Assembly: GCA_964445085.1 (NCBI GenBank)
Contig: CAYUJV010000001.1
Span: forward strand, 812 to 64,811
Source of the DNA: an uncultured Burkholderiales bacterium
Lineage (GTDB): Bacteria; Pseudomonadota; Gammaproteobacteria; Burkholderiales; Thiobacteraceae
Direction of reading: 5' to 3'
Length of the DNA stretch: 64,000 nt
How positions within the stretch are numbered: the stretch's first letter is position 1; the number at the start of each line of letters is the position of its first letter. Below the pieces are notes generated by a model. It worked only from the letters and a program-made list of their open reading frames with translations, searched no databases and was not told the origin of the DNA. Of this stretch, positions 1 to 64,000 are shown piece by piece. The position numbers were made by a program, and so were the translations under genes.

Positions 1-97
1 CCATGCGGTCGTTCTTGCAGATGGCGAGGAACTCCTCGAGGGAATATTCCTCCTCTTCCCGACGGTAGCGCGCGATGTACTGATTGAACAGGCTCAT
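1..97 (-). CDS. prkA: PrkA/YeaG-family serine protein kinase, N-terminal fragment (continues beyond left edge)
   Basis: Minus-strand reading from ATG 97..95 gives MSLFNQYIARYRREEEEYSLEEFLAICKNDRM, a typical PrkA N-terminus. AGGAG (minus, 108..104) lies 6 nt upstream. Confidence 0.6.
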   Translation of the reverse strand, partial: MSLFNQYIARYRREEEEYSLEEFLAICKNDRM

Positions 98-144
98 ATG
101 CATCTCCTCTAGACAAGGCGGCGAGCCGCCTTAACCTTACTCAA

Positions 145-159
145 GCAACGGCTGTGCCA
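145..159 (-). promoter_or_regulatory. sigma54 (-24/-12) promoter for prkA
   Basis: Minus strand reads TGGCAC-agccg-TTGC about 48 bp upstream of the prkA ATG. Confidence 0.6.
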
Positions 160-260
160 ATCTGTTCCAGGCCCGCCCGCTATCGCTGTGACAGGTCGGC
201 GCCAAATTGGTGCCGTTACTGCTACCAATATGCTTGATCGGATTTAAGCGCAAGTCCTTT

Positions 261-317
261 AGCGCAATTGTGGTGCAAATTTTTTGTAATGCGCGAGTCG
301 CGCTGCAATCTGGTGCG
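261..317. promoter_or_regulatory. two NtrC-like enhancer sites upstream of the prkA sigma54 promoter
   Basis: AGCGCAATTGTGGTGCA (261-277) and CGCTGCAATCTGGTGCG (301-317) resemble TGCACC-N5-GGTGCA. They are 40 bp apart and 100-160 bp from the -24 element. Confidence 0.3.
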
Positions 318-774
318 GATTTTGTTGCCGCTTGCGGCAAATCCCGCCGGTGGTCCGAACTTCGGCCGGGGCGGCGCGACGCCGGCGGGCATGGAAGGTG
401 GAACGAGAATCGTTGGCGACAAGCCGCCGCGGACATGCGCGTCAGCCCGGCAAAGTCCCACCGTGATCTGGGCCCTCCCCCCTTGGGCCTGGCTGAGCCA
501 TCGCGCGTGCCGTCGCCGTGGGGTTCGACTCCCTCCACCGATTTCCCGGCGGCGGCGCCGGGAAACACGCCCTCCTGCGCCACCACCAGGCAATCAGCCA
601 AGCGGGCCGCCGCTGCGGCGCGCGGTTGCCAGGGATGCCGGGGTCGGCCGCCCGTCCGGTTGCTTGTCCGCAGCCGACCTGACGCGCCATCGGCAAGCGC
701 CTCGGAAACAAGGCCCCAATTTTGCTTATCTCTCGTCGGAAGGGCGATTTGTCGCAAACACTACAGGAGCACCC

Positions 775-1008
775 ATGCCCATATACGACTTTCGCTGCGG
801 GAAATGCGACTGCCAGTTCGAGTCGCTGATTCGCGGCACCGCCTCCCCTGCCTGCCCTGAATGCGGGAGTGCGCAGGTCGAGAAGCTGGTGTCTTTACCT
901 GCGGCGCAGGGAAAGAGCCGGGAAATCATCGCCGGCGCGCGCCGCCAGGCGGCGCGTGAGGGACATTTCAGCAACTATGCGCCGTCGGAGCGTCCCCGCC
1001 GCCGGTGA
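775..1008 (+). CDS. FmdB-family zinc-ribbon putative regulatory protein
   Basis: MPIYDFRCGKCDCQFE...CPECGS has two CxxC pairs and the hallmark FmdB N-terminus. AGGAG at 765-769. This is the internal ATG of ORF 268..1008. Confidence 0.75.
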   Translation: MPIYDFRCGKCDCQFESLIRGTASPACPECGSAQVEKLVSLPAAQGKSREIIAGARRQAAREGHFSNYAPSERPRRR

Positions 1009-1191
1009 CCGGCGCCTGCCGTGGGCGCAGGGGGCCGGCGTGCCGCCCTGGTGAGGAGGCCCGAGTTGGCGGGGAGCGCTTCCATGAAGACACGTCGCTT
1101 GTCGTTTGTGTGCTGGCTCGCCGGGCTCCTGGAAGGCCGCTCGTCCGCCCGGCCGCGCCATGCGACGCCACGTGATTACGGGAGTTTGCCT

Positions 1192-1563
1192 ATGTTCAAC
1201 GCTTCGCTGCTGTCCATCATCGAGGAGGCCGGTGTCGCCGTGCTCACCCTGACCGAAGGGCTGGAAAGGGACGAATTCCTTGCCTCCCGCCTGACCCGTG
1301 CGGAAACCTTGCGTCAGGTGCAAATCATCGCCGACTGTGCGGCCACCGTCCCGGCACAAACAAAGGCCGCGCTGCCCGAGGTGGACTGGCGCGGCTGGCA
1401 GACCATCGCGCGCCAGTTGGGCGAAGCCCCGACGCAGGGGGAAGCCTTGTGGTTCGGGGTGTGCTCCCTGGTGCCCGCCACGCTGATGTGGCTTCGCCTG
1501 TACCGCAAGGACCAGCCTGCGGTCTTCCAATGCAAGCCCGTGGCGCCGGGAGCGAGCACATGA
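1192..1563 (+). CDS. hypothetical protein, weak DUF86/HepT-like resemblance
   Basis: ATG 1192 follows GGGAG; 123 aa. The segment IIADCAATVPAQTKAALPEVDWRGWQTIARQL recalls the DUF86 helix pattern, but no RxxxxH motif is visible. GC3-rich frame. Confidence 0.45.
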   Translation: MFNASLLSIIEEAGVAVLTLTEGLERDEFLASRLTRAETLRQVQIIADCAATVPAQTKAALPEVDWRGWQTIARQLGEAPTQGEALWFGVCSLVPATLMWLRLYRKDQPAVFQCKPVAPGAST

Positions 1564-1690
1564 ACCTGCAGGCCGGGCGGCGCTCGCCAAACTGGGTGTT
1601 CAAGCGCCGCCCGGTTTTCCGTTGCATGGGGCCGGGGTAGGCCCCGATGGCGGAAACCTGTCCGGCATGAAACCCGTCCAGGAGTTGCAA

Positions 1691-1978
1691 ATGCAAGCCA
1701 ACCTTGCCTTCGAAGGCGAACACGTGCACCTGGCCTCGCCGGAGGAAATCGCCGCCGGCATCAGCGCTGCCCGTGAAGTCTTCGCGCGCCACAATGTCGA
1801 CCCGCTGACCTGCGCCCAAGCCAGCCGCAAGCTGGCCGCGGACGAACCGCTGAGCCGGGACGAGGCCCTGCTCTGCGTGATCTGGGATGCCGCCGACGAT
1901 AAGGCCTTCCGGGCCGTGACCCTGGGCTGGTTGGTACGCGACGTCGACATCCGCCTCGTGGCGGGCCCAGCGACGTGA
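1691..1978 (+). CDS. hypothetical protein (95 aa)
   Basis: ATG 1691 lies 6 nt after CAGGAG (1679-1684). It is in frame with ORF 1622..1978 and has no recognisable domain. Confidence 0.45.
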   Translation: MQANLAFEGEHVHLASPEEIAAGISAAREVFARHNVDPLTCAQASRKLAADEPLSRDEALLCVIWDAADDKAFRAVTLGWLVRDVDIRLVAGPAT

Positions 1979-1980
1979 CG

Positions 1981-2142
1981 ATGGCGCAGCTGATCGCGGC
2001 ATTGCGACAGATGCCTGCCGAGGCCGTGGTGCTGATCGAAGGCGATGCCGGCTACTCCGGCGTCGGCGGGCTGGAATTCGAGGCCAACGGCAACGGCATG
2101 CCGGATGAGGTGATCCTGCAGCCGTCGATGGACGATGACTGA
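1981..2142 (+). CDS. hypothetical small protein (53 aa, below the ORF-track cutoff)
   Basis: ATG 1981 starts 3 nt after the previous stop. Translation: MAQLIAALRQMPAEAVVLIEGDAGYSGVGGLEFEANGNGMPDEVILQPSMDDD. GC3-rich. Its stop overlaps the next start (ATGACTGA). Confidence 0.4.
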   Translation: MAQLIAALRQMPAEAVVLIEGDAGYSGVGGLEFEANGNGMPDEVILQPSMDDD

Positions 2143-2401
2143 GCCGGATGCCGCGAAGCGCTGGGTGCTCGCCGAAATGAACACCCACCACTTCATGTTC
2201 CGCGGCGCGGGACACAGCCGGGAAAGCGCCAGGACCGCCTTGCTGAATGCATGGCGCGCCCATCGTACGGCACTGCTGGAGCGCTACCCGGAGCGGGCGG
2301 ATTCCATTCCGGACGAGCACCACATCGAAGCCCACTTCAAGATCTACTACCTGGACTTTGCAGAGGGTACGGGATACCGCGATGGCGAGCGTATCTTCTA
2401 G
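2135..2401 (+). CDS. hypothetical protein (88 aa)
   Basis: ORF-track ORF. The start overlaps the upstream stop by 8 nt (translational coupling). No recognisable domain. Confidence 0.5.
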   Translation: MTEPDAAKRWVLAEMNTHHFMFRGAGHSRESARTALLNAWRAHRTALLERYPERADSIPDEHHIEAHFKIYYLDFAEGTGYRDGERIF

Positions 2402-2524
2402 GGAAGCTTTGCAAAAGTACTGCGCAGCCCGTCTGCCCGCCTGCGATGCTCGCTGTACTTCCTTGTACAGGTGCGCTTCTCGGCGGCCAGCCGGGCTTGC
2501 TCGCGACCTTTTGCAGAGCTTCCC
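2401..2524. repeat. long-range inverted repeat between convergent genes (possible bidirectional terminator or MITE-like element)
   Basis: GGGAAGCTTTGCAAAAG (2401-2417) pairs with CTTTTGCAGAGCTTCCC (2508-2524) at 16/17. An inner hairpin CTGTAC-ttcctt-GTACAG sits at 2453-2470. Confidence 0.5.
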
Positions 2525-2536
2525 TAGCCGTTTGGG

Positions 2537-2836
2537 CTAGATATCCTCCTCGATGACCTCCATGGCGATCAGCTGCTCACGCAGCGCCATGTGGGCGTAG
2601 AACCCGCCCTTCGGGTCCAGCAGCGGCTCGCGCTGCAAGGCCATGATCGCCGCCGCGTCGTCCAGGTAGATGCGACACGCCTTGAGACTCTGCGTCAGCC
2701 GCGCGACGCCGGCATCGAAGTCATCCAGCGGCTCCGCGCCATGGCTTGCCCGCACCTTGCGAACGAAATCGTCGCGGTCGAATGCGAACCAGGCATGGGG
2801 CCGGCCCTGGTGGGGGATCTCGACGACGTAGATCAT
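2537..2836 (-). CDS. hypothetical protein (99 aa), third gene of a putative NifA/sigma54 operon
   Basis: ORF-track ORF with strongly GC3-biased codons. It starts 6 bp after the upstream gene. No recognisable domain. Confidence 0.6.
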   Translation of the reverse strand: MIYVVEIPHQGRPHAWFAFDRDDFVRKVRASHGAEPLDDFDAGVARLTQSLKACRIYLDDAAAIMALQREPLLDPKGGFYAHMALREQLIAMEVIEEDI

Positions 2837-2842
2837 CGGCGT

Positions 2843-3151
2843 TCAGTCGCGTGCCGCCATGGCCTTCTTCTGGACCAGACGGATGCGCTCGGCGAGGCCC
2901 TCCGGGCTCGACTCGAAGGCGGCGCGCGCTGCCTTGAGCGCGGCATTCGCCGCCAGCGCCTGTTCCCACGTCAGCGGCACACGGCCCGCCATGTGGGTGG
3001 CGTCGGGGGCGACCTTGAGGATGTTTTCCCGGTTGGGATGGTAGATGACCGGATCCAGGTCATCGGCTTCCTTCACGCCGCCCAGGTAGATGGCGTTGCC
3101 GATGACTTCCAGCTTGCGTCCATCGGCAGTGGTCTTGATCAGGACTCCCAT
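2843..3151 (-). CDS. hypothetical protein (102 aa), second gene of a putative NifA/sigma54 operon
   Basis: ORF-track ORF, 21 bp after the upstream gene. No Cys and no recognisable domain. Confidence 0.6.
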   Translation of the reverse strand: MGVLIKTTADGRKLEVIGNAIYLGGVKEADDLDPVIYHPNRENILKVAPDATHMAGRVPLTWEQALAANAALKAARAAFESSPEGLAERIRLVQKKAMAARD

Positions 3152-3172
3152 GGTATTGCCTCTCCGGCCGGA

Positions 3173-3763
3173 TCAGACCGGCCGATTCTCGCCCGGGTCG
3201 CGCACCGGGCCCATGACTTTCAGGCCTTCCTCGTAGCTCATGCTGGGAAAGCTGGCGGAAAACTTCAGCGCGGTGTCGGCAACACGGTCCACCTTGCCCG
3301 CGGTGTCGAGCTTCTTCAGGTCGTTGCGCTCCAGATACAGCAGATCGAGCAGTTCGTTGTATACCGTCGCCTCGTCGATGGGCAATACGTAGAACGTTTT
3401 TCCGTCGTAGGGGACCTGATATTTCTTGCTCAGGTCGATGTTGTTGCAGTAGAGAAAATACTTGCCGTCGGGCTTGAGAGTCGGCCCGATCGCGTCCGCC
3501 AGCGGCTTCAGGTATTCGAAGGACAGCAGGTAGGCCGCCATGAAATCGAGGCCGGCGCCGCCTTCCTCGGCCACGGCGATCACCTGATCGGCGGTGATCT
3601 CGGGGGGGCGCGCCTCATCGGCCAGCTTGGGCGCGAACTTGATGGCGATCTCGCCGCGGAAGCCAAAGCGGCCGGGCTTGCCGGTGGCGCCCTTGAACAC
3701 CGGGTTCTGCAGGCGCTGCTCGGCTTCGAGCTGTTTGAAAGGAGTCTGGTCTAGCGTGGTCAT
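3173..3763 (-). CDS. hypothetical protein (196 aa), first gene of a putative NifA/sigma54 operon
   Basis: ORF-track ORF. A sigma54-type promoter lies about 50 bp upstream. No recognisable domain. Confidence 0.65.
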   Translation of the reverse strand: MTTLDQTPFKQLEAEQRLQNPVFKGATGKPGRFGFRGEIAIKFAPKLADEARPPEITADQVIAVAEEGGAGLDFMAAYLLSFEYLKPLADAIGPTLKPDGKYFLYCNNIDLSKKYQVPYDGKTFYVLPIDEATVYNELLDLLYLERNDLKKLDTAGKVDRVADTALKFSASFPSMSYEEGLKVMGPVRDPGENRPV

Positions 3764-3813
3764 GGCTGAGCTCTTTGCAAAGGTTGAAAAGGCATTCGAT
3801 CAACCCCGCTGAT

Positions 3814-3828
3814 GCAAGAGCGATGCCA
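3814..3828 (-). promoter_or_regulatory. sigma54 (-24/-12) promoter
   Basis: Minus strand reads TGGCAT-cgctc-TTGC, the same TGGCAT variant as the nifB promoter. Confidence 0.6.
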
Positions 3829-3890
3829 GCCGCCCACGCCAAGCCTAAGCCCATGATGCGACGATGGAATCCGCTGGCTCCGGGAACGAG

Positions 3891-3916
3891 GGGCTTGTCG
3901 CGAATGCGACAAGCCC
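3891..3916. promoter_or_regulatory. perfect palindrome containing a NifA-type UAS (could also be the terminator of the 97-aa gene)
   Basis: GGGCTTGTCGC-gaat-GCGACAAGCCC. The core TGTCGCGAATGCGACA (3896-3911) fits TGT-N10-ACA and is centred about 77 bp upstream of the -24 element at 3823-3828. Confidence 0.55.
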
Positions 3917-3919
3917 GCG

Positions 3920-4213
3920 TCAGGCAAGCAGCTGCCCCTGCTCGTCAAAGCGCATCACCCGCGGATCCTCATCCGCCTCGGTGATTTCCGCCTGCTTCAG
4001 GATGCCATTGCCGTGGTATTCGTAGCGATGTTGCAGCTCCACCTCGCCGTACACGATCTTCTCGCACCGCACCATGCGACCGGTCTGGTCGAACCAGGCA
4101 CGGAAATAAGTGTTGCGATTGGCGATGTCGGCCTCCGCCAGCGGGTTCACCAGCTTCAGTGGCAGCTTCACTCCGCTGTAGCTCACGTAATAGCGGCACT
4201 CGACAGGGTCCAT
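3920..4213 (-). CDS. hypothetical protein (97 aa; recalls a DUF6156-type family from memory)
   Basis: ORF-track ORF: MDPVECRYYVSYSGVKLPLKLVNPL...VYGEVELQHRYEYHGNG. TATAAT (minus, 4248..4243) lies about 30 bp upstream. Confidence 0.6.
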   Translation of the reverse strand: MDPVECRYYVSYSGVKLPLKLVNPLAEADIANRNTYFRAWFDQTGRMVRCEKIVYGEVELQHRYEYHGNGILKQAEITEADEDPRVMRFDEQGQLLA

Positions 4214-4273
4214 GGCGGGAGTCTCCGGATGAGGTGGCAGCGATTATAGCCACGGCCACGCCACACTGAACCG

Positions 4274-4289
4274 TGTCGCAAAGCATACA
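4274..4289. promoter_or_regulatory. NifA-type UAS upstream of iscS
   Basis: TGTCGCAAAGCATACA fits TGT-N10-ACA and carries the extended TGTCGCAA half-site. It is centred about 88 bp upstream of the -24 element. Confidence 0.65.
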
Positions 4290-4367
4290 AAGCCTACACA
4301 AGGCGGCGACCCCTTCAATCGCTGTTTCCCCGCGGTTTTTCAGCACATTAGCCACGCGCCGCGCCCA

Positions 4368-4382
4368 TGGCACATGAGTTGC
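4368..4382 (+). promoter_or_regulatory. sigma54 (-24/-12) promoter of the isc-type operon
   Basis: TGGCAC-atgag-TTGC, 68 bp upstream of the iscS ATG. Confidence 0.7.
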
Positions 4383-4449
4383 TAAGGGTGATGGCGAGAG
4401 CGCGGCATGCCGGGTTGCCGCGCAAGCGATGCCAGAAGCGAGATCAAGT

Positions 4450-5661
4450 ATGCCCAAGCTGCCGATCTACCTCGATTACTCCGCCACCACGCCGGTCGAC
4501 CCGCGCGTGGCGGAGCAGATGATTCCTTATCTGACGGAAAAGTTCGGCAACCCCGCCTCGCGCTCTCATTCCTACGGCTGGGAAGCGGAGAAGGCCGTGG
4601 AGCAGGCGCGGGAGGAAGTCGCCGGCCTGGTCAACGCCGATCCCAAGGAGATCGTCTGGACTTCCGGCGCGACCGAATCGGACAACCTCGCCCTCAAGGG
4701 CGCGGCCCAGTTCTACAAGGGCAAGGGCCGGCACCTGATCACCATGAAGACGGAACACAAGGCGGTGCTGGATCCCATGCGCGAGCTGGAGCGTCAGGGT
4801 TTCGAGGTTACCTACCTCGACCCCGAGCCGAACGGCCTGCTCGACCTCGACAAATTCGCAGCCGCGATCCGCCCCGACACCGTCCTCGCCTCGGTCATGC
4901 ACGTGAACAACGAGATCGGCGTGATCCAGGACATCGAGACGATCGGCGAGCTCTGCCGCGCCAAGGGCGTGCTGTTCCACGTGGATGCCGCGCAATCCAC
5001 CGGCAAGGCGCCCATTGATCTCGCCCGCTTGAAAGTCGACCTGATGTCCTTCTCCGCCCACAAGACCTATGGCCCGAAGGGCATCGGTGCCCTGTACGTG
5101 CGGCGCAAGCCCAGAGTCCGCCTGGAAGCGCAGATGCACGGCGGCGGCCATGAGCGCGGCCTGCGCTCCGGCACCCTGCCCACGCACCAGATCGTCGGCA
5201 TGGGCGCCGCCTTCCGCATCGCCGCCGAGGAGATGGCCACCGAAAACGAGCGCATCCGCATGCTGCGCGACAAGCTGTGGGCCGGCATCAGCACTTTGGA
5301 AGAAGTGCACCTCAACGGCGACATGCAGCGCCGCGTGCCCCACAACCTGAACGCGAGCTTCAACTTCGTCGAGGGAGAATCGCTGATGATGGCAATCAAG
5401 GACCTGGCGGTGTCCAGCGGCTCCGCCTGCACCTCGGCCAGCCTGGAGCCGTCCTATGTGCTCAAGGCGTTGGGCCGTAGTGACGAGCTGGCCCACAGTT
5501 CGATCCGCTTTTCCATCGGCCGCTTCACCACCGAGGAAGAGATCGACTACGCCATTTCGCTCATCCACAAGCACGTGGGCAAGCTGCGCGAGCTGTCGCC
5601 GCTGTGGGACATGCACTGCGCCGGCATCGACCTGAACACCGTGCAGTGGGCGGCACATTGA
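4450..5661 (+). CDS. iscS: cysteine desulfurase, IscS type
   Basis: [20 protein letters not shown]...[10 protein letters not shown]...[14 protein letters not shown]...SSGSACTS is colinear with IscS. Internal ATG of ORF 4429..5661. Confidence 0.95.
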
Positions 5662-5666
5662 GGGGC

Positions 5667-5733
5667 GGGTAGCCTGTAGCGATAAAGTCGCGCGCAGCGC
5701 GGCATCAAGTGCCACCCGCTACAAGCTACCGGC
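5667..5733. repeat. palindromic REP-like element, family 1 (GTAGCTTGTAGC type), copy A
   Basis: GGTAGCCTGTAGCG ... GTCGCGCGCAGCGCG ... CGCTACAAGCTACC, in the iscS-iscU gap. Confidence 0.7.
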
Positions 5734-5758
5734 CACCGGCTCAAGATAGGAGATTGCA

Positions 5759-6193
5759 ATGTCTTACAGCGACAAGGTACTGGACCACTACGAGAACCCG
5801 CGCAATGTCGGCGGCTTCGAGGCGGACGATGCATCGGTCGGCACCGGCATGGTGGGCGCCCCGGCCTGCGGCGACGTGATGAAGCTGCAGATCAAGGTGA
5901 ACGACGCTGGCGTGATCGAGGAAGCGCGCTTCAAGACCTACGGCTGCGGCTCGGCCATCGCTTCCAGTTCGCTGGTGACGGAATGGGTCAAGGGCAAGAC
6001 GCTGGACCAGGCGCTGGCGATCAAGAACACCGACATCGCCGAAGAGCTGGCCCTGCCGCCGGTGAAGATCCACTGCTCCATCCTGGCCGAGGACGCCATC
6101 AAGGCGGCCGTGGCCGACTACCGCAACAAGCACGAAGTCGCCGACGCCGGCTACGCCGCCTGCGACCCCAGTTCAGTATCTGGCGCCGCCTAA
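5759..6193 (+). CDS. iscU: Fe-S cluster assembly scaffold IscU
   Basis: [18 protein letters not shown]...[11 protein letters not shown]...[11 protein letters not shown]...[18 protein letters not shown]. Confidence 0.95.
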
Positions 6194-6210
6194 CACAGGA
6201 GATTAGACAG

Positions 6211-6555
6211 ATGGAAGCCGACACCATGAGCCCGATCAACTTCACCGACGCCGCCGCCAACAAGGTCAGGGAAATGATCGCCGACGAAGGCAACGCCGCG
6301 CTAAAACTGCGCGTCTACGTCTCCGGCGGCGGCTGTTCCGGTTTCCAGTACGGCTTCGCCTTCGACGAAAACCGCGCCGAGGACGACACCGTGGTGGAGA
6401 AATGCGGCGTGTCGCTGCTGATCGACCCGATGAGTTTCCAGTACCTGATGGGCGCGGAGATCGACTACCAGGAGAGCCTGGACGGTGCGCGCTTCGTGAT
6501 CAAGAACCCCAACGCCACCTCCACCTGCGGCTGCGGCAGTTCGTTCTCGATGTAA
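6211..6555 (+). CDS. erpA: A-type Fe-S carrier, ErpA-like
   Basis: [39 protein letters not shown]...[11 protein letters not shown] is near-colinear with ErpA as I recall it. Alternative start at 6226. Confidence 0.85.
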
Positions 6556-6566
6556 GGAAGCGAACC

Positions 6567-6890
6567 ATGGCCATCACACTGTCAGAACGCGCCGCCAACC
6601 GGGTCCAGAAGTTTCTTTCCCAGCGCGGCAAGGGCATCGGCCTGCGCCTGGGCGTGCGCACCAGCGGCTGCTCCGGCATGGCCTACACGCTGGAGTTCGT
6701 GGACGAGTCCGCCCCGGATGATCTCAGCTTTGAATCCCACGGCGTGACCGTGCTCATCGACCCCAAGAGCCTGCCTTTTCTCGATGGCACCGAACTGGAC
6801 TTCGTGCGCGAGGGCTTGAACGAGGGTTTCAAGTTCAACAATCCCAATGTGAAGAACACCTGCGGCTGCGGGGAAAGCTTCAACGTTTGA
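6567..6890 (+). CDS. iscA: A-type Fe-S carrier IscA
   Basis: [40 protein letters not shown]...[11 protein letters not shown]. Internal ATG of ORF 6402..6890. Confidence 0.9.
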
Positions 6891-6904
6891 GTGGAGGCCA
6901 CGGC

Positions 6905-7045
6905 ATGAACCACGACCGCAACATGATTCCTCCGGTGCTTGCAGCCGCCGCGATGACCGTCTGCCGGCAATACCTGCCCTTTGCCGTCTGCTCCGGCTTC
7001 GTGGCCCTGGTACTTCAGGTGGTGAGCGGATTGCGCTTTCACTAG
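6905..7045 (+). CDS. possible 46-aa hydrophobic peptide in the slot normally occupied by hscB
   Basis: [46 protein letters not shown]. Below the ORF-track cutoff, with no RBS evident. Confidence 0.2.
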
Positions 7046-7061
7046 ACAGAGCGAAGACATC

Positions 7062-8930
7062 ATGGCCCTCCTCCAGATCGCAGAACCCGGCTTGTGCGCC
7101 GATCCTCACCAGCATCGGCTCGCCATCGGCATTGATCTGGGCACCACCAACTCCCTGGTGGCCACGGTGCGCAGCGGCGAGACGACGGTGCTGGATGACG
7201 AAGCCGGTCGCCCCCTGCTGCCCTCGGTCGTGTGCTACCTTGACGACGGCCAGGTGGAAGTGGGCCACGCCGCCCAGGCGCGCCAGAGCGATGACCCCCA
7301 CAACACCATCGTGTCGGTGAAGCGCTTCATGGGGCGCGGCCTGAAGGACGTGCCGGACGCCGCATCCACACCCTACCGCTTCGTCGACACCCCGGGCATG
7401 GTGCGCCTGGAAACCCGTGCCGGCGTGAAGAGCCCGGTGGAGGTGTCGGCGGAAATCCTCAAGACCCTGCGCGCCCGCGCCGAAGCGGCCCTCGGCGGCG
7501 AACTCACCGGCGCGGTGATCACGGTGCCTGCCTATTTCGACGACGCCCAGCGCCAGGCGACCAAGGACGCGGCGCGGCTCGCCGGCATCAACGTGCTGCG
7601 GCTGCTCAACGAGCCCACCGCCGCCGCGGTGGCCTACGGGCTGGACAATGCCTCGCAGGGCACGTTCTGCGTCTACGACCTGGGCGGCGGCACCTTCGAC
7701 ATTTCCATCCTGCGCCTCAAGCAGGGCATCTTCGAAGTGGTGGCCACGAACGGCGATTCCACCCTCGGCGGCGACGACTTCGACGAACGCATCTACCGCT
7801 GGATCGTCGACCAGTGCGGCATGACCGGCCTCTCCGCCGGCGACATGCGCCTGCTCCTGAGCGCGGCGCGCAGGGCAAAGGAGGCCCTGACCGATGCCGA
7901 GGAAACCCGCATCGCCGTCACGCTCTCCTCCGGCCGGACCATCAACCTGAATTTGAGCGCAGACACGTTCTTCGCCCTCACCGCCGATCTCGTCGCGCGC
8001 ACCCTGGGACCGACGCGCAAGGCCCTGCGCGATGCCGGTCTGGCTGCCGAGGACATCGACGGCGTGGTGCTGGTCGGCGGTTCCACCCGCATGCGCCACG
8101 TGCGCGAGGCGGTGCAGAAATACTTCCACCGCGAGCCGCTCACCAATCTCGACCCGGACAAGGTGGTGGCCCTGGGCGCCGCCATGCAGGCCAACCTGCT
8201 GGTGGGCAACCGCAAGGCGGACGACTGGCTGCTGCTGGATGTGATCCCCCTGTCCCTGGGGCTGGAGACCATGGGCGGCCTGGCGGAGAAGGTCATTCCG
8301 CGCAATGCCACCATCCCCGTCGCACGGGCGCAGGAGTTCACCACCTTCAAGGACGGCCAGACCGCGATGAGCATCCACGTGGTGCAGGGCGAGCGCGAGC
8401 TGGTGAATGACTGCCGGTCCCTCGCCCGCTTCGAGCTGCGCGGGATTCCGCCCATGGTGGCGGGCGCGGCGCGCATCCGCGTCACCTTCCAGGTGGACGC
8501 CGACGGCCTGCTGTCCGTCTCGGCGCAGGAGCAGACCAGCGGTGTGCAGGCGACGATCGAGGTCAAGCCCTCCTATGGGCTCTCCGACGACGAGATCGCG
8601 CGCATGCTGCGGGAGTCCTACACCCATGCCCAGGATGACATGGACGCGCGCAACCTGCGCGAGCAGCGGGTGGACGGCCTGCGCCTGATCGAAGCGACCC
8701 AGGCGGCCCTGGACCAGGATGGCGCGGCCCTGCTGTCCGACACCGAGCGCGCCGGCATCGAACGGGCAATGGAAACGCTGCGGGTGCTGCTCAACGGCCC
8801 GGACTGGAATGCCATCAAGCGCGCCGCCGATTCGCTCAACCGCGTCACCACCCAGTTCGCCGCGCGGCGCATGGACGCGAGCGTCCAGCGCGCCCTGTCG
8901 GGACAGCGGCTGGATGCGATCGAGGTCTGA
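7062..8930 (+). CDS. hscA: Fe-S cluster assembly chaperone HscA (Hsp70 type)
   Basis: 622 aa. [13 protein letters not shown]...DLGGGTFD...[12 protein letters not shown], with an HscA-type N-terminus [10 protein letters not shown]. Confidence 0.95.
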
Positions 8931-8934
8931 AGCG

Positions 8935-9273
8935 ATGCCGCAGCTCATCGTGCTGCCCCACGAAACCCTGTGCCCGGACGGCGCCGCATTGGAGGCCCCA
9001 AGCGGCGCGACCATCTGCGACGCCCTGCTCGCCGCCGGCATCGAGCTCGACCACGCCTGCGAGCAGTCCTGCGCCTGCACCACCTGCCATGTCATCGTGC
9101 GCGAGGGCCTCGACTCGCTGAACCCAAGCACCGAGCAGGAGGACGACCTGCTCGACAAGGCCTGGGGGCTGGAGCCGGAATCGCGCCTCGCCTGCCAGGC
9201 CGTGGTCGATGGCACGGACTTGGTGATCGAGATACCTAAATACTCGATCAACATGGTCAAGGAAGGGCATTGA
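8935..9273 (+). CDS. fdx: ISC-system [2Fe-2S] ferredoxin
   Basis: MPQLIVLPHETLCPDG...ACEQSCACTTCHV...SRLACQ. Begins 5 nt after the hscA stop. Confidence 0.9.
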   Translation: MPQLIVLPHETLCPDGAALEAPSGATICDALLAAGIELDHACEQSCACTTCHVIVREGLDSLNPSTEQEDDLLDKAWGLEPESRLACQAVVDGTDLVIEIPKYSINMVKEGH

Positions 9274-9363
9274 GATGAGTCTGTCCTGGCCAGCGCGCTG
9301 TCACAAGAACAGGCTCTGCATCGTGCTGCGCGCATCGGGGATTCTGGTGCAGAAAATCGTGCT

Positions 9364-9394
9364 GTTCTCGGTGTTCTCCGTGCCGCTGTGGTGA
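9364..9394. repeat. REP-like element, family 2 (CTCTGTGCCTCTGTGGTGA type), single arm
   Basis: GTTCTCGGTGTTCTCCGTGCCGCTGTGGTGA resembles the arms at 15318-15446. Confidence 0.45.
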
Positions 9395-9487
9395 GTGGGA
9401 AGACGTCCCTCTCCGCCGGGGTGAGGGTGCGGCGATCCCAATCCCGCCCACCACGTTGAACGCCGGCCTTTTTTGCGGAGGTCCCTC

Positions 9488-10600
9488 ATGCGCATCGGCG
9501 TCCCGAAGGAAATCAAGGACCATGAATACCGTGTCGGCGTCACCCCTGCCGGCGTGAGCGCGTTCAAGGCCCACGGCCACGGCGTGCTGGTGGAAGCCGG
9601 GGCCGGCGCGCGCATCGGCTTCAGCGATGCCCTGTACGAGGCGGCGGGCGCCATGATCGCCGGCCGCAGCGAAGTCTACGCCTGCGACATGATCGTCAAG
9701 GTCAAGGAACCGCAGCCCACGGAGGTCTCCTTGCTGCGCGAGGGGCAGGTGCTGTTCTGCTACCTGCATCTCGCTCCCGAGCCGGAACTCACCCGCGGCC
9801 TGCTCGAACGCAAGGTCATCGGCATCGCCTACGAGACGGTCACCGACGCCCAGGGCGCCCTGCCGCTGCTCACGCCCATGTCGGAAGTCGCCGGCCGCCT
9901 CGCGGTGCAGGCCGGCGCCACGGCGCTGCAGATCGCCAACGGCGGCAGCGGCGTGCTGCTCGGCGGCGTGCCGGGCGTGGCGCCGGGCAAGGTGCTCGTC
10001 CTGGGCGGCGGCGTGTCGGGCATCAATGCCGCGAAGCTGGCGCTGGGTCTCGGTGCCGACGTCACCGTGCTCGACATCAACCTCGCGCGGCTGCGCTATC
10101 TGGACGACGTATTCGGCATGCGCCTGAAAACGCGCTTCTCCGAACCGGCCGCGCTCGCCGCGCTCACGCCCGAGGCCGACCTGGTCATCGGCGCCGTCCT
10201 CATCCCGGGCGGGCGCGCGCCGCAGCTGTTGACGCGCGAGATGATCAAGGCGATGAAGCCGGGCTCCGCTTTCGTGGACATCGCCATCGACCAGGGCGGC
10301 TGCGCCGAGACCTCGCGCCCCACCACCCATTCCGACCCGACCTATGTCGAGCATGGGGTGGTGCACTACTGCGTCACCAACATGCCCGGCGCCACCGCGC
10401 GCACCTCCACCCTGGCCCTGACCCAGGCCACGCTGCCGCTGGCGCTGGAGCTGGCGGACAAGGGCTACGCCCGCGCGCTCCTGGACAATCCCGGGCTGCA
10501 GGATGGGCTGAACGTGTTTCGCGGCCAGGTCACGCATCCGGCGGTGGCGGCGGATCTTGGCTATGCGCTGGAGCCGGTGGAGACGGCGTTGGCGGCATAG
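9488..10600 (+). CDS. ald: alanine dehydrogenase
   Basis: [23 protein letters not shown]...[14 protein letters not shown]...[19 protein letters not shown]. Confidence 0.9.
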
Positions 10601-10699
10601 TTGCGGTTGCGCGCTTCCCGTGCCTTCTTTCGGGCCGGGTGTGCCCCGGCGCCTGTCGAGACTCACATGACCGCCTGTCGGCCGCGTTTCCCGCGGCGA

Positions 10700-10762
10700 A
10701 ATCCTCCCTGTCCCCTCTTTTGCAAAGAGGGGAACCTGCTACACAAGGACTTAGCAGGTTCC
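10700..10762. repeat. REP-like double hairpin downstream of ald
   Basis: TCCCCTCTT-ttgca-AAGAGGGGA (10711-10733), followed by GGAACCTGCT-N12-AGCAGGTTCC (10731-10762). No T-run. Confidence 0.4.
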
Positions 10763-10866
10763 TCCCGTTGGCAAGGACAGAAGGGATTTCAGCGGCGCCA
10801 CTCGATCGGGTAATTTCCAACAAGACACTGCACGCCAACGCACCTCACCCGATCCGCAAATATCCC

Positions 10867-10882
10867 TGTCGCAATCCCTACA
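10867..10882. promoter_or_regulatory. NifA-type UAS upstream of nifV
   Basis: TGTCGCAATCCCTACA, centred about 93 bp upstream of the -24 element. Confidence 0.65.
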
Positions 10883-10965
10883 ATCCGCGACAAATGTCGC
10901 TTCCCCCTCCCCTGCGGTTTCCCATTCAAAGCGGTAACAGCCTGATTGGCGCCAGGAATTTCCGC

Positions 10966-10981
10966 TGGCACAGCCCTTGCT
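10966..10981 (+). promoter_or_regulatory. sigma54 (-24/-12) promoter of the nifV operon
   Basis: TGGCAC-agccc-TTGCT, 40 bp upstream of the nifV ATG. Confidence 0.7.
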
Positions 10982-11019
10982 CCATACCCAAGCGAAAGCG
11001 ATTCATCTTCGGAGCGAAC

Positions 11020-12162
11020 ATGGCCCAACCTTCGGTAGTCGTAAACGACACGACCCTGCGCGATGGCGAGCAGACCGCCGGCGTGGCCTTCACCGCCGAA
11101 GAGCGCATCGCCATCGCCCGCGCCCTGGCCGCGGCCGGGGTGCCGGAAATGGAGGTCGGCATTCCGGTGATGGGGCCGGACGAGCAAGAGAACATCCTCG
11201 CCATCGCCCGGCTCGGCCTGCCGTCGAATCTCATGGCGTGGGGCCGCATGTGCGACGCCGACCTGACCGCCGCCGCCAGCTGCGGCGTGCATATCGTCAA
11301 CCTGTCGATCCCGGTGTCCGACATCCAGATCCGCCACAAGCTGGGCCGCGACCGGGAATGGGTGCTCGACAGCATCACCCACTTCGTGAGCATGGCCCTG
11401 GATCTGGGCATGGACGTGTGCGTCGGCGGCGAGGACGCCTCGCGCGCCGACATGGATTTCCTGCTGCGGGTGGTCGACGCGGCCCAGGTCGCCGGCGCGC
11501 GCCGCTTCCGCTTCGCCGACACCCTGGGCCTGCTTGACCCGTTCACCACGTTCAAGCGCATCAACCAGCTGCGCGAGGCCACCGACCTGGAGCTGGAGAT
11601 GCATGCCCATAACGACCTCGGCCTGGCGACGGCCAACACCCTCGCCGCCGTGCTCGCCGGTGCCACGCACATCAACACCACGGTCAATGGCCTCGGCGAG
11701 CGCGCCGGCAACGCCGCGCTGGAGGAATCCGTCACCGCGATGCATCACCTGTACAACGTGCAGACCGGCATCGACACCCGCCACTTCCCGGAGATTTCGC
11801 GCCTCGTGGCGATCGCATCCGGTCGACCGGTCCCCGTGAACAAGAGCATCGTCGGCGACGGCGTGTTCACCCACGAGTCCGGCATCCACGTTGATGGCCT
11901 GATCAAGAACCCTCTCAACTACCAGGGCCTCCCCCCCGAGGAAGTCGGCCGCACCCACAAGCTGGTGCTCGGCAAGCATTCCGGCTCGAGCGCGGTCAGG
12001 CAGGCCTATGCCGGCATCGGCATCACGCTCACCGATTTCGAGGCCAAGACGCTGCTGGCCCGCATCCGCGAACACGCCGTGGCCACCAAGCGCACCCCGA
12101 CGCCGGCGGACCTGGAGCGCTTCTATCTCGAAGCGCTGCCCCGCGCGCTGGCGCGGTCCTGA
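11020..12162 (+). CDS. nifV: homocitrate synthase NifV
   Basis: VNDTTLRDGEQTAGVAF...HAHNDLGLATANTLAA...VNGLGERAGNAALEE. Internal ATG of ORF 10639..12162. Confidence 0.9.
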   Translation: MAQPSVVVNDTTLRDGEQTAGVAFTAEERIAIARALAAAGVPEMEVGIPVMGPDEQENILAIARLGLPSNLMAWGRMCDADLTAAASCGVHIVNLSIPVSDIQIRHKLGRDREWVLDSITHFVSMALDLGMDVCVGGEDASRADMDFLLRVVDAAQVAGARRFRFADTLGLLDPFTTFKRINQLREATDLELEMHAHNDLGLATANTLAAVLAGATHINTTVNGLGERAGNAALEESVTAMHHLYNVQTGIDTRHFPEISRLVAIASGRPVPVNKSIVGDGVFTHESGIHVDGLIKNPLNYQGLPPEEVGRTHKLVLGKHSGSSAVRQAYAGIGITLTDFEAKTLLARIREHAVATKRTPTPADLERFYLEALPRALARS

Positions 12163-12177
12163 GAGGAGCCAGAAACC

Positions 12178-12990
12178 ATGTCCGAGATGCTCGACCTCAA
12201 GACCCTGGCCAGCCGCGACGTGCAGTCGCCCATCGAGCCCACGCCCGGCCTTCTCGCCCTGCTGCGTGAAGACGTGGCCTGCGTGTTCGGGCGCGACCCG
12301 GCGGCGCGCACCACCTGGGAAGTCGTCACCACCTATCCCGGCATCCATGCGCTGATGTGGCACCGCATCAGCCATGCCCTGTGGAAGCGTGGGCTGCGCT
12401 ATCCGGCACGGTTCCTGAGTTTTCTCGCGCGCATGTTCACCCAGATCGATATTCATCCCGGCGCCACCATCGGCCGCCGCTTCTTCATCGATCACGGCTG
12501 CGGCGTGGTCATCGGCGAAACGGCAGAAATCGGTAACGACGTCACGCTCTATCACGGCGTCACCCTCGGCGGCGTCTCCTGGAATCCGGGCAAGCGCCAC
12601 CCGACTCTCGAAGACGGCGTGGTGGTGGGCGCCGGAGCCAAGATCCTTGGTCCGATCACCGTCGGCCGCGATGCGCGCGTCGGCGCCAACTCGGTGGTGA
12701 TCAACGACGTTCCCGCGACCATGACGGTGGTCGGCATTCCTGGCCGCGTCGTGCTGCCCGCCAGCCAGCGCCGCATCACCCGGCAGGGCATCGACCTCGA
12801 CCACCACCTGATGCCGGACCCGGTGGGCAAGGCGATCTCCTGCCTGCTCGACCGCATCGCGGTCCTGGAAAAGCAACTGGGCATTCCCGGCGACACGCCG
12901 GTGCTGCCGGCCACGACCGACTGCGTCACCTGCACCGAAACCTGCGACCCGGCCCACGTGGCCGCGGGACGCAATCGGGCCACTCACTGA
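12178..12990 (+). CDS. cysE: serine O-acetyltransferase (nif-cluster CysE/NifP type)
   Basis: Hexapeptide-repeat region [42 protein letters not shown]. Confidence 0.85.
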
Positions 12991-13000
12991 AGGAAACGCC

Positions 13001-13333
13001 ATGAGCGAACTGTTCAAGAAAATGGCCAGCTTTTCCGCCGCGGAGGACTTTCTCGACTTCTTCCAGGTGGACTACGACCAGGCCGTGGTCAACGTCAACC
13101 GCCTGCACATCCTCAAGCGCTTCAATCAATACCTGCGGGCGACCCCCGGCACGGCGGAAATGACCGACGACGCGCTGCGCAGCGTTTGCAAGGAACTGCT
13201 GACCAGAGCCTACGGCGACTTCGTCCGCTCGACCCCGGCGCAGGAAAAGGTCTTCAAGGTTTTCCAGGACGTGGACGGAAAGCAGCACGTCTCCATCGAC
13301 AGCCTGCGCACCGCCATGCCGACCCGCGGCTAA
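13001..13333 (+). CDS. nifW: nitrogenase-stabilizing/protective protein NifW
   Basis: SAAEDFLDFFQVDYDQAVVNVNRLHILKRFNQYL is the typical NifW N-terminal signature. Confidence 0.85.
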   Translation: MSELFKKMASFSAAEDFLDFFQVDYDQAVVNVNRLHILKRFNQYLRATPGTAEMTDDALRSVCKELLTRAYGDFVRSTPAQEKVFKVFQDVDGKQHVSIDSLRTAMPTRG

Positions 13334-13346
13334 GGAGCCAAGCACC

Positions 13347-14192
13347 ATGCACATCGTCGTCTGCATCAAGCAGGTTCCGGACAGCGCCCAAATCCGCGTG
13401 CATCCGGTGACCAACACCATCATGCGCCAGGGCGTGCCGGCCATCGTCAACCCCTACGACCTGTTCGCGCTGGAAGAGGCGCTGCGCCTGAAGGACCAGT
13501 ACGGCGCCCGCGTCACCGTGCTGTGCATGGGCCCGCCCCAGGCCGAGGCCGCGTTGAGGAAGGCCATCTCCTTCGGTGCCGACGACGCCATCCTGGTCAC
13601 CGACCGCGCCTTCGCCGGCTCCGACACCCTGGCCACCAGCTTCGCCCTGGCCTCCGCCATCAGGAAAATCCAGGAAGACATGCCGGTGGACATCGTGTTC
13701 GCCGGCAAGCAGACCATCGACGGCGACACCGCCCAGGTCGGACCCGGCATCGCCAAGCGCCTGGACCTGCAGCTGCTGACCTACGTGTCGAAGATCGTCG
13801 AGCTCGACCTGGAACGGCGCGAGATCACCCTGCACCGGCGCGCCGAAGGCGGCGTGCAGGTTCTGAAAACGCAACTGCCCTGCCTGATCACCATGCTCGA
13901 AGGCACCAACGAGATGCGTTTCGCCACCATGGCCAACATGTTCCGCGCCGCGCGCTATCCCTTGAAACAGTGGGACAAGGACGCCGCCGGCATCGAGGAC
14001 GTGAGCAAGATCGGCCTCAAGGGCTCGCCCACCATCGTGAGCAAGGTGTTCGCGCCGCAGCCCAAGTCGCAGCGTGCAGAGATGATCGACTGCGAAAGCC
14101 GCGAGCCGAAGGATTTGTCGGTCACCCTGCTGACGAAGATGTTCACCAAATTCCCGCACCTGGCCGAGGAAATCGGCAAGAACGGCGCATAG
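13347..14192 (+). CDS. fixA: electron transfer flavoprotein beta subunit FixA
   Basis: MHIVVCIKQVPDSAQIRVHP... is EtfB-like, directly upstream of fixBCX. Confidence 0.9.
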   Translation: MHIVVCIKQVPDSAQIRVHPVTNTIMRQGVPAIVNPYDLFALEEALRLKDQYGARVTVLCMGPPQAEAALRKAISFGADDAILVTDRAFAGSDTLATSFALASAIRKIQEDMPVDIVFAGKQTIDGDTAQVGPGIAKRLDLQLLTYVSKIVELDLERREITLHRRAEGGVQVLKTQLPCLITMLEGTNEMRFATMANMFRAARYPLKQWDKDAAGIEDVSKIGLKGSPTIVSKVFAPQPKSQRAEMIDCESREPKDLSVTLLTKMFTKFPHLAEEIGKNGA

Positions 14193-14216
14193 CGGACGGC
14201 ACCAGAGGATCAAGCC

Positions 14217-15308
14217 ATGAGCGAAACAACCGAACAGAAAAAACCCGCCGGGCGGCGCAAATTCGAGCTCGACCCGCGCCTGGCGTCATACAAGGGCGTG
14301 TGGGTCTTCGTCGAGCACGAGCGCGGCGTGGCCCACCCGGTGTCTTGGGAGCTGATGGGCGAAGGCCGCAAGCTGGCCGACAAACTCGGGGTGCCGCTGG
14401 CCGGCGTGGTGATGGGGGCGCCAGGCATCGCGACCCGCAAATTCTGTCAGGAGGCCTTCCACTACGGCGCCGACCTCTGCTACCTGATGGAAGACCCGCT
14501 GCTGTCCGACTACCGCAACCAGCCCTTCACCAAGGGGCTGACCGATCTGGTCAATGCCTATCAGCCTGAAATCCTGCTGCTGGGCGCAACGACACTCGGC
14601 CGCGACCTGGCCGGCAGCGTCGCCACCACCCTGCAGACCGGGCTCACCGCCGACTGCACCGAGCTCAACATCGACATGGAAAACCGCAGCCTGGCCGCGA
14701 CCCGCCCAACCTTCGGCGGCAGCCTGCTGTGCACCATCGTCACCCTGAACTACCGCCCGCAGATGGCCACCGTGCGGCCGCGGGTGATGAGCATGCCAAA
14801 GAAGGACGACACCCGCACCGGCAGCATCACCGAGCACCCGCTGGGCATGATTGAAACCGACATCGTCACCAAGGTGCTCGAATACATCCCCGACAACCTC
14901 GCCGGCAAGCCGCAGCTGCCCTTCGCCGACATCATCGTGTCCGGCGGGCGCGGCATGAAGCGCCCGGAGAATTTCCAGCTGATCTGGGACCTGGCCAAGG
15001 TGCTGGGGGCCGAAGTCGGCGCCACCCGGCCGGTGGTGCAGGCCGGCTGGGTGGAACTGGATCGCCAGGTTGGCCAGTCCGGCAAGACCGTGCGCCCCAA
15101 GCTCTACATCGCCGCCGGCATCTCCGGCGCGATCCAGCACCGCGTCGGCATGGAGGGCTCGGACGTGATCATCGCCATCAACACCGACGAGAACGCGCCG
15201 ATCTTTGACTTCGCCACCTACGGCATCGTCGGCAATGCGATGACGGTATTGCCGGCGCTGACCGAGGCGTTCCGGCAGCAATTGGCGACGGCAAAGGTGG
15301 CGGTTTGA
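14217..15308 (+). CDS. fixB: electron transfer flavoprotein alpha subunit FixB
   Basis: EtfA-like C-terminus: IVSGGRGMK...RPVVQAGW...[25 protein letters not shown]. Confidence 0.9.
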
Positions 15309-15317
15309 ACACCGATC

Positions 15318-15446
15318 TCACCACAGAGGCACAAAGACACAGAGAAATGCACAACCATTTTCATAAAATCAGTGCCAAGTCGCCTGAGTGGCCAGCAACG
15401 AGACACCGGTGTGGGTTTTCTCTGTGCCTCTGTGTCTCTGTGGTGA
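15318..15446. repeat. REP family 2 inverted pair in the fixB-fixC gap
   Basis: TCACCACAGAGGCACAAAGACACAGAGAA (15318-15346) and TTCTCTGTGCCTCTGTGTCTCTGTGGTGA (15418-15446) form an imperfect inverted repeat around a 71-bp AT-richer loop. Confidence 0.65.
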
Positions 15447-15463
15447 ACGCTAAGGAGTAATCA

Positions 15464-16762
15464 ATGGACGAAAAATTTGACGCAATCGTAGTCGGCGCCG
15501 GCCCGTCGGGCAATGCCGCGGCCTACACCCTGGCCAAGGCCGGTCTGAAGGTCTTGCAGATCGAGCGTGGCGAATACCCGGGCTCGAAGAACGTGCAGGG
15601 CGCGATCCTGTACTCCAAGGCGCTGGAGGAAATCATCCCCGACTTCCGCGAAGACGCGCCGCTGGAGCGCCACATCATCGAACAGCAGATGTGGGTGCTG
15701 GACGACGAGTCCTACGTCGGCTCCACCTACCGCTCCGCCGAGTTCAACAAGCAGCCCTACAACCGCTACACCATCATCCGCGCCCAGTTCGACAAGTGGT
15801 TCTCCAAGCGCGTGCAGGAGGCTGGCGCGCTGCTGGTGTGCGAGACCACCGTCACCAATCTGATCATGGACCGCGACCGCGTGATCGGCGTGCAGACCGA
15901 CCGCGAGGGCGGCTCGGTGTACGCGGATGTGGTCATCCTGGCCGATGGGGTGAACTCGCTGCTGGCGAAGAAGGCCGGCTTCCATCCCGAGCTCGAACCC
16001 AAGGACGTGGCGCTGGCGGTGAAGGAAATCCACTTCCTGCCGGAAGAAACCATCCAGACCCGCTTCAACATCGGCGAGGGCGAAGGCGTGGTGATCGAGA
16101 TGGCGGGCAAGATCACCCAGGGCATGATGGGCACCGGCTTCCTCTACACCAACAAGGACTCGCTCACCATCGGCGTCGGCTGCATGCTGTCCGACTTCAA
16201 GCAGCAGAAGACCACACCTTACATGCTGCTGGAGCAGATGAAGGCCCATCCCGCCATCAAGCCCCTGATCGCCGGTGGCGAGATGAAGGAATACACCGCG
16301 CACCTGATCCCGGAAGGCGGCTACAAGGCCATGCCCAGGCTCGTCGGCGAGGGCTGGATGATCGTCGGCGACTCTGGCATGTTCGTCAACGCGGTGCACC
16401 GCGAAGGCTCGAATCTCGCCATGACCACCGGGCGCCTCGCCGCCGAGACCGTGATCGACCTCAAGCAGAAGAACCTGCCGATGACCGCCGCCAACCTCGC
16501 CTACTACCAGGGCCGGCTGGAAGACAGTTTCGTCATGAAGGACCTGAAGAAGTACAAGAACATGCCGGAAATCTTTCATAAGAATAACCAGTTCTTCACC
16601 GACTATCCGGAGCTGGTGAACCGCGCCGCCCACACCATGCTGACCGTGGACGGCGTGGACAAGAAGACCAAGGAGCGCCAGATCCGCGAGAGCTTCCGGC
16701 AGCGGCGCTCGATGTTCGGCCTGATGGGCGATGCGTTCAAGTTTTGGAGGGCTTTCGAATGA
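15464..16762 (+). CDS. fixC: ETF-quinone oxidoreductase-like flavoprotein FixC
   Basis: FDAIVVGAGPSGNAAAYTLAKAG FAD-binding motif. 432 aa, in the fixABCX context. Confidence 0.9.
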   Translation: MDEKFDAIVVGAGPSGNAAAYTLAKAGLKVLQIERGEYPGSKNVQGAILYSKALEEIIPDFREDAPLERHIIEQQMWVLDDESYVGSTYRSAEFNKQPYNRYTIIRAQFDKWFSKRVQEAGALLVCETTVTNLIMDRDRVIGVQTDREGGSVYADVVILADGVNSLLAKKAGFHPELEPKDVALAVKEIHFLPEETIQTRFNIGEGEGVVIEMAGKITQGMMGTGFLYTNKDSLTIGVGCMLSDFKQQKTTPYMLLEQMKAHPAIKPLIAGGEMKEYTAHLIPEGGYKAMPRLVGEGWMIVGDSGMFVNAVHREGSNLAMTTGRLAAETVIDLKQKNLPMTAANLAYYQGRLEDSFVMKDLKKYKNMPEIFHKNNQFFTDYPELVNRAAHTMLTVDGVDKKTKERQIRESFRQRRSMFGLMGDAFKFWRAFE

Positions 16763-17052
16763 TCCCGGTGAAAGTAGAGGAAAAGCTGTTCCAGAACCGC
16801 TACCGCGTCGATCCCGGCCGGCCGCACATCAGCATCAGGAACCCCACCACCTGCCAGGTGGAATGCAAGACCCAGGAATGCACGGTCTGCTGTCCCGCCG
16901 GCTGCTACACCGCGGAAGGCAATGGCCAGGTGGTGCTGATCACCGATGGCTGCCTGGAATGCGGCACCTGCCGCATCATCTGCACCACCTACCGCAATGT
17001 GGACTGGGAGTATCCGCGCGGCGGATACGGCATCCTGTTCAAGTTTGGATGA
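16759..17052 (+). CDS. fixX: ferredoxin-like protein FixX
   Basis: MIPVKVEEKLFQNRYRVD...CPAGCY...CLECGTCRIIC. ATGA overlap with the fixC stop. Confidence 0.85.
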   Translation: MIPVKVEEKLFQNRYRVDPGRPHISIRNPTTCQVECKTQECTVCCPAGCYTAEGNGQVVLITDGCLECGTCRIICTTYRNVDWEYPRGGYGILFKFG

Positions 17053-17055
17053 TTG

Positions 17056-17145
17056 CTAGCTGGTAGCTTGTAGCTGGTAGCTTGTAGCGAAAAGCCGCGC
17101 TGCGCGCGACAAACAGCTACAAGCTACAGGCTACAAGCTACTGGC
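17056..17145. repeat. palindromic REP-like element, family 1, copy B (duplicated arms)
   Basis: CTAGCTGGTAGCTTGTAGCTGGTAGCTTGTAGCG ... GCCGCGCTGCGCGCGAC ... GCTACAAGCTACAGGCTACAAGCTACTGGC. Confidence 0.7.
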
Positions 17146-17174
17146 CATAACCCCCCTACCAGCTAAGGAATCTC

Positions 17175-17498
17175 ATGCCCAAACCCGAAAAACACGTCTT
17201 CGTCTGCGTTCAGAACCGCGGCCCCGGACACCCGCGCGGCTCCTGCGTGCAAAGCGGCGCCGCGGAAGTGTGGGAGGAATTTGCTTACAACTTCCAGCAG
17301 AAGGGCTTGAACGGCCGCTTCGCCCTGAGTAACACCGGCTGCCTCGGCCCCTGCAACGGCCCGCATGTGCTGGTCTATCCGGAAGGCGTGATGTACGGCA
17401 AGGTCACCAAGGATGACGTCGCGGCCATCGTGGAAGAACACCTGCTGGGCGGGACGCCGGTGGATCGGCTGAAGCTGCCGCCGGGTGTGTGGGATTGA
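17175..17498 (+). CDS. thioredoxin-like [2Fe-2S] ferredoxin (Shethna FeSI / clostridial 2Fe Fd type)
   Basis: HVFVCVQNRGPGHPRGSC...NTGCLGPCNGPHVLVYPEGVMYG has the Cys pattern and fold signature of this family. Confidence 0.8.
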   Translation: MPKPEKHVFVCVQNRGPGHPRGSCVQSGAAEVWEEFAYNFQQKGLNGRFALSNTGCLGPCNGPHVLVYPEGVMYGKVTKDDVAAIVEEHLLGGTPVDRLKLPPGVWD

Positions 17499-17534
17499 CC
17501 AGCCCAGGCGTGATGACGGAACAGCAGCGCTGCG

Positions 17535-17615
17535 CCCTCACCCTCGTTCCCTCTCCCCGAGGGAGAGGCAGGGATAAGCCCCCCGCCCCCTGGGAGAAGG
17601 GTTGGGGCGAGGACG
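17535..17615. repeat. GC-rich REP-like element (single copy in this window)
   Basis: CCTCTCCC-cga-GGGAGAGG hairpin (17550-17568) followed by GGGAGAAGGGTTGGGGCGAGG. Recalls a widespread proteobacterial intergenic repeat. Confidence 0.35.
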
Positions 17616-17646
17616 CAGCGTTTCCCCAATTTCACAATGTCCGATC

Positions 17647-18120
17647 ATGGCCACCGACCCCTTCGGCGTAGCCCTCGGGTTTGCGACACCGCCCCTCATC
17701 GACGCCACCCTGCGCCAGGCGGCCGACGCCTACGCCGACACCGAGAAGGCCGAGTTCCTGTTGTGGACGGCGCTGAAAGCCGACGAGGACTGCCTGGGCA
17801 GCTATTTCTCGCTGTACAAGTTCTATTTCTACAAGCGCATGCTGCCGCAGGCCGAGGAAGTGGCCCTGCTCGGCCTGGAAGTCGCCGCGCGTCAGGGCGG
17901 CTTCAGTCCCGACTGGACGCAGCTGGATGGCCACTCCACCGACTGGACGCGCGTGGACGCGCCGCAACACTTCTATCTGTTCACCCTCAAGGCGCTCGCC
18001 TTCATGCGCCTGCGCCTGGGACGGGCGCAGGAGAGCCACGAACTGCTGGCGAAACTGGAGGAGCTCGATCCCCGCGACAGCGTGGGCGCTTCGGTGATTC
18101 GGGATCTGGCCGCCGCCTGA
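17647..18120 (+). CDS. nif-associated TPR-like protein, paralog 1
   Basis: Shares LY[KR]FYFYK, FYLFTLKA, MRLGR and ELDP blocks with the gene at 40666..41232. Internal ATG of ORF 17602..18120. Confidence 0.7.
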   Translation: MATDPFGVALGFATPPLIDATLRQAADAYADTEKAEFLLWTALKADEDCLGSYFSLYKFYFYKRMLPQAEEVALLGLEVAARQGGFSPDWTQLDGHSTDWTRVDAPQHFYLFTLKALAFMRLRLGRAQESHELLAKLEELDPRDSVGASVIRDLAAA

Positions 18121-18124
18121 CGGT

Positions 18125-18742
18125 TCACGCCCCGGTCACGGCCTTTGTGATGAGGGGCACCAGCGGCTCGGGCAGCCGGATCTTGCCGCTGAGCGCGAAT
18201 TGATGGGCACGCTCCGACATCTTCTTCCACGTCTTGCGGATGATGTCCAGCCACTTTTCCTCGCTGTAATCGGGCTTCTGGCCGGCGAACTCCAGCATGT
18301 AGTGTTCGATGAAGACGAGGTCCACCACGTCCTCCATCAGCTGGGTCTCCGGGTTCAGCTTGAGGGCCTTCTTGCCGATGATGGTCCGCACCCGCTCGAT
18401 CATGTCGTGGTCGTACCCCACCTCCTGCATGAGCCGTGCCGCCGTCTCGGCGTGGTACTTGTAGAGCCCCGTGCGCCACTGCAGGTAGCCGTTCCGATCC
18501 ATGGGGTAACTGTCCCGCGGCACCTTCCAGCGCTCGATATGCTGGGCACGGCACGCCAGCTGCACCGCTTCCGAGGCATCCGGCGCGTAACGCTGGAGCA
18601 TTTCCGTCATGCGCCGGGCATAGAGCAGCTCGCGCGGCACCGGCTGCCCGTTCTCGTCGTCCTGGCGCGGGTCCAGCGCATTGGCGGCGTCGAAAAGCGC
18701 GATGGCCTTGTTGAAACGGGTGGGGTCGGAAATCGTTGTCAT
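18125..18742 (-). CDS. DUF4202 domain protein
   Basis: MTTISDPTRFNKAIALFDAANALDP...LLYARRMTEMLQRYAPDASEAVQLACRAQHIERWKVPR. Internal ATG of ORF 18125..19552. Confidence 0.7.
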   Translation of the reverse strand: MTTISDPTRFNKAIALFDAANALDPRQDDENGQPVPRELLYARRMTEMLQRYAPDASEAVQLACRAQHIERWKVPRDSYPMDRNGYLQWRTGLYKYHAETAARLMQEVGYDHDMIERVRTIIGKKALKLNPETQLMEDVVDLVFIEHYMLEFAGQKPDYSEEKWLDIIRKTWKKMSERAHQFALSGKIRLPEPLVPLITKAVTGA

Positions 18743-18903
18743 GGGGCATCTCCTAACACGGGACGCCATTATAGCGGCGGCGCGCCCGCCGCGCCCCCGG
18801 CCCGGAACGGGCGAGCGCCGGTGCCGGGCGCAAGCCCGCTCCGACGATGGCCGTAGCCGACAGCGGCCTGATGCCCCGCCTTCGGCCAAGCTGGGCAGCG
18901 CGG

Positions 18904-19545
18904 CTAGACGGCTTCCACCGCCGGCGCCGCCCGGCCGCTGGCCAGCGACAGGGCACCCAGTCCCGTGGCATCTTCCGGGCCGAAGCACTTGTGGTAGTCG
19001 TCGCACACCTGGCAGCTCGGCGCCTTGCACAGATTCACCTCGGCCCGGTCGCACAGCTGCTTGTAGAAGAACTTCTTCCACTTCATGTTGCCGACGTTCT
19101 TGTCGTGCAGGGTGGTGAAGTTGTTGCGCAGGATGTCGGACAGCGCCTGCCGCCCCGTAAGGCCCATGTCCTGCCACAGGTGGTTGCTGCCCATGCAGCC
19201 GGTGGCGATGGCATAGGCCAGCCAGGTCACCTCGTCGCGGTCGCTGGCACGGTGTTCCAGCAACAGGGCCACCAGATCCTGGATCTCGTCCTCGCGGAAC
19301 GCGGGACAGGAAGCCTGATCGTCTGCCAAGTCCCCTGTCATGAACAGCGCCTGCGTGGCGCCGGGGAAGTAGCGGTCGAGCAGGCAGCCGAACTGGGTTT
19401 CGGTCAGCCCGAAAAAGAATGCCGGAAAAACCCCCTGGGCGAAGGCAGTCCTGACGGCCCCTGCAAACGCCTGGGTCAACACATCGTCGGGCCGGGCGGC
19501 GTAGGCCATCAGCTGCTCGTGGCTCACCGGAACGTGCGCATCCAT
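18904..19545 (-). CDS. nifQ: nitrogen fixation protein NifQ (Mo processing)
   Basis: C-terminal CKAPSCQVCDDYHKC motif (Cx4Cx2Cx5C) and the NifQ-type block MKWKKFFYKQLC. Confidence 0.85.
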   Translation of the reverse strand: MDAHVPVSHEQLMAYAARPDDVLTQAFAGAVRTAFAQGVFPAFFFGLTETQFGCLLDRYFPGATQALFMTGDLADDQASCPAFREDEIQDLVALLLEHRASDRDEVTWLAYAIATGCMGSNHLWQDMGLTGRQALSDILRNNFTTLHDKNVGNMKWKKFFYKQLCDRAEVNLCKAPSCQVCDDYHKCFGPEDATGLGALSLASGRAAPAVEAV

Positions 19546-19561
19546 GCTGCATCCCCTTCGT

Positions 19562-19876
19562 TCATTCCGCGGGCATTGCCGCGTGCGTGTAGCAATCCTT
19601 CGGGCAGATCTTGGAGCACGCCTCGCAGCCGACACAGTTCATCTGGTTGGCGATGGTCATGACCTTGCGCTCGTATTCCTCGTCGTCGTCATCGTCGCTG
19701 CCGAGCTGCACCGGGATGAATTCGCCGTCCTCGGTCACTCCGACGAGTTGCAGCACGTCGCGGCCGCACACCCGGAAACAGCGGCCGCAGCCGATGCACT
19801 TCTCCTGATTGATCGCCCCGACAAATTTTGGCGTCCAGCTGCGCCCGTCGGGCATGGTGACAGTGACGAAGGCCAT
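19562..19876 (-). CDS. fdxB: nif-specific ferredoxin III (FdxB type, 2x[4Fe-4S])
   Basis: [14 protein letters not shown] ... acidic DDDDDEE linker ... [15 protein letters not shown]. Confidence 0.85.
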
Positions 19877-19886
19877 GACGGTTCCC

Positions 19887-20204
19887 CTAGCCAGCCGCCG
19901 CCAGCTTCTTGCGCGCCGCTTCCAGATTCTGGAAGGCGACCACCGTGGCCTGGGCCACCTCCATGACCTTCTCCAGACCCACCGGCAGTTCCTCGGACAG
20001 GTCGTGCAGGGCCATGCGCGCTTCCATGGCCCGCGCGTTGAGCTTCTTCACCTCGGCCTTGAGGGCTTCCTTGTCTTCCATATCCGCCTTTCCTTCAGAT
20101 TTCCCTGCAATATCGGCGAGCAGTGCCTCGATTTCCTCGCCTTCGATGATGTCCAGCCAGTGAGGCACATCCACTTCCATGTCACGCTCAAGAACGATCG
20201 CCAT
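19887..20204 (-). CDS. Rop-like DUF683 nitrogen-fixation protein
   Basis: [26 protein letters not shown] is the DUF683-type helical hairpin, in the usual position after the DUF269 gene. Confidence 0.7.
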
Positions 20205-20232
20205 GACTTACTCCTTTCGACTCCATGCGGTG

Positions 20233-20706
20233 TCATCCATATCTGGCCGCGTCCGGGAACTGCTCGATCATCGCGATCCCCGCCGCCACCTGCTTCTCCC
20301 CTTCTGCCGCGAGTTTCTCCATGCTCTCGAAGCCAAAGCGATGAACATCCCGCAGCTGCTTGTTGACCACCACCAGCCGACCCGCCAGCAGCACCATGCG
20401 GCCAAAGCCTTCGTGGTGCATCTTCAGCATCGGCGACACCATGATGCCGGTGGCGCGCTCGATGGCGAGGCCGATGGCGTTGTAGAACAGCTCCAGCCGC
20501 CACAAGGTCTCCGGGTCGGGGTCGCCGATGATGGGCATTTCCCGGCGCTGCTCCCTGGTGATGATGTAGGGTTCCAGCAGCTTGGCATCGCTCTTGCCTT
20601 CCCACGCGCCGTGGGCGTCCTGGGCGCGCCACTGCTTGATCAGTTCCTTGACGAACACCGACTCCATCGGGTCGGCTTCGACGACTGCGGCTTCGGTGCT
20701 GCCCAT
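20233..20706 (-). CDS. NifX-associated nitrogen fixation protein (DUF269)
   Basis: [27 protein letters not shown]...[36 protein letters not shown]. Confidence 0.85.
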
Positions 20707-20708
20707 GT

Positions 20709-21113
20709 TCAGACCTCTTCTTCCTCGAAATCGAATGTCTTTTCCTGGCCCTTCTGGATCGCCTTGCGCAGCCAGGGCGGCGGCGTGCCCTTCAGCACGT
20801 CCTGCAGCTTGACCAGGATCTCGTCGATGGCTTCCGGCTGCTGGACCTTGATGGGGTGGATGTTGTGGGCCACCACCCGTGCCGCGCCGGAGCCGCCGAT
20901 CGCCGCCACATACAGAATGGCGCAGTCCTTGATCGCCTCCAGCTTGGGGGCCAGCTTGTCCTCGTTGCCGTCTTCCTGGAGGTCGCCGTCGAACTGGATC
21001 GCCTCGACGAAGCGCGAGTCGCCGGACGACACATCGTAGATGGCGATGTTCTTCGCCCAGCCAAAGTGGGCATCCACCCGCTTCATGTCCTGTGTGCAGA
21101 ATGCGACTTTCAT
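20709..21113 (-). CDS. nifX: FeMo-cofactor precursor carrier NifX
   Basis: [28 protein letters not shown]. Internal ATG of ORF 20709..21182, 2 nt before the DUF269 gene start. Confidence 0.85.
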
Positions 21114-21150
21114 ATAGCCTCCGTTCAAGAAACTTTCACCCGTGCCGCTC

Positions 21151-22518
21151 TCAATGAGCCGCAGCCGACGCACAACTTCCACATGCCGCTCCCTCGGTTT
21201 CCGTCCTGCGCCAGTCGTCCGGCCCCGGCTCGTGGGCCTCGGCCATGAAGATGTTGGCGACCTGGAACAGCAGGTCGCGCGTGCCGCGGTAGCCGGCCGT
21301 CACCTGGTGCGCCGCGCCCAGGCGGTCGAACATGGGAATGCCCATGCGCAGGAAGGGAATGCCCAGGCGTTCTGCCATCTGCCGCCCGTGGGAATGCGTG
21401 ATCAGCAGGTCGCAGTCCTGCGATCGGTTTTCCAGATCCTCCAGGTCGCCGATCAGGACTTCCTGCGCCGGCAGTTTTTCCAAAATCGGGGATTGCGTGG
21501 TGGTCACCACGGCCGCGAGTTCCGCGCCCATGCCCGCGAGGAGGTTGCCGACGCCCCACAAGAGATCGGGCTCGGCGCCGATGGCGATCTTCCTGCCGCC
21601 GATGTGGAAGTGCGCGTCGAGCATGGCGTCCACCAGCTGGCTGCGCTGCCGGCGGTACTTATTCGGCGCCGGGCGGCCGGATTTCTCCGCCAGCAGGCTC
21701 ATCAGACGGTCGCAGGCGTCAAGGCCGGTCAGGGTTTCGAGCACCTCGAAAGGCACGCCGCATTTGTCGTTCAGCACCTGCGCCGCCTCGCGCATGTGTT
21801 CGCCGATGGCTACGCTGAATTCGGAGGCACCGGTGTTGCGCAGTTCGCTCAGCGTGGTGCCGCCCAGCGTGGTCGGGCTGAAGTTGTCGGGCACGTGGCC
21901 GTCCATGGAGCCGGAGAGGTCGGGCAGGATGATGGGCTTGAAGCCGAAGGCTTCCACGATCTCCCGCACTTCCTCGATGTCGCCGGGGGTGAGCTGGCTG
22001 CCGGCGAGCACGTTCACCTGCCCGGCGATTTTTGGGCCGGGCTCGGCCAGTTCCTTCACCAGCTTGGCCACCGCCTTGGCCCAGCCGTCCTGAAAGGCGC
22101 CGACGTAATCCGGAGTGGAGACGTACACCACCCCGAGTTCGGCCAGCTCGGGATGTTTTTGGCGGATGATTTGGAGGTAACCGTCCACATCGTCGCCCTT
22201 GGTCTCGGTCAGGCCCGTCGAGGCGATGCCGATGATGGCCGGCTTGGCGCGCTTGTGGATGTTGAGGATGGCCTGCTCCACGTTGTCCATGCCGCCCATG
22301 ATGGTGGTGGCCTCGTTCATGGCCGTGGTCTGCATCGGCACCGCCTCCTTGAAGTGGCGCACGAACAGCACCAGGCCGAAGGCAGTGCAGCCCTGGGAGC
22401 CGTGCAGTGTCGGCATGCAGTTGTCCAGGCCCATGAAGGCCAGGGCGGCGCCAATGGGTGCGCTCATCTTGAGCGGGTTGACTGCACAACTTTTCTTTAC
22501 ATGAGTCACTGTGGCCAT
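21151..22518 (-). CDS. nifN: nitrogenase MoFe cofactor biosynthesis protein NifN
   Basis: KSCAVNPLKMSAPIGAALAFMGLDNCMPTLHGSQGCTAF. Internal ATG of ORF 21151..22578. Confidence 0.9.
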   Translation of the reverse strand: MATVTHVKKSCAVNPLKMSAPIGAALAFMGLDNCMPTLHGSQGCTAFGLVLFVRHFKEAVPMQTTAMNEATTIMGGMDNVEQAILNIHKRAKPAIIGIASTGLTETKGDDVDGYLQIIRQKHPELAELGVVYVSTPDYVGAFQDGWAKAVAKLVKELAEPGPKIAGQVNVLAGSQLTPGDIEEVREIVEAFGFKPIILPDLSGSMDGHVPDNFSPTTLGGTTLSELRNTGASEFSVAIGEHMREAAQVLNDKCGVPFEVLETLTGLDACDRLMSLLAEKSGRPAPNKYRRQRSQLVDAMLDAHFHIGGRKIAIGAEPDLLWGVGNLLAGMGAELAAVVTTTQSPILEKLPAQEVLIGDLEDLENRSQDCDLLITHSHGRQMAERLGIPFLRMGIPMFDRLGAAHQVTAGYRGTRDLLFQVANIFMAEAHEPGPDDWRRTETEGAACGSCASAAAH

Positions 22519-22532
22519 TTCGTTCTTTCCGA

Positions 22533-22608
22533 GCTGGTAGGGAGTGGCTTGTAGCTCGATGTCGCGCTTCGCGCGCACCTTAAAGGCTACTGGCTGCCAG
22601 CTACACGC
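22533..22608. repeat. palindromic REP-like element, family 1, copy C, inside the nifE-nifN intercistronic gap
   Basis: GCTGGTAGGGAGTGGCTTGTAGC ... GTCGCGCTTCGCGCGCA ... GGCTACTGGCTGCCAGCTACACGC. The right arm touches the nifE stop codon. Confidence 0.65.
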
Positions 22609-23992
22609 TAACCAGATCCCACGGTGCCGGCTTGCGCACCTGTTCCCACATCGGGTTGTACAGCGCCTTGTCGATCTCCCGCACCAGGTTCACCATGCCG
22701 CTGTAGCCGGCATAGGCGTGGTGGCGTTCCTGGTTGATGTCGAGCCAGGGCATCTTGGCCTTGAGCGCGACGAACTGGGAACGGCCGCCGGAAAGCATGA
22801 TGTCGGCCTGCGCATCCTTGAGCATCCTGTACATCTCGCGCGGGGTCATGTCGTCGATCATGTGGGCGTCCTCGCCCATCAGTTCCTTGATCTTCTGCTT
22901 GTCCTCCAGGGTGGACTTCTTCACGCTGGTGCCGACGATCTCCATGCCCACTTCCTGCAGCGCGGACACCACCGACCAGGATTTCACGCCACCGGTGATG
23001 AGCAGCACCTTCACGCCCTTGAGGCGCTCCTTGTAGGGTTCCATCTGCGTCCAGAACCCGGCTTCCTCGCGCCGGATGATGGCTTCGGTGCGATCCAGCA
23101 GATCGGCCGGCGCGCCCTTTTCCACCAGCAGCCTGGCGATGTTGCGCAAGCTGTCGCTCATGTCGGAAATACCGTAGAACGAGCCCTCGAAGAATGGAAT
23201 CTGATAGCGCTCGTCCATCTTGCGGGCGATGTTGATCATTGCCTTGGAGCACACCATCATCGCGGCCTTGGCGCGATGGCTGTAGGCAACCTCCTTGTAC
23301 TTCGCGTCGCCGGAGATGCAGGACAGGATGCGCACGCCCATTTCGTCGAGCAGCGGCTTCACCTGCCACAGCTCCCCCGCGAGGTTGTACTCGCCGATGA
23401 TGTTGATGTCGTAGGGCGTCGTGGTCTCGGGCTCTTCGGTGCCGATGACGTAGTCGAGCAGCGCCTCGCCGGCGAGCTTGTTGCCGAGGTTCTTGTTGCC
23501 GACGAAGCCGGGCGCATTCACCGGAATCACCGGCTTGCCGAATTTCGCGCTGGCGGCCTTGCACACCGCCTCGATGTCGTCGCCGATCAACGCGGTGACG
23601 CAGGTCTGGTAGACGAAGATGGCGGGCGGGTCGTACTTGTCGACGATCTCCTTCACCGACTTGAACAGGCGCTTCTCGCCGCCGTAGACCACGTCGAGCT
23701 CGTTGATGTCGGTGGTGAAGCCGGTGCGGTAGAGGCGTGAGCCGGAGGACTTGGCGCCGCGGTTGTCCCAAGAGTTGCCTTCGCAGGCGATGGGGCCGTG
23801 CACCAGGTGCGCGACGTCGGTGATGGGCTGCAGCGCGATCTTTGCGCCGTCGAAGGCGCAGCCACCGGCGGCCGCGCCGGGCGCAAGCTGCTTGGTGCAA
23901 CCCTTCTTGCGATCCTTCTCCGACTTTGCCTGATTCTTGCCGCAGGCGGGTTCGTCGAAGACTTCCTGAACCTTTTTCGACAGTGCATCCAT
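22601..23992 (-). CDS. nifE: nitrogenase MoFe cofactor biosynthesis protein NifE
   Basis: GGCAFDGAKIALQPITDVAHLVHGPIACEGNSWDNRG; 463 aa. Confidence 0.92.
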   Translation of the reverse strand: MDALSKKVQEVFDEPACGKNQAKSEKDRKKGCTKQLAPGAAAGGCAFDGAKIALQPITDVAHLVHGPIACEGNSWDNRGAKSSGSRLYRTGFTTDINELDVVYGGEKRLFKSVKEIVDKYDPPAIFVYQTCVTALIGDDIEAVCKAASAKFGKPVIPVNAPGFVGNKNLGNKLAGEALLDYVIGTEEPETTTPYDINIIGEYNLAGELWQVKPLLDEMGVRILSCISGDAKYKEVAYSHRAKAAMMVCSKAMINIARKMDERYQIPFFEGSFYGISDMSDSLRNIARLLVEKGAPADLLDRTEAIIRREEAGFWTQMEPYKERLKGVKVLLITGGVKSWSVVSALQEVGMEIVGTSVKKSTLEDKQKIKELMGEDAHMIDDMTPREMYRMLKDAQADIMLSGGRSQFVALKAKMPWLDINQERHHAYAGYSGMVNLVREIDKALYNPMWEQVRKPAPWDLVSV

Positions 23993-24014
23993 GACCGCTC
24001 TCCGTCAGGAACCT

Positions 24015-24365
24015 TCAGAAGGCCACGAGGATCGGTTCGTCCCCGACCACGTATTGGCAGGCAAGGCGCCACAAGGGCGGCACGTCAGCGAGGACATCCG
24101 TTTCGTACTGTTGGCGCGAAATCTTGCCGCGCTTGAGAAGTGCGCGCTTTTCCCGGCCGCTCAGGGTTACGCGCCGGGCGCCCGGCCGCCCGGGCCTGGG
24201 CAGCACCTTGACGGCGCAGCTTCCGCACCTGCCCTCTTCGCACCGGCAGTAGCCGGGAATGCGAAACTCGCGCATCAGGCTCAGCAAGGTCCGCCGCTGG
24301 GCCGGGTCCACGTTCACCGTGTACCGGTCCGGCAGCTTCAGCGTCAAGAACGTCACTTCTGCCAT
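24015..24365 (-). CDS. plant-type [2Fe-2S] ferredoxin-like protein between nifK and nifE
   Basis: CEEGRCGSC (Cx4Cx2C) plus a distal LACQ. Confidence 0.7.
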   Translation of the reverse strand: MAEVTFLTLKLPDRYTVNVDPAQRRTLLSLMREFRIPGYCRCEEGRCGSCAVKVLPRPGRPGARRVTLSGREKRALLKRGKISRQQYETDVLADVPPLWRLACQYVVGDEPILVAF

Positions 24366-24429
24366 GGTCTCTCCCGCGTCCTGCTCCTGCTGCCGCCGGG
24401 CAGCCCGACGCCGCCCGGCCCGTACCGCC

Positions 24430-25968
24430 TTAACGAATGATGTCGTAGCTGTAGTCGGTCTTCGCCGGGACGATGGTGTTCTTGTCCATTTCGTCGAAGA
24501 TCTTGTCCAGCACCCACACCAGCACGTTCATCGCACCCTGGTAGCCCCACACCGGATAGCGGTGGTGATGGTGGCGATCGAACACCGGGAAGCCGATCCG
24601 GATCAGCGGCGTGCCGGTATCGCGCTCCAGGTACTTGCCGTAGGTGTTGCCGATGAGGAAGTCCACCGGCTCCGTGAACAGCAGGGAACGCATGTGCCAC
24701 AGGTCCTTGCCGGGGTAGGCCTTGCAGCCCTTGCCGAAGGGCGAGCTGTCGAACAGCGCCTGCATCTTCTTCTCCCAGTCGCCGTTGCCGTTGGTGGACA
24801 GCACGTGCACCGGCTCGGCGCCCAGCTCCAGCAGGAAGCCCGCCAGGCCCAGGCACAGGTCGGGGTCGCCGTAGATGGCGAACTTCTTGCCGTGGATGTG
24901 GGCGCTGGAATCGGCGATGGCGTCCACCAGGCGGCCGCGCTCCTTGGTCAAGGCCTCGGGAATGGCCTTGCCGGTGAGGCGGGAGATTTCCATCAGGAAC
25001 CTGTCGGTTGCCGCCACGCCCACCGGGTGGTTGAAGGCCACGACCTCCTGGCCCTTCTCGGCGATGTAGCCCAGGGTCTTCTCGGTGCAGAACTCCTGCA
25101 TGGAGACGGTGGCCTTGGCGTTGATCGCGGCCTTGGCGTCCTCCAGGGTGGTGCCCCCGTCGTACATGCGGAATTCGCCGTCGGCCGGGGTGTCCCACAC
25201 CTCGCTGTTGTCGGCGAGGATGGTGTGCTCGACCCCCATCAGGTCGAACATGCGCTTGATCTCGCGCAAGTTGCCCACGGTGTAGCCGTCGAAGCCACCG
25301 ATGAAGTTGATCTTCCCGTTCGGCGTGCGGTCCTTGCCCTCCCAGAAGTGGGAGACGATGCCCTTGAGCGCATTGTCGTAGCCGGTGATGTGGCTGCCGA
25401 CGAAGGCCGGGGTATGGGCGTAGGGTACGTCGAAGTCCTGCGGCACGCTGCCCTTGTTCTTGGCATTCTGGATGAAGCCGTTGAGGTCGTCGCCGATCAC
25501 CTCCGCCATGCAGGTGGTGGATACCGCGATCATCTTCGGCTTGTACATGTTGTAAGTGTTGGCCAGGCCGTCGATCATGTTGTTGAGGCCGCCAAACACC
25601 GCCGCGTCCTCGGTCATCGAGGACGACACGCAGGAGCTGGGCTCCTTGAAGTGGCGGCTGAAGTGACTGCGGTAGTAGGCGACGCAGCCCTGGGAGCCGT
25701 GCACGAAGGGCATGGTGCCCTCGAAGCCGACGGCGGCGAACACCGCGCCCAGCGGCTGGCAGGCTTTGGCGGGGTTGACCGTGAGCGAGTCGCGGGCGAA
25801 GTTCTTCTCGCGGTATTCCCAGGTCTTGGTCCACTCCCGCACTTCCTCGACCTTTTCGTCGGGGTGGGGGTTCTCGAAATTCTTCTTCTTGTTCGCGAAC
25901 ATCTCGGTGTATTCCGGTCCGCGGAACAGGTTGAAGTGGTCGATTACGTTCTCTACGTTCTGGGTCAT
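24430..25968 (-). CDS. nifK: nitrogenase MoFe protein beta chain NifK
   Basis: [39 protein letters not shown]. Internal ATG of ORF 24430..26022, with an AGGAGAAC RBS. Confidence 0.95.
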
Positions 25969-26060
25969 CTTGGTTCTCCTAATTCGAGGCTGGAGGCTGG
26001 GGGCTGGAACCTGCGTGGGCAATCCGGCCCCGGCTTGCTAGCCCCTGGTTGCCTGCTTCA

Positions 26061-27512
26061 TTACTTCCAGGGCGCCTTGGTCAGGCCCCATACCGGGTTG
26101 TTGATCGCCATGTCCATGTCGCGGGCGAAGATGGCGAAGCCGTCGTAGCCGTGGTACGGACCCGAGTAGTCCCAGGAGTGCATCTGGCGGAAGGGCACGC
26201 CCATCTTCTGGAACACGTACTTTTCCTTGATGCCGGAGCCGACCAGGTCGGGCTGGATTTTCTCGACGAACTTCTCGAACTCGTAGCCGGTGACGTCGTC
26301 GTAGATCAGCGTGCCGTCTTTGACGTAGTGCGTCGTGCGCTGGTAGTCGTCGTTGTGGCCGAATTCGTAGCCGGTGCCGACGATGTTCATGCCCAGGTCC
26401 TCGTAGGCGCCGATGACGTGGCGCGGGCGCAGACCGCCCACGAAGAGCATCACCGTCTTGCCCTCCAGGCGCGGCTTGTACTTGTCGATCACCGCCTGCA
26501 TCATCGGCTGGTACTTGGCGATCACGCGCTCAGCGCCCTCCTTGATCTTGTCGTCGAAGTGGCTGGCGATCTCGCGCAGCGATGCGGCGATCTTGGTGGG
26601 GCCGAAGAAGTTGTACTCGACCCAGGGGATGCCGTACTTCTCTTCCATGTGGCGGCTGATGTAGTTCATCGAGCGGTAGCAGTGCAGCACGTTGAGCTTG
26701 GCTTTCGGCGTGTTCTCCAGCTCGGCGATGGAGCCGTCGCCGGACCACTGCGCGATCACGCGCAGGCCCATTTCCTCGAGCAGGATGCGGGACGACCAGG
26801 CGTCGCCGCCGATGTTGTAGTCGCCGATGATGGCCACGTCGTAGGGCGTGCTCTCGAAGCTGGAGGCCTTGCCGTCCTGCTTGTCGAACACCCAGTCGCG
26901 GATGGTGTCGTTGGCGACGCGGTGGCCCAGCGACTGGGACACGCCGCGGCAGCCCTCGCAGCGCACCGGCACGATGGTCTTGCCGCCGAATTCCTTGGAC
27001 TTTTTCTTCGAGACCGCTTCGATGTCGTCCCCGATGAGGCCGATGGGGCACTCGGACTGCACGGTGATGCCCTTGTTCAGCGGGAACAGGTCCTGGATCT
27101 CGTCCATGATCTTTTCCAGCTTCTTGTCGCCGCCGAAGACGATGTCCTTCTCCTGGAAGTCGGAGGTGAACTGCATGGTGACGAAGGTGTCCACGCCGGT
27201 GGTGCCGATGTAGTAGTTGCGGCGGGCCGCCCAGGAATACTGGCCGCAGCCCACCGGGCCATGGCTGATGTGGATCATGTCCTTGATCGGGCCCCACACC
27301 ACGCCCTTGGAGCCGGCATAGGCACAGCCACGGATGGTCATCACGCCGGGAATGGACTTGACGTTGGATTTGACGCCGCAATCCGGCTTGCCTTCCTCGA
27401 AGGTGCCCAGGTGCTTGGCGCGGCGCTTGGCGGTTTTTTCCGGGTACACTTCCAGCACCTCCTTGATGAGGTCCTGGTTTCTCGCTTTGACTTGCTCGAC
27501 TGTGAGGCTCAT
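26061..27512 (-). CDS. nifD: nitrogenase MoFe protein alpha chain NifD
   Basis: [37 protein letters not shown]...[12 protein letters not shown]...GVSQSLGH. Internal ATG of ORF 26061..27590. Confidence 0.95.
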
Positions 27513-27611
27513 TTCGCCCTCCTGGTTGGTGTGAACGTAAAACCGGTTTTCCGGTGGCCGGGAAAACTCTGCGAACGGCACCGCCCCCATGACGGGCGAC
27601 CATGCCCTTGG

Positions 27612-27656
27612 CAGAGGTTTCCCTCTGGCCGTCGCCGCCGCGCACGGCGGCGACGG
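27612..27656 (-). promoter_or_regulatory. two stem-loops in the nifH-nifD intercistronic region
   Basis: CAGAGG-tttcc-CCTCTG (27612-27628) and a perfect 11-bp stem CCGTCGCCGCC-gcgcac-GGCGGCGACGG (27629-27656), right after the nifH stop. Confidence 0.5.
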
Positions 27657-27664
27657 AACCTTGC

Positions 27665-29309
<1,645 letters not shown>

Positions 29310-29338
29310 GTCGGCCCTTGCGTGTCGATTCCATCGAA

Positions 29339-29353
29339 GCAACGCCTGTGCCA
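29339..29353 (-). promoter_or_regulatory. sigma54 (-24/-12) promoter of the Rrf2 gene
   Basis: Minus strand reads TGGCAC-aggcg-TTGC, 30 bp upstream of the Rrf2 ATG. Confidence 0.55.
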
Positions 29354-29420
29354 CGTCCCCGCACCTCGCTCCCCCTGACCTCGCGCCCCGGGGCTGCGGC
29401 CGCCAGGCCGCGGCCTGCCT

Positions 29421-29436
29421 TGTCGCAAACCATACA
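29421..29436. promoter_or_regulatory. NifA-type UAS shared by divergent promoters
   Basis: TGTCGCAAACCATACA. Centred about 77 bp from the minus-strand -24 and about 93 bp from the plus-strand -24. Confidence 0.6.
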
Positions 29437-29519
29437 CTCCGGCCCGGCTTGTCCGACATGCGACAGGCTTGGGTGGCGCGCCACCGCGCCAGGCCGCATG
29501 CCGACGAGGCCTGTGCGAT

Positions 29520-29535
29520 CGGAACACTTCTTGCT
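29520..29535 (+). promoter_or_regulatory. sigma54-like promoter (CGGAAC variant) of the receiver-draTG operon
   Basis: CGGAAC-acttc-TTGCT keeps the GG-N10-GC spacing. The same CGGAAC-N5-TTGC variant precedes amt. Confidence 0.45.
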
Positions 29536-29572
29536 CCACCCGTTTCCGCACAAGACACTCGGGAGAACAGAC

Positions 29573-29995
29573 ATGCAAATCGGCGTCGAAACCGCCAAGG
29601 CGGTGGACAACAAGCGCCTGTTCGTCGTGGCCAACGACGAGATCACCCGCATGGCGCTGCAGTTCATGCTGCACGACGAGAACGAGACCCACGACCTGCC
29701 CACGCTGGAGGCGGCCTTCGACAAGAGCATCGAGTGGAAGCCGGACCTGCTGCTGTTGGGCGTCGACATCGTGCAGGAGCGCGGCGTGGAAGTGCTCGCG
29801 CTCATCCGCTCGCGGCTGGCGGAAACGAAAATCCTGCTCGTGGGGGACACGCGCGACGATCCGCTGGTGGCCGCCTGCCAGCAGGCCGGGATCGACGGCC
29901 AGCTGTTCAAGCCGCTGACGGTGGAGGACGTGCGCAGAAAGGTGGACGGGCTGCTGGGGCGCAAGCGCGCCTCCATTCCGATTCACGCACTATGA
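29573..29995 (+). CDS. stand-alone response-regulator receiver domain protein
   Basis: CheY-like pattern: LFVVANDE ... PDLLLLGVD ... ILLVGDT ... LFKPL. 140 aa. Internal ATG of ORF 29318..29995. Confidence 0.7.
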   Translation: MQIGVETAKAVDNKRLFVVANDEITRMALQFMLHDENETHDLPTLEAAFDKSIEWKPDLLLLGVDIVQERGVEVLALIRSRLAETKILLVGDTRDDPLVAACQQAGIDGQLFKPLTVEDVRRKVDGLLGRKRASIPIHAL

Positions 29996-30810
29996 CCGTC
30001 GCCGCGCTGCGGGGACACAGCGCCAACCTGGTGGGCGTTCCCACCGGCCTGCTGGCGAGCGTCGCGTTCAACGAAGATCCGCTCCCTCTGCACATCCACG
30101 GCGTGCGTGCCGGCCATGCGCGGCTGTTCGATCTCCTGGCGACGGCGACCACACCCGCGGAGGCGGGGAAACGGTTTCAGGACTATATGGACGAGAGTTT
30201 CGACTTGCGCCCGAGGCAGACATCAGCCGGTGACGGCACCGTGCGCCGCTTCCGCGCCAGCTACCTGCGCCTGCTCAAGGGCTGGGGTTTCGACGCCAAC
30301 AGCCGCGAAGGGGCCGTCATCAAAGGCTGGGCGGAGAGCCGCTTCGGCCTGTTTCCGACCTTCCACAAGACAACACTCACGCGCTTTGGCTCCCAGGCCT
30401 GGGCGCGCTACGTGGAGGAGAAAATGTCCAGCCGCTTCCACAACAACGACATCTTCGGCCAGCTGGACCTGCTGTACGAATTTTGCCAGTGGTCGCTCGG
30501 CCGCTGGTTCCAGCCGGGACGGCGCCATGTGCGCCTGTACCGCGGCGTCAACGACTTCAGCGAGGACAGCCTGCTGCGCGGGCAGCCGAAGCCGCGCAGC
30601 GGGCCGGCCCTGGTGCGGCTGAACAACGTCGTCTCCTTCACCGCCCACCGCAGCATTGCCTGCGAATTCGGCGACTACATCCTGGAGGCCCTCGTGCCCA
30701 CCGTGAAGATCCTGTTCTTCAACGACCTGCTGCCGCGCCACGCGCTCAAGGGCGAAGCCGAATATCTGGCGATCGGCGGCGAGTACCGCGTCATGGTCAG
30801 CTATCTCTGA
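29992..30810 (+). CDS. draT: NAD+--dinitrogen-reductase ADP-D-ribosyltransferase DraT
   Basis: SANLVGVPTGLLASVAFNEDPLPLHIHGVR...FQDYMDESF...LYEFCQWS. ATGA overlap with the receiver gene. Confidence 0.85.
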   Translation: MTVAALRGHSANLVGVPTGLLASVAFNEDPLPLHIHGVRAGHARLFDLLATATTPAEAGKRFQDYMDESFDLRPRQTSAGDGTVRRFRASYLRLLKGWGFDANSREGAVIKGWAESRFGLFPTFHKTTLTRFGSQAWARYVEEKMSSRFHNNDIFGQLDLLYEFCQWSLGRWFQPGRRHVRLYRGVNDFSEDSLLRGQPKPRSGPALVRLNNVVSFTAHRSIACEFGDYILEALVPTVKILFFNDLLPRHALKGEAEYLAIGGEYRVMVSYL

Positions 30811-30819
30811 GAAGCGGCC

Positions 30820-31749
30820 GTGATCGGGGACGACGTGCAGGAACGCGCGCTGGGCGCCTATCTGGGCTTCGCCGTCGGCGACGCCCTGGGAGCAACGGTC
30901 GAATTCATGACAGCCGCCGAGATTCAACACAACTACGGCATGCACCGCGACATGATCGGTGGCGGCTGGCTCAAGCTCAGGCCGGGCGAGGTCACCGACG
31001 ACACGCAGATGTCCCTGGCGCTGGGACAGGCCATCGTCGACAGCGGCGGCTGGAATGCGCGCGCCGCCGCCGATGCTTTCGCCGCGTGGCTCAAGTCCAA
31101 ACCCATCGACGTGGGCAACACCTGCCGCCGCGGGATTCAGCGCTACATCATGGAGGGTACGCTGGCCGGCCCGCCCAACGAAGGCGACGCCGGCAACGGC
31201 GCCTGCATGCGCAACCTGCCGCTGGCGCTCGCGACGCTGACTGATGACGAAGCATTCGCGCGCGCGACCTTGGAGCAGTGCCACCTCACCCACCACCATC
31301 CCTTGTCGGACGCCGCCACGCTGGCCTTCGGAAGAATGACGCGCACCCTGATCCGCGGCGGCGGCTTCAGGGACTGCCGGGCGGAGGCGAACCGCCTGAT
31401 CGATGCGTTTCCGGTGTTCCGCTTCGACCCCTATCCCAGGCGCGCCTCGGGCTATATCGTCGATACGACCCAGACGGTGCTGCACTATTTTTTCCGCACC
31501 GACAACTTCGAGGATTGCGTGACCGAGGTGGTGAACCGCGGCGAGGACGCGGACACCAACGGCGCGCTGGCCGGCATGCTGGCGGGCGCCGCCTATGGCG
31601 TATCGGACATTCCGGGCTACTGGCTGAAGAAGCTGGACAAGAAAGTCCGGGCGCGCATCGAGGAGCAGACCGAGGCGCTGCTGGGCATCGCCGCCACAAT
31701 ACCCAAGGGGCAAGAATCGAGTCGGAAGCCCCGGCAACCTGCGCCCTGA
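30820..31749 (+). CDS. draG: ADP-ribosyl-[dinitrogen reductase] glycohydrolase DraG
   Basis: GTG start. ALGAYLGFAVGDALGATVEF...EVTDDTQM...GEDADTNGALAGMLAGA (ARH family signatures). Confidence 0.85.
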   Translation: MIGDDVQERALGAYLGFAVGDALGATVEFMTAAEIQHNYGMHRDMIGGGWLKLRPGEVTDDTQMSLALGQAIVDSGGWNARAAADAFAAWLKSKPIDVGNTCRRGIQRYIMEGTLAGPPNEGDAGNGACMRNLPLALATLTDDEAFARATLEQCHLTHHHPLSDAATLAFGRMTRTLIRGGGFRDCRAEANRLIDAFPVFRFDPYPRRASGYIVDTTQTVLHYFFRTDNFEDCVTEVVNRGEDADTNGALAGMLAGAAYGVSDIPGYWLKKLDKKVRARIEEQTEALLGIAATIPKGQESSRKPRQPAP

Positions 31750-31777
31750 ACCTTGTAATTTGAACTTTCGTGCCACC

Positions 31778-33826
31778 ATGGCCACTTTGATTTTTTATGA
31801 AAAGCCCGGCTGCGCGAACAATGCACGGCAGAAGCGGCTGCTGCTCGATGCCGGGCACGAACTCATCGTCCGCGACCTGCTGAGCGAGCCGTGGACGGCG
31901 CAGCGCCTGCTGACATTCTTCGACGGCCTGCCAGTCGCCGAGTGGTTCAACCGCGCCGCGCCGCAGGTGAAATCCGGCGAGATCGACCCGGCGCGCGTTG
32001 GGGCCGAGGCGGCGCTGAAACTGATGCTGAGCAATCCATTGCTGATCCGGCGTCCGCTGATCGAAGGGAACGGCTGGCGGCTTGCGGGCTTCGACGCCGA
32101 GTTCGTACGCAGGCACCTGGGCGTGGCACCGGACGATGCGCCGCGCGACCTCGAGTCCTGCCGCCGTCCACCTGGCGCGGCCCCCTGCCCCGCGCCCCAG
32201 GACAGCCGGCGCGCGGAGGTGGCGCTCGCCTACCACGAGCGCACCAAGCATCGCCCTGAGCGCTACGCCGCCGGTCCGGAGACCCTGGACTGGACGGGCC
32301 AGCCGGACCCGTTCCGTACATTCAAGGGAAGTCCCACCCTCCGCCTGCCGCTGTGCGGCGGGCGCCTGGCCACCTCCTTCGCCGGCATCTATACGCCAGA
32401 GGAAGTCTGGTCGCCGGCGCTATCGCTGGATGCGCTGGGCGCGCTGCTGGAACTGTCGCTCGGCCTGTCGGCGTGGAAGGAATACGGCCCGGACCGCTGG
32501 GCGCTGCGCTGCAACCCCTCCAGCGGCAACCTGCACCCGACCGAGGCCTACGTGATCGCGCGTGGCATCGCGGGACTGGATGACGGCCTCTATCACTACG
32601 CGAGCCGCAGCCACGCGCTGGAGCAACGCTGTCGCGCACCAGCGGATGGAGCGGCGAGCGAGCACGGGCTGTGGATCGGGCTCTCCTCGATCCACTGGCG
32701 CGAGGCGTGGAAATACGGCGAGCGTGCCTTTCGCTATTGCCAGCTCGACGTGGGCCATGCCCTGGCCGCGCTGCGCTACGCCGCCGGCGTGCTCGGCTGG
32801 CGGCTGCGCCTGGTGACGGCCTGCGAGCACTCGCATCTGGCGCGGCTGCTGGGCCTCGATCGGGTCGAGGATTTTCCCGGCGCGGAACGGGAGGACGCCG
32901 ACCTGCTGGTGCAGGTGCTGCCACGAACCGAACCCAAACTGACTGCCGCGGCGCCTGAGCCCTGGCCGGACGCGCACTCGATGTGGATGGGCCAGGCGAA
33001 TACCCTCGATCCCCATCCCATGTACAGCTGGCCGGTCATCGACGAAGTCGCGGCCGCCACGAAAAAAACCGGGCAGGCGACGGAAGCACCCGCGCGCAGC
33101 CAGTATCCGCCCGCGACCCCCGCCGCCGGGCTGCCCGCCGCCCAGGTCATCCTCGGCCGGCGCAGCGCGCAGCGTTTCGATCCGCAGTTCGTCCTGCCAG
33201 CCAAGGACTTTTTCCACCTGCTCGACAGCCTGCTTCACCGGCCGCACGCGCCGTGGGACGTATGGGACCATGGGCCCAGGGTTCATCCCGTTCTGTTCGT
33301 GCACCGCGTGGAGAGCATCGCGCCCGGGCTTTACATCCTGGTGCGTGCGCCGGACGCGGAGGTGCGGTTGCGCACGGCAATGAGCGATGAGTTCGAATGG
33401 GAACGCGTGCAAGGCTGCCCGGCACACCTTCCCCTGTTCCGCCTGCAGCCCGGCAAGTGGCACAAGGTCGCGCGCGCGGTGAGCTGCCAGCAGGCCATCG
33501 CCGCCGACAGCTGCTTCTCGCTGGGCATGCTGGCAGAGTTCGAACCCACCCTGCGGGAGGACGCCTGGCGCTACCGCCAGTTGCACTGGGAAGCAGGTCT
33601 GCTGGGGCACGTGCTGTATCTCGAAGCGGAAACGCTGGAGCTGCGCGGCACCGGCATCGGCTGCTTCCTCGACGATGCGTTCCACGAACTGCTGGGGCTG
33701 AAGGACCGCAGCTTCCAGTCCCTCTACCACTTCACGGTGGGCCGCGCGCTCAGCGACACGCGCATCACCACCCTGCCGCCTTACCCGGACCGCGAGGCGG
33801 TGCCCGACACGGAGCCCATGCCATGA
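31778..33826 (+). CDS. fusion protein: ArsC/Spx-fold 'nitrogenase-associated protein' domain plus tandem SagB/nitroreductase-like dehydrogenase domains
   Basis: N-terminus MATLIFYEKPGCANNARQKRLLLDAGHELIVRDLLSEPWT...WFNRAAPQVKSGEI. After a Pro/Ala linker comes AYHERTKHRPERYAAGPETLDWTGQPDPFR...CNPSSGNLHPTE...GIGCFLDD. Confidence 0.75.
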   Translation: MATLIFYEKPGCANNARQKRLLLDAGHELIVRDLLSEPWTAQRLLTFFDGLPVAEWFNRAAPQVKSGEIDPARVGAEAALKLMLSNPLLIRRPLIEGNGWRLAGFDAEFVRRHLGVAPDDAPRDLESCRRPPGAAPCPAPQDSRRAEVALAYHERTKHRPERYAAGPETLDWTGQPDPFRTFKGSPTLRLPLCGGRLATSFAGIYTPEEVWSPALSLDALGALLELSLGLSAWKEYGPDRWALRCNPSSGNLHPTEAYVIARGIAGLDDGLYHYASRSHALEQRCRAPADGAASEHGLWIGLSSIHWREAWKYGERAFRYCQLDVGHALAALRYAAGVLGWRLRLVTACEHSHLARLLGLDRVEDFPGAEREDADLLVQVLPRTEPKLTAAAPEPWPDAHSMWMGQANTLDPHPMYSWPVIDEVAAATKKTGQATEAPARSQYPPATPAAGLPAAQVILGRRSAQRFDPQFVLPAKDFFHLLDSLLHRPHAPWDVWDHGPRVHPVLFVHRVESIAPGLYILVRAPDAEVRLRTAMSDEFEWERVQGCPAHLPLFRLQPGKWHKVARAVSCQQAIAADSCFSLGMLAEFEPTLREDAWRYRQLHWEAGLLGHVLYLEAETLELRGTGIGCFLDDAFHELLGLKDRSFQSLYHFTVGRALSDTRITTLPPYPDREAVPDTEPMP

Positions 33827-34614
33827 GCCACGAAAAACCCTTTCAGCGCATCGACGCCGAAGCCGCGCGCCGCCTGCTCGCCCGCGGCAAGGTGCTGGTG
33901 CTGGATTCCCGCGACCAGGTTCGCTTCGACCTGGCGCACATTCCCACGGCGCGGCACCTGACCAGCGGCAATCTGGACGCCTTCGTGCTCGCCACGCCGA
34001 AAACCACGCCGGTGCTGATCTACTGCTACCACGGCAACGCGAGCCAAACCCACGCCCAGACCTTCGCCGACTTCGGCTTTGGCGAGGTCTACAGCCTGGA
34101 TGGCGGCTTCGCCGCTTGGCAGCGGGCGCAGCCGAAATCGTCCCCGCCCACGCTCACGCTGCGGCTTGCCCAATGGCTGCGGGAACATGGCTATCCCGCC
34201 GACGACCTCGACGCGGTGGCAGAACACGGCATGACGCCCCTGATGCGCGCCGCCAAGCTGGGCGACACGGCGATCGTGTTCGAACTGATCCAGAGCGGCG
34301 CCGCCCTCGACGCCACCAACGTGGACGGCAATACCGCGCTGTGGCTGGCCTGCGTGGGCGAAAGCCTGGAGGCCATCGACCTTCTCATCCGCGCCGGCGC
34401 GAACCCGGACCACCAGAACGATAACGGTGCCACCTGTCTGATGTATGCCGCCTCGACGGGAAAGCATCGGGTGGTGGAGCAGTTGCTGGCGTCCGGGGCG
34501 GACCCGCGGCTGAAGAGCCTGGACGATTTCACCGCGCTGGACATGGCGGCGACGATCGAGTGCCTGCGGACGTTGCGGAAGGCAACGAAAGACCCCACGC
34601 CGATGGCGGGCTGA
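33823..34614 (+). CDS. rhodanese (GlpE-type) - ankyrin-repeat fusion protein
   Basis: Active-site loop CYHGNAS and DGGFAAW, followed by ankyrin repeats (GMTPLMRAAKLGDTAIVFELIQSGAALDATNVDGNTALWLA...). ATGA overlap with the upstream gene. Confidence 0.75.
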   Translation: MSHEKPFQRIDAEAARRLLARGKVLVLDSRDQVRFDLAHIPTARHLTSGNLDAFVLATPKTTPVLIYCYHGNASQTHAQTFADFGFGEVYSLDGGFAAWQRAQPKSSPPTLTLRLAQWLREHGYPADDLDAVAEHGMTPLMRAAKLGDTAIVFELIQSGAALDATNVDGNTALWLACVGESLEAIDLLIRAGANPDHQNDNGATCLMYAASTGKHRVVEQLLASGADPRLKSLDDFTALDMAATIECLRTLRKATKDPTPMAG

Positions 34615-34705
34615 TGCCAGGCGGCGACGTCACGCGGTGTGCATTGCGTGGACGCCGGGCAGGCGGCCCAGCTCCGGCTCGCCGACCACGACGCCTTCGA
34701 GCACG

Positions 34706-35572
34706 TCAGCCTGCGGCGGCCACGGGCTCGGGAGTCTGCGCGCCGCTCAACACGCTTTGAAACACCTCGAGCGGCATATCCAGCCGTTGGATATTCTGCT
34801 CCGCCAGGAAGCGCGCCTCGTTTTTGGTCAGTTCGCCCGGGAGCACGGCCCAGTGCACGTCGGAGGAACGCTTCATGATCTGGCGCGCGAAGGTCCGTTC
34901 CAACTGGTTGCGGAAGCGGCAGCCGAGGAAAAGGAAATGGCGGCCGGTGCGCAATTGCTGCACCACCTCCGGAATCGGGGTCTGGATGTCGATCTCGGTG
35001 AGCACTTCCACGAAGTCGGTGTCCGAGACCAGGAAATTCTTCGCCGGGCTGATCCCACCGAGGGGCTTGTACAGCAGCACCGGCCAGGTATCGGCTTCCT
35101 CGGGGTCGCCCTGGGCGCCATCCTGGCGGAAGTAGTGGGTCCAGGTGCCGAAGTGCTCGGACTGGCTGACGCCCTGCACCTGCCCCCACAGCAGCCGCGA
35201 CTGCAGCGCGGTCCCCATGGCGTTGTCGTACCAGGCGTCGACGATCAGCAGCGGCTCGCGCCGGATGGCGGCGATGGTGTGGTGCAGCACGGTGGGCGCC
35301 ACCGCGGGGGCAAAGGCCTCCGCCATGATTCCCACCAGGGTCTTGCGGTGCTTGAAGTTCTCGATGTACTGGGCGGCCGCCGTCAGGTTGCCGCGAATCT
35401 TGTGCGGCACGCTCGACTTCGCCACCAGGCGCTGCACCAGTTCTTCCGGCGACTTGGGCACCGGGCTTCCCCCCGGGACCAGATCGAGCATGCCCGGCCC
35501 CAGATAAGGCACGACGCTGCCCTCTTCCAGGTAGGCGGAAATCTCCTTCAGCAGCGCCGTAGTCTTGTCCAT
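34706..35572 (-). CDS. SIR2_2-like (SIR2-fold) protein, last gene of the nifB operon (tentative family call)
   Basis: By-eye match to the SIR2_2 pattern: VVPYLGPGM, LLIVDAWYDNAM, LLYKPLGG...FLVSDTDF, RHFLFLGCRF. 288 aa. Confidence 0.6.
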   Translation of the reverse strand: MDKTTALLKEISAYLEEGSVVPYLGPGMLDLVPGGSPVPKSPEELVQRLVAKSSVPHKIRGNLTAAAQYIENFKHRKTLVGIMAEAFAPAVAPTVLHHTIAAIRREPLLIVDAWYDNAMGTALQSRLLWGQVQGVSQSEHFGTWTHYFRQDGAQGDPEEADTWPVLLYKPLGGISPAKNFLVSDTDFVEVLTEIDIQTPIPEVVQQLRTGRHFLFLGCRFRNQLERTFARQIMKRSSDVHWAVLPGELTKNEARFLAEQNIQRLDMPLEVFQSVLSGAQTPEPVAAAG

Positions 35573-35584
35573 GATCGCTTCTCC

Positions 35585-35797
35585 TCAGGCCGCAGACGAT
35601 TTCAGTTGATCGATCTGCTGGCGCGGGATCCGGAAGATGGCACGCCCGCCGGACAGGACTTCATAGCAGTCGGTGGTGGCGCGGGTGAGCAGGTTGAACC
35701 AGTCCTGCGCACTGAGCGTACCCGGGCGCTCGCCGATTTCGGTGACGCTGCCGTTGGGGGCGAAGCGTACGTGGATCATGACCTTGTCGTTGTCCAT
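35585..35797 (-). CDS. hypothetical protein (70 aa)
   Basis: ORF-track ORF with a GGAGAG RBS, 16 bp after the ferredoxin gene. No recognisable domain. Confidence 0.55.
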   Translation of the reverse strand: MDNDKVMIHVRFAPNGSVTEIGERPGTLSAQDWFNLLTRATTDCYEVLSGGRAIFRIPRQQIDQLKSSAA

Positions 35798-35813
35798 GGT
35801 GTCTCTCCGCGAC

Positions 35814-36119
35814 TCACAGGCCGGAACCGAAGCCCAGCAGCTCCACCGTCACGTCCTCGCTGCCCAGCTTCGCCTGGCAGGCCAGCCGCGACTTGGATCC
35901 GACGCCGACGATGCTGTCGAGCTTTTCGTTCTCGGCGCGCTGGATTTTGGACAGGCTCTTGCGTCCATCGTGGACGAAGATGTGACACGCACCGCAGTCG
36001 GCCTTGCCCCCACACTTGCTGCCGATTTTTTCGCCGGCGGCGAGCAGGGCTTCGAGGATGCTCATGCCCTCGGCGGACTGCACGGTCTTGCCGGAGGGAT
36101 TGATTGTCAACAGTGGCAT
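35814..36119 (-). CDS. [2Fe-2S] ferredoxin
   Basis: MPLLTINPSGKTV...CGGKADCGAC...RLACQ. Strong AAGGAG RBS. Internal ATG of ORF 35814..36161. Confidence 0.75.
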   Translation of the reverse strand: MPLLTINPSGKTVQSAEGMSILEALLAAGEKIGSKCGGKADCGACHIFVHDGRKSLSKIQRAENEKLDSIVGVGSKSRLACQAKLGSEDVTVELLGFGSGL

Positions 36120-36157
36120 GGCTTTGCTCCTTGGGTGTCGGGTGAGTCGTAGATAAG

Positions 36158-37309
36158 TCATAGGTAAATGGCCGAGCCCGCCCCGATGTTCACCGAGGCG
36201 TCCTTGGCGGTCTGCACGATGAAGCCGATCTGGTCCTCGCTCAGATGGGCGTGGAACGGCAGCGCGATGATGCGGTCGGCCACCTTCTCCGTAACCAGAA
36301 AGTCGCCCTTGCGGTAGCCCAGATTGGTGTAGAAGGCCTGCAGGTGCTGCGGCTGGCAGTAGGCCGCGGCTTCGATCTTCTCCGTGTGCAGGTCATTCAC
36401 GATGGCGTCGCGGCTGCTCCGCGTGAAGCGCGTGCCCAGATGCACCAGGTACAGGAACCAGTGCACCTCGGTCACGTCCGGCCCGATGTAGGGGTCCTTG
36501 ATGCCCTCGAAGGATTTCACGTAGTCGTAGTAGATCTGCTCCACCTGCTTGCGCCGGGCGAGGATCTGGTCGATGCGCTGCAGTTGGGTCAGGCCGATCG
36601 CCGCCGTCATTTCGTTCATGCCCGCCTGATACGGCAGGCTGCCGGTGATCACGATGGAAAAGCGTTCGTCCATCCTCCGGCTGCGCAGGTAGCGCAGCTT
36701 GCTCGCCAGTTCCGGATCGTCGGTCACGGCCATGCCGCCTTCGCCGCAGGTGAGCGCACCCGGCTGGGAGAAATCGAAGATGGCGACGTCGCCGAAGCCC
36801 CCCACGCGGCGCCCCTGGTAGGTGGAGCCGATGGCCTCGGTGGAGTCCTCGATGAGCTTGAGGCCGTGACGCGTGGCCATGTCGCGCAGTGCCGCCCATG
36901 GCGCGGGATGGCCATTGGTGTTCCCGGCCAGGATGGCACGGGTGGCGGGGGTGATTTTCGCCTCGACCTTCTCCGCCGCCAGCGTGCCGGACCAGTAGTC
37001 GATGTCGGCGAAGACGGGTCTGGCACCGGCGAGCGCGATCGCATGGGAGATCTGATGCCAGCTGTAGGGCGAGGCGATGACCTCGTCACCCGGTCCAATG
37101 CCCATCGCCTTCAGTGCCAGCAGCAGGCCCAGGGTGCCGCTGGCGACGGCCACGCCGTGCCTGCGGTCGGTGTAGGCCGCGAAGGCCGCCTCGAAGGACG
37201 CGACCGCCGGACCCTGGCTCAGGCGCGGCGACTTGAGGATGTCGGCGACCGCATCCAGTTCCAGCAGACTGATGTCGGGATCGGACAGGGGAATCCAGCC
37301 TTCGGTCAT
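36158..37309 (-). CDS. DegT/DnrJ/EryC1/StrS-fold aminotransferase-like protein lacking the Schiff-base lysine
   Basis: Family-typical GTLGLLLALKAMGIGPGDEVI, LIEDSTEAIGS and FDFSQPGALTCGEGG. In the last block the position normally held by the PLP-binding Lys (FSFxxxKxxTxGEGG) is Gly. Confidence 0.8.
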   Translation of the reverse strand: MTEGWIPLSDPDISLLELDAVADILKSPRLSQGPAVASFEAAFAAYTDRRHGVAVASGTLGLLLALKAMGIGPGDEVIASPYSWHQISHAIALAGARPVFADIDYWSGTLAAEKVEAKITPATRAILAGNTNGHPAPWAALRDMATRHGLKLIEDSTEAIGSTYQGRRVGGFGDVAIFDFSQPGALTCGEGGMAVTDDPELASKLRYLRSRRMDERFSIVITGSLPYQAGMNEMTAAIGLTQLQRIDQILARRKQVEQIYYDYVKSFEGIKDPYIGPDVTEVHWFLYLVHLGTRFTRSSRDAIVNDLHTEKIEAAAYCQPQHLQAFYTNLGYRKGDFLVTEKVADRIIALPFHAHLSEDQIGFIVQTAKDASVNIGAGSAIYL

Positions 37310-37318
37310 CGCCTGTCC

Positions 37319-37579
37319 TCAGTTGCGCGCCGCCACCACGATGCCGGTCGCAGCCCCCGGATCGTCGGTGATGCGCCAGCAGTGTTCCCGGCCATCCACC
37401 AGATAGAGGTCGAATTTCGGATACGCCCGAAACGGCTCCTCGCCGCTCATGTCCTGCGCGTCACAGCGGGTGAGCGACAGACCGGGAAAGCGGGCGCGAA
37501 AATCGGCGAGGGGATTCGCCTCCGCCGGCGGTGTCGCCAGCAGGTCGTCGAGGTGCGCAAGATCGTCCTGGGTGATCAT
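37319..37579 (-). CDS. hypothetical small nif-cluster protein (86 aa)
   Basis: MITQDDLAHLDDLLATPP... Internal ATG of ORF 37319..37699, 11 bp after nifT. Confidence 0.55.
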   Translation of the reverse strand: MITQDDLAHLDDLLATPPAEANPLADFRARFPGLSLTRCDAQDMSGEEPFRAYPKFDLYLVDGREHCWRITDDPGAATGIVVAARN

Positions 37580-37590
37580 GTCTGTTCCCC

Positions 37591-37800
37591 CTACTCTCCG
37601 AGCCGGCGCGCTTCCACCGTGATCGGCAGGGTGGTCTCCGGCGCCATCGCCGGCAGTTCCAGGCGCCAGCCATTGGCCAGCGTCACCACCCCGCCCCACA
37701 TGCCCGCCTGCTCCATGGCGACGATGGGCTCTTCCAGATCCTTCTTCGCCACGTAGGCGGACAGGGTGCCTTGGGCATCTTTTCTGATCATCACTTTCAC
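37591..37800 (-). CDS. nifT: nitrogen fixation protein NifT/FixU
   Basis: MKVMIRKDAQGTLSAYVAKKDLEEPIV...WGGVVTLANGWRLELP...LPITVEA. Confidence 0.85.
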   Translation of the reverse strand: MKVMIRKDAQGTLSAYVAKKDLEEPIVAMEQAGMWGGVVTLANGWRLELPAMAPETTLPITVEARRLGE

Positions 37801-37827
37801 AGCATTTCCTTCAGGTTGAGCAAGCCT

Positions 37828-38982
37828 TCATGCCGCCTCGGCGGTCAGTCGTTTGACGATGGAACCCAGCGCATCGAGCACGCGGTCGATCTCTGCCTCA
37901 GTCGTGTAGCGGCTCAGGGAGAAGCGAATGGTCGCCAGTGCCTCCGCCTCGCTCAGCCCCATGGCGGTCAGCACGTGCGACGGCACATTGCCGCCGGCGG
38001 TGCACGCCGCGCCGGAGGAGGCGCAGATGTGCGCCTTGTCCAGGCGGTCGAGGATCACCTCGGCCTGCAGCCCGCCGAAGCAGATGCTGCTGGTGTTGCC
38101 GATGCGCGGGGCCAGCCCGCCGTTGAGGGTGGTGCCCGGGATGCGCATGAGCACGCCGGTCTCGAGCCGGTCGCGCAGGGCAGTGGTCTGCCTGGCTTTC
38201 GCCTGCAGCTCGGCGGCGGCGAGCTCGCAGGCGACGCCCAGGCCGACGATGGCCGGCACGTTCTCCGTCCCGCCGCGGCGCCTGCGCTCCTGGTGGCCAA
38301 ACAGCAGGGGCGGAAATTTCAGCCCCTTGCGCACGAACAGGGCGCCAACCCCCTTGGGCGCGTGCAGCTTGTGGCCGGAGAGGGAAAGCAGGTCGGCCGG
38401 TATCTGCGCCAGGTCGATGGGCGCCTTGCCCGCCGCTTGCACGGCATCGGTGTGGAACAGCACGCCCTTGGATTTGGCGATACGCGCCGCCTCCGCTATG
38501 GGGAACAGTACCCCGGTTTCGTTGTTGGCCCACATCAGGGACACCAGGGCGGTGTCGGCGGTGATCGCCCGCTCCAGCGCCATGAGGTCGAGCATGCCTT
38601 CGCCGTTGACGGGCAGCCGGGTCACGCGCAGGCCACCGCGCTCCAGCTGCGCCAGCAGTTCCAGGCTGGAGGGATGCTCCACCGCGCTCACCACCACGTG
38701 CGACTTGCCCGGGCATGCGGCCAGCGCCCCGAGAATGGCAAGGTGGTTGGATTCCGTGCCGCAGGAGGTGAACACGATCTCCGCCGGCGCCGCATTGAGC
38801 AGGCGCGCCACGGCGCGCCGCGCCTGTTCCACCTGCTCCCTGGCGGCCACACCCGCGGCGTGTTTGCTGGACGGATTGCCGTAGAGATCGCGCAGGCAGC
38901 GCAAGACCGGCTCCACGCATTCCGGCGCCAAGGCCGTGGTGGCGTTGTTGTCCAGATACACGATGGGGTCCTGATCCGTCAT
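37828..38982 (-). CDS. nifS: cysteine desulfurase NifS
   Basis: VYLDNNATT...TSCGTESNHLA...LSLSGHKLHAPKGVGALF...SSGAACT. 384 aa. Internal ATG of ORF 37828..39537. Confidence 0.9.
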   Translation of the reverse strand: MTDQDPIVYLDNNATTALAPECVEPVLRCLRDLYGNPSSKHAAGVAAREQVEQARRAVARLLNAAPAEIVFTSCGTESNHLAILGALAACPGKSHVVVSAVEHPSSLELLAQLERGGLRVTRLPVNGEGMLDLMALERAITADTALVSLMWANNETGVLFPIAEAARIAKSKGVLFHTDAVQAAGKAPIDLAQIPADLLSLSGHKLHAPKGVGALFVRKGLKFPPLLFGHQERRRRGGTENVPAIVGLGVACELAAAELQAKARQTTALRDRLETGVLMRIPGTTLNGGLAPRIGNTSSICFGGLQAEVILDRLDKAHICASSGAACTAGGNVPSHVLTAMGLSEAEALATIRFSLSRYTTEAEIDRVLDALGSIVKRLTAEAA

Positions 38983-39299
38983 TGCCAGAAAATCCGGTCC
39001 GGGTCGTGATTCAGCACGTCGAGCACGGTGCCCAGGGAGCGGAACTCGCCGTACAGCAGCCATGAACGCTCTGCATGGTCCTTGCGATAGAGACGCCAGG
39101 CGCGCTTGCCTTCCATATACTCCAGGCGGGCGATGTCGATCACGCCGCCCTCCGGGTCCACATTGCGGGAGCAGCAGGGGCTCTGTATCCAGTACCCCGT
39201 GTCGGCCGGCTTCACCGCGGGTGACACGTAGCGATAGCGCCTGCGCGCTGCCAGTGCGCGTTCGATGCGTTTGCGGTCGATGTCGTTCGGATGCTGCAC
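38979..39299 (-). CDS. DUF3024-like protein
   Basis: GTG start. RYRYVSP...WIQSPCCSRNVDPEGG...WRLYRKDHAERSW. Its stop overlaps the nifS start (ATGA). Confidence 0.55.
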   Translation of the reverse strand: MQHPNDIDRKRIERALAARRRYRYVSPAVKPADTGYWIQSPCCSRNVDPEGGVIDIARLEYMEGKRAWRLYRKDHAERSWLLYGEFRSLGTVLDVLNHDPDRIFWQ

Positions 39300-39326
39300 A
39301 CCTTGCCTCCGTGCCCTTGCGCCGCG

Positions 39327-39566
39327 CTACAGCGGCGCGATCTCTTCCTCGAGGCAGCCCACCACCCGGCCCTCCGGGAATTCCACCAGGTAGACCGGCA
39401 GGTTCAGTTCCTCGTGATGCCCGACGTTGACGATCTCGCCCTGGGTGCCGTTGCTCACCAGCAGCGCGTCCGGTTCGCGATCCGGGTAGGTGCCGTCGTT
39501 GAACAGGTCGGTGGTGGCCACGACCGGCTGGCCCCACTGGTATTTCGCTTCCCGCAGTTCGATCAT
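39327..39566 (-). CDS. nifZ: NifZ-domain protein (paralog 2)
   Basis: YQWGQPVVATTDLFNDGTYPD...LLVSNGTQGEIVNVG...VYLVEFPEGRVVGC. Confidence 0.8.
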   Translation of the reverse strand: MIELREAKYQWGQPVVATTDLFNDGTYPDREPDALLVSNGTQGEIVNVGHHEELNLPVYLVEFPEGRVVGCLEEEIAPL

Positions 39567-39880
39567 GCTGCCTCCCCGCTCAGTGCGGCATCGCCGGCCG
39601 GCTTCTCGTCCTCGACCGCTTCCAGCTCCTTGCCCCGCATGCCGACCCGGTGGCCGGTGTCGATGAAATCCACGGCATAGATGTAGAACTGCTGCAAGAA
39701 CGTGCCGATGCTGGTGACGTAGCCGATGTCGCCCTTGCGCACCAGTATTTCGCCGATGTCCTTGCCGGCGTAGGTGCCGTCGTTGCGCACGGTCTTGGTG
39801 GAGCGCACCTTCTGGCCGTAGTCGAAGATCGGGTCGGCGGTGAGTTCCACGATGTCGCTGTCACGACTGATTTTTGCCAT
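39563..39880 (-). CDS. nifZ: NifZ-domain protein (paralog 1)
   Basis: FDYGQKVRSTKTVRNDGTYAG...ILVRKGDIGYVTSIG...IYAVDFIDTGHRVGM. 4-nt overlap with paralog 2. Confidence 0.8.
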   Translation of the reverse strand: MAKISRDSDIVELTADPIFDYGQKVRSTKTVRNDGTYAGKDIGEILVRKGDIGYVTSIGTFLQQFYIYAVDFIDTGHRVGMRGKELEAVEDEKPAGDAALSGEAA

Positions 39881-39893
39881 GGCTGCCCCCTGC

Positions 39894-40673
39894 CTATACG
39901 AGAGTCAGAACCGGTTCATCCTGCCCGCCACTGCCGGATGCCAGGCGGGCGGCGGCCAGCTCGCGGACCATGGGGTCCGCGTCGTCCCGCATGCGGGTGA
40001 GCGCCTTGCCGGAGATGCGGCCCGCCACTTCGTAGCGCACGCGCCAGTCCGGATCGTCGGCCAGCAGGTGCAGCTGCCCGTCCTTGAGCCGCTTGGCCAC
40101 CTCCTGACGCACGGCCGCATCCTCGTCGTGGACCATGTGCGTGAGCCAGCCTTCTGCGATACGGCGCGCGACGGTGCAGCGCACGGAAACGTCCGGGTCG
40201 CGCACCATCAGCGGCAGCAGCGCTTCCGGGATGCGGCGCGCCACCACCTGGCGCACGTAGTAATCCGGGTCATTGATCATGGCGCCGAGGTCGCGCGGCT
40301 CGAGGCGCGCGGCCACGCGGATGCGCACCTCCCGGTGCGGGTCGTTGATGAGCGTCAGCAAATGCTTGGGCGGCAGGCGCATGGCGGCGCTCCAGCGCAC
40401 CGTTTCGTCGGGGTCGTACATCATGCGCGGCAGATGGAACACGTCCACGTGCTTGGCTGCCACCGCACGCACTTCGAAATAGGGGTGATCCAGAAAATTC
40501 CGGGCGCGATCCGGGTTCCAGTCGAAGAAGCGGTCGATGTGCTTGGCATAGCGGTCCTCGACGCAGGCGTGGCCCAGCCGGCAGCGGTCCTGCGCAAGCA
40601 GTTCCCGGCAGGCGCACGCGCCGCAGTCGATTCTGTCTCCCGGCCAGTTCAGGGGCGGGCCAATGTCATTCAT
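39894..40673 (-). CDS. leucine-rich-variant (LRV) [4Fe-4S] protein
   Basis: N-terminal Cys cluster CGACACRELLAQDRCRLGHAC followed by repeated DPDxxVRxxVAxRL helices. Confidence 0.8.
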   Translation of the reverse strand: MNDIGPPLNWPGDRIDCGACACRELLAQDRCRLGHACVEDRYAKHIDRFFDWNPDRARNFLDHPYFEVRAVAAKHVDVFHLPRMMYDPDETVRWSAAMRLPPKHLLTLINDPHREVRIRVAARLEPRDLGAMINDPDYYVRQVVARRIPEALLPLMVRDPDVSVRCTVARRIAEGWLTHMVHDEDAAVRQEVAKRLKDGQLHLLADDPDWRVRYEVAGRISGKALTRMRDDADPMVRELAAARLASGSGGQDEPVLTLV

Positions 40674-41232
40674 CGTCGTCCTCCCGGCCGTGGCGGGCGA
40701 GCACCTGGAGCAGGACGGTGGCGTTCAGTTTGTCGCTCGGGTCCAGCTCCAGCATTTTGGTGAGCGCGGCATGGCTTTCCTCCAGCCGCCCGAGGCGCAT
40801 CTGCAGGTAGCCGTAGGCTTTCAGGGTGAACAGATAGAAGCGCGGCAGGATCGCATCGTAGCTACCGAAATCGGCATCGCTCCGATGCACGGCACGCCAG
40901 TCCTCGTTCAGGCGGTTGTCCCGCGCCGCCTTCGCCAGGACACGCCTGGCCACCAGCAACGCATCCGTCAGGCGCCCCTTGTAGAAATAGAAGCGGTACA
41001 GCGCGATCAGCACGGCGGCATGCCCCGGCGCAAGCGCCTGGGCCTGGAACAGGTGGCTCTCCGCCACCGCGTCGTGCGCGTAATTGAGCCCCGCCAGGCG
41101 CAGGTGCAGTTCAGCCTGCTCCGGCAGGTGCCCGCCGAGACAGGCACGCTCCAGCCAGTCCGGGTTGATGTCCTCCGGTGCGTCGGCGGTGCTCATCGGC
41201 CGGCCCTCCCCTGTCACGCGCACCGTTGCCAT
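40666..41232 (-). CDS. nif-associated TPR-like protein, paralog 2
   Basis: LYRFYFYK, FYLFTLKA, MRLGR and ELDP blocks are shared with 17647..18120. Alternative start at 41196 (GGGGAGGG RBS). 8-nt overlap with the LRV gene. Confidence 0.7.
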   Translation of the reverse strand: MATVRVTGEGRPMSTADAPEDINPDWLERACLGGHLPEQAELHLRLAGLNYAHDAVAESHLFQAQALAPGHAAVLIALYRFYFYKGRLTDALLVARRVLAKAARDNRLNEDWRAVHRSDADFGSYDAILPRFYLFTLKAYGYLQMRLGRLEESHAALTKMLELDPSDKLNATVLLQVLARHGREDDDE

Positions 41233-41250
41233 CGCATCCCCCGCGCCGCC

Positions 41251-41616
41251 TCAGTGCTTGCGCCCGATGCTGGAGATATCGACGCTGGCGACGCCGCCGC
41301 TCGAACTGCTGCAGCCGCAGGAGGGCGAATTCGGCGTGACGAAGGTCAGGCCGCTGTTGGTCGGCGTGTCGGCGAAGTCCATGGTAGCGCCTTCCAGCAG
41401 CAGGCGACTTTCCGCCGGCAGGAAGAACTTCACGCCGTTGACCTCGACCACCGCATCGCCCTCTTTCGGCGCCGCTTCCACGGTGAATTCGGACGCGAGT
41501 CCGGAACAGCCGCCGGCGCTGACCATCAGGCGAAAGCCGGCGTTCTCGCCCGCACCGCCGAAGCGGATCATGCGGCGCACGAACTTCTCGGCGGCGGGCG
41601 TCATCGTGAACTGCAT
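41251..41616 (-). CDS. HesB/IscA-family Fe-S carrier (IscA-nif type)
   Basis: FRLMVSAGGCSGLASEF ... SCGCSSS C-terminal Cys pair. Confidence 0.8.
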   Translation of the reverse strand: MQFTMTPAAEKFVRRMIRFGGAGENAGFRLMVSAGGCSGLASEFTVEAAPKEGDAVVEVNGVKFFLPAESRLLLEGATMDFADTPTNSGLTFVTPNSPSCGCSSSSGGVASVDISSIGRKH

Positions 41617-41625
41617 CGTCCTCTC

Positions 41626-41847
41626 CTAGGCCGCCTGATAGCGCGGGTAGCTGTTGTCGATGATGCAGGTGTTGTCCACCGGGCACACGGCGACGCACTG
41701 CGGCTCGTCGAAATAGCCGATGCACTCGGTGCATTTCTCCGGCTTGATGATGAAGGTGCCGTCCTTTTCGCGGATGGCGTTGTTGGGGCACTCCGGTTCG
41801 CACGCCGAGCAGGCGGTGCATTGGGAAGCGACGATCTTGTAAGCCAT
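41626..41847 (-). CDS. fdxN: 2x[4Fe-4S] ferredoxin FdxN
   Basis: [16 protein letters not shown] ... [19 protein letters not shown], directly downstream of nifB. Confidence 0.85.
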
Positions 41848-41879
41848 GGTCTTGCTCTCCTAGCTGTTGCTTGAAAATC

Positions 41880-43439
41880 TCATGCCGCGATGAAGGCGCC
41901 CTGGCGGATGCTCGCGTCGCCGCGCTCCTGGTGCACGATCTCGCCGCTCTTCACCTTTTCCAGGTAGTCCTTGAAGTAGCGCAGGGCAGACTGTTCGATG
42001 TACTCGTTGGCGTACTGGTCCACCGCGTCGATGCCGGCGGCCTTCAGGTCGGCCTTGGGACAGCCGCCGATCTTGGCCACGAACACCGCATGGCAGTCGT
42101 TGATGGCGCGGATCACCGTGGCGAGCGTGTCCTCCTCGCCGAAGCCGCCCTGGCAGTACATGTCCACCCGGCGATGGCCGACGAACTTGGCGCCGGACGT
42201 CGAGAGTTCGTAGATCTGAAACTCGTGGGCGTGCCCGAAGTGCTCGTTGATGCGGCCGCTGCCCTTGGTGGCGACGGCCACCAGCATCCTGAGGCCGGCG
42301 AATTCGCCGGACATGTCTTCCAGTTCCGCCTGCCGCGCCTCGACCTTGGCCTGGCGTTCCTTCTCCACGGCTTCCTGGTAGGCCTTGCGGCCCTCCAGGT
42401 CATAGGTGACTTCCATCGCTTCGATCTTTTCGGTGGTGAACTCGGCGCTGCGGTCCTCGCCCAGCAGGCCGACGGCGTCGGCCCGGCACTGGCGGCAGTG
42501 GCGCATCATGTTCATCTCGCCCTCGCACTGGTCCTGCAGGGCCTTGAGCTCCTGCGCGGTGGGGCCGCGCTGGCCGTTGAGGCCGAACACGGTGCCGTGC
42601 TCCGGTGCCGAGATGAGCGGCATGATGTTGTGCAGGAAGGCGCCGCGGGATTTCACCGCCCTGTTCACCTCGACCAGGTGCTGGTCGTTGATGCCGGGGA
42701 TCATCACCGAGTTGACCTTGCACAGGATGCCGCGCTCGGTCAGCATCTCCAGGCCGCGCAGCTGGTGCTCGCTCAGGATGCGCGCCGCGTCGATGCCCTT
42801 CCAGCGCTTGTTCTTCCAGAAGATCCACGGGTAGATGTGCTGCCCCACTTCCGGATCGACCATGTTGATGGTGATGGTGACGTGGTCGATGTTGTACTGG
42901 GACAGGCGATCGACGTGCTCGGGCAGCGCCAGACCATTGGTGGACACGCACAGCTTGATGTCCGGTGCGGTCTTGGCCACCAGCTCGAAGGTCTTGAAGG
43001 TCTTTTCGGGATTGGCGAGGGGGTCTCCGGGGCCGGCGATGCCCAGCACCGTCATCTGCGGAATGGTGGAGGCCACCGCCAGCACCTTCTTCGCCGCCTG
43101 CTCCGGCGTGAGCTTCTCGCTCACCACACCGGGACGCGACTCGTTGGCGCAATCGTACTTGCGGTTGCAGTAGTTGCACTGGATGTTGCAGGCCGGCGCC
43201 ACGGCCACGTGCATGCGTGCGTAATGGTGATGGGCCTCCTCGCTGTAGCAGGGATGGTTCTTCACCTTCTCCCAGATTTCCGGCGGCAGGTCGTTCTGCC
43301 CCGCGCCCGAGCCGCAGCTGGCCTTGCCGCTGCCGCCCGAGGTGCCGCAGCCCTTGTGCTCGGCCATCTGCTGCATGATCTGATCGAGAGGCTTGATCTG
43401 ATCGATGCCCACGCTCGCCACACTTGCCTGATTGTCCAT
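41880..43439 (-). CDS. nifB: FeMo-cofactor biosynthesis radical-SAM protein NifB (with C-terminal NifX-like domain)
   Basis: [28 protein letters not shown] and C-terminal [25 protein letters not shown]. The ATG at 43439 was chosen because the sigma54 promoter lies inside the longer ORF 41880..43535. Confidence 0.9.
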
Positions 43440-43519
43440 GCCCTGGCTCCTGTCCGGTTCAACCGCTGGCGATCGCGCCAGCGACCGCCCGTCAAATGAG
43501 TTCGTACACGAGCCGTTCA

Positions 43520-43534
43520 GCAACAAGCATGCCA
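43520..43534 (-). promoter_or_regulatory. sigma54 (-24/-12) promoter of nifB
   Basis: Minus strand reads TGGCAT-gcttg-TTGC, about 80 bp upstream of the nifB ATG. Confidence 0.7.
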
Positions 43535-43591
43535 CTCGAAGATTTCAACGAAATGCCGCAGGATTGAGGCACTTGGCGTGCCTGAGGCGTT

Positions 43592-43607
43592 TGTCGCAAC
43601 TGCTACA
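43592..43607. promoter_or_regulatory. NifA-type UAS upstream of nifB
   Basis: TGTCGCAACTGCTACA, centred about 67 bp from the -24 element. Confidence 0.65.
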
Positions 43608-43775
43608 AATGGAGACCGGCGGGGAGGGAATTGTCGGGAAGACTACAGCAGTGGAAGCAATGCAATGGTTTGCGCCGCCAACGTGGCCTTTCGTGGGGAA
43701 ATGCGGCGCGCCGGCCGAGTGCGCAATGGGAAGCGCGGATGCGAACTCGGTCCGCGCTGGTTTTGCAGCCCACTG

Positions 43776-45392
43776 CTAAAGGCGTTTGACTTCGATGTTG
43801 TACTTCTGCAGCGCGTAGCCGATCTGACGGGGCGTCAGATTCAGCAGGCGCGCGGCCTTCGCCTGCACCCAGCCGCACTGCTCCATCGCCCACACCAGGC
43901 GCTCGCGTTCCGTCGTGAAGACTGGTTCTTCCGTGCCGGCAGGCTCGTCGGTTGCGCCCGGCGGAGCGCTTCGGGCAGCGGCCGCGACCGGGGCGATCGA
44001 AACCACCTGCTGCGCCTGACCGTAGTGCTGCAGCACCTGCGAGAAGCACTTGTTCTGCTGGCAGGGCAGGTCCACGTCCTGGATCACATTGCCCCGGGTC
44101 ATGGTGGCGGTGCGCTCGACGCAGTTCTCCAGCTCCCGCACATTGCCGGGCCAGTTGCACTTGAGCATGACTTCCAGCGCCTCGGGCGAAATGGACAGCT
44201 TGCGTTCGTTCTCCTTGTTGAACTTGTCCAGGAAGTGCTCCACCAGCAGCGGAATGTCTTCCCGCCGCTCGCGCAGGGGCGGCAGGAAGATGCTCACCAC
44301 GTTGACGCGGTAATAGAGGTCGGCGCGAAAGGTGCCCTTCGCCACATCTTCTTCCATGTTGCGGTTGGTGGCGGCGATCAGGCGCACATCGACCTTGATC
44401 GACTTGTTCCCGCCCACGCGTTCGAACTCCCGCTCCTGCAGCACGCGCAGCAGCTTGGTCTGGAACGACGGCGAGATTTCCCCCAGCTCATCCAGAAACA
44501 GCGTGCCGCCCTGGGCCATTTCGAAGCGGCCCTTGCGTTCCTGCGTGGCGCCGGTGAAGGACCCTTTTTCGTGGCCGAACAGTTCGGACTCGAGCAGCGT
44601 CTCGGACAGGGCGGCGCAGTTGACCTTGATGAAGGGGGCGTCCTTGCGCGGGCTCAGGTAGTGGATCGAGCGGGCGATCACCTCTTTGCCGGTGCCGCTC
44701 TCGCCGCGCAGGAGCACGGTCGACTTGCCCGGTGCCGCCTGGTGCACCTCGGCGAAGACTTCCTGCATGCGCTTGCTGCGGCCGATGACGTTGTCCAGGC
44801 GGTACCTGCCCTGCAGTTCCTTCTGCAGGCGATGCTGGTACTGCATCAGTTCCTCGCGCTCGGCAGCGACGTTGTCGTGCAGGCGGGTGATCTGGCCGAT
44901 CAGGTTGGCGATCATGGCCAGGAAGCGCACGTCCGCTTCGAAGTTGACCGGGCCGCCGTCCACCTCGCGGTCCACGCTCAACACCCCCACGGTTTCGCGC
45001 CCCACCTTGATCGGCACGCCGATGAAGGCGACCACGCGCCCTTCCGCCATGCTGCGCGAGCCGGTTCGGTTGAGGAACAGGGGCTCCTTCGCCACGTCCG
45101 GTATCACCATGGGCATGCCGGTCTCGAGGATCCGCCCGGTGATGCCCTCCCCTTTGCGGAAACGCCCGCGTTGCGCCGCCTCGGCCGACATGCCCGTTGC
45201 CTCAACTACGTGCAGGTCGCCGGATGCCTGCACCAAACTGATCATGCCGCGCCGCATCTTGAGGTGCGACGAAAGCACGCCGAGCACCTCTCTCGCCGTC
45301 TTGTTCAGGTCGAGGGAGGAACTCAGTATCTTGCTGATTTCATATATGGTTGCGAGCTCGATGCTCGCCTCGTGCGTCGGAAATGCGCCCAT
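43776..45392 (-). CDS. nifA: sigma54-dependent nif-specific activator NifA
   Basis: GAF N-terminus, AAA+ core ([14 protein letters not shown]-like [14 protein letters not shown]), an inter-domain C-X11-C-X19-C-X4-C motif ([13 protein letters not shown]...CQQNKC) and a C-terminal HTH. The ORF-track start at 45428 is TTG, so ATG 45392 is preferred. Confidence 0.9.
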
Positions 45393-45464
45393 ATCAGCCA
45401 ACCCCGCTGGGCCGGATGACGGCCCCAAGAAACAACAATGGTGACACCATGGTCATTTCAGGGA

Positions 45465-45479
45465 GCAAGTAGCGTGCCA
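45465..45479 (-). promoter_or_regulatory. sigma54 (-24/-12) promoter of nifA
   Basis: Minus strand reads TGGCAC-gctac-TTGC, about 70 bp upstream of ATG 45392. Confidence 0.6.
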
Positions 45480-45561
45480 AAGAGCCGTGGCCGTCCCGAC
45501 CTCGGCGCGCCCGTTTCCCAAAGGAACAGCGCCTGGAGCCGGTGGCTCCACTCGTCACGGA

Positions 45562-48108
45562 TCACCGCTGCCACAGAATGTGCGCGGCTTCCAGCGGCAC
45601 CGCCACGCCGTCGCGCCGCGGTATCATCCGCGGCGTGTAATCCGACGCCGCACGGGCTGCAGGCACCGCTGCGCCATAGGCATAGCCGTTGGCCGCGCCT
45701 ACCAGTTGCCGCACGCGCGTCATCTCCACCCGCTCGGCTTCGGCGCCGCCGCGGCCATCGGCATAGAGCTCGACCCGCACCATTTCCGGATCGAGGTCGT
45801 CCAGATACACCTGCACTTCGAACAGGTGCTGCCCGCCCCGGCTCTCCAACTTCAGCTCGCCGAAGCGCAGCGCACCCCAGGTTTGCGCCAGCATATGGCG
45901 CCAGTCGACGATTTCGGCGCCGGTGGCGCCGTTGGCGGCGGCCCGCCCGCGGTAGGCTGCGGCGGCCGGGAGATAATGGGCTTCGGTATATTCGCGCACC
46001 GCGCGGTTGGTGGAAAAGCGCGGCGTCAGGCGGGCCATGCTCTCCCGCATCCGCGCCACCCAGGCGGTGGGGATGCCCTGTTCGTCGCGGCTATAGAATT
46101 CGGGGATCACCTCGCGTTCCAGCAGGTCGTAGAGCGCGGCCGCCTCGCTGGCGTCCCAGGCGGGATCATCGTCATGCTCCAGGCGGTCGCCCAGCGCCCA
46201 GCCGACTTCCGGCGCGTAGGCTTCCGCCCACCAGCCGTCCAGCTCGGACAGGTTGATGCCGCCGTTGACCAGCACCTTCATGCCGCTGGTTCCGCAGGCT
46301 TCCCACGGGCGCCGCGGCGTGTTGAGCCACACATCCACCCCCTGCACCAGCTGCTCGGTCAGCTGCATGTCGTAGTCGCTGAGGAAGATCGCGTGGGGAC
46401 GCACCTCGGGTCTGCGGATGAAGCGCGTCCATTCCCGGATCAGGGCCTGACCCTCCTGGTCTGCGGGATGGGCCTTGCCGGCGATGATGATCTGCACCGG
46501 GCGCTGCGGATGGGTCAGCAGGCGCAGCAATCGCTCCGGGTCGTGCAGCAGCAGGTTGGGGCGCTTGTAGCTCGCGAAGCGGCGCGCAAACCCGAGCGTC
46601 AGGATGTTGGGGTCGAACAGATGCCTGGCCGCCTCGACCGCCGCCGGCGATGCGCCGGAGGCGGCGAGTTGCCGGGACAGGCGTTGGCGCGCGTACTCGA
46701 CCAGGGCGGTGCTGGCCGCGGTGCGAAACTGCCACAGCCTGGCGTCGGGAATGGCACGGATGCCCTGCTCCAGACTCTCCACCGCCCCCAGCCAGCGGTT
46801 CTTGCCGCAGGCTTCCGTCCACAGCGCATCCGCGGCTGCCGAGTCCCAGGTCGGCATGTGCACGCCATTGGTCACGTGGCCGACCGGGATTTCGTCCTGC
46901 GGCCAGCGCGGGAACAGCGGCGCGAACAGGCGCCGGCTCACCCTGCCGTGCAGGCGGCTCACGCCATTGACCGCGCCGCTACCGCGGATCGCCAGGTAGG
47001 CCATGTTGAACGGCTCCAGCGCATCCTGCGGGTTCCGCCGGCCCAGGGCCAGCAGATCGTGTCGGGAGATGCCGAGCTGCTGCTCGGCATAGGCACCGAG
47101 ATACTGCTCGATGAGCGCCGGCGCGAAGCGATCGAAGCCGGCCGCCACCGCCGTGTGCGTGGTGAACAGGTTGCCCGCCCGGGTGACGGCCAGCGCGACC
47201 TCGAAGCTGCGCCCGCTTGCCGCCATGAAGCTGCGCGCGCGCTCCAGCACCGCGAACGCGGCATGCCCTTCGTTCAGATGGCAGACTTCCGGCTCGACGC
47301 CGAGCGCCGCGAGCAGGCGCCAGCCGCCGATGCCCAGCAGCAATTCCTGCTTCAGGCGCAGCTCCGGCCCGCCGCCATACAGCTCGCTGGTGATGCCGCG
47401 ATGCGCCGGGTAGTTCGCGGCATCGTTGCTGTCCAGCAGGTACAGCTTCACGCGGCCGACCTGCACCTGCCAGGCGCGCAGCCACACCGAGTAGCCGGGC
47501 AGGTCGATCTCCAGGCGCAGCCACTCCCCGTCCGCCTTGCGCAGAGGCGTGATCGGCAACTGCCCGGGGTCGTTGTAGGGGAACAGCGCCTGTTGCGCGC
47601 CGTCCTGGTCGATCACCTGGCGGAAATAGCCCTGCTGGTAGAGCAGCCCCACGCCGACCACCGGGACGCCCAGGTCGCTGGCGGCCTTGAGCTGGTCGCC
47701 GGCCACGTTGCCCAGCCCGCCCGAGTAGATGGGCAGGGCGTCGCTCAGCATGAATTCCATGCTGAAATACGCCACCCCGCCGAGGACAGCCTCGGGATGG
47801 GCCTGCTGAAACCACGCCGGCGCCGCCGCCGCGTCCCGCCTGGCGTGCACCAGATCCTCGACGTCCTTGCGGAAAGCGGGATCGGCCAGGACACGCTGGA
47901 GGGTCTCCCGCGACACCGTCTGCAGCACGACCCAGGGGTTGTGCGTCAGTTCCCACAACACGGGATCCAGCCGCCGCCACACCTGGTCGGTGGCGTGGTT
48001 CCACGCCGAACGCAGGTCCAGGGCAAGCTCGGACAGGGCATCGAATCCCTCCACATCCGCGGACAGGATGCGCTGCTTCGGGTGCCTGCCTCGTGTTGCT
48101 TCGCTCAC
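45562..48108 (-). CDS. glgP: alpha-glucan (glycogen/maltodextrin) phosphorylase family protein
   Basis: 848 aa. [53 protein letters not shown] is typical of the alpha-glucan phosphorylase clade. Confidence 0.85.
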
Positions 48109-48141
48109 CGCCGCTCCTCCGAATTCGGACGCCCTGCCCCG

Positions 48142-49800
48142 CTACTGCGCCGGCGCCGCCAGCGCGGCGCTGACGATGGCCTGCGCTTCCTCTTCGATGC
48201 GGCGCAGATGGTCGGCGTCGCGGAAGCTCTCGGCATAGATCTTGTAGATGTCCTCGGTGCCCGAGGGACGCGCGGCGAACCAGCCGCTCTCGGCGACCAC
48301 CTTCACGCCGCCGAGGGGCGCGCCGTTGCCCGGCGCGTGGGTGAGGATGCGCTGGATCTGTTCGCCCGCCAGCTCGGTGGATTTCACCTGCTGCGTCGAG
48401 AGCCGCGCCAGCACCTGCTTTTGCGCCGGCGTCGCCGGCGCCTCCATGCGATCGTAGACCGGTTCGCCCAGTTCGCGCGTCAGCGCGCGGTAGATTTCGC
48501 CGGGATCGCGCCCCATGCGCGCGGTGATCTCCGCCGCCAGCAAGGCCGGAATCATGCCGTCCTTGTCCGTCGTCCACACGCTGCCATCCCGCCGCACGAA
48601 CGACGCGCCCGCGCTCTCCTCGCCGCCGAAGCCCAGCGTGCCGTCGTGCAAGCCCTGGACGAACCACTTGAAGCCGACCGGCACTTCGTAGAGCGTGCGG
48701 CCGAGCCTGGCGGCGACCCGGTCGATCATCTGGCTGCTGACCATGGTCTTGCCCACCGCCGCATCCCGGCGCCAGTCGGGTCGATGCTGGAACAGGTAGA
48801 AAATGGCGACCGCGAGGTAATGGTTGGGCGGCAGCAGGCCCGCGTTTCTGGTGACGACGCCGTGGCGGTCGTGATCGGTGTCGCAGGCGAAGGCGATGTC
48901 GTAGCGATCCTTGAGGCCGATCAAGCTCTGCATGGCCCAGGACGAGGACGGGTCCATGCGAATCCGGCCGTCCCAATCCACCGTCATGAAGCGGAAGGTC
49001 GGATCGACGGCCTCGTTCACCACCGTGAGGTCGAGGCCGTAGCGCTCGGCGATCGCGCCCCAGTAGCGGACGCCGGCGCCGCCCAGGGGGTCCACCGCCA
49101 TGTGCAGCGTCGCGTCGCGGATCGCCCGCATGTCGAGCACGCGGGCGAGATCGCCGACGTAGGCGTTGAGAAAGTCATGGCGGTGCGTGGTCGCCGCGCG
49201 CCTGGCCTGTTCGAAGGCCATTCTTTTCACGCCCTTCAGGCCGCCTTCCAGCAGCGCGTTGGCGCGGGCTTCGATCCATGCCGTGACGTCCTTGTCCGCC
49301 GGCCCGCCGTTGGGCGGGTTGTACTTGAAGCCGCCGCTGTCGGGCGGATTGTGCGAGGGCGTGATGACGATGCCGTCCGCCAGTCCGGAAACGCGGCCGC
49401 GGTTGTGCACCAGGATGGCATGGGAAATCGCCGGCGTGGGCGTGTATTCGTCCTGCTCCGCGAGCATGACTTCCACGCCATTGGCCGCCAGCACTTCGAG
49501 CGCGCTGGCGAAGGCCGGCTCCGACAGCGCGTGGGTGTCGATCCCGAGAAACAGCGGGCCGTCGATGCCCTGCTGCCGCCGGTAGTCGCAGATGGCCTGG
49601 CTGATGGCGAGCACATGCCACTCGTTGAAGCTGTTGTCGAAGGCGGAGCCGCGATGCCCCGACGTGCCGAACGCGACCCGCTGCCCGGGCAGCGCCGGGT
49701 CGGGTGTGTTGCTGTAGTAGGCGGTGACGAGCCGCGCCACATTGACCAGCATCGCGGCCGGAGCGGGCTTGCCCGCCAGGGGGCTGGTTTGCGTGTCCAT
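48142..49800 (-). CDS. pgm: phosphoglucomutase, alpha-D-glucose phosphate-specific
   Basis: [10 protein letters not shown] active-site Ser loop, ITPSHNPP and GGEESAG. Internal ATG of ORF 48142..50040. Confidence 0.9.
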
Positions 49801-49816
49801 GAGCGATCCGCCTCGT

Positions 49817-51886
49817 TCAGTGATCAAGGGAATGACAACGCGCCAGCAAGGCCCTCGCCCGCGCGCAGACGTTGTCGACGGTGAAGCCGTATTCGCGCAG
49901 CAGGGCCGCCGCCGGCGCGGAGGCGCCGAAGCGTTCCACGCCGAGGATGTCGCCGCGCGCGCCCACATAGCGCTCCCAGCCTTGCGGCACGCCCAGTTCC
50001 ACCGCGAGCCGCGCCGCCACCGAGGGCGGCAGCACCGCATCGCGCTCGGCCTGGGGCAAGGCCTCGAACAGCTCCCAGCTTGGCATCGACACGCAGCGCA
50101 CGGCGATGCCCTCCACCTGCAGACGTTGCGCAGCGGCCACGATCAGGCTGACTTCGGAACCGCTGGCGATCAGGATCAGCTCGGGCCTGCCGTTCGCCGC
50201 ATCGCTCAACACATAGGCACCGCGCCGCAATCCGTCCGCGGTGGCATAGCGGCTGCGATCGAGTGTGGGCAGTTCCTGCCGGCTCAGTGCCAGCAGCACC
50301 GGCCGGCCGCGGGTTTCCAGCGCGACGCGCCAGGCGACCGCGGTTTCGTTGGCATCGGCGGGACGGATCACGATCAGATTCGGGATCGCGCGCAGGCTCG
50401 CCAGCTGCTCCACCGGCTGGTGGGTGGGGCCGTCCTCGCCCACGGCGATGCTGTCGTGGGTGAAGACATGGATGACGTGCAGACCCATCAATGCCGCCAG
50501 CCGCAGCGAGGGGCGCATGTAGTCGGAGAAGATGAGGAAGGTGGCGCCATAGGGGATGAAGCCGCCGTGGGCGGCGAGGCCGTTGACGATGGCGCCCATG
50601 GCGTGTTCGCGCACGCCGAAGTGCAGATTGCGTCCGGCATGGCTCCAGTCGCCGGTGGAGCCTTGCCGGTCCGCATCCTCCGCCGCCGGCGGGTGGAAAT
50701 CGCCCAGGCCCGCCAGGGCCGTCTTCGTCGACGGGTCGAGGTCGGCGGAGCCGCCGGTCAGCGCCGGCAGCCTGGGCGCGATGGCATTCATCACCTTGCC
50801 GGACGCCTCGCGGGTGGCCAGCCCCTTGGCATCGGCGCCGAAGGCCGGGATGTCCGCATCCCACCCCGGCGGCAGTTCCCCGCGCAGGCGGTGCTGCAGT
50901 TCCTCGGCGAGATCCGGAAATGCCTTGGCGTAGGCACCCAGCGCCGCGTTCCACGCCGCCTCGTGCTGCGCGCCGCGGGTGGCGATTTCGCGGAAACGCG
51001 CCCGCACCGCGTCCGGGATCAGGAAGTCAGGCTCCAGCGGCCAGCCCAGGGCCTGCTTGGTTTTGCGCACGTGCTCTGCGCCGAGCGGCGAGCCGTGCGC
51101 CTTGAAACTGTCCTGTTCGGGCGAGCCGTAGCCGAGGTGCGTGCGCACCAGGATCAGCGACGGCCGCGCCGTTTCCGCCCGCGCCGCGGCCAGGGCGGCG
51201 TCGATGGCGCCAAGGTCGTTGCCGTCGGCCACCGAAACGGTGTGCCAGCCGTAGGCCTCGAACCGGCGGGCGCGGTCTTCGGCGAAGGTGAGGTCGGTGG
51301 CAGCGGCGAGGGTGACGCGGTTGTCGTCGTAGAGACAGATGAGCTTGCCGAGCTTGAGCTGGCCGGCGAGCGAGGCCGCTTCGGACGCCACGCCCTCCAT
51401 CAGGTCGCCGTCGCTGACGAGGGCGTAGGTGTGGTGGTCGATGAGCGCGTGGCCGGGGCGGTTGTAGCGTGCCGCGAGCTGCGCCTCGGCGATCGCCATG
51501 CCCACCGCGTTGCCGAAGCCCTGCCCCAAGGGGCCGGTGGTGGTTTCCACGCCCGGCGTGTGTCCGCGCTCGGGATGTCCGGGCGTCTTGCTGCCCCATT
51601 GGCGGAACTGCCGGAGATCGTCCAGCGTGAGGGCGTAGCCGGCCAGGTGCAACAGACCGTAGAGCAGTGCCGAGCCGTGTCCGGCGGAGAGCACGAAGCG
51701 GTCGCGATTGGCCCAGTTCGGATTCTCCGGGTTGACCCTGAGCCAGCGCGCCCACAGCATGTAGGCCATGGGCGCGGCGCCGAGGGGCAGGCCCGGATGC
51801 CCGCTGTTGGCCTGCTGCACCATGTCCAGCGCGAGGAAGCGCAGGGTGTTGATGCACTGCTGGTCGAGCTGCGGTTCGGCTGTCAT
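49817..51886 (-). CDS. tkt: transketolase
   Basis: [16 protein letters not shown]...[10 protein letters not shown]...[14 protein letters not shown]...SDGDLMEG. Internal ATG of ORF 49817..51946. Confidence 0.9.
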
Positions 51887-51973
51887 GTTCGTGTTCCTTC
51901 GGGCCGTGTTGCTGGCAATGTTGGTCTCAGCATAGGCATCGGCCATCCCGCTTGCCAGCAGGTGCCGCTGCAG

Positions 51974-53386
51974 TCACTTGCCCGCCGTTGCGAGCACCGG
52001 GTTGTGCCAGCCGCCATCGGCCGCAATCAGCGCGTCCGCCTGCTTCGGCCCCCAGCTGCCGCGCCGGTAGGGGTGCGCCGGCTGGTGCGCCGCCAGGACC
52101 GGGTCGACCACGGCCCAGGCCGCCTCGATCGCGTCCTCGCGCGTGAACAGCGCGCCGTTGCCGGCCATGGCGTCACCCAACAGCCGCGCATAGGGCGGCT
52201 GCACCCCCGGCTGCTCCTCCGACAGGTAGAGCTCGCGCTGCTCGCCGACGAATTCCTCGCCCGGGCGCTTGACCCTTGCGGCGAGGGCGACGGCGGAGTC
52301 CGGCGAGATGCGGAAGCGCAGATAATTGGCCCGCCCCCGCGCCGGCATTGAATCGTCGAACAGGCGCTGCGGCGGCGGCTTCAGTTGCACCAGCACCTCG
52401 GCCGCCGTCGCCGCCAGGCATTTGCCGGAACGCAGGTACCACGGCACCCCTTGCCAGCGCCAGGAATCGATGAACAGCCGCAGGGCGCAGAAGGTCTCGA
52501 CGTCGGACCCCTTCGCCACGCCCGGCTCCCTGCGGTAGCCGACGTACTGGCCGCGCACCACGTCGTCTGGCCGCAGCGGGCGCATGGCCTGGAACACCTT
52601 GGCCTTCTCGCTGTGCACGGCGCCATAGCCCTGGTAGGCCGGCGGCTCCATGGCCAGCAGCGCGACGATCTGGAACAAATGATTCTGGATCACGTCGCGC
52701 AGGCAGCCGGCGCTTTCGTAGAACGCGCCGCGGCCCTTCACGCCGAAGTCCTCGGCCAGGGTGATCTGCACGCTGGAGATGCAGTTGCGGTTCCAGATCG
52801 GCTCGAGGAAGGAATTGGCGAAACGGAAATAGAGGATGTTCATGATCGCCTCCTTTCCGAGATAGTGGTCGATGCGGAAGATCGCATCCTCCGCGAACAC
52901 CGACCGCGCGATGCGGTTGAGCTCCCGCGCCGAAGCCAGATCGCGCCCGAACGGCTTTTCGACGATCACGCGCCCTCCATCGGCCAGCCCCGCCGCCCCG
53001 AGCCCCTTGATCACCGTGGCGAACAGCGCGGGCGGGATGGCAAGGTAGTGTGCCGGGCGCCGGGCATTGCCCAGGACCTGTTTGAGCGCCTGGAACGTCG
53101 CGGGCTCGTTGTAGTCGCCGCCCACGTACCGGAGCAGCGACAGGAGATGGTCGAGGGCGGCGCGGTCGTCGATCTTCCCGGCTTGCCTGATGCCGTCCGC
53201 CACCCGCCTGCGCAGCTGCGCCAGGCTCCACGGCGAACCCGCGACCCCGACCACCGGCACATCGAGCGTGCCGCTCCTCGCCATCGCATAGAGCGCCGGA
53301 AAAATCATCTTGTGGGCGAGATCGCCGGTGACGCCGAAAACCACCAGCGCATCGGCCGGCATCAGGCGGCTGTGGGTATTGAGCAT
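51974..53386 (-). CDS. zwf: glucose-6-phosphate 1-dehydrogenase
   Basis: [27 protein letters not shown] and RIDHYLGKE motifs. The start is uncertain (53422, 53386 or 53362). Confidence 0.88.
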
Positions 53387-53519
53387 CGCGGCGCCTTGCT
53401 TTCCTTCGAGTTCGCGCAGCATGGGGTACTACATGAGTACACTCGGCGCCAGGGAAGTTCCGGCCTGCGGGCCTCAGGCCGGCGGGGCGCCGGTTGGGCA
53501 CCAGGGAAACCGCCGGCTT

Positions 53520-54932
53520 TCACATGAGTTTAGCCAACACCAACAGAGCCCGCTCCAGACGCGCGTCCCATGTGCGGGCGCTGGAGAGACGCACAAAATG
53601 CCCATACTTGCCGCTCGCCGAGAAAATCGGGCCGGGCGCGGTACTCACTCCTTCACGGAGCGCACGGCGTGCCAGATTGAAACTGTCTGTTCCCTCCGGC
53701 AACTCTACCCACAGGACAAAACCGCCCCGCGGCTGTGAGATGCGCGTTCCGTCCGGAAAAATCCCCATGACAGCATCGCTCATGCGCGCCACAGCACTCG
53801 CATATCGGCCACGCACCTCGCGCAGGTAACGCTCATAGCGGCCGCTTGCCAGCAACTCAGCCACGGCCAGCTGCGGCGCGGTGGGACTTGCGATACTGGT
53901 GACATATTTCAGATATTCGATGCGTTCCCGCCGCGCCCCGGTTGCCGCCACCCAGCCGACGCGCAATCCGGGCGCCAGCGTCTTCGAAAACGAACTGCAA
54001 TAGAGGATGTCCGCGCGGGGGGCGAGGCTCTTGCAAGTCGCTGGCCGGCGCTGGTCGAACCCAAGGTCGCCGTACACGTCATCCTCGATGAGGGGCACCT
54101 TGTGCTTGCCGAGCAGGCGAACCAGAGCACGCTTGGCCTCGTCCGACATGCAGCAGCCGAGCGGATTGCTGTAATTCGGGGAAAGCACGCAGGCTTTCAC
54201 CGGCCAGCGATCAAGCGCGAAGGCCAGGGTGTCGAGCACAATGCCGTCGCGCGGGTGAGACGGGATTTCCAGTGCTTCCAGCCCGAGCGACTCCAATACA
54301 TGCAACAGGCCATAGAACGTCGGTGATTCAACGGCAACGATATCGCCCGGCTCGGTCACCGCTCGCAATGCGAGGCTCAGCGCCTCCTGGCAGCCGGTGG
54401 TGATGACGACGTCGTCAGCCGAAACGGAGCTTCCCGATTCGCTCATGCGCCGGGCGATCTGGCGGCGCAATTCCGGCGCGCCGGGTGGCATCATGTAGCC
54501 GGCAGCCTGAACGCGCTGGCTGTGCATGACGTGGGACAGCGCCCGCGCAATCGCCTGGGTCGGCAGAAATGACGGATCGGGCACTGCCGCGCCGAGCTGC
54601 ACGATACCCGGATCGTTGGCTGCCTTGATCAGGGCCATCGCCATCGCCTGCCCGGTAACAAGCCTTGGCGGTGTCGCCTTCGCGGTGGTTTGCGGCTCAA
54701 TGGGATGAATGGCCTGGCGCGCGCTCACGTAATAGCCAGAACGTGGCCGCGCCTCGATATGTCCCTTATCAGCAAGCATCTGGTAGGCAGCGACTGCCGT
54801 GGCCACGCTCACGCCACGGCTGCGTGCAAGGCCACGCACACCGGGCAGGCGGTCACCCGGGACATACACCCCGCGGGCAATGTGTTGCGCGATCTCCTCA
54901 GCGACCTGCTGATAGAGCAATTCCATGGACAT
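53520..54932 (-). CDS. MocR-type regulator (GntR HTH fused to a PLP aminotransferase-like domain)
   Basis: N-terminal LPGVRGLARSRGVSVATAVAAYQML HTH and a C-terminal fold-type-I domain with SFSKTLAPGLRVGW. Confidence 0.85.
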   Translation of the reverse strand: MSMELLYQQVAEEIAQHIARGVYVPGDRLPGVRGLARSRGVSVATAVAAYQMLADKGHIEARPRSGYYVSARQAIHPIEPQTTAKATPPRLVTGQAMAMALIKAANDPGIVQLGAAVPDPSFLPTQAIARALSHVMHSQRVQAAGYMMPPGAPELRRQIARRMSESGSSVSADDVVITTGCQEALSLALRAVTEPGDIVAVESPTFYGLLHVLESLGLEALEIPSHPRDGIVLDTLAFALDRWPVKACVLSPNYSNPLGCCMSDEAKRALVRLLGKHKVPLIEDDVYGDLGFDQRRPATCKSLAPRADILYCSSFSKTLAPGLRVGWVAATGARRERIEYLKYVTSIASPTAPQLAVAELLASGRYERYLREVRGRYASAVARMSDAVMGIFPDGTRISQPRGGFVLWVELPEGTDSFNLARRALREGVSTAPGPIFSASGKYGHFVRLSSARTWDARLERALLVLAKLM

Positions 54933-54985
54933 CTCCCAGGCAGTACAGAACCCAGCGACACAACATGTACAGCAATCAAACCATC

Positions 54986-55024
54986 GAATCTGTACCGCAA
55001 CTAAATATCAAAGCTGAATCTGTA
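54986..55024. promoter_or_regulatory. direct repeat GAATCTGTA x2 in the MocR/cupin divergent intergenic region (candidate operator)
   Basis: GAATCTGTA at 54986-54994 and 55016-55024, 30 bp start to start, in an AT-richer spacer. Confidence 0.35.
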
Positions 55025-55084
55025 TTGTTAATCACTTTGGCCTCTAAACTGGAGCAAGTCAACCAATGCCAGGGGTACAAGCGA

Positions 55085-55561
55085 ATGACAAAAGATGGCC
55101 TTGTTGCAATCAATGCGGGTGAAGCACCTTTGCGTGCCAGGCCTTCGGTCTACCCGCCGATGCTGGCAGCCAGAGTCAAGGGGCGAGAGAAGCGCTCCCT
55201 CGGTGATCCATTTGGCTTGAGCCACTTTGGCGTCAATCTGACCCGGCTCCCTCCTGGCGCAGCTTCCTCGTTGCGACACGCCCACACAAGGCAGGACGAA
55301 TTCGTCTACGTCCTCCAGGGAAATCCGACCCTGCATACCAATGAGGGCAAGCTGGAGCTGCGCCCCGGGATGTGCGCGGGCTTCAAGGCCGGGACCGGAA
55401 ATGCCCATTCGCTGATCAATGAAACCGTCGAAGACGTTATTTTCCTGGAGATCGGCGATAGAACGGATGGGGACGAAGTAATCTATCCGGACGACGATTT
55501 GATGGCGCGCTTTGCCGGTGGCGCATGGGCCTTCTCCCACAAGGATGGAACACCCTATTGA
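55085..55561 (+). CDS. cupin domain protein
   Basis: RHAHTRQDEFVYVLQG...GMCAGFKAGTGNAHSLIN (cupin motifs). Internal ATG of ORF 54665..55561. Confidence 0.75.
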   Translation: MTKDGLVAINAGEAPLRARPSVYPPMLAARVKGREKRSLGDPFGLSHFGVNLTRLPPGAASSLRHAHTRQDEFVYVLQGNPTLHTNEGKLELRPGMCAGFKAGTGNAHSLINETVEDVIFLEIGDRTDGDEVIYPDDDLMARFAGGAWAFSHKDGTPY

Positions 55562-55608
55562 TTGCCCGCCTTCATTCGCCAAACCAAGCAATGCGTGCGG
55601 CCAGGTGA

Positions 55609-55779
55609 ATGGATCCCGAGGAGGCAGGACGCCGAGCAACACGCCGTACCGAGGGCGGCTCCATCGATATCGAGTATTACGCCAAACGAGCACGGAAACT
55701 GCGTACCCGACAGATGGGGCTGTGGTTGCGCTGGCTGATGAGCCTGGCTTCCCGGCTTGGAAGGGGGCTCAAACAATGA
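55609..55779 (+). CDS. possible small basic protein (56 aa)
   Basis: MDPEEAGRRATRRTEGGSIDIEYYAKRARKLRTRQMGLWLRWLMSLASRLGRGLKQ. The IDxxYYxxRARxLR motif recalls a family of small alpha/beta-proteobacterial proteins. Below the ORF-track cutoff. Confidence 0.35.
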   Translation: MDPEEAGRRATRRTEGGSIDIEYYAKRARKLRTRQMGLWLRWLMSLASRLGRGLKQ

Positions 55780-55866
55780 GACGGCGGACCCTCATGGTGA
55801 TGCGAGCGCATTGGCAACGCCCGTCCGCGGATTTGACAGCTGCCAACAGACAAAGGAGGGCAGAAC

Positions 55867-56235
55867 ATGACATCACTGGCCCCACGACAGCCGCGTGAAT
55901 TCGCCGAACGCTGGATCGAGGCCTGGAACCGCCATGACCTCGATGCGGTACTCGCGCTCTTTAGTGACGATTTCGAATTCTCTTCGCCATTGATCCAGAC
56001 GTTTGCAGGTGAGTCCTCGGGCCGCCTGATCGGCAAGAACGCCGTGCGGACATACTGGCAGACCGGCCTGTCTCGCCTGCCCGATCTCCATTTCGAGCTG
56101 GTCGACGTGCTGCTCAGCATGGACAGCTTGGCGATTCTGTATCAAGGCCATCGTGGGATTACAGCAGAGGTGCTCACTTTCGGACCAGACGGCCGCGCAG
56201 TGCGTGGGCAGGCCTTTTACCTAGCGGGCACGTAA
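55867..56235 (+). CDS. SnoaL/NTF2-like domain protein
   Basis: FAERWIEAWNRHDLDAVLALFSDDFEFSSP is the typical SnoaL-like opening. Confidence 0.7.
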   Translation: MTSLAPRQPREFAERWIEAWNRHDLDAVLALFSDDFEFSSPLIQTFAGESSGRLIGKNAVRTYWQTGLSRLPDLHFELVDVLLSMDSLAILYQGHRGITAEVLTFGPDGRAVRGQAFYLAGT

Positions 56236-56381
56236 TGCTTGTCTTTGGACCTCACCGCCCCCTCGGCGCCGCGAAGCGGCGCGGACAAGCGGGCCGTCGC
56301 CAGCCTCGCCCGCGTCAAAGGATTTGATCGCTCCACCCCGCGCATCGAGGTCTGAGGGCCGGCGCCACCCGTGACGGAAAC

Positions 56382-56981
56382 ATGATTTATCCGGCCGATA
56401 CCCTTTTGGGACTGATGTCGTACACCGTGGTCATGACGATCACCCCGGGGCCGAACAATCTTCTGCTGTTGTCTTCGGGTTTGAACTTCGGGCTGCGCCG
56501 CACCGGTTGGCATATGGCGGGCATCCTGTCCGGCGTACTGCTGCAAATCTGCATCACTGGCGTTGGATTGGGGGCGCTGTTCGCCCTGGTGCCTGAATTG
56601 CAAACCCTGCTCAAAATGGCAGGCAGTCTTTACATGATCTGGCTTGCGCGAAGGCTATGGCTCACGGACACACTGCAAGCTGCCTCCGCGACCCAAGGCA
56701 TCGGGTACGTGGAGGCGCTGGTCTTCCAGTTCGTGAACCCGAAGACCTGGATCATGGCCACCACCGTGATCGCTGTCTTCGTGCCCGCAGGCGATAGCTA
56801 CGGCGAACGGGTCGTGATGTCGGGTTTGGTCTTCGTTGGCGTCGCGCTGCCATGCATCAGTGTGTGGGCGGCAAGTGGCGCCGGGTTACGCGCGTGCATA
56901 GAAGAATCCGCGGCATTGCGGCAGATAAATCGTGGCTTGGCTTTCCTGTCAGCCGTGACTGCGGGCCTGTTCTGGATTTAG
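56382..56981 (+). CDS. LysE/RhtB-family amino-acid exporter
   Basis: ITPGPNNLLLLSSGLNFG signature. About 6 hydrophobic segments, 199 aa. Confidence 0.8.
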   Translation: MIYPADTLLGLMSYTVVMTITPGPNNLLLLSSGLNFGLRRTGWHMAGILSGVLLQICITGVGLGALFALVPELQTLLKMAGSLYMIWLARRLWLTDTLQAASATQGIGYVEALVFQFVNPKTWIMATTVIAVFVPAGDSYGERVVMSGLVFVGVALPCISVWAASGAGLRACIEESAALRQINRGLAFLSAVTAGLFWI

Positions 56982-57095
56982 CTGAGCGCATGTATGCACA
57001 GTTCACATACGAACAAGGCTAGACGGACGGCGTTTACAGCCTGGCGCCTGAGCCGCGTATTTCAGTCATCCAGCACCACTTCGTCAGGAGAAATT

Positions 57096-57572
57096 ATGAC
57101 CGCCAGGCTTCCCACCCTCGATTACCTGCAACAACTGGTGTCCGGCACCTTGCCAGCCGGCACCATCTCGGAAATGCGATATCCGACCGCCATCTCGCAG
57201 TTGCTGGGTTTCCGGATCGTCGATATAGGGAAGGCATATGCCCGCCTGGAAATGGATGTCGACGCCGATATTCACGGCAACCAGCAAGGCACGGTGCATG
57301 GCGGTCTCTTGAGCGAGTTGGCTGACGCCACCATTGGCACGGCCCACTCGACTGCCATCGAATCGGGCGAGACCTTCACGAGCATCGATCTTCGAGTCAG
57401 CTTCTTCCGGCCGGTGTGGAAGTCTGTTCTGACCGCCACGGCCCGCCCTGTCCAGATCGGTCGGACCATTACTCATTATCAGTGTGAAATTGCCCGTGAA
57501 GACGGCAAGCTGATCGCCATGGCTGCCGGAACAGTCATGACGCTGCGGGGCAGTGCCGCCACAGGGCGCTAA
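57096..57572 (+). CDS. PaaI-family hotdog-fold thioesterase
   Basis: HGNQQGTVHGGLLSELADATIG signature. GGAG RBS. Internal ATG of ORF 56994..57572. Confidence 0.8.
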   Translation: MTARLPTLDYLQQLVSGTLPAGTISEMRYPTAISQLLGFRIVDIGKAYARLEMDVDADIHGNQQGTVHGGLLSELADATIGTAHSTAIESGETFTSIDLRVSFFRPVWKSVLTATARPVQIGRTITHYQCEIAREDGKLIAMAAGTVMTLRGSAATGR

Positions 57573-57798
57573 CGTCGTACAAGCCCAACAGAGGGGTCGG
57601 GAACGTGCCCGCGGCCGCCGCTCACGACGATACGCCGCCAAGGCCCGGCAAAGCGGGCACTCCAGGTCTCAGCCGGTCGCCCGTTGCAGGCGTAGCCGGC
57701 CGACATCGGCGCTGCATCGTGAGGATGCCTAGCGCCACGCTCGGGCCCAACGGCGACAACTGCTTTTGGTTTGAGTCCGTGTTTTCCAGAGACAGGCC

Positions 57799-59001
57799 CT
57801 ACCAGGCCGATTCCTTCTCCGGCGTGGAGGAAATCCTGTGGATCGAGAGGTCGGCGCCATTGAACTCCTGCTCCTGATCGAGGCGGATGCCGACGGTGGC
57901 CTTGAGCAGGCCATACACCAGGAAGCCGCCGACCAGGGCGATGGCGACGCCCAGCAGTGTCCCCGCGATCTGCGCGCCCAGCGTCACGCCGCCCAGGCCG
58001 CCCATGGCCTTGAGGCCGAAGATGCCGGCGGCGATGCCGCCCCGGGCGCCGCACAGGCCGTGCAGCGGCCATACGCCGAGGACGTCGTCGATCTTCCATT
58101 TGTTCTGGGTCAAGGTGAACATCCAGACGAACAGCCCGCCGGCGATGCCGCCGGTCACCAGCGCGCCCACCGGGTGCATGATGTCGGAGCCGGCGCACAC
58201 CGCCACCAGTCCCGCCAGCGGGCCGTTGTGCACGAAGCCCGGGTCGTTGCGGCCGGCGAGCAGGGCCGCCAGGGTGCCGCCGACCATGGCCATGAGCGAG
58301 TTCACGGCCACGAGGCCGCTGATCTTGTCGATGGCCTGGGCCGACATGACGTTGAAGCCGAACCAGCCGACGGTCAGGATCCACGCGCCGAGGGCGAGGA
58401 AAGGAATGCTCGACGGGGGATGCGCGGTCATCGCGCCGTCCTTGCGGTAGCGCCCGTGACGGGCCCCCAGCATCAGCACGGCGGCAAGCCCGATCCAGCC
58501 GCCCACGGCGTGCACCACCACCGACCCGGCGAAGTCATGGAACTCGGCGCCCAGGGTCGCCGCCGACCAGCCCTGGAAGCCGAGGTTCCGGTTCCAGACC
58601 AGGCCCTCGAAGAACGGATAGACGAAGCCCACGAGCAGGAAGGTCGCGGCAAGCTGCGGATGGAATTTGGCGCGCTCGGCAATGCCGCCCGAGACGATGG
58701 CCGGGATGGCTGCGGCGAAGGTAAGCAGGAAGAAGAACTTGACGAGTTCGTAGCCGTTTTTCTGCGCGAGCACCTCGGCACCGGACAGGAAGTGCACGCC
58801 GTAGGCGATGCCGTAGCCGATGAAGAAGTAGGCGACGGTCGATACGCAGAAATCGGTGAGAATCTTGACCAGCGCATTCACCTGATTTTTCTGGCGCACC
58901 GTCCCCAGCTCGAGGAAGGCGAATCCGGCGTGCATTGCCAGGACCATGACGGCCCCCAGCAGCACGAAAAGTGTGTCCGTCCCCAATTTCACGGCATCCA
59001 T
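57799..59001 (-). CDS. amt: ammonium transporter (Amt family)
   Basis: AMHAGFAFLELG, DFAGSVVVHAVGGW and VWPLHGLCG signatures. 400 aa. Confidence 0.92.
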   Translation of the reverse strand: MDAVKLGTDTLFVLLGAVMVLAMHAGFAFLELGTVRQKNQVNALVKILTDFCVSTVAYFFIGYGIAYGVHFLSGAEVLAQKNGYELVKFFFLLTFAAAIPAIVSGGIAERAKFHPQLAATFLLVGFVYPFFEGLVWNRNLGFQGWSAATLGAEFHDFAGSVVVHAVGGWIGLAAVLMLGARHGRYRKDGAMTAHPPSSIPFLALGAWILTVGWFGFNVMSAQAIDKISGLVAVNSLMAMVGGTLAALLAGRNDPGFVHNGPLAGLVAVCAGSDIMHPVGALVTGGIAGGLFVWMFTLTQNKWKIDDVLGVWPLHGLCGARGGIAAGIFGLKAMGGLGGVTLGAQIAGTLLGVAIALVGGFLVYGLLKATVGIRLDQEQEFNGADLSIHRISSTPEKESAW

Positions 59002-59035
59002 GGCTGAGCTCCCGAAAAAAATTCACCAACCCTAA

Positions 59036-59050
59036 GCAAGTTTTGTTCCG
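59036..59050 (-). promoter_or_regulatory. sigma54-like promoter (CGGAAC variant) of amt
   Basis: Minus strand reads CGGAAC-aaaac-TTGC, 35 bp upstream of the amt ATG. Confidence 0.45.
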
Positions 59051-59114
59051 TTTTCGCAACTCGCTGTAGATACGGTATTTTCTGGGTTTTTTTTGGGCGT
59101 CTGGGCAAGGCGTA

Positions 59115-59161
59115 CGATCCATTCTGGTGCGCCGACAAAAAATCTGCCCCGCTTTGGTGCC
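59115..59161. promoter_or_regulatory. two NtrC-like sites upstream of amt
   Basis: CGATCCATTCTGGTGCG (59115-59131) and TGCCCCGCTTTGGTGCC (59145-59161) resemble TGCACC-N5-GGTGCA, 65-110 bp from the -24 element. Confidence 0.35.
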
Positions 59162-59243
59162 GCCCTTTCCAAAAGTTAACCTAAAGATTGTTATGACATG
59201 TGCGTTATAAGTGACTCTTGCCCCAGACCATTGATGCCAGACC

Positions 59244-60569
59244 ATGTCCTGGAAATTCATCACCGCCGCGCGTCACGCAGGGCCGCAACATGCCCCCCAG
59301 CCATCCGAGGATGGGCGCGCGGAAGGCCGTGCGACGGGCAGCCGCGCACGGCTGACGGAGGAGGCGGTATTCATCGCGCGCCAGCCGATCTTCGACGCGA
59401 GCGAGCGCGTGGCGGGCTACCACTTGCTGTTTCGGAACTCCGGCCTGACGCCGGAGAAAGCGCCGGACTCCAGCAGCGAAGCCGCAAACCTGCTGGTGAA
59501 CATTCTGAACCGCTTCGGCGTCGCCCAGGCGTTGGGCGACAAGCGCGCGTTTCTGCAAGTGGATGCGGACATGCTTGCCAGCGACCTGATCGAGCTGGTG
59601 CCGCGAGAGCGCTTCGTTCTCGAATATCCGTCCGCACTGCTGGCCACGCCGGAGCTGACTGCGCGTTGCGCGCACCTGAAAATGCAGGGCTACCTCCTGG
59701 CGCGCACGGTCGGACCGGGGGAAACCGATCTCGCCAACGCGGCCGCGACGAGCACCTTCGTGGTATACGACCTGGCCCTGCAGCCCCTGCAGGAAATCCT
59801 GCGACTGGACCGCAGCGCCAAGACGCACAAGCAGCAGCGCCTGGTGCGCAGCGTCAACACCCGCGCCGATCTCGACAGCTGCAAGACCTTCTCCTTCGAC
59901 CTGTATCAGGGCCGCCTGTTTGCGCGGCCGGAGACGCTGTCGATGAATCGCCTGGACCCCGGGCGGGCGCGGGTGATGGAGATCTTCAACCTCGTGATCA
60001 ACCGGGCCGACATCGGCGAGATCGAGGACGCCTTCAAGCACGATGTCGCCCTGTGCTACGGCCTGTTGTGCTACATCAATTCGGTCGGCATCGGGCTGCA
60101 ATACAAGGTGTCCTCGATCCGCGATGCGGTGATGCTGCTGGGCTACGACTTCCTCTGGCGCTGGCTGAGCCTGCTGATCTTCGCCGGCGTCGATCTGACC
60201 GCCGCCCAGCGCGTGCTGCTCAACACCGCCGTGATCCGCGGCCGGCTGACGGAACTGCTGGGGCAGAGCAAGCTGTCCAGCAAGGATGGCAACTTCCTAT
60301 TCATCGTCGGCATCTTCTCGATGCTCGACGCACTGCTGGGCGTTCCCCTCGAGGACGTCGCCGCCAGGCTGCACCTGCCGCAGGAAGTATCGGACGCGCT
60401 GCTGACGCGTTCCGGTCGCTATGCGCCCTATCTGGAGCTGACGCTCGCCTTCGAAACGGACAATCTCGCACGCGCCCGCCAGCTGTGCGCCGAGCTGGAC
60501 ATCGATTTGAGCAGCGCCAGCCAGGCGCATCTGGCCGCGATCGAATGGGCGGGCGTGCTGGCCAAGTAG
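59244..60569 (+). CDS. EAL-like plus HDOD domain signalling protein
   Basis: FIARQPIFDASERVAGYHLLFR (EAL-type opening) and a C-terminal HDOD-like region (LLGYDFLWRWLSLL...). The start may be downstream of 59244. Confidence 0.7.
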   Translation: MSWKFITAARHAGPQHAPQPSEDGRAEGRATGSRARLTEEAVFIARQPIFDASERVAGYHLLFRNSGLTPEKAPDSSSEAANLLVNILNRFGVAQALGDKRAFLQVDADMLASDLIELVPRERFVLEYPSALLATPELTARCAHLKMQGYLLARTVGPGETDLANAAATSTFVVYDLALQPLQEILRLDRSAKTHKQQRLVRSVNTRADLDSCKTFSFDLYQGRLFARPETLSMNRLDPGRARVMEIFNLVINRADIGEIEDAFKHDVALCYGLLCYINSVGIGLQYKVSSIRDAVMLLGYDFLWRWLSLLIFAGVDLTAAQRVLLNTAVIRGRLTELLGQSKLSSKDGNFLFIVGIFSMLDALLGVPLEDVAARLHLPQEVSDALLTRSGRYAPYLELTLAFETDNLARARQLCAELDIDLSSASQAHLAAIEWAGVLAK

Positions 60570-60581
60570 GCGCAAGCCGCT

Positions 60582-60899
60582 TCAGACCGCCAGCCCGTTG
60601 CGGTGGGTCTTGTTGATCAGTTCGAGCAGGCCGCGGAACGGCATGAAGCGGCCGTACTGCTTCACCAAAGCCATGAACGGCAGGTCGGAGTCCGCCGGAA
60701 ACTGGTAGCGTCCGGCGGTCATGGCGTCGTAGAGTTCCCGCAGCTGCAGGTCGAGTTGGCCGACGTACTGGTTGTACATGGCCGTGTCGTCCATGTCCTC
60801 CTCTTCCATCATGCACGCGCGCAGCTCGTCCACCTCGTACACCGCCTGGTGCACGAGGTCCAGGTATTCGTCCCAGGTCGTCGGGCCTCTCATCTGCAT
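60582..60899 (-). CDS. hypothetical protein (105 aa) downstream of hdrB
   Basis: ORF 60582..60923; ATG 60899 preferred (MQMRGPTTWDEYLDLV...). Acidic, with no recognisable domain. Confidence 0.5.
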   Translation of the reverse strand: MQMRGPTTWDEYLDLVHQAVYEVDELRACMMEEEDMDDTAMYNQYVGQLDLQLRELYDAMTAGRYQFPADSDLPFMALVKQYGRFMPFRGLLELINKTHRNGLAV

Positions 60900-60969
60900 G
60901 GTCTTTCCTCTCCACAAAAGCACAGGGGCGGTTCGAGAACCGCCCCTGCCGATTCAACAACCCTGAATA

Positions 60970-61875
60970 TTATTTCTTCGCCGCGAACGCTTCCAGCTTG
61001 GGCGCCCTGATCAGCTGGCCGTCGAGGCCGGCGTCCTTGGCGGAACCGCCGTAGGCCAGGGTCATCAGCTGGCTGTAATACAGCACCGGGATGTTGAACT
61101 TGGTGCCGTAGCGCTTGTTGACGTCGCCCTGGTAGATCTCCACGTTCGCCTGACACAGCGGGCACGGCGTGACGATCATCTCGGCGCCGTGGTCGTAGGC
61201 CGACTCGACGATGTCCTTGATCTGCTTCTGCGCCTTTTCCGGCTCGGAGAATGCCAGCGCGCCGCCGCAGCAGGTCACTTTCTGGTCGTAGGCCACCGCT
61301 TCGCCGCCCATGGCCTCCACCAGCTTGTCCAGGTAGACCGGGTTCTCGAAGGACTCGCCCTGGATGCCGAACGGGCGGTTGGTCTGGCAGCCGACGTAGC
61401 CGGCGAACTTCATGCCCTCCAGCGGCTTCACCACGGGCTTCTTCAGCTCGTCGTAGCCGAAGTCCTCCACCAGCACTTCCACCATGTGGCGCACTTCGGC
61501 CTTGCCCTGGTACTGCAGGCCGGCTTCCTTGAGCGCTTCGTTGGCGTCGTTGCGCAGGGTCTCGCTGTGGTCGAGGCGCTCCTTGGTCTCGCGCGCGGAC
61601 AGCCAGCAGGCGGCGCAGGTCGCCACAACCTGCTGCCCGGCCAGCTCCTTCTCGGCCATGGCCAGGTTGCGCGCGTTCATCACGTGGCGCGGCAGCTCGC
61701 CGCCTTCGGCGTAGCCGATGGAGGCGCCGCAGCAGTTCCAGTCGGGAATCTCGTTGAGCTTGATGTCCAGGGTCTTGCACATGGACTCGACCGAGGTCAG
61801 GTAGTTGGATGCCGACGCCCCTTTCTGCGACGAGCAGCCGGGATAAAACGCGTATTCTTTCTTCGCCATTTCCAT
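60970..61875 (-). CDS. hdrB: heterodisulfide reductase subunit B-like protein (two CCG domains)
   Basis: YPGCSS...NCCGAS and GYVGCQ...TCCGG...PCPLCQ CCG-domain motifs. Confidence 0.85.
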   Translation of the reverse strand: MEMAKKEYAFYPGCSSQKGASASNYLTSVESMCKTLDIKLNEIPDWNCCGASIGYAEGGELPRHVMNARNLAMAEKELAGQQVVATCAACWLSARETKERLDHSETLRNDANEALKEAGLQYQGKAEVRHMVEVLVEDFGYDELKKPVVKPLEGMKFAGYVGCQTNRPFGIQGESFENPVYLDKLVEAMGGEAVAYDQKVTCCGGALAFSEPEKAQKQIKDIVESAYDHGAEMIVTPCPLCQANVEIYQGDVNKRYGTKFNIPVLYYSQLMTLAYGGSAKDAGLDGQLIRAPKLEAFAAKK

Positions 61876-61881
61876 GTCTCC

Positions 61882-62508
61882 TTAGGCCGCGAAGCCCTTG
61901 CGCTTGGCCTCGATTTCCTGGGCCTTTTTCAGCATGGCATGAATGCCCTTGGTGTCCTTGCAGCTGTGGCCCTTGAAGAATTCCATCGGGCTCAGGCGGC
62001 CGGCCTTCATCAGGCCGAGACCGACGTCCTTCATCGCGAGGCCGGTCTTGATGCCGCTGGCCAGGCCATCCTTGAAGTACAGGCCGAGGGACAGCTTCAG
62101 CTCGTTCACGCGGCCGGTCTTGACGATGTTGTCCCAGAACAGCTTGGCGAACTGGCGCGTCGGCTGGTTCTTGGGCGCCAGCCCGAGGCGGTGGGCGTAA
62201 TTGGCCAGGCCGTGCATGATGTGGGTGATGGGCAGCTTGCGCGGGCAGCGCACGATGCAGTTGTAGCAGGAGGTGCACATCCACATCGAGTCGGAGGTCA
62301 GCACCTCCTCGCGCTTGCCGGCGCGGATCATCATGAAGATTTCCTGGGGCGGATGCGCCCAGTGCGGGCCGAAGGGGCAGGAGCCCGAGCACACGCCGCA
62401 CTGCATGCACATCTTGACCCAGTCGCCCTCCTCGACGTTGGCCTCGACCTCTTTCAGGAAATTGTTGCCGTATTTCTTGACGGCTTGGGCATTCAGATCG
62501 CTCATCAT
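61882..62508 (-). CDS. hdrC: heterodisulfide reductase subunit C-like protein
   Basis: CMQCGVCSGSCP and CTSCYNCIVRCP [4Fe-4S] motifs. Confidence 0.85.
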   Translation of the reverse strand: MMSDLNAQAVKKYGNNFLKEVEANVEEGDWVKMCMQCGVCSGSCPFGPHWAHPPQEIFMMIRAGKREEVLTSDSMWMCTSCYNCIVRCPRKLPITHIMHGLANYAHRLGLAPKNQPTRQFAKLFWDNIVKTGRVNELKLSLGLYFKDGLASGIKTGLAMKDVGLGLMKAGRLSPMEFFKGHSCKDTKGIHAMLKKAQEIEAKRKGFAA

Positions 62509-62515
62509 CCGGCTC

Positions 62516-64000
62516 CTAGAACTTGAACGGGCTCATGCCGATTTCCATGATCTTGGCGGCATAGTCGTTGATCAGTTGCGGCACGCGCTCGATGTCGGTG
62601 ATGGCGACCTCGTAGTTCTGCACCCGCTCGGTTTCCAGGTTCAGGCTCTTCAGCGTCTCGTCCACCTTGGACAGGCGCACGCTGGCGATTTCGGAACCCT
62701 TCACGAAATGGCACTGGTACTGGTCGCCGTGCTTGCAGCCCATGAGCATCACGCCGTCGTAGCCGCTGTTGAGCGCGTCGGTGATCCAGATCAGGTTGGT
62801 CGAACCCAGGCAGCGCACCGGGATGACGCGCACGAAGGCGCTGTACTCGTTCTTCGCCATCCCTGCCATGTCCAGCGCCGGGTAGGCGTCGTTCTCGCAG
62901 GCGAGGATCAGGATGCGCGGCTTCTCGGAGAACTCGTCCGGCATGTCCACCGCCTTGATCTGCGAACCCACGGTGTCGATGGAGTAGTTCTCGAAGGAGA
63001 TCACGCGCACCGGGCAGGCGCCCATGCAGGTGCCGCAGCGGCGGCAGCGGGATTCGTTGAACACCGGGTAGCGCTTTTCGTCCTCGTCGATCGCGCCGAA
63101 GGGGCACTCCACCGTGCAGCGCTTGCACTGGGTGCAGCCCTCGAGGCGAACGCTCGGGAAGGACAGGTCGCCGGAGCGCGGGTGCGCCGCGCGGCCTACC
63201 GACGCGTTCTCGATGGCCTGGATCGCCTTCATCGCGGCGCCGGTGGCGTCTTCCATGGCCTGCGGGATGTCCATCGGCCGGCGCACCGGGCCCGCGGGAT
63301 AGATGCCGGTGCGGCGCGATTCGTAGGGGAAGCAGATGAAGTGCGAATCGGCGAAGCCGTTCACCAGCTGCGGCACGTCCGGACCCTGGCGGTAGTTCAG
63401 GTTGAGGATGGAGATGGGTTTCACTTCCACCCCTTCCTCCTGCTTGGCGTCGATGTTGACGCCGGAATTCGCCACCTGGCCGGTGGCCAGCACCACCAGG
63501 TCGGCGTCGATGCTGGCGTTCTCGTCGTTGAGGATCAGGTCGTGGAAGCTCACCTTGAGGCCGTTGCCGGCGGCATCCACGCTCTTCACCTTGCCCTTGG
63601 TGAAGGTCACGCCCTTCTGCTGGGCGCTGCGGTAGAAGTCCTCGCCATTGCCCGGGGTGCGCAGATCGTCGAACATCACCACGGTGTCCACGTTCGGGTT
63701 CTGGTCCTTGAAGTACATGGCCTGCTTGATGCTGGTCAGGCAGCAGGAGCCCGAGCAGTAGGGCAAATGCTGGCCGGTGGTGTCGCGCTGGCCCGCGCAC
63801 TGCACGAACACCACGCTTTTCACCTCGGTGCCGTCGGCGCGCTTGATCGGACCGCCGTTCGCCGCTTTCGCCAGCGCTTCCAGGCCCAGCTGATCGACCA
63901 CGTTGGCCTTGCCGCCGCCGAGTTCGGGGAGCTTGGCGATGTCGTAGGTGGTGAAGCCGGAGGCCTGCACGATGGAGCCGGCGTGCTCCTGGGTGATGCT
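62516..64000 (-). CDS. QmoB/HdrA-like flavoprotein with ferredoxin and MvhD-like C-terminal domains, partial (N-terminus beyond right edge)
   Basis: CTQCKRCTVECPFGAI, CRRCGTCMGACPV and the MvhD-like ILILACENDAYPALDMAG...VRCLGS...GYDGVMLMGCKHGDQYQCHF. The reading frame stays open to position 64000. Confidence 0.8.
   Translation of the reverse strand, partial: SITQEHAGSIVQASGFTTYDIAKLPELGGGKANVVDQLGLEALAKAANGGPIKRADGTEVKSVVFVQCAGQRDTTGQHLPYCSGSCCLTSIKQAMYFKDQNPNVDTVVMFDDLRTPGNGEDFYRSAQQKGVTFTKGKVKSVDAAGNGLKVSFHDLILNDENASIDADLVVLATGQVANSGVNIDAKQEEGVEVKPISILNLNYRQGPDVPQLVNGFADSHFICFPYESRRTGIYPAGPVRRPMDIPQAMEDATGAAMKAIQAIENASVGRAAHPRSGDLSFPSVRLEGCTQCKRCTVECPFGAIDEDEKRYPVFNESRCRRCGTCMGACPVRVISFENYSIDTVGSQIKAVDMPDEFSEKPRILILACENDAYPALDMAGMAKNEYSAFVRVIPVRCLGSTNLIWITDALNSGYDGVMLMGCKHGDQYQCHFVKGSEIASVRLSKVDETLKSLNLETERVQNYEVAITDIERVPQLINDYAAKIMEIGMSPFKF

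Follow-up and report, generated by a model that had tools for sequence, protein, structure and literature searches.

A NifA- and sigma-54-dependent transcription unit very probably lies within the nif cluster in the analysed DNA, a stretch of 64 kb called here the window, and its three products, p196, p102 and p99, are best read from their sequences as conserved Mo-nitrogenase accessory proteins without a known family. The control of these genes is ordinary; the value of the locus lies in the proteins, which are good uncharacterised targets.

The three genes are consecutive on the minus strand: p196 (3763-3173, 196 aa), p102 (3151-2843, 102 aa) and p99 (2836-2537, 99 aa). They are separated by 21 nt and 6 nt, and these sizes and gaps are the ones that the initial annotation had given. 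Their GC3 values of 0.83-0.88 are in the same range as those of other genes in the window. A 387-aa antisense ORF (2591-3754, plus strand) has a GC3 of 0.67 and was rejected, by codon-position G+C, as an artefact of high G+C content. The proposed three-gene operon fits this locus, where the minus-strand ORFs are adjacent and closely spaced, but the grouping of p196, p102 and p99 varies between genomes: in others p196 is paired with draTG, a truncated haemoglobin gene or both, whereas p102-p99 come after nifHDK. Here p196 diverges from a nif-type iscS, and nifHDKENB, nifA, nifQ and nifV are present within 42 kb. The nifA gene (43776-45428, minus strand) encodes GAF, sigma-54 AAA+ and HTH_8 domains and a C-X11-C-X19-C-X4-C motif, which we take to mark the oxygen-sensitive, NifL-independent type; rpoN is absent within the 64-kb window. 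Between the NifA upstream activator sites (UAS) of iscS and p196 lies a DUF6156 gene (3920-4213, minus strand, 97 aa), which is missing at 21 related loci and is the only one of these genes with a profile match to DUF6156, none being found for p196, p102 or p99. The closest relatives are Thiobacillus-like MAGs.

Promoters were accepted where a -24 GG and a -12 GC were 10 nt apart and matched TGGCAC-N5-TTGCW, and activator sites where TGT-N10-ACA was found about 60-150 nt upstream of the promoter. In front of p196, the sequence TGGCATCGCTCTTGCA (3828-3813, minus strand) has the GG-N10-GC arrangement of this consensus, with the -24 GG at 3827-3826 and the -12 GC at 3815-3814, and the ATG of p196 follows 50 nt past the end of the TTGC. 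The predicted UAS is a 26-nt perfect palindrome (3891-3916, minus strand), formed by the inverted repeat GGGCTTGTCGC/GCGACAAGCCC, whose arms (3891-3901 and 3906-3916) enclose a spacer of 4 nt. Its core TGTCGCATTCGCGACA (3911-3896) reads TGTCGC-N4-GCGACA, and this pattern has its single perfect match within the 64 kb at 3896-3911. From the palindrome centre down to the -24 GG the distance is 76.5 nt, equal to that at the Rrf2 promoter (29338-29353) and near that at nifH (78.5 nt).

The TGGCAT-cgctc-TTGC element and the perfect palindrome with its TGT-N10-ACA core, both reported initially, were thus located again, and both patterns are enriched over chance. TGGC-N7-TTGCW occurs eight times in the window (1.68 expected) and TGT-N10-ACA 14 times (5.67 expected), counts that none of 100 shuffles reached in either case, and most of the matches are promoter and UAS pairs ahead of nif genes. 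These pairs include iscS (promoter 4368-4383, UAS 4274-4289), nifV (10966-10981, 10867-10882), nifH (28697-28712, 28782-28797) and nifB (43519-43534, 43592-43607). As had been claimed, the window scan found at these four genes a geometry like that of p196 and the same TGTCGC half-site, and the hexamer TGGCAT recurs in the nifB promoter at 43519-43534. Textbook nifH-type promoters, as in front of nifH, nifB, nifV and iscS, likewise combine a GG-N10-GC match to TGGCAC-N5-TTGCW with a TGT-N10-ACA site 65-110 nt upstream, the TGTCGC half-site and a nifA gene in the cluster. The p196 promoter differs from them in the genes that it controls and in its 26-nt palindrome, which abuts the stop codon of the inserted DUF6156 gene. 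By this standard the p196 promoter region would be an instance of ordinary NifA regulation and tells nothing new about NifA.

Between the UAS and the promoter, a conserved block ATCATGGGCTTAGG (3844-3857, minus strand, aligned in A3) reads ATCATGG(G/A)CTTAGG across loci and has two mismatches from the IHF consensus WATCAANNNNTTR; by that consensus it may be a candidate IHF bending site. An IHF site in this position is frequent, though not universal, at NifA-dependent promoters. Downstream, a conserved leader TTCAAC...TTGCAAAGAGC (3770-3788, minus strand) precedes the gene, and 7 nt separate its ribosome-binding site AAAGAG from the ATG. By the geometry typical of sigma-54 promoters, transcription is predicted to start near 3803. 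A scan of 2200-4500 found no sigma-70 promoters and no minus-strand terminators, and an Rfam scan of the same interval gave noise matches only.

The footprint is conserved well beyond the window. CTGGCA and TTGC are invariant in 18 aligned loci (alignment A3), the UAS core lies 76-77 nt from the -24 GG across related loci, and the footprint is kept across the clade in which p196 diverges from iscS. More distant Burkholderiales, Alphaproteobacteria and Bradyrhizobium also have a -24/-12 element and a TGT-N10-ACA site upstream of p196. These observations bear on whether the palindrome might be only a terminator or 3' stabiliser of the DUF6156 gene, in front of a silent -24/-12 match. The hairpin begins 3 nt past the DUF6156 stop codon and is stable when folded in its 66-nt context (-35.5 kcal/mol, z = -3.9), and its outer arms GGGCT/AGCCC are specific to the window among the 18 aligned loci, so that the stem was perhaps lengthened after the DUF6156 gene arrived. 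Yet about 20 related genomes with no DUF6156 gene upstream keep the 16-nt core and the promoter at the same fixed spacing. The tail CUCGUUCCCGG is free of U-runs, the scan returned no terminator on the minus strand, and in Azoarcus the identical 16-mer has been published as a predicted NifA site (PMC3916325 supplement). We rejected the terminator-only explanation, which we consider very improbable, because the core is kept where no upstream gene stands; for the same reason we read the core as more than a terminator, namely as an activator site. The position of the stem near the DUF6156 stop codon, its stable fold and its window-specific outer arms make a second, added hairpin role of the UAS palindrome plausible. 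As an intrinsic terminator of the DUF6156 gene, the structure offers a stem-loop but no U-tract.

Sigma-54 promoters serve many activators, and NtrC or another enhancer-binding protein might act at a genuine p196 promoter in place of NifA; the sigma-54 promoter of nifA itself (45464-45479) has no TGT-N10-ACA site. At p196, however, a perfect TGT-N10-ACA of the NifA type lies upstream, with the half-site common to nifH, nifB, nifV and iscS, and, judged against the NtrC consensus, we take this site not to be of the NtrC type. Homologues of p196 in Paraburkholderia phymatum are, moreover, NifA-dependent (PMC8305402), and activation by a different protein is accordingly improbable. These homologues, Bphy_7752 and Bphy_7807 (58% identity over 98% of the length), are hypothetical proteins encoded on the symbiotic plasmid pBPHY02 and are extremely NifA-dependent in nodules. 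In nodules of a nifA mutant they were the two most strongly down-regulated measurable genes, with log2 fold changes of -11.54 and -11.11 against -10.05 for nifD (PMC8305402). Bphy_7752 is divergent from nifHDK; it differs from the gene described here in that ankyrin-repeat and zinc-ribbon genes, not p102-p99, come after it, and the Bphy genes are duplicated and plasmid-borne.

Two further genes in published work, both for hypothetical proteins, may correspond to p196. For azo0536 of Azoarcus sp. BH72, an RpoN site TGGCATCGTTCTTGC and a NifA site TGTCGCATTCGCGACA have been predicted (PMC3916325 supplement), the latter identical to the site in the window and the former one base off within TGGCATCG(C/T)TCTTGC. 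The gene adjoins draT, as in the p196-draT order of 29 loci, and from synteny and the identical regulatory sites it is a probable p196 orthologue. Its microarray changes were small and of mixed sign (+1.9 for N2 fixation, -2.5 in the NifA comparison; PMC3916325 supplement). In Bradyrhizobium diazoefficiens, bll1754 is divergent from blr1755 (iscA-type)-nifS-nifT, as p196 is at the Bradyrhizobium loci L008 and L009, and by synteny only we infer that it is the p196 orthologue. Bll1754 is part of the core microoxic proteome, and in bacteroids its transcript level rises 120-fold; the table of that paper does not mark it as a target of NifA+RpoN (PMC6515984). The footprint, the nifA gene in the window, the P. 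phymatum homologues and the linkage to nif genes thus support the NifA/sigma-54 reading that had been put forward. The description of the genes as previously unassigned members of the NifA regulon stands in part: homologues of p196 already appear in published tables, as hypothetical proteins that depend on NifA or are induced with nif. For p102 and p99, no literature was found.

We propose that NifA, of the oxygen-sensitive Cys-motif type, would bind the TGT-N10-ACA site, whose centre is some 100 nt ahead of the predicted start. Looping of the DNA, possibly aided by a bend at the IHF-like block, would allow it to touch sigma-54 RNA polymerase at TGGCAT-N5-TTGC, and NifA would then drive open-complex formation. 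The transcript would run from near 3803 through p196, p102 and p99 and probably end at a near-perfect hairpin of about 130 nt (2398-2527, no strand assigned), situated between p99 and convergent plus-strand ORFs. This hairpin (-79 kcal/mol, z = -6.7) has no U-tract and likely marks the 3' end of the transcript. It lies just downstream of p99 and resembles a MITE, a small non-coding mobile element.

The p196 family is large, with thousands of homologues and relatives encoded in at least 532 species genomes. The window protein is 69-94% identical to homologues in alignments A1 and A2 and conforms to the family pattern, with a full length of about 196 aa and the motifs GRFGFRGE, ADEARPPE, CNNIDL and C-terminal NRPV; Cys106 and the NRPV are invariant. 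Across Alpha-, Beta- and Gammaproteobacteria and Acidithiobacillia, identity is 65-70%, about that of NifK or NifE, compared with 40-50% for NifQ and 50-65% for DraG at the same loci.

No known family or fold could be assigned. Scans of Pfam, NCBIfam and PHROGs with p196, p102 and p99 gave no match (best Pfam/NCBIfam E-values >= 0.17), nor did ten distant relatives of p196 when scanned against Pfam, and the three proteins match none of the profiles for NifT, NifW, NifZ, NifX/NafY, NifQ, CowN, DUF269, Rop-like, DUF6129 and DUF6156. Searching PDB sequences with profiles of all three families brought up no relatives (best E-value 0.074). AlphaFold models of p196 (pLDDT 86.6) and p102 (pLDDT 90.7) were compared with the PDB by Foldseek, which returned nothing below E = 0.01; the top matches, McrC (TM 0.29) and a tyrosinase caddie protein (TM 0.25), were at noise level. 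The initial view that none of the three proteins has a placeable motif therefore agrees with the Pfam, NCBIfam, PHROGs and PDB sequence searches, and the profile and structure searches that it had suggested yielded no family for the three and no PDB fold for p196 and p102. Its argument that proteins with few or no cysteines are probably not Fe-S proteins is borne out by counts of 1, 0 and 1 in p196, p102 and p99, and by a search for multi-Cys Fe-S ligand motifs that found none in the three, the single residues being the invariant Cys106 of p196 and a near-invariant Cys54 of p99. No cofactor motif was found in p196 either, and since there is also no fold match, any biochemical role for it is a guess.

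At 78 of the 80 p196 genome loci examined, nif or nif-type accessory genes lie within 10 kb, a linkage in line with the co-occurrence with nifHDK proposed initially as a check, and p102-p99 are nif-linked in many genomes too. In one Gammaproteobacteria MAG, p196 and p102 have Rieske and CCG Fe-S genes as neighbours, and the 10 kb around them contain no nif gene. A truncated haemoglobin gene directly adjoins p196 on the same strand, in either order, at 43 of the 80 loci, and the protein P0084 is a natural in-frame fusion of the two. This haemoglobin, the nif-island GlbO/GlbN, belongs to a family separate from p196 (PF01152), and no gene for a truncated haemoglobin is present within the 64-kb window. 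An insertion in the nif-island glbO of Bradyrhizobium ORS285 abolished free-living nitrogenase activity, and the preprint concludes that there must be other protective factors, as yet unidentified (bioRxiv 10.64898/2026.05.28.728359). The adjacency and the fusion point to an oxygen-handling role on behalf of nitrogenase, and our best guess is that p196 is a non-Fe-S protein that helps nitrogenase to stay functional under oxygen or NO, together with GlbO/GlbN where these are present.

Other neighbours suggest that p196 could chiefly be an accessory of nif-specific Fe-S or cofactor assembly, or of the control of NifH by DraT/DraG, and not of oxygen protection. It diverges from a nif-type iscSUA-hscA here and in 20 loci, and from iscA-nifU-nifS in Bradyrhizobium; in Acidithiobacillus it comes after nifQ. 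A distant branch of 187-aa relatives (a protein cluster that includes a Sulfurovum protein) is encoded among nifS, NifX-type, NifU-domain and ferredoxin genes, with the p196 relative downstream of nifS. At 29 of the 80 loci draT-draG follow p196 on the same strand; together with the nif-type iscS/nifS neighbours, this suits a regulatory or Fe-S role just as well. Against such a role, the truncated haemoglobin is the nearest and commonest neighbour, in both orders and as a fusion, the divergence from iscS or nifH may reflect only a shared regulatory region, and p196 has one cysteine. We regard an Fe-S or Dra role as possible but rather doubtful.

Of the partner genes in the window, p102 encodes the motifs KTTxDGR, HPNR and PDATHMAGRVPL, and in its model a small beta domain precedes a hairpin of two helices. 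The p99 protein is a short form of a 158-160-aa family, with about 60 internal residues missing. The pair directly follows nifK in about 13 Burkholderiales loci and p196 in about 11 others, and p102 is also found in Bradyrhizobium nif clusters; Xanthobacter genomes encode relatives as well. Two small neighbouring ORFs of no known family, 6 nt apart and with a MITE-like hairpin just downstream, might be taken for a toxin-antitoxin-like or mobile cargo pair that hitch-hikes in the cluster; the fixed places after nifK and p196, the occurrence in Bradyrhizobium and Xanthobacter, and the lack of any Pfam, NCBIfam or PHROG match make this extremely improbable. In the window, p102-p99 hold the downstream place that the haemoglobin gene has in sister genomes. 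Returning to oxygen handling, we offer a broader and tentative scheme, with less than an even chance of being right as a whole: p196 would represent a hitherto unnamed and widespread family of nitrogenase accessories, of a fold unmatched in the PDB, and act physically with the nif-island haemoglobin, or directly with NifH/NifDK, so that nitrogenase stays active under oxygen or NO; its invariant, disordered C-terminal NRPV tail and Cys106 would serve for contact or redox, and p102-p99 would be a second new module able to replace the haemoglobin in the operon.

In one symbiont a p196 homologue leads all measurable genes in NifA dependence, and the family, present in more than 500 species, lacks a name, a family entry and a structural relative. 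The p196 protein is an obvious candidate for one of the further protective factors inferred in the glbO preprint (bioRxiv 10.64898/2026.05.28.728359). The finding bears on how nitrogenase is protected from oxygen in aerobic bacteria, and on the choice of genes that must be transferred when new hosts are engineered to fix nitrogen.

The three-gene unit lies within a Mo-nitrogenase gene cluster. The plus strand of the window carries iscS-iscU-iscA-iscA-hscA (4429-8930), ald (9473-10600), nifV (about 11014-12162), fixABCX (13347-17052) and draT-draG (30010-31749), and the minus strand nifQ (18904-19635), nifN, nifE, nifK, nifD and nifH (21151 to about 28543), nifB (41880 to about 43400) and nifA (43776-45428). 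The encoded NifA has GAF, sigma-54 AAA+ and HTH_8 domains and a C-X11-C-X19-C-X4-C motif, which we take to be the motif of oxygen-sensitive, NifL-independent NifA proteins. The iscS, nifV, nifH and nifB genes and a gene for an Rrf2-family regulator are each preceded by a sigma-54-like site paired with a TGT-N10-ACA upstream activator site (UAS) for NifA, with UAS-to-GG distances of 66.5 to 108.5 nt. The Rrf2-family (IscR/NsrR-like) gene (28854-29306, minus strand) is located between nifH and draT and has its own sigma-54 promoter (29338-29353) and two TGT-N10-ACA sites (29421-29436 and 29450-29465, at 76.5 and 105.5 nt from the GG), which suggests a NifA-controlled Fe-S or NO-responsive regulator within the nif cluster. 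Further sigma-54-like sites occur on the minus strand at 45464-45479, just upstream of nifA and without a TGT-N10-ACA site, and at 144-159, close to the window edge.

The unit itself comprises three minus-strand ORFs, encoding p196 (3763-3173, 196 aa), p102 (3151-2843, 102 aa) and p99 (2836-2537, 99 aa), separated by 21 and 6 nt. The -24/-12 element TGGCATCGCTCTTGCA occupies 3828-3813 (minus strand), and 50 nt separate the end of its TTGC from the p196 ATG. Upstream on the same strand is a perfect inverted repeat (arms 3891-3901 and 3906-3916, 4-nt spacer), whose core TGTCGC-N4-GCGACA at 3896-3911 is the sole perfect copy in the 64-kb window and is centred 76.5 nt upstream of the -24 GG. The palindrome, promoter, ORFs and gaps noted in the initial annotation were all located in the sequence at these positions, and the likeness it drew to the nifH, nifB, nifV and iscS promoters in geometry and half-site is correct, including the TGGCAT hexamer common with nifB. 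Both motifs are enriched: the window has 8 copies of TGGC-N7-TTGCW (1.68 expected) and 14 of TGT-N10-ACA (5.67 expected), counts attained in 0 of 100 shuffles in either case. Third-position G+C is 0.83-0.88 in the three ORFs and similar in the neighbouring genes; an antisense ORF at 2591-3754, with a value of 0.67, was rejected as an artefact.

The palindrome begins 3 nt past the stop codon of a DUF6156 gene (3920-4213, minus strand) lying between the iscS UAS (4274-4289) and the p196 UAS, and a stable fold is predicted in the DUF6156 mRNA. Its possible role as a terminator and nothing else was weighed against a comparison set of 80 fetched genome loci, each encoding a p196 relative. In about 20 of these (Thiobacillus, Sulfuriferula and related MAGs) p196 is directly divergent from a nif-type iscS across 314-466 nt that lack the DUF6156 gene; these loci keep TGGCA(T/C)-N5-TTGC 46-51 nt before the p196 ATG, and in most of them the centre of a TGT-N10-ACA site is 76-77 nt upstream of the GG. 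The DUF6156 gene is missing at the equivalent intergenic position of 21 related loci. Three islands stand out as conserved in 18 aligned upstream regions (the UAS, the -24/-12 element and a leader with the ribosome-binding site), and a fourth conserved block, ATCATGG(G/A)CTTAGG, resembles an IHF site, the rest drifting. Because promoter and UAS are kept in loci without the DUF6156 gene, we infer that the palindrome core is a conserved regulatory site independent of that gene. The terminator-only option was thus not borne out: the core persists without DUF6156, no U-tract follows the stem, and a terminator scan was negative. A secondary role of the extended palindrome as a 3' hairpin of the inserted DUF6156 gene is nonetheless plausible, since the five extra bp per side (GGGCT/AGCCC) are found in this window only among the 18 aligned regions and the stem abuts the stop codon and folds stably. 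Hexamers TTCAGT-16 nt-TATAAT were seen by eye upstream of the DUF6156 gene (about 4262-4233) and were not reported by the sigma-70 scan. More distant lineages, namely Rhodoferax, other Burkholderiales, alphaproteobacterial MAGs and Bradyrhizobium, also have a -24/-12 element and a TGT-N10-ACA site upstream of p196; in Acidithiobacillus p196 is part of a long operon, after nifQ.

Downstream, a near-perfect hairpin of about 130 nt (2398-2527; arms CTAGGGAAGCT(C/T)TGCAAAAG, inner palindrome TGTACAAGGAAGTACA) lies between the stop codons of p99 and of a convergent plus-strand ORF (2135-2401). Its RNA folding energy is -79 kcal/mol (z = -6.7). The window contains no second copy, and Rfam gave no match. 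The hairpin may mark the end of transcripts from both directions, or be a MITE/REP-like element, i.e. small repeated or mobile non-coding DNA.

The p196 family comprises 2607 relatives at the 90% cluster level, every named one "hypothetical", and 221 clusters at the 50% level, and is encoded in at least 532 of 185,579 species genomes. Identity is 65-94% across Beta-, Gamma- and Alphaproteobacteria and Acidithiobacillia and 49% in Bradyrhizobium loci; conservation is similar to that of NifK or NifE in the same loci and well above that of NifQ, DraG and the SIR2-like protein. Invariant elements include GRFGFRGE, ADEARPPE, the single Cys in CNNIDL and a C-terminal NRPV. The AlphaFold model is confident (pLDDT 86.6, pTM 0.86) and predicts a beta-sheet core, then a helical C-terminal region and finally a disordered tail. 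A distant 187-aa branch, whose protein cluster includes a Sulfurovum protein, is encoded among nifS, NifX-type, NifU-domain and ferredoxin genes. For p102, 134 relatives were found, including Xanthobacter and Bradyrhizobium proteins, and its confident model (pLDDT 90.7) shows a small beta domain that leads into a helical hairpin. The 224 p99 relatives include a 158-160-aa form (P0274, P0306, P0307 and others) compared to which the window protein is a short form without ~60 internal residues; both forms occur in many genomes. The first reading, that none of the products has a placeable motif, held: Pfam, NCBIfam and PHROG scans of all three gave no match, neither fold nor sequence comparison with the PDB gave a significant match for p196, and the p102 model had no structural match.

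Core nif genes are present in 66 of the 80 p196 loci and nif-type isc, fix, draG or SIR2 genes in 12 more, giving nif association in 78. The gene oriented divergently to p196 is nifH in 44 loci and iscS in 20; in 3 loci p196 comes after nifQ. Only a 1.7-kb contig and a Gammaproteobacteria MAG (L096:8206-10965) lack nif association; the MAG is the only long locus of this kind, with no nif gene within 10 kb of p196. In it CCG/Fe-S and Rieske genes precede p196, p102 is convergent, and p196 is again placed among redox genes. Zinc-ribbon, ankyrin/rhodanese and glutaredoxin genes are also nearby in this MAG. In the window, a Zn_ribbon_8 ORF (775-1008, plus strand), its ATG directly preceded by a TGT-N10-ACA site (750-765), and an ankyrin-like ORF (34165-34548, plus strand) have homologues in Paraburkholderia and Cupriavidus (L092, L093), where these are the two genes next after the p196 homologue.

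Among neighbouring genes the strongest signal comes from a truncated haemoglobin gene (PF01152), directly beside p196 on the same strand in 43 of the 80 loci (within L012-L091, e.g. L051:9552-10588 and L020:10001-11100), sometimes downstream and sometimes upstream with overlapping or touching codons; protein P0084 is an in-frame haemoglobin-p196 fusion. In the iscS-divergent clade the same NifA promoter precedes either p196 and the haemoglobin gene (L020-L033) or p196-p102-p99 (the window, L010-L019, L024), so that in sister genomes the haemoglobin gene occupies the downstream slot held by p102-p99 in the window, whose 64 kb contain no haemoglobin gene. In Bradyrhizobium, nif-island glbO is reported to support free-living, not symbiotic, nitrogenase activity, further protective factors being missing from symbiotic strains (2026 preprint, bioRxiv 10.64898/2026.05.28.728359).

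Besides the window, about ten loci from Thiobacillus-like genomes and Gammaproteobacteria have p196, p102 and p99 joined in this order. We regard the trio as two modules, each nif-linked in its own right, that have been combined locally, because in about 13 Burkholderiales genomes (L060-L064, L083 and others, e.g. L053:4180-6690) p102-p99 homologues directly follow nifK on the same strand while p196 sits across nifH. In Azotobacter-type clusters the post-nifK position is held by nifT-nifY.

Published data on relatives bear on regulation. In Paraburkholderia phymatum STM815, p196 has two homologues: Bphy_7752, which is oriented divergently to nifHDK, and Bphy_7807. They are the top two down-regulated genes with measurable reads in nifA-mutant nodules, with log2 fold changes of -11.54 and -11.11, compared to -10.05 for nifD and -7.40 for nifH (PMC8305402). 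The Azoarcus sp. BH72 gene azo0536, annotated as conserved hypothetical, adjoins draT (azo0537). The sites predicted for it are, for RpoN, one that includes TGGCATCGTTCTTGC and, for NifA, TGTCGCATTCGCGACA; its signals on the array were weak (PMC3916325 supplement). The predicted NifA site is identical to that of the window, and the predicted RpoN site is a single base different. By synteny we take azo0536 to be a p196 orthologue, because the p196-draT arrangement is common (29 of 80 loci). Bradyrhizobium diazoefficiens Bll1754, a hypothetical protein of the core microoxic proteome, has a transcript 120-fold up in bacteroids (PMC6515984); it is divergent from blr1755-nifS-nifT, the position of p196 in Bradyrhizobium loci L008 and L009, and synteny alone makes it a candidate p196 orthologue. 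NifA dependence of the p196 family has therefore already been observed, though the protein was neither named nor studied. The description of the genes as previously unassigned is thus only partly right: it fails for regulation of the p196 family, and no publications were found on p102 and p99.

We count as observed the sequence elements, their conservation and spacing, nifA in the cluster, the nif linkage of the three families and the NifA dependence of p196 homologues in another bacterium. Comparative and published evidence from relatives supports the proposal that the three genes are probably NifA regulon members. Under low oxygen and low fixed nitrogen, NifA would bind 3896-3911 and make contact with the sigma-54 polymerase at 3828-3813, perhaps with bending by IHF; transcription would start near 3803 and run across the three genes to the hairpin at 2398-2527. 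The tentative reading for p196 is that it may be a non-Fe-S accessory protein supporting nitrogenase under oxygen/NO stress together with the truncated haemoglobin; live alternatives are that it serves the assembly of Fe-S clusters or cofactor, or is connected with DraT/DraG. Equally tentatively, p102-p99 might form a further accessory pair. As a regulatory unit the operon is of a familiar type; what makes it interesting is its three protein families, which are unnamed, strongly conserved and found in nif clusters, above all p196 and its linkage to the nif haemoglobin.

Follow-up and report, generated by a model that had tools for sequence, protein, structure and literature searches.

A second ISC operon with a putative NifA/sigma-54 promoter, probably specific to nitrogen fixation, in a Thiobacillus-like betaproteobacterium

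Why does a nif island carry an iron-sulfur (Fe-S) assembly operon of the ISC type, and does this operon do the work of NifU? The question arises from the window, i.e., the whole 64-kb stretch of DNA analyzed here. Its nif set comprises nifHDK, nifENX, nifB, nifQ, nifV, nifW, nifZ, nifS, nifT, nifA, and fixABCX, and it also contains an operon with the gene order iscS-iscU-erpA-iscA-hscA-fdx (Table 1). Our preferred reading, to which we give a probability of about 0.75, is that of a second ISC operon, specific to nitrogen fixation and working by the mechanism proposed below.

Table 1. Coordinates of the ISC operon, its putative control elements, and related genes of the window (positions in the window; bit scores with model cut-offs in parentheses)
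Feature	Position	Strand	Evidence
NifA upstream activator site TGTCGCAAAGCATACA (TGT-N10-ACA)	4274..4289	+	motif match
sigma-54 (-24/-12) promoter TGGCACATGAGTTGC	4368..4382	+	exact TGGCAC-N5-TTGC (GG-N10-GC) consensus
iscS, cysteine desulfurase, 403 aa	4450..5661	+	NF010611, 749 bits (548)
iscU, scaffold, 144 aa	5759..6193	+	TIGR01999, 224 bits (192)
erpA-type A-type carrier	6211..6555	+	NF010147, 190 bits (117)
iscA, A-type carrier, 107 aa	6567..6890	+	NF007049, 187 bits (181)
46-codon hydrophobic ORF in iscA-hscA gap	6905..7045	+	putative coding; no family match
hscA, Hsp70-type Fe-S chaperone, 622 aa	7062..8930	+	NF003520, 993 bits (620)
fdx, ISC-type [2Fe-2S] ferredoxin, 112 aa	8935..9273	+	TIGR02007, 177 bits (132)
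ald, alanine dehydrogenase	9488..10600	+	TIGR00518, 507 bits
terminator-like hairpin, 9 bp past ald	10609..10623	+	position suggestive
Rrf2 (IscR-family) regulator just upstream of nifH	28854..29309	-	PF02082, 103.5 bits
nifS-like cysteine desulfurase	37828..38982	-	best model NifS TIGR03402, 496.8 bits (530.75)
HesB/IscA-family carrier in nifB operon, third A-type carrier	41251..41616	-	TIGR00049, 71 bits (58.8)
nifA, presumed activator of isc operon	43776..45428	-	TIGR01817, 753 bits (529)

All six genes of the operon exceed the curated NCBIfam cut-offs, in agreement with the make-up given in the original prediction, which had been drawn from the sequence alone. IscU has Cys37, Cys63, and Cys106, the LPPVK motif, and a fourth cysteine in its C-terminal tail. 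ErpA is 114 aa long from the ATG at 6211 and 109 aa from 6226; its position between iscU and iscA is found in nif-linked loci only. HscA retains an LLLDV linker and the contact motif for the J-domain, R-L-L-N-E-P-T, with the equivalents of DnaK R167/N170/T173. The operon genes are under strong purifying selection, with dN/dS of 0.05-0.14 for five of them (0.07-0.08 for iscS and 0.12-0.14 for hscA). A divergent DUF6156 gene lies upstream. Downstream, ald is kept after fdx in loci L081-L087, no promoter motif was found between fdx and ald, and a terminator-like hairpin follows ald; terminator-like sites in the region are not more numerous than expected by chance, and only the position of this one is suggestive. 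Thus, ald is probably the last gene of the isc transcription unit, and might serve as an alanine recycler.

The case for a link with nitrogen fixation starts with the region before iscS. The putative activator site and the sigma-54 promoter announced in the original prediction are both present, at a distance of 94 bp from start to start, which leaves 78 bp in between, instead of the "about 88 bp" first given. The spacing falls in the range of about 80-150 bp expected of such an activator site, and 67 bp separate the promoter from the iscS start codon (4450). The window contains six such pairs, against 0.013 expected from 300 first-order Markov simulations, and they precede iscS, nifV, nifB, nifH, the Rrf2 gene, and a gene of 196 aa. 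The pair is present in 10/10 nif-linked isc loci and in 0/62 canonical ones. The activator site is near-identical in L081, L084, L085, L086, and L087, with variant forms in L001 and L032, its spacing to the promoter is 94-104 bp across all nif-linked loci, and the six Thiobacillus-clade loci of distinct sequence that were compared all have the identical promoter 15-mer. In an upstream alignment of eight loci from three lineages, the region has otherwise diverged (mean column identity 58%), and the invariant columns are mostly the TGT/ACA half-sites, the TGGCA...TTGCT promoter, and the ATG. The predicted NifA/sigma-54 wiring is therefore well borne out by a site pair invariant across lineages, and nifA itself lies in the window. 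By these motifs and their conservation, the iscS transcript would be NifA-dependent. One could also suppose that another enhancer-binding protein, e.g., NtrC, drives the sigma-54 promoter, so that the operon would respond to general nitrogen limitation. The exact sigma-54 promoter ahead of nifA (45465-45479, minus strand) is not paired with a TGT-N10-ACA site, which shows that other activators act in the island. Yet the element before iscS is a canonical NifA half-site pair at the usual distance of about 100 bp, it is invariant across lineages, and its TGTCGCAA start recurs in the nifV, nifB, and Rrf2 sites, all of which makes an activator of the NtrC type improbable.

The nif-linked ISC operon recurs in the nif islands of three betaproteobacterial lineages. 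The synteny iscSU-erpA-iscA-hscA-fdx-ald-nifV-cysE-nifW-fixABCX is found in L081, L084, L085, and L087, and in L086 it runs to ald at the contig end. In a Sulfuricella assembly (L001), the operon lies downstream of nifA and has no hscB, and in HGW-Betaproteobacteria-1 (L032) it includes hscB and is followed by nifV and nifW. In the trees of IscS, IscU, and HscA, the three nif-linked lineages are not robustly united (bootstrap 7/50 and 14/50); a single origin of these operons is therefore no more than a possibility. The relatives of HscA form a distinct clade at 79-91% identity, after which identity drops to 74% or less. The named matches below this drop are mostly from other betaproteobacterial genera, with a few Thiobacillus, and those with fetched loci sit in canonical operons.

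The nif-linked operon is, as judged from these comparisons, a paralogue of the housekeeping isc operon, because one assembly, DATMWS01 (Thiobacillus sp. SMAG_U13100), carries both types: contig 207 has the nif-linked operon, and contig 33 a canonical iscS-iscU-iscA-hscB-hscA-fdx operon. The proteins that these two have in common are 71-85% identical, and their GC content is similar. This metagenome-assembled genome is that of a sister of the organism under study, with HscA at 85% identity; binning errors are possible in it, and for the genome under study the view is of 64 kb. The alternative that the operon is the sole ISC system of the organism, under NifA plus an unrecognized constitutive promoter, draws on this same 64-kb view, and hscB could stand alone elsewhere in the genome. 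It is very improbable: in the sister assembly, a canonical operon including hscB stands apart from the nif-linked one, other Thiobacillus genomes (L005) have a canonical iscR-iscSUA-hscBA-fdx operon, the relatives of HscA split into two identity classes, and no sigma-70-like promoter was found in 3700-11100. The originally proposed paralogue, as opposed to a sole isc locus, thus fits the evidence.

Several genes of the canonical system are missing. No HscB was found in the window by tblastn with two HscB queries (best E = 0.07, inside nifD), and the gap between iscA and hscA is indeed 171 bp (6891-7061), as first noted. The gap is of 10-23 bp in five related loci (L081, L085, L086, L087, and L001), and the absence of hscB noted for this locus is thus a conserved feature. 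The gene is present in canonical operons and in the nif-linked operon of L032; because one nif-linked lineage still has it, its loss elsewhere was seemingly secondary. The small ORF in the gap has a counterpart in L084 (44 codons, 45% amino-acid identity, dN/dS 0.27) and is not found in the five loci with short gaps. The possibility that it is a relic of hscB was rejected. The original claim that iscR does not lie upstream and iscX does not follow fdx also held: the upstream neighbor is the DUF6156 gene, a tblastn search of the window with a Thiobacillus IscR matched only the distant Rrf2 gene near nifH, and the E. coli IscX query gave no match in the window, including after fdx.

Likewise, when the likely genes of the window (ORFs of at least 50 aa picked by codon-position GC) were scanned with NCBIfam and Pfam, no NifU or Nfu domain appeared, and a tblastn search with IscU across the 64 kb returned IscU alone, i.e., no second IscU/NifU domain, as the original prediction of an island without nifU implies. 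IscU itself matches only the N-terminal part of the NifU model (TIGR02000, 140 bits for a cut-off of 273). The nifS-like gene is flanked by DUF3024 and nifT and, as claimed, has no adjacent nifU. This desulfurase coexists with IscS, with which it may divide the labor, an observation that counts against the best explanation. The original inventory of genes needs completion, as it missed the Rrf2 gene, the HesB-like third carrier, ald, which is probably co-transcribed, and the relative that keeps hscB. The Rrf2 protein has a C-X7-C-X5-C-X2-H motif, and its gene has two NifA sites and a sigma-54 promoter of its own; it lies about 20 kb from the isc operon, and a link between the two is speculative.

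This gene content allows for another view, in which the operon is a NifA-induced booster of general Fe-S capacity (for FixABCX, ferredoxins, respiration, and repair) and nitrogenase owes its maturation to the housekeeping ISC or to a NifU or Nfu whose gene lies elsewhere. The nifB operon indeed has a nifS-like gene of its own and a HesB-like carrier, the island has a wealth of co-induced Fe-S proteins, among them FixX, an LRV Fe-S protein, and the products of at least six ferredoxin-type genes, and a NifU, an Nfu-type carrier, or SUF could lie outside the 64 kb in view. Yet the island otherwise resembles a complete nif regulon and has no NifU or Nfu domain, and L001 and L032 also have no second IscU/NifU N-domain within 10 kb of the operon. 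Such a booster seems unlikely to us. Within the limits of a 64-kb view, beyond which a nifU could lie, the operon probably takes the place of the NifU scaffold that the island lacks. The originally proposed nif-dedicated paralogue agrees with the promoter pair and the second operon of the sister assembly; its supply of NifU functions is to be read with this qualification.

The operon can be compared first with two known systems. Like the housekeeping iscRSUA-hscBA-fdx-iscX of E. coli, Azotobacter vinelandii, and L005, it encodes IscS, IscU, IscA, HscA, and the ISC ferredoxin in the same order, its IscU has the three cysteines and LPPVK of housekeeping ISC, and its proteins are as close to canonical ones as given above for the sister assembly. 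It differs in lacking iscR, hscB, and iscX, in the insertion of erpA, in having a NifA/sigma-54 promoter in place of IscR/sigma-70 control, and in its nif-island setting with ald after fdx. With nifUSV-cysE-nifWZM of A. vinelandii it shares a place adjoining nifV-cysE-nifW and, presumably, nif regulation and a dedicated Fe-S supply, and IscU is homologous to the N-terminal domain of NifU. Here, however, there is no three-domain NifU: scaffold, ferredoxin, and carriers are separate proteins, a chaperone is added, and the nifS-like gene is at a different place, again with no nifU beside it.

There are closer precedents. In Mesorhizobium loti R7A, iscN-iscU is NifA-RpoN-dependent by experiment and its deletion causes a partial Fix defect, and iscN of Rhizobium etli is a comparable case (PMC3538637). 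In both diazotrophs, M. loti and the present one, a NifA/sigma-54 promoter precedes genes for an ISC-type scaffold and carrier, and no full NifU is found, but the former has two genes and the latter a whole ISC line, with desulfurase, chaperone, ferredoxin, and two carriers. Group G7 of a comparative survey lists "hscA, iscA, iscN, iscU, iscS" beside nif genes (PMC11773926), isc genes are also listed beside nif genes in PMC12685144, and a fosmid from acid mine drainage has nifA-hscA-erpA-nifB with nifS and without nifU, for which it was proposed that HscA and ErpA aid Fe-S assembly of nitrogenase (PMC3912193). The linkage is of the same kind, with hscA and erpA present and hscB missing from the lists; these reports are gene lists, which do not deal with how the promoter is conserved, with a housekeeping paralogue, or with the loss of hscB. 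Hence, isc-nif linkage is already known and the arrangement is less unprecedented than first implied (PMC3538637, PMC3912193, PMC11773926), and it goes too far to call NifU/NifS the norm in nif clusters.

The operon is best read as an ISC line specific to diazotrophy that would use housekeeping HscB in trans. Under low oxygen and a shortage of fixed nitrogen, NifA would bind the TGT-N10-ACA site and, 94 bp further downstream, activate the sigma-54 form of RNA polymerase at the -24/-12 promoter, giving a transcript of iscS-iscU-erpA-iscA-(small ORF)-hscA-fdx and probably ald. With sulfur from cysteine via IscS and electrons via Fdx, [2Fe-2S] and [4Fe-4S] clusters would be built on IscU, and HscA, by binding the LPPVK motif, would release them to ErpA and IscA. 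These carriers would deliver clusters to nitrogenase, loading NifH, NifDK, NifB, and NifEN together with the numerous nif-linked ferredoxins, so that the operon would do the work of the three-domain NifU that is absent from the island. The takeover of regulation by NifA would have made iscR unnecessary, and hscB could have been lost because housekeeping HscB can act in trans, serving both HscA/IscU pairs. A wider picture, tentative when its parts are taken jointly, would have the nitrogenase of this widespread clade of chemolithoautotrophic diazotrophs free of NifU and served by a complete NifA-driven ISC paralogue, whose HscA shares a J-protein or lacks one; HscA and ErpA would be its indispensable core, by analogy with the acid-mine-drainage fosmid, where these two alone are kept, and the NifA-induced, cluster-ligand-bearing Rrf2 protein near nifH would adjust Fe-S supply by an IscR-like feedback while nitrogen is being fixed.

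In Azotobacter, the NIF and ISC systems reportedly substitute for each other only to a limited extent. A lineage with a regulated ISC paralogue seemingly in the role of NifU is a test of nitrogenase-specific Fe-S assembly, and also a natural experiment on the extent to which HscA needs an HscB from the same operon. IscS, IscU, ErpA, IscA, HscA, and Fdx may further provide an alternative, modular set of parts with which to engineer nitrogen fixation into hosts already equipped with ISC. Finally, the nif-linked clade is common in metagenomes, with about 55 protein clusters at 90% identity (JGI, ENA, NCBI, Logan), and therefore the arrangement bears on how environmental diazotrophs of the Thiobacillus type work.

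The window (G+C 65%) is mostly a nif island and contains an isc operon in the order iscS-iscU-erpA-iscA-hscA-fdx. Likely genes were chosen by codon-position GC and their identities taken from NCBIfam curated cut-offs, which all six proteins exceed, in agreement with the gene order of the original prediction. The claimed absences hold as well. Only 171 bp separate iscA from hscA, and tblastn searches of the 64 kb give no match for two HscB queries or for E. coli IscX, while a Thiobacillus IscR query matches only a distant Rrf2 gene and an IscU query only its own gene. The nifS-like gene was said to lack an adjoining nifU, and indeed its context is nifB-fdx-hesB-TPR-LRV-nifZ-nifZ-DUF3024-nifS-nifT, with no NifU or Nfu domain found by family scans of the remaining likely window genes. 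The initial observation is correct in each detail open to checking.

Features of the isc operon and of the surrounding nif island (window coordinates)
Feature	Position	Strand	Remark
196-aa protein gene	3173-3763	-	no family match; divergent from iscS
Promoter of 196-aa gene	3814-3828	-	TGGCATCGCTCTTGC
NifA site of 196-aa gene	3896-3911		
DUF6156 gene	3920-4213	-	
Activator site TGTCGCAAAGCATACA	4274-4289	+	upstream of iscS
Sigma-54 promoter TGGCACATGAGTTGC	4368-4382	+	upstream of iscS
iscS	4450-5661	+	above cut-off; ATG at 4450
iscU	5759-6193	+	above cut-off
erpA	6211/6226-6555	+	above cut-off
iscA	6567-6890	+	above cut-off
Small hydrophobic ORF	6905-7045	+	46 codons
hscA	7062-8930	+	above cut-off
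fdx (ISC ferredoxin)	8935-9273	+	above cut-off
ald (alanine dehydrogenase)	9488-10600	+	directly after fdx
Hairpin	10609-10623		downstream of ald
Second copy of TGGCATCGCTCTTGC	20583-20597	+	within NifX-associated gene, opposite strand
Rrf2 (IscR-family) regulator gene	28854-29309	-	151 aa; directly upstream of nifH
Sigma-54 promoter of Rrf2 gene	29339-29353	-	exact
TGT-N10-ACA sites of Rrf2 gene	29421-29436, 29450-29465		
Passenger genes	30820-34614	+	
Passenger genes	34706-37309	-	
nifS-like gene	37828-38982	-	score slightly below NifS cut-off
nifA	43776-45428	-	
Promoter of nifA	45465-45479	-	exact TGGCAC-N5-TTGC; 37 bp upstream of longest-ORF start

The operon was also proposed to be wired to NifA and sigma-54, and both elements are present upstream of iscS, in the same window as nifA. 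The motif TGGCA[CT]-N5-TTGC occurs nine times in the window, versus 0.47 expected, and six of these promoters are preceded, at a distance of 60-200 bp, by a TGT-N10-ACA site, versus 0.013 expected from 300 first-order Markov simulations. These six pairs stand before iscS, nifV, nifB, nifH, the Rrf2 gene, and the 196-aa gene without a family match. Promoter prediction across positions 3700-11100 gives nothing sigma-70-like.

Searching species-representative genomes with HscA as the query gave at least 80 loci, 71 of which have full-length IscS, IscU, and HscA matches; those listed are mostly canonical operons, at no more than 71% identity. Most have iscS-iscU-iscA, a gap of 550-760 bp, and then hscA-fdx, without erpA. 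The gap was identified as hscB in the canonical loci L005 and L006, the former also having cysE-iscR upstream. Two listed loci depart from this layout: in a Sulfuricella assembly (L001), nifA is followed by iscS-iscU-erpA-iscA-hscA-fdx with just 19 bp between iscA and hscA, and in HGW-Betaproteobacteria-1 (L032), iscS-iscU-erpA-iscA-hscB-hscA-fdx is followed by nifV and nifW. A protein search adds a tight HscA clade of about 55 clusters, several named Thiobacillus sp., with 79-91% identity to the window HscA. Identity then drops to 74% or less, where named matches are mainly from other betaproteobacterial genera and a few Thiobacillus, and where all matches with fetched loci are located in canonical operons. 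Contigs of five clade clusters (L081-L087) carry the same operon as the window, continued in four contigs by ald-nifV-cysE-nifW-fixABCX; L086 stops in ald at the contig end. The iscA-hscA spacing is 10-23 bp in four of the five clusters and 169 bp in L084.

The control elements are conserved along with the operon. Among six Thiobacillus-clade loci of distinct sequence, the promoter 15-mer is unchanged in all and the activator site reads TGTCGCAAA[A/G]CA[T/A]ACA, in flanking sequence that varies from GC-rich to AT-rich. The counterparts are TGTCTCAAACCCTACA with TGGCATAAGACTTGC in the Sulfuricella locus and TGTAAGCAACCTGACA with TGGCACAGCTCTTGC in HGW-Betaproteobacteria-1, and site and promoter are 94-104 bp apart in all compared loci. 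The pair is found in 10/10 nif-linked loci, versus no -24/-12 match within 900 bp upstream of iscS in 62 canonical ones. This conservation is the strongest in-silico evidence available that NifA and sigma-54 may control the iscS operon. An IscR type-1-like half-site just 3′ of the promoter, seen by eye in some relatives, was discarded because its conservation does not extend to the window.

The claim that the operon is a paralogue finds support in a relative's assembly rather than in the window's own genome. In Thiobacillus sp. SMAG_U13100, DATMWS010000207.1 (L086) bears a nif-type HscA (cluster P0014) and DATMWS010000033.1 the canonical iscS-iscU-iscA-hscB-hscA-fdx locus L006. With the two contigs in the same assembly, both operons are present in at least one close relative of the window organism. 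The pair was recognised through the common WGS prefix; a comparison of GenBank protein accessions across the nif-type and housekeeping HscA clusters yielded no pair from the same genome. A binning error is a possible source of this co-occurrence; the two contigs are alike in G+C (59.3% and 61.5%), and the proteins common to both operons are 71-85% identical.

The erpA insertion common to the nif-linked operons argues for their common descent. Phylogenies of IscU and IscS were suggested with the original prediction. In neighbour-joining trees built from IscS, IscU, or HscA alone and from the three proteins concatenated, the Thiobacillus nif-type clade is recovered, but its grouping with the Sulfuricella and HGW-Betaproteobacteria-1 loci is not robust (bootstrap 7/50 and 14/50). 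A single clade of the three lineages is not supported by these trees; a single origin is possible, as is lineage-specific duplication or gene conversion.

The operon is under purifying-range constraint in comparisons of the window with L084 or L081, with dN/dS of 0.05-0.14 for iscS, iscU, erpA, iscA, and hscA; for fdx the range is 0.11-0.31. The three Cys ligands and LPPVK are intact in IscU, as are, in HscA, the LLLDV linker and R-L-L-N-E-P-T, which corresponds to the J-domain-contacting R167, N170, and T173 of DnaK. This motif retention fits an HscA that may still work with a J-protein. Since HGW-Betaproteobacteria-1 retains hscB, its secondary loss in the other lineages is suggested, and the housekeeping HscB would then serve the nif-linked HscA in trans. 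The 171-bp gap is not an hscB relic: it has no similarity to HscB and is filled by a small hydrophobic ORF that also occurs in L084 (9848-9982, 44 codons; 45% identity, dN/dS 0.27, pattern AMT.C..YLP...C.G.V...L..VSGLR) and missing from the other nif-linked loci. All nif-linked IscU proteins (window, L001, L032, L081-L087) have a C-terminal tail of 14-19 residues with a fourth Cys and a common (G/S)Y..C.P motif. As a nif-specific marker this tail fails, being present in 10/10 nif-linked copies yet also in 10/71 canonical ones.

Other features of the island can be described separately. The Rrf2 protein has a ligand-like motif, C-X7-C-X5-C-X2-H, and could provide IscR-like feedback in the nif regulon. 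A gene of 196 aa is likewise found at the place of the window's 196-aa gene in L084, L085, L086, and L087 (matched by position and length), and the promoter 15-mer of the window gene has an identical second copy. The nifA promoter has no paired TGT-N10-ACA, which suggests that nifA may itself be sigma-54 dependent via another activator such as NtrC. Uncommon passengers include a DraG-like ADP-ribosylglycohydrolase, a rhodanese-ankyrin protein, a SIR2_2-domain protein, a DegT-type aminotransferase adjoining nifT, and a putative gene model whose longest ORF, of 688 aa, matches ArsC and nitroreductase domains and overlaps the next ORF.

The nifSU-hesB-hscBA-fdx operon that Leptospirillum ferrooxidans may have is not counted as evidence here. 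The iscN-iscU genes of M. loti, NifA-RpoN-dependent and with a partial Fix defect, are an experimental precedent for ISC-type genes under NifA control (PMC3538637). An acid-mine-drainage fosmid described in 2014 has nifA-hscA-erpA-nifB and nifS in the absence of nifU, and its authors suggested that HscA and ErpA take part in assembling Fe-S clusters for nitrogenase (PMC3912193). Group G7 of a 2025 survey includes "isc (hscA, iscA, iscN, iscU, iscS)" adjoining nif genes (PMC11773926), a second survey gives iscA and iscS as frequent nif neighbours (PMC12685144), and in a 2026 review NifUS alone still stands for the NIF system (PMC13066941). Our literature search found no experimental study on such an operon and no paper analysing its promoter, paralogy, or hscB loss.

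The operon holds up as a real, conserved feature, and its reading as a nif-dedicated ISC paralogue is judged correct. In every Thiobacillus-clade locus ald comes after fdx, and the interval contains no recognisable promoter. Because cysteine desulfurases release alanine and cysE belongs to the operon following ald, Ald could, speculatively, recycle this alanine. For the organism, NifA would activate sigma-54-dependent transcription of a separate ISC line, formed by IscS, IscU, Fdx, and HscA with the carriers ErpA and IscA, which would meet the large need for Fe-S clusters that nitrogenase and its partners create in an island without NifU.

Follow-up and report, generated by a model that had tools for sequence, protein, structure and literature searches.

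A probable NifA/sigma-54-type nif-accessory operon carrying draT and draG opposite nifH in an uncultured Burkholderiales bacterium

Gene content and organization of the operon

We analysed a draTG locus within a stretch of 64,000 nucleotides (the window) from contig CAYUJV010000001.1 of an uncultured Burkholderiales bacterium. An earlier note on this DNA had described five tightly packed plus-strand genes and an ADP-ribosylation site in NifH. Direct reading of the sequence confirmed the coordinates and junctions of all five genes, the translation confirmed the CAGRG motif, and profile matches for each of the five genes showed the earlier domain calls to be correct. The features are as follows.

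27665-28555, minus: nifH, with the CAGRG ADP-ribosylation site in its translation
28697-28712: perfect match to a sigma-54 promoter, predicted as nifH's own, with upstream sites at 28782 and 28812
28854-29309, minus: Rrf2-family regulator, divergent, between the receiver and nifH (PF02082, 1.8e-29; TIGR00738, 102.8 bits)
29338-29353, minus: predicted sigma-54 promoter of the divergent Rrf2 gene, TGGCACAGGCGTTGCT (TGGCAC-N5-TTGCT, 0 mismatches)
29421-29436: putative NifA-type upstream activator site 1, TGTCGCAAACCATACA
29450-29465: putative NifA-type upstream activator site 2, TGTCCGACATGCGACA, 29 nt from site 1
29520-29535, plus: predicted sigma-54 type -24/-12 promoter of the receiver operon, CGGAACACTTCTTGCT (GG at 29521-29522, GC at 29533-29534)
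29573-29995, plus: single-domain receiver without the phospho-acceptor aspartate, 140 aa (PF00072, 41.7 bits; cutoff 30.2)
29992-29995, plus: ATGA overlap of receiver and draT
29992-30810, plus: draT, dinitrogenase reductase ADP-ribosyltransferase, 272 aa (PF07357, 1.6e-102, profile positions 2-255 of 256)
30811-30819, plus: 9-nt gap between draT and draG
30820-31749, plus: draG, ADP-ribosyl-[dinitrogen reductase] hydrolase, 309 aa, GTG start (TIGR02662, 456.8 bits; cutoff 337)
31750-31777, plus: 28-nt gap between draG and the fusion gene
31778-33826, plus: NifO/DraB::SagB fusion, 682 aa (TIGR01616, 153.7 bits, cutoff 109; TIGR03605 SagB, 106.8 bits, cutoff 78.4)
33823-33826, plus: ATGA overlap of the fusion and rhodanese::ankyrin genes
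33823-34614, plus: rhodanese::ankyrin protein, 263 aa (PF00581, 65 bits; PF12796 and PF00023)
34706-35572, minus: SIR2_2-domain gene (PF13289, 2.3e-19), convergent with the operon and last gene of a minus-strand nif operon

Judged by this packing, in which every junction is an ATGA overlap or a gap of 9 or 28 nt, the five genes form a real operon and a single unit. They are probably co-transcribed under NifA control, and the operon is very probably switched on together with nitrogenase. DraT is 76-80% identical to its Sulfuriferula and Thiobacillus counterparts. The SIR2_2 gene recurs at the same position in many loci, including that of Methylococcus capsulatus Bath; the Rrf2 neighbour was restricted, among the loci compared, to a Thiobacillus/Sulfuriferula-like clade. 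Nearby on the minus strand lie genes for a NifS-like class-V aminotransferase, NifZ and NifT, among others, and an Fe-S-biogenesis gene. Among the window genes scanned nifA was present, about 9 kb further on, and no nifL was seen.

Predicted promoters and upstream sites

The two elements that the earlier note had placed before the packed unit, TGTCGCAAACCATACA at 29421-29436 and CGGAAC-N5-TTGCT at 29520-29535, are both present, and the unit lies behind putative NifA-type sites and a predicted sigma-54-type promoter. The assignment of the two upstream sites draws on enrichment of the TGT-N10-ACA class in the window (14 found against 5.7 expected, a count reached in 0 of 100 shuffles) and on conservation of the pair. 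TGTCCGACATGCGACA is near-identical in Sulfuriferula and Thiobacillus loci, and one or two copies of TGT-N10-ACA lie 100-270 nt upstream in nearly every receiver locus with enough upstream sequence.

CGGAAC-N5-TTGCT differs at two positions from TGGCAC-N5-TTGCW, and matches of that quality occur in the window at chance level (40 found, 37 expected). Despite this count we consider the -24/-12 element of the receiver operon probably real, because a match stands 25-120 nt upstream of the receiver ATG in 68 of 81 related loci when GG and GC are held fixed and up to three mismatches are allowed; a further group of related loci has its match at about -125 to -133. Promoter and upstream sites keep their position across receiver proteins of 42-100% identity. 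We infer both binding of NifA to the putative TGT-N10-ACA sites and transcription from the predicted CGGAACACTTCTTGCT promoter. The minus-strand TGGCAC-N5-TTGCT at 29338-29353 had been overlooked in the earlier note. A counterpart of this Rrf2-side promoter is found on the minus strand of most related loci, and in the window it would share both upstream sites with the receiver operon.

A receiver family without the phospho-acceptor

Members of the receiver family carry the signature "MQIGV...QFMLHDENETH". In every alignment to solved receivers the position of CheY Asp57 is occupied by Gly63; Thr87 is likewise lost (Gly91), Asn21 stands at the position of Asp12, and Lys113, the equivalent of CheY K109, is retained. 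The acceptor position was G, A or S, never D, in 75 metagenomic members of the family. The AF2 model (pLDDT 87.3) ends strand beta3 at G63 and resembles Spo0F in Foldseek comparison (TM 0.74/0.86). Identity is 80-88% for the receiver, against 67-80% for its neighbours. Read from these residues, the protein cannot be phosphorylated in the usual mode, and the phosphorylation input proposed earlier finds no support; since the family lacks the acceptor Asp, a search for a cognate kinase or an Asp-to-Ala mutant would be the wrong test.

The fusion and the rhodanese::ankyrin protein

The fusion protein consists of a NifO/DraB-like ArsC-fold domain (residues 1-117), a disordered linker (118-140) and a tandem SagB-type flavin nitroreductase (141-676); we take its sequence RRSAQRF to be an FMN-type motif. 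It matches PDB 3EO7 at 6.2e-32, and Foldseek searches with its AF2 model (pLDDT 83.1) gave 3EO7 as top hit (E = 9.9e-27), then BmdC, ThcOx and McbC, while the N-terminal domain matched ArsC/Spx. For the predicted SagB-type domain neither a YcaO nor a cyclodehydratase partner was seen, and a role as peptide-azoline oxidase is therefore unlikely. The ArsC-like part is not new: by its TIGR01616 match it is NifO/DraB, the third gene of the known draTGB operon (PMC5249018). NifO has no defined function (PMC5249018); it co-occurs with nif genes at r = 0.635, more strongly than with draTG at r = 0.454.

The last protein joins a GlpE-like rhodanese with active loop CYHGNAS (95.8 bits against NF001195 GlpE, slightly below the cutoff of 102) to about four ankyrin repeats. 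Catalytic cysteines are conserved in both proteins: the KPGC cysteine is kept in 53 of 55 NifO-like matches, and the sequence of the rhodanese loop is CYHGNAS in 15 of 22 homologues, with the Cys kept in all 22. The earlier idea of redox/sulfur-type proteins is a plausible one in terms of thiol, flavin and persulfide chemistry.

Distribution across related loci

A receiver-centred scan showed draT within 1.5 kb downstream in only 20 of 71 loci, bearing in mind that loci without nearby draTG may have it elsewhere in the genome, as in M. capsulatus Texas with its separate draT. A divergent nifH lay within 2.6 kb in 32 of the 33 loci scored for it. These counts do not support a dedicated input to DraT/DraG, as had been proposed. 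The gene start that the receiver stop overlaps is that of draT in 12 loci, of nifO in 4, of draG in 3 and of a rhodanese gene in 2, and in close relatives the receiver is coupled by ATGA to draG without draT. Among 80 draT loci, a co-directional NifO-like gene directly followed draG in 20, mostly alphaproteobacterial and none with a receiver; receiver, SagB2 and Rhd::Ank were found in none of the retrieved alphaproteobacterial draT loci.

NifO, SagB2, rhodanese and ankyrin units recur in the same order with shifting fusion points. One locus has receiver and ArsC-like genes, then SagB2::rhodanese and ankyrin genes; another has NifO, rhodanese, globin and Ank::Rieske. This constancy of order with different fusions suggests that the proteins work together. 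In M. capsulatus Bath (AE017282) nifH is followed by a divergent receiver, Rieske, ArsC-like and SagB2 genes, and draTG is absent from that stretch. From such comparisons the receiver and the redox/sulfur genes appear as a conserved nitrogenase-neighbour module, mostly found without draT/draG.

Interpretation

The locus is best read, with a probability of roughly 0.6, as a NifA/sigma-54-type nif-accessory operon into which draTG has been inserted. It would be one unit, probably NifA- and sigma-54-dependent, divergent from Rrf2-nifHDK and made of two layers. One would be a conserved nif-accessory operon that adjoins nifH in many proteobacterial diazotrophs, with the fixed order aspartate-less receiver, NifO/DraB-like thiol protein, tandem SagB-type flavoprotein, rhodanese and ankyrin-repeat protein. 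The other would be draT-draG, placed in this lineage between receiver and nifO, giving the same draG-to-draB junction as in classical draTGB. Active NifA would bind both sites at 29421-29465 and fire both divergent promoters; DraT, DraG and the accessory proteins would be made together with nitrogenase, and NifH Arg101 would be the target of DraT/DraG, as it is elsewhere. The receiver would most likely be a constitutive protein-binding adaptor that makes its contacts by way of the invariant N-terminal peptide and helix 1. NifO::SagB2 and Rhd::Ank may form a cysteine, flavin and persulfide redox unit serving nitrogenase generally, in protection, maturation or redox sensing, not DraT/DraG specifically. 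Among loci that carry draTG, the most frequent junction is the ATGA link between receiver and draT (12 loci), and a lineage-specific receiver-DraT interaction may exist.

The earlier note had seen in the receiver, NifO::SagB2 and Rhd::Ank dedicated inputs by which a phosphorylation, redox or persulfide signal reaches DraT/DraG and hence NifH ADP-ribosylation. Such a role would agree with the shared operon, with the ATGA coupling of receiver to draT and with draB/nifO directly behind draG in 20 of 80 draT loci. For R. rubrum there is evidence that DraG activity seems to be under the control of the DraB homologue (PMC5249018), which would tie at least NifO/DraB to the switch, and energy switch-off in R. 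rubrum is independent of AmtB1 and AmtB2 (PMC6067124), which we read as leaving other inputs possible. We nevertheless regard dedicated inputs as rather unlikely: the phospho-acceptor Asp is absent across the receiver family, 51 of 71 receiver loci have no draT within 1.5 kb downstream, the module of M. capsulatus Bath contains no intervening draTG, close relatives kept the receiver and lost draT, the retrieved alphaproteobacterial draT loci lack receiver, SagB2 and Rhd::Ank, and the co-occurrence of NifO is stronger with nif genes than with draTG. Rescue of the phosphorylation input through D65, two residues past the canonical site, is highly improbable. This Asp is present in the window receiver and all close relatives, and Lys113 is kept, but 48 of 68 scored members have G, P, A, E, S, N or T there, Asp being confined to the close clade; moreover, in the model D65 lies where helix 3 begins and not where beta3 ends, and the Thr87 equivalent is missing.

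Alternatively, the receiver might work on transcription: bound to NifA, PII or sigma-54 holoenzyme, it would adjust nif expression as a small feedback protein, itself expressed from the promoter that faces nifH, and the downstream genes would be unrelated passengers. Almost universally it heads the genes opposite nifH, with shared NifA-type sites in front of it, and it is better conserved (80-88%) than its neighbours (67-80%); nifA was seen without nifL in the window, as is reported for Acidithiobacillus ferrooxidans in its papers. We think this unlikely, as the receiver has no DNA-binding or other output domain, and fixed order, shifting fusions and stop-start overlaps point to partners and not passengers. 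Quite unlikely, in our estimate, is that the accessory proteins supply cofactors (NifO for Mo, the rhodanese for sulfur, the flavoprotein for reductant) to FeMo-co/Fe-S assembly and lie near draTG only through general clustering of nif genes. The conserved catalytic cysteines of NifO and rhodanese and the NifS-like, NifZ, NifT and Fe-S-biogenesis genes nearby on the minus strand are in its favour, and we also count for it the A. vinelandii order, nifB-fdxN-nifO-nifQ and then the rhodanese gene rhdN. NifO has in addition been associated with the partitioning of Mo in A. vinelandii (PMC5249018). Against this, the globin, Rieske and ankyrin proteins of related operons fit O2/redox handling better, and the receiver-like protein at the operon head is left unexplained; cofactor supply overlaps the nif-accessory operon with inserted draTG, differing only in the proposed target. 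Because the conserved nifH-neighbour module occurs mostly without draT/draG, we favour this nif-accessory operon, an uncharacterised variant of a known layout, over the new signalling route suggested earlier.

Comparison with known systems

The KaiA N-domain, FrzS and HP1043 are aspartate-less (pseudo-)receivers, generally thought to use protein-protein contacts and not phosphotransfer. The window protein shares their (beta-alpha)5 receiver fold without phospho-acceptor Asp; it differs in that its 140 aa form a whole protein, which has an invariant N-terminal peptide and helix-1 motif of its own and is tied to nifH neighbourhoods. The SagB-type part shares the tandem nitroreductase fold and signature motifs of PDB 3EO7 (Ava_2154, Anabaena variabilis), McbC, ThcOx and BmdC, 3EO7 itself having no assigned function.

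Opposite nifH in M. capsulatus Bath stands a receiver from the family of the window protein (MQIGV..., with Gly as the acceptor residue). Further along, an ArsC-like NifO gene overlaps the gene of a 529-aa tandem SagB protein, and the convergent genes SIR2_2, Fer2, DegT, DUF6129 and NifT are shared with the window. The differences are that draT and draG are absent between receiver and nifO, that NifO and SagB2 are not fused, that the operon has a Rieske protein but lacks rhodanese::ankyrin, and that an IS element follows the receiver. The receiver-draT-draG order was already noted in the 2008 genome paper of A. ferrooxidans ATCC 23270 (AFE1523-AFE1527; PMC2621215), which treats the receiver as an ordinary response regulator, without comment on its lack of the Asp, on the fusion or on the rhodanese::ankyrin gene. 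The receiver of an A. ferriphilus MAG shows 83% identity to that of the window, where, unlike in A. ferrooxidans, nifA lies about 9 kb further on.

With draTGB of Rhodospirillum rubrum and Azospirillum brasilense the window operon shares the order draT, draG and a NifO/DraB-like (TIGR01616) region directly downstream, divergence from nifH, intact DraT and DraG families and the NifH Arg101 context. It differs in that DraB is the N-terminal domain of a 682-aa tandem SagB-type nitroreductase fusion, an aspartate-less receiver gene stands before draT and overlaps it by ATGA, a rhodanese::ankyrin gene follows, and the predicted promoter is of the sigma-54/NifA type.

Composition and setting of the five-gene unit

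The window has a G+C content of ~65% and covers a nif region. The nifHDK genes lie on the minus strand directly left of the five-gene unit, and scattered Pfam scans of the window identified nifV-like, fixC-like, nifB and nifA genes among others. Control of nitrogenase by DraT and DraG is textbook knowledge. The five plus-strand genes proved to be as the earlier note described them, on the evidence of family profiles and of their tight packing (in gene order, ATGA overlap, gaps of 9 and 28 nt, and again an ATGA overlap).

Genes of the five-gene unit and promoter elements in front of it (window coordinates, strand where assigned, identity)
29338-29353, minus: TGGCAC-N5-TTGCT, perfect sigma-54 promoter of the Rrf2 gene, absent from the earlier note
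29421-29436 and 29450-29465: TGT-N10-ACA copies in the 263-nt gap between the receiver and the divergent Rrf2 gene
29573-29995, plus: receiver, 140 aa; PF00072, 41.7 bits (cutoff 30.2)
29992-30810, plus: draT; PF07357, 1.6e-102, profile positions 2-255 of 256
30820-31749, plus: draG; TIGR02662, 456.8 bits (cutoff 337.05)
31778-33826, plus: NifO/DraB::tandem-SagB fusion, 682 aa; TIGR01616 and TIGR03605
33823-34614, plus: rhodanese::ankyrin protein (Rhd::Ank), 263 aa

The same five genes were called in the identical locus on a public metagenome contig (L001 of our comparison loci), and the nearest genomes by DraT identity are those of Sulfuriferula (79-80%) and a Thiobacillus MAG (76%). DraT matches its profile over the full length, and a library-wide search returned only 305 cluster representatives, all DraT-like; DraG exceeds the equivalog cutoff of TIGR02662. 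The nifH translation carries the CAGRG site noted earlier, with the target Arg in a GxGCAGRG context, its modification being predicted. No second copy of NifO, the receiver or the rhodanese was found in the window.

Several neighbouring genes deserve mention. The gene between nifH and the receiver (28854-29309, minus strand) encodes an Rrf2-family (IscR/NsrR-like) regulator and has a perfect sigma-54 promoter of its own; at this position we found an Rrf2 gene only in the Thiobacillus/Sulfuriferula-like clade. On the other side of the unit a minus-strand nif operon (in order nifS-like, nifT, DUF6129, DegT, Fer2, a 70-aa ORF and SIR2_2) ends with a SIR2_2-domain gene (34706-35572, minus strand; PF13289), for which there was no NCBIfam match. 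Many diazotroph loci, that of Methylococcus capsulatus Bath among them (L162, 9618-10460), have SIR2_2 in this convergent position next to the receiver/draTG operon, and the adjoining of an NAD-dependent family and an NAD-consuming ADP-ribosylation system is suggestive. The 70-aa ORF between Fer2 and SIR2_2 (35585-35797, minus strand) has no family match; a 76-aa small ORF occupies its position in M. capsulatus Bath.

The leading gene encodes an aspartate-less receiver

It had been proposed that the first gene supplies a CheY-like phosphorylation input. Its product does have the (beta-alpha)5 receiver fold, with five strand-helix units in an AlphaFold (AF2) model of pLDDT 87.3 that matches Spo0F with TM scores of 0.74/0.86 and also matches CheY structures. 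In alignments with CheY, Spo0F, PhoB and NtrC, however, as in HMMER alignments to solved receivers, its 'PDLLLLG' falls opposite 'PDLxxxD', and therefore Gly63 replaces the acceptor Asp. This Gly sits opposite D57 of CheY and opposite the acceptor Asp of Spo0F, PhoB, NtrC, PhoP and VraR, and strand beta3 of the model ends at this residue. Among 75 metagenomic family members the acceptor position is occupied by Gly (67), Ala (7) or Ser (1), never by Asp. The window receiver is an aspartate-less (pseudo-)receiver, and the acceptor Asp is replaced throughout its family. It also departs from the canonical set of an acidic pair, a Thr/Ser after beta4 and a Lys after beta5: N21-D22 stands where CheY has D-D (Asn21 for Asp12) and G91 where CheY has T87. 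K113, the equivalent of CheY K109, is kept in the window receiver and is R or Q in two distant members. We considered D65 as a shifted phospho-site and rejected it, as this Asp is confined to the close clade and sits in helix 3 of the model.

Judged from sequence and model, the receiver is not a phosphorylation switch, and the phosphorylation input proposed for it is not borne out. The two-component reading is attractive but wrong, and a search for a cognate kinase would be wasted effort because the receiver cannot be a canonical two-component input. The protein heading the operon probably acts as a binding adaptor instead. Invariant elements of the family are the N-terminal peptide MQIGV and helix 1 ('LQFML.D..ETH'). 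For the MQIGV peptide (residues 1-10, 29573-29602) the model predicts disorder (pLDDT <50), which would suit a short binding motif, and one Cys, Cys102 (29876-29878), is kept in nearly all family members; the peptide and this Cys are both candidates for functional sites. With two members of the family as queries, searches returned 1247 and 1678 matches, and among the matches listed all source names were generic response-regulator or CheY-like labels.

A divergent NifA-type promoter pair

The window holds 14 copies of TGT-N10-ACA where 5.7 are expected, and none of 100 shuffles reached that number. The putative sigma-54 element in front of the receiver (CGGAAC-N5-TTGCT, 29520-29535) is a 2-mismatch match, a class found at chance level in the window (40 against 37 expected). 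We compared 81 loci carrying a receiver of the 'MQIGV' family (42-100% identity), scoring plus-strand GG-N10-GC matches with ≤3 mismatches that lie 25-120 nt in front of the receiver ATG. Such a match was present in 68 of the 81 loci, mostly at -47 to -68, and another group of loci has its match at about -125 to -133. In nearly all loci with enough upstream sequence, TGT-N10-ACA is present once or twice at a distance of 100-270 nt in front of the receiver, and in most an opposite-facing near-perfect sigma-54 promoter points towards Rrf2 or nifH. The two sites in the window are centred ~88 and 117 nt from the inferred transcription start, which agrees with the NifA/sigma-54 layout of TGT-N10-ACA ~80-150 nt upstream of a GG-N10-GC promoter.

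Despite its chance-level frequency within the window, we rejected the possibility that the element is a chance match, given the comparably placed matches across loci. Both parts of the promoter read earlier, the CGGAAC-N5-TTGC element and its upstream site, are present, and the promoter position is conserved. Because the promoter matches, upstream sites and opposite-facing promoters are all conserved across loci, the receiver/Rrf2 gap reads as a divergent promoter pair of NifA type, and established knowledge of NifA sites and -24/-12 promoters suggests that NifA would drive it.

An extended form of the upstream site, TGTCGCAA-N5-TACA, is common to five sites in the window (750, 4274, 10867, 29421 and 43592). 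Two of them, at 4274 and 10867, are followed ~80-85 nt downstream by a perfect plus-strand TGGCAC-N5-TTGCT promoter (4368 and 10966, respectively), and further perfect sigma-54 promoters occur on the minus strand at 144, 28697 and 45464. Together the extended sites and perfect promoters likely outline the NifA regulon of the window.

The fusion protein and the rhodanese::ankyrin protein

The ArsC-like domain of the 682-aa fusion belongs to the NifO/DraB family (residues 2-128; TIGR01616, 'nitrogenase-associated protein', 153.7 bits, cutoff 109), and 53 of 55 NifO-like homologues keep KPGC, the motif with the conserved N-terminal Cys of the ArsC/Spx fold. The third gene of the draTGB operon of A. 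brasilense and R. rubrum, draB, is without a defined specific function, and NifO co-occurs more strongly with nif genes (r = 0.635) than with draTG (r = 0.454) (PMC5249018). The same source relays, second-hand, indications that in R. rubrum the DraB homologue regulates the activity of DraG.

A disordered linker (residues 118-140) separates the NifO part from the tandem SagB-type nitroreductase (SagB2) part in an AF2 model of pLDDT 83.1. The latter scores 106.8 bits with TIGR03605 (cutoff 78.4); its best solved relative is the uncharacterised Ava_2154 (3EO7), followed by azoline oxidases, and the folds of ThcOx, McbC and BmdC were matched. These likenesses would fit an azoline oxidase of RiPP biosynthesis. 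We rejected this role as unlikely because no YcaO or cyclodehydratase gene was seen among the neighbours in the window, L001, L162 or L164, which comprise nif, dra, Rieske, ankyrin and SIR2_2 genes. Fused and unfused forms of NifO::SagB2 are both widespread, and the unfused form is probably what the Dechloromonas nif cluster (PMC2907700) lists as a 558-aa 'nitroreductase'. In the last protein of the unit the rhodanese active loop, CYHGNAS, of the form Cys-X5-(S/T/R), is GlpE-like and its Cys is kept in 22 of 22 homologues; the score with NF001195 (GlpE) is 95.8 bits, just under the cutoff of 102.

Distribution of the accessory genes

The synteny survey of draTG loci called for by the earlier note was carried out from both ends, with a draT-centred scan of 80 genome loci (of 588 relatives) and a receiver-centred scan of 80 metagenome loci (of 431 relatives), in each case over flanks of 6-10 kb per locus. 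Among the 80 draT loci the five-gene layout was found in four besides the window's own contig, three from Sulfuriferula and one, L006, with the fusion parts separate; on a Thiobacillus contig the sequence stops after the NifO-like region. Distant receivers (42-46% identity) lie upstream of draT in three further loci. A stand-alone NifO-like gene directly 3' of draG was seen in ~20 of the 80 loci, mostly from alphaproteobacteria, and none of these had the receiver, SagB2 or Rhd::Ank.

Among receiver loci with room downstream, draT lies within 1.5 kb in only 20 of 71, and a divergent nifH lies within 2.6 kb in 32 of the 33 with room upstream. The genes 3' of the receiver vary (draT-draG-..., draG alone, nifO(::sagB2)-rhd-ank, a rhodanese gene, or no gene at all ahead of the convergent SIR2_2), and so does the gene whose start overlaps the receiver stop (draT in 12 loci, nifO in 4, draG in 3, rhodanese in 2). 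We therefore rejected a DraT-specific role. Gene order links the receiver and the redox genes to nifH rather than to draT, and DraT/DraG are not what the extra genes are dedicated to.

Fusion boundaries differ between loci: [NifO::SagB2][Rhd::Ank] in the window, [NifO][SagB2::Rhd][Ank] in L164 (receiver, ArsC-like, SagB2::rhodanese and ankyrin genes), and [NifO][SagB2] only in M. capsulatus. A further variant, L136, has NifO, rhodanese, globin and an Ank::Rieske fusion. The domain order is constant while the boundaries shift, and this arrangement is therefore good evidence that NifO, SagB2, rhodanese and ankyrin would work together, independently of draTG.

Some close relatives with receivers 81-85% identical have no draT in the flanks covered. 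In L093, L094 (6001-7500) and L095 the receiver and draG share an ATGA stop-start overlap and SagB2 follows, with Rhd::Ank after that in L094; in L084, L091 and L098-L100 draG follows the receiver after a gap of >30 nt. Another subgroup (L107-L109, L112, L115, L117 and L129) has ~1 kb between receiver and draT, and the two ORFs that L108 has in this stretch (360 aa on the minus strand, 194 aa on the plus strand) gave no Pfam match. Truncated globin, Rieske proteins and an ankyrin::Rieske fusion occur in equivalent operons (L136, 7083-8589; L108, 9429-9977; L162, 4929-5255), which suggests that what the variable genes have in common is the handling of O2 or redox state.

Interpretation

The five-gene unit is most likely a NifA/sigma-54 nif-accessory operon into which draTG was inserted, or from which it was lost elsewhere. 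The earlier suggestion of an additional signal route into DraT/DraG control holds in part: co-regulation with nitrogenase and a thiol/flavin/persulfide flavour of the accessory genes are reasonable, but a phosphorylation route is not supported, given Gly63, and the genes are not dedicated to DraT/DraG. The accessory module may have a redox or sulfur role towards nitrogenase. It is doubtful that its genes provide a specific input to DraG/DraT in this lineage. Equally speculative is a broader proposal, that the 'MQIGV' receiver, NifO, tandem SagB, rhodanese and ankyrin form a previously unrecognised NifA-controlled thiol/flavin/persulfide redox-sensing complex, which would report redox, O2 or sulfur status to nitrogenase, via DraT/DraG where these are inserted and, in Methylococcus and similar organisms, through NifH or NifA directly. 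If true, this might explain an AmtB-independent energy or redox input to switch-off.

Our literature search found no paper that remarks on the loss of the acceptor Asp, on NifO::SagB or Rhd::Ank as fusions, or on the receiver-nifH link, and nothing relevant on draT with CheY, nifO with rhodanese, rhdN, or M. capsulatus nifH with a response regulator. The analysis defines a conserved, uncharacterised nif-neighbour module of fixed order and shifting fusion points, consisting of the aspartate-less receiver, NifO, tandem SagB, rhodanese and ankyrin. Among the organisms that carry the module, complete or in part, and can be cultured are M. capsulatus Bath, Sulfuriferula multivorans and, probably, A. 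ferrooxidans. For NifO/DraB, a functional puzzle since the early 1990s, the module supplies a set of likely partners, and for nitrogen-fixation researchers a concrete gene set.

Comparison with known systems

The M. capsulatus Bath locus has, divergent from nifH, a receiver of the same family with Gly at the acceptor position, then Rieske, ArsC-like and SagB2 genes and no intervening draTG, and the convergent genes SIR2_2, Fer2, DegT, DUF6129 and NifT are shared with the window. An IS element (DDE_Tnp_1 transposase; L162, 3090-4190) lies directly after the Bath receiver gene, and the Rieske, NifO and SagB2 genes beyond it may for that reason no longer be coupled to the receiver promoter. GlpE is a single-domain rhodanese, whereas that of the window is fused to ankyrin repeats. 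With the draTGB operon the window has in common the order draT, draG and NifO/DraB-like gene on one strand, a junction also present in 20 of the 80 draT loci. The DraB of that operon is a stand-alone protein of ~150 aa, and stand-alone DraB/NifO forms occur in other comparison loci, whereas the counterpart in the window is fused to a 540-aa tandem SagB region.

Follow-up and report, generated by a model that had tools for sequence, protein, structure and literature searches.

DraB and NifO have figured in lists of nif and dra operons since the early 1990s, and to our knowledge neither has an established function. Examples of flavoenzymes that carry a tethered thiol-carrier or rhodanese domain are AhpF, NTRC, MerA with its NmerA domain, and the persulfide reductases in which a CoA-disulfide reductase is joined to a rhodanese. 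In such enzymes the cysteine of the flexibly tethered thioredoxin-fold or rhodanese domain hands a disulfide, a persulfide or a thiophilic substrate to the flavin/cysteine centre. Tandem nitroreductases are represented by PDB entry 3EO7, the putative nitroreductase Ava_2154 of Anabaena variabilis, which is a structural-genomics entry cited as unpublished (PMC8795117).

The gene considered here lies in a 64,000-nucleotide stretch (the window) of DNA from an uncultured Burkholderiales bacterium of the Thiobacteraceae (assembly GCA_964445085.1, contig CAYUJV010000001.1, positions 812 to 64,811, forward strand) and encodes a protein of 682 aa. Its N-terminal 128 residues correspond to a full-length member of family TIGR01616, the family of DraB from the draTGB genes of Azospirillum brasilense and Rhodospirillum rubrum and of NifO from Azotobacter vinelandii. 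With DraB and NifO they share the ArsC/Spx fold, the cysteine of an N-terminal PGC motif and a C-terminal Cys pair; with draTGB the locus shares its nif linkage, the fusion occupying the draB slot directly after draT-draG. Whereas free DraB has ~130–160 aa, the domain in this protein continues covalently into a flavoprotein of 540 aa, here called SagB2, and the operon, unlike draTGB, additionally contains a pseudo-receiver gene upstream and a rhodanese-ankyrin gene downstream. The words "fusion" and "nitroreductase" do not occur (0 occurrences each) in PMC5249018. A literature search found no description of the unfused module of four genes (receiver, draB, sagB2, rhodanese-ankyrin), and no paper pairing nifH with a SagB-type dehydrogenase or with the combination of ankyrin, rhodanese and nitroreductase.

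The draB::sagB2 gene extends over 31778–33826 on the plus strand, starts with an ATG 28 nt past the draG stop and is translated without stops; all motifs quoted in the first-pass annotation are found in its 682-aa translation. The fusion is in-frame and genuine. Two ordinary genes joined by an assembly or frameshift artefact might be suspected, as the source genome is a MAG of 224 contigs (96% complete) and draB and sagB2 are separate in most relatives, often one base of frame apart, but the chance of this is next to negligible. Direct translation gives an uninterrupted fused ORF of 670–691 aa in six genome loci from as many assemblies (L001–L005 and L007), one of them in the complete chromosome of Sulfuriferula sp. 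GW1. Both parts are present in 61 of 74 aligned database proteins, fused proteins from different sources number in the dozens, and the junction residues are conserved inside the fused clade. The junction was also checked at contig level, in assembled Logan contigs from two independent studies, which span it without indels. Contigs X3 (3669 nt) cover 31700–32977 with 76 substitutions, and their sole indel, at 31764, is intergenic; the landfill-metagenome contig X4 covers 31867–32532 with 46 substitutions and zero gaps. Two further runs, X1 and X2, possibly represent the sample from which the window itself was assembled. The earlier picture, in which a thiol-based domain is tethered to an enzyme of FMN type, agrees with the domain matches and with the reality of the fusion.

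Both domain assignments made in the first-pass annotation are upheld by profile searches (TIGR01616, TIGR03605, and Pfam ArsC and Nitroreductase). The DraB/NifO-like domain (residues 1–128; 31778..32161, plus strand) matches TIGR01616, "nitrogenase-associated protein", over residues 2–128 and profile positions 1–126 of 126 at 153.7 bits (cut-off 109); in the genome-wide search, where it scores 158.2 bits, no other TIGR01616 match exceeds the cut-off. It also has a Pfam ArsC match and resembles ArsC/Spx/YffB chains both by fold and by the sequence profile of 74 relatives, in which residues 1–98 align to 1–100 of Escherichia coli ArsC chains; the view of residues ~1–125 as a nif-linked ArsC/Spx-fold protein is thereby borne out. 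Cys12, in the PGC motif, is conserved in 61/61 sequences of the fused-protein alignment. In glutaredoxin-coupled arsenate reductase ArsC the catalytic Cys is surrounded by an Arg triad.

A NifO-like (TIGR01616) domain that folds like ArsC, has one N-terminal Cys and is the sole match of its family above cut-off in the source genome could suit the processing of oxyanions: Cys12 would capture a tetrahedral oxyanion such as molybdate, the flavoprotein would give electrons and the rhodanese sulfur, and Mo would in this way be prepared for the synthesis of FeMo-cofactor. DraB adjoins nifQ in one locus (L075), and the NifO protein of Azotobacter vinelandii is reported as suspected of influencing the partition of Mo between nitrogenase and nitrate reductase (PMC5249018). 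This NifO-Mo connection is itself indirect, however, the domain falls below the arsenate-reductase equivalog NF008107 (13.4 vs 121 bits), and no feature of SagB2 suggests metal handling, so the molybdenum role is judged improbable.

The domain ends in a Cys-pair tail, C128...C137 ("CRRPPGAAPCPAP"; 32159..32215, plus strand), which is identified from conservation and pLDDT and serves as the linker to SagB2. The tail is predicted to be flexible, pLDDT in the AlphaFold2 model being <50 at residues 121–123 and 126–139. The first-pass annotation had recorded a Pro/Ala-rich linker and a single Cys in the active-site position. A flexible stretch does join the domains, but it is DraB's own C-terminal tail, as the same C-x(6–9)-C arrangement ends 4 of 5 stand-alone DraB relatives; and the conserved Cys12 is accompanied by two further cysteines, C128 being kept in 60/61 sequences and C137 in 55/61.

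The remainder of the protein (residues ~146/147–682; 32216..33826, plus strand) is a tandem SagB-like nitroreductase pseudo-dimer by profiles and fold, with YHERTKH, NPSSGNLHP and WKY in the first half and RRSAQRF and GIGCFLDD in the second. Its earlier reading as two nitroreductase-like halves is confirmed: the TIGR03605 SagB domain (106.8 bits, cut-off 78.4) and Pfam Nitroreductase each match in two stretches, 3EO7 (511-aa tandem nitroreductase) is matched in three stretches spanning both halves, and the profile of 74 relatives also finds 3EO7 (E 1.6e-44). The AlphaFold2 model of the fusion (mean pLDDT 85.6, pTM 0.78) also has 3EO7 as the closest solved structure to the SagB2 part (Foldseek E 1.9e-26, TM 0.74 on the target, 551 columns aligned), and the matches in the ESM Atlas are only automatically named SagB/ThcOx clusters. 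From the fold and the motifs RRSAQRF and NPSSGN we infer that SagB2 binds FMN. SagB2 and 3EO7 share the tandem two-halves architecture beginning with YHERTK, but the identity is only ~22%. Across 78 relatives from both SagB2 clades (see below), K312-Y313, C321, C570 and C629 are each conserved in 78/78, whereas 3EO7 has Arg-Tyr in place of the Lys-Tyr in the first half, and Ile and Gly in place of C321 and C629. In total, 118 of the 537 SagB2 residues compared are near-invariant.

A resemblance to the azoline dehydrogenases McbC, ThcOx and BmdC is evident from the TIGR03605 score above cut-off and from fold matches to all three. K312-Y313, at the start of the predicted helix 306–338, may also correspond to the catalytic Lys-Tyr of TOMM dehydrogenases, which is described as lying where the long central helix begins (PMC6395948; bioRxiv 10.1101/2023.09.25.559410); the pairwise ThcOx alignment ended before the equivalent of McbC K201-Y202. 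It is nevertheless very improbable that SagB2 serves a RiPP (TOMM) pathway as its peptide azoline dehydrogenase, a role to which the name SagB would point. Such a pathway was rejected because the YcaO cyclodehydratase (PF02624) gave 0 matches in the source genome (96% complete), where control genomes gave matches. The operon is also without a precursor-like gene, TIGR04511 scores far below cut-off (84 vs 240 bits), and the context is nif, although nif genes are absent from the 4 kb around four stand-alone loci (L066, L073, L077 and L080). Unlike McbC, ThcOx and BmdC, SagB2 stands without a YcaO or precursor partner, is a tandem pseudo-dimer and not a homodimer, has no RRE/peptide-clamp domain and carries three family-specific invariant cysteines.

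Within a closely spaced operon that runs divergently from nifHDK, the fusion comes fourth. The first gene (29573..29995, plus strand; Pfam Response_reg E 5e-10) encodes a single-domain pseudo-receiver, in which alignment with PhoP (1MVO) shows the phospho-acceptor Asp replaced by Gly (LLLLGVD vs LIVLDV), the acidic pair DD by AN and the conserved Thr by Gly. It is followed by draT, for dinitrogenase reductase ADP-ribosyltransferase (29992..30810, plus strand; Pfam DRAT E 1.6e-102), whose ATG overlaps the receiver TGA (ATGA), and draG, for ADP-ribosyl-[dinitrogen reductase] hydrolase (30820..31749, plus strand; TIGR02662 456.8 bits, cut-off 337), so that draT, draG and the draB domain are found in that order on one strand. 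Downstream, a further ATGA overlap links the fusion TGA to the ATG of a gene for a rhodanese and ankyrin-repeat protein (33823..34614, plus strand; identified by matches to both domains). Its rhodanese is GlpE-like, scoring 95.8 bits with NF001195 GlpE, just below the cut-off of 102, and C68 in the loop CYHGNAS is invariant in 35/35 sequences.

The operon is predicted to be driven by NifA from a sigma-54 promoter. Two NifA-type upstream activator sites, TGT-N10-ACA, are located in the divergent intergenic region (29421–29436 and 29450–29465, not assigned to a strand); this motif has 14 matches in the window vs 5.8 expected, and relatives have equivalent sites upstream of the receiver gene. A candidate -24/-12 element, CGGAACACTTCTTGCT (29520..29535, plus strand), lies 38 nt before the receiver ATG, with GG-N10-GC spacing and 2 mismatches to TGGCAC-N5-TTGC. 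Both a GG-N9-TGC element and a TGT-N10-ACA site are present <=330 nt upstream of the receiver gene in 40 of 43 receiver-bearing loci, where the promoter element reads mostly GGAAY-N5-TTGCT.

The distribution of these genes was surveyed by tblastn of the window's proteins on 80 related genome loci. What is conserved is an operon running divergently from nifHDK and made up of the Asp-less receiver, draB, sagB2 and rhodanese-ankyrin, with draT-draG between receiver and draB in some lineages. A receiver homologue is the first gene in 43/80 loci, draB is adjacent to or fused with sagB2 in 41/80, and a rhodanese and/or ankyrin homologue is found downstream of sagB2 in 49/80 (39 as a separate whole gene, 10 in other arrangements). 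The first-pass annotation had proposed a redox relay or sensor specific to the draTG operon, and this specificity does not hold, since the conserved unit has draT-draG in some lineages only. Among the 41 draB-sagB2 loci, the receiver is followed directly by draB in 27, which leaves no room for draTG, and draG lies between receiver and draB in only 9. There is furthermore a second SagB2 clade, which lies next to nifZ/nifU/nifS/nifV without draB. The loci in which this clade adjoins nifZ, nifU, nifS, iscA and nifV are 13 from Methylococcaceae, together with L054, L058, L065 and L075.

The same distribution bears on the idea of a redox or energy sensor for nitrogenase switch-off, in which the flavin/thiol protein would signal the redox state of the cell and, through the pseudo-receiver and ankyrin repeats, modulate DraT/DraG, or NifH directly. 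The position of draB after draT-draG in the window and in those 9 loci favours it, as do the adaptor-type domains at the operon ends. So does the literature: the published Azospirillum brasilense order is draTGB (PMC5249018), Rhodospirillum rubrum DraB is listed as co-expressed with DraT and DraG (PMC6067124), and a statement that DraB affects DraG can be traced, via a secondary mention, to Liang et al. 1991 (PMC209044). The sensor is nonetheless considered doubtful, given the 27 loci without intervening draTG, three loci (L003, L007 and L010) that have draG but no draT match in the operon, and the second clade beside nifUSVZ assembly genes. Moreover, the intact catalytic residues of the GlpE-like rhodanese loop (35/35) and the near-invariance of so many SagB2 positions suggest an enzyme more than a sensor.

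The fusion of draB to sagB2 is lineage-specific. As the earlier annotation had it, the two are one gene, but this applies to six loci, the merger having taken place in the window's betaproteobacterial lineage, and in 35/80 they are separate coupled neighbours, mostly overlapping by ATGA. An ATGA or GTGA overlap was found at 12/12 frame-shifted draB/sagB2 junctions inspected. In 8 loci the genes are separated by in-frame stops, a mix of TAG, TGA and TAA, each with its own ATG a few codons later, for which reason programmed read-through or selenocysteine insertion was rejected. Fusion and fission are recurrent and have taken place at least three times, the fused state requiring >=3 changes forced by well-supported branches in a 109-row tree. 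In different lineages sagB2 is fused to each of its neighbours, draB, rhodanese and ankyrin. Without internal stops, SagB2::rhodanese is encoded in L021, L024 and L032 and SagB2::rhodanese::ankyrin in L036, and the protein libraries contain SagB2-rhodanese-ankyrin (P0124, P0155), SagB2-ankyrin (P0177) and SagB2-rhodanese proteins (P0140, P0081, P0092).

There is about an even chance that DraB, SagB2, the rhodanese-ankyrin protein and the receiver make up a thiol/persulfide-flavin relay complex serving nitrogenase. The four products would form one complex with SagB2 as the hub, a physical association suggested by the gene fusions and coupling. Reducing equivalents or sulfane sulfur would be transferred among three centres: the FMN/cysteine site of SagB2, with invariant C321, C570 and C629; the DraB cysteines, C12 and the flexible C128/C137 tail, the latter as a swinging arm; and the rhodanese cysteine that carries the persulfide. 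Docking would be the task of the ankyrin repeats and pseudo-receiver, and the covalent fusion would merely fix 1:1 stoichiometry and proximity in a pair that already cooperates. Nitrogenase may benefit through a supply of sulfur for Fe-S clusters or cofactor, or through component repair or redox protection in oxygen-respiring diazotrophs. AhpF, NTRC, MerA and the CoA-disulfide-reductase group offer no more than a working analogy, that of a cysteine domain tethered to a flavoprotein. Their fold is that of the pyridine-nucleotide-disulfide oxidoreductases, with defined redox-active disulfides, in contrast to the nitroreductase/SagB fold of SagB2.

Conserved cysteines occur in all three partners, DraB, SagB2 and rhodanese, and favour the relay. 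An Asp-less receiver, ankyrin repeats and the presence of draT/draG inside 9/41 operons suit a regulatory role equally well and count against it.

A more specific but unlikely reading is that the four proteins constitute a NifA-controlled accessory enzyme complex, not recognised before, through which aerobic diazotrophs would handle sulfur for nitrogenase. The GlpE-like rhodanese would split thiosulfate into sulfite and a persulfide, which the DraB cysteines and the flavin/Cys centre of SagB2 would resolve; the output would be sulfide and the sulfite-derived "ninth sulfur" for cofactor assembly, or else damaged clusters would be re-reduced. If true, this would be the first biochemical role for DraB/NifO.

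Oxygen or oxidant defence would make SagB2 an NAD(P)H-oxidising flavoenzyme that keeps the thiols of nitrogenase components reduced or consumes nearby O2. Most of the hosts named (Xanthobacter, Methylococcaceae, Beijerinckiaceae, Thiobacillus/Sulfuriferula) fix nitrogen under aerobic or microaerobic conditions, NADH oxidases are among the enzymes with the nitroreductase fold, 1NOX being one of the fold matches, and in some distant members the C-terminus is extended by an aldo/keto-reductase-like region (P0152, weak match). SagB2 has no identified NAD(P)H site, however, and the rhodanese would be left unexplained. Defence of this kind, which overlaps with the repair or protection branch of the relay, is quite unlikely.

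DraB can now be assigned a constant partner in SagB2, a flavoprotein of high conservation whose three cysteines are invariant and which is fused elsewhere to rhodanese and ankyrin; the whole set is under predicted NifA/sigma-54 control next to nifH. An orphan gene, draB, is thereby placed in a defined candidate complex whose chemistry can be tested. For expression, flavin analysis and structural studies the window's natural fusion offers a convenient single polypeptide, and the unfused operon in the genetically tractable Xanthobacter and Methylococcus makes knock-outs feasible. Should the complex feed or protect nitrogenase, it would be relevant to moving nitrogen fixation into new hosts.

The link of SagB2 to nitrogen fixation was examined in a 301-genome phylum sample. 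No nifH was seen in 19 of the 41 SagB2-positive genomes, which speaks against a strict nif role of the relay; some of these are fragmented MAGs, but five genomes, all from a single family, are complete and have homologues 40–45% identical. Together with the four loci lacking a nearby nif gene, they indicate that the SagB2 family is not strictly nif-bound. In ~9 sampled genomes DraB was found and SagB2 went undetected, only 3 candidates being scored per genome. nifH was seen in 22/41 SagB2-positive genomes vs 19/260 SagB2-negative ones, related genomes in these counts not being independent.

Positions 31778-33826 (+) of the window hold a single open reading frame of 682 codons, draB::sagB2, which starts 28 nt past the draG stop and whose translation contains the motifs quoted in the first-pass annotation. 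Residues 2-128 (DraB) match the whole NCBIfam profile TIGR01616, "nitrogenase-associated protein", with 153.7 bits (cut-off 109 bits), the sole TIGR01616 match above cut-off in this genome, and they also match Pfam ArsC. The C-terminal remainder (SagB2) is matched in two stretches by the SagB domain TIGR03605 (106.8 bits; cut-off 78.4) and in two stretches by Pfam Nitroreductase. The best match of known structure is 3EO7, a tandem "putative nitroreductase" of 511 aa from Anabaena variabilis (phmmer E 6e-32; E 1.6e-44 with a profile of 74 relatives), which is cited in two papers as an unpublished structural-genomics entry (PMC5108345, PMC8795117). An AlphaFold2 model made from a 74-row alignment (mean pLDDT 85.6, pTM 0.78) has 3EO7 as top Foldseek match (E 1.9e-26, 551 columns, TM 0.74 on target), followed by the azoline oxidases ThcOx, BmdC, and McbC, and its N-terminal domain matches Spx, ArsC, and YffB. 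From these profile and structure matches, the ArsC-like and SagB-like assignments of the first-pass annotation are therefore correct. Database names of the fused proteins are automatic, being "nitrogenase-associated protein", "ArsC/Spx/MgsR family protein" or "nitroreductase family protein".

Two narrower enzymatic readings were rejected. The arsenate reductase equivalog model scores 13.4 bits against a cut-off of 121. A conventional TOMM azoline dehydrogenase is disfavored by a TIGR04511 score far below cut-off and by YcaO, which had no match in this genome (96% complete) and was found in control genomes. The Lys-Tyr pair of the fusion lies at the start of a long central helix, where two reports place the catalytic Lys-Tyr of McbC-type enzymes (PMC6395948, bioRxiv 10.1101/2023.09.25.559410), and may be its counterpart.

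The fusion is genuine and not an assembly or frameshift artefact. The same unbroken frame of 670-691 aa was found by direct translation in six genome loci from Sulfuriferula, Hydrogenophilales, and unclassified MAGs (L001-L005 and L007), including the complete chromosome of Sulfuriferula sp. GW1 (L002). Dozens of proteins of 650-715 aa with both Pfam domains occur in a large protein collection, and the DraB part is present in 61 of 74 aligned proteins. The junction was checked against sequencing data as Logan contigs, i.e., assembled sequence: two runs, which may be the source of the window DNA, are identical to it, a 3669-nt contig of an independent study spans 31700-32977 with 76 substitutions and a single, intergenic indel at 31764, and a landfill-metagenome contig spans 31867-32532 with 46 substitutions and no gap.

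The Pro/Ala-rich stretch described as a linker does join the two parts, but it is DraB's own tail, with a Cys pair common to stand-alone DraB: a C-x(6-9)-C motif ends four of five stand-alone relatives. Among fused proteins C12 is conserved in 61/61, C128 in 60/61, and C137 in 55/61. Model confidence is very low over this region (pLDDT <50 at residues 121-123 and 126-139), which suggests that the tail is flexible.

The main correction to the first-pass annotation concerns distribution, the draB-sagB2 gene pair being the rule and the fusion the exception. Among the 80 best genome loci of 594 stretches encoding a relative, the two are truly fused in 6 and separate adjacent genes in 35; draB lies elsewhere in the locus in five (L012, L057, L067, L075, and L078), and no draB match was found within the remaining loci. 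Twenty of the 35 separate junctions were inspected, and 12 have an ATGA or GTGA overlap, the other eight having an in-frame stop (TAG, TGA, and TAA mixed) followed by ATG within a few codons; this pattern points to ordinary translational coupling and disfavors stop read-through. "Separate gene" calls deserve less weight in two uncultured Alphaproteobacteria MAGs (L013, L019), where nifH is split over two or three frames and assembly frameshifts are probable.

In a quick IQ-TREE phylogeny of the flavoprotein part (109 rows, SH-aLRT support), the window falls in a fully supported betaproteobacterial clade of 16 rows, 11 of them fused. Within this clade L010/P0040 are secondary splits and L008/P0043 have lost the DraB domain. 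The Thiobacillus MAG L010 has a frame change separating draB and sagB2 with extra sequence between them, and the L008 lineage keeps just the last ~45 residues of DraB. Fusion is also seen in a Rhodoblastus-like clade, in Methyloglobulus (P0045, P0050), in P0037, and in P0038. Parsimony gives nine changes of the fused state, at least three of them forced by well-supported branches, and in a 301-genome sample of the phylum the fused form occurs in the window's own genome only. What the window holds is a conserved, functionally uncharacterised nif accessory operon in a lineage-specific fused form.

The operon is tightly packed, head to tail. It begins with a single-domain receiver (Pfam Response_reg; 29573-29995, +), followed by draT (29992-30810, +), whose ATG overlaps the receiver's TGA, draG (30820-31749, +), the fusion, and a rhodanese-ankyrin gene (33823-34614, +) that shares an ATGA overlap with the fusion's stop. 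The receiver is without a phosphorylation site, as alignment to PhoP (1MVO) places Gly at the Asp acceptor, Ala-Asn at the acidic pair, and Gly at the Thr. The rhodanese resembles GlpE, its 95.8 bits with NF001195 narrowly missing the cut-off of 102, and has an active-site loop CYHGNAS whose cysteine is invariant in 35 aligned homologues; GlpE itself uses thioredoxin as sulfur acceptor. The promoter is nif-type, with two TGT-N10-ACA NifA-type sites (29421-29436 and 29450-29465) and a candidate -24/-12 element, CGGAACACTTCTTGCT (29520-29535, +), upstream of the receiver.

These features recur among the 80 best loci. The receiver heads the operon in 43, and in 40 of these 43 the 330 nt upstream of it contain both a GG-N9-TGC element, mostly GGAAY-N5-TTGCT, and a TGT-N10-ACA site. 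In 49/80 sagB2 is followed by a rhodanese and/or ankyrin homologue, and nifH is divergent and upstream wherever the contig extends far enough. The first-pass view of a redox relay or sensor specific to this draTG operon stands as to the domain identities and the real fusion and fails as to that specificity: in 41 loci with a draB-sagB2 pair, draB is within 220 nt of the receiver in 27, and draG lies between receiver and draB in only nine, so the module is no draTG-specific appendage. A redox or energy sensor acting on DraT/DraG is accordingly a rather doubtful role for it. The module is a nif-region operon of NifA type that has taken up draT-draG in some lineages. In L003, L007, and L010 the order is receiver, draG, draB, with a receiver-draG gap of ~100-140 nt and no draT match within the locus; these operons encode the removing enzyme without the modifying one. 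Between nifH and the receiver operon sits a gene for an Rrf2-family (IscR-like) regulator (28854-29300, -) with an exact TGGCAC-N5-TTGC sigma-54 element (29339-29353, -), the two NifA sites being common to it and the divergent operon; homologues hold this position in the betaproteobacterial relatives L001, L003, L005, L007, L008, and L010.

SagB2 is also fused to its other neighbors. SagB2-rhodanese fusions occur in Beijerinckiaceae (L021, L024, L032) and a SagB2-rhodanese-ankyrin fusion in L036, all free of internal stops on checking; the protein libraries add SagB2-rhodanese (P0081, P0092, P0140), SagB2-rhodanese-ankyrin (P0124, P0155), and SagB2-ankyrin (P0177) forms. The gene order of L057 is draT, draG, sagB2, rhodanese-ankyrin, draB. 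Covalent joining of SagB2 to each neighbor is classical evidence that the products would act together, with SagB2 as the hub. Three distant members of ~1030 aa (P0152, P0154, P0173; ~45% identical) have a C-terminal extension of ~480 aa, which in P0152 has a weak aldo/keto-reductase match (E 1e-12) and might provide an integral NAD(P)H module.

The products may form a complex in which a predicted flavin/cysteine centre of SagB2 would trade electrons or sulfane sulfur with two partners: DraB, contributing C12 and a swinging Cys-pair tail, and the rhodanese, through its persulfide cysteine. Docking of this complex would fall to the ankyrin repeats and pseudo-receiver, the probable client being a nitrogenase component or the machinery that assembles nitrogenase. 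C629 of the "GIGCF" motif lies in what we take, from NfsB-type structures, to be the strand whose backbone contacts flavin N5. Oxidant defence is an improbable alternative role. More speculatively, the module might convert thiosulfate to sulfite and sulfide for cofactor synthesis; according to a review, sulfite supplies the "ninth sulfur" of NifB-co in vitro (PMC10701300). DraB and NifO have been published as uncharacterised nif/dra-linked ArsC-like proteins, with no mention of a fusion or nitroreductase in the available sections (PMC5249018), and a NifO-type role in molybdenum handling is likewise given little credence. No account of the flavoprotein in a nif context was found in the literature searched, which included few subscription journals.

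The flavoprotein family has 846 cluster representatives in the exhaustive library (E<=1e-30). In the 109-row tree 82 rows group as a clade linked to draB/rhodanese and the other 27 as a stand-alone clade. When 78 sequences from both were compared, 118 of 537 SagB2 residues proved nearly invariant, including C321, C570, C629, K312-Y313, NPSSGNLHP, RRSAQ, and eleven histidines. In 3EO7 the residues aligned with C321 and C629 are Ile and Gly, and these cysteines thus mark the nif-type family. The 301-genome sample has a full-length SagB2 homologue in 41 genomes and nifH in 41 (40 over cut-off and one cut at a contig end), both in 22 and SagB2 without nifH in 19, counts in which related genomes are not independent and several are fragmented MAGs.

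Linkage to nif prevails in the stand-alone clade too. Its gene adjoins nifV, nifS, nifU, and iscA in 13 Methylococcaceae loci, in 10 of which nifZ immediately precedes it; in Gallionella (L054) it neighbors a nitrogenase component-1-type gene (nifE/N-like), nifX-like, ferredoxin, flavodoxin, iscA, nifU, and nifS genes; in L058 it adjoins nifU, nifS, and a NifA-like activator, and in L065 and L075 it is immediately 3' of nifZ. No nif gene was found within 4 kb in L066, L073, L077, and L080. The window's own genome carries another copy, of the stand-alone type and 53-62% identical, which is split between two contig ends (C25:20-856 and C112:3-494; L082, L083) and whose visible neighbors are not nif genes. 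In Novosphingobium album (L053:4407-5119) the flavoprotein gene is preceded by genes for a DUF6156 protein and a truncated globin. In a Sulfuriferula MAG (L077:10623-13352) a molybdopterin oxidoreductase with a BFD-like [2Fe-2S] domain is encoded ~900 nt from the stand-alone paralogue; it looks like an assimilatory nitrate reductase, a curious neighbor in view of the published link between NifO and nitrate reductase.
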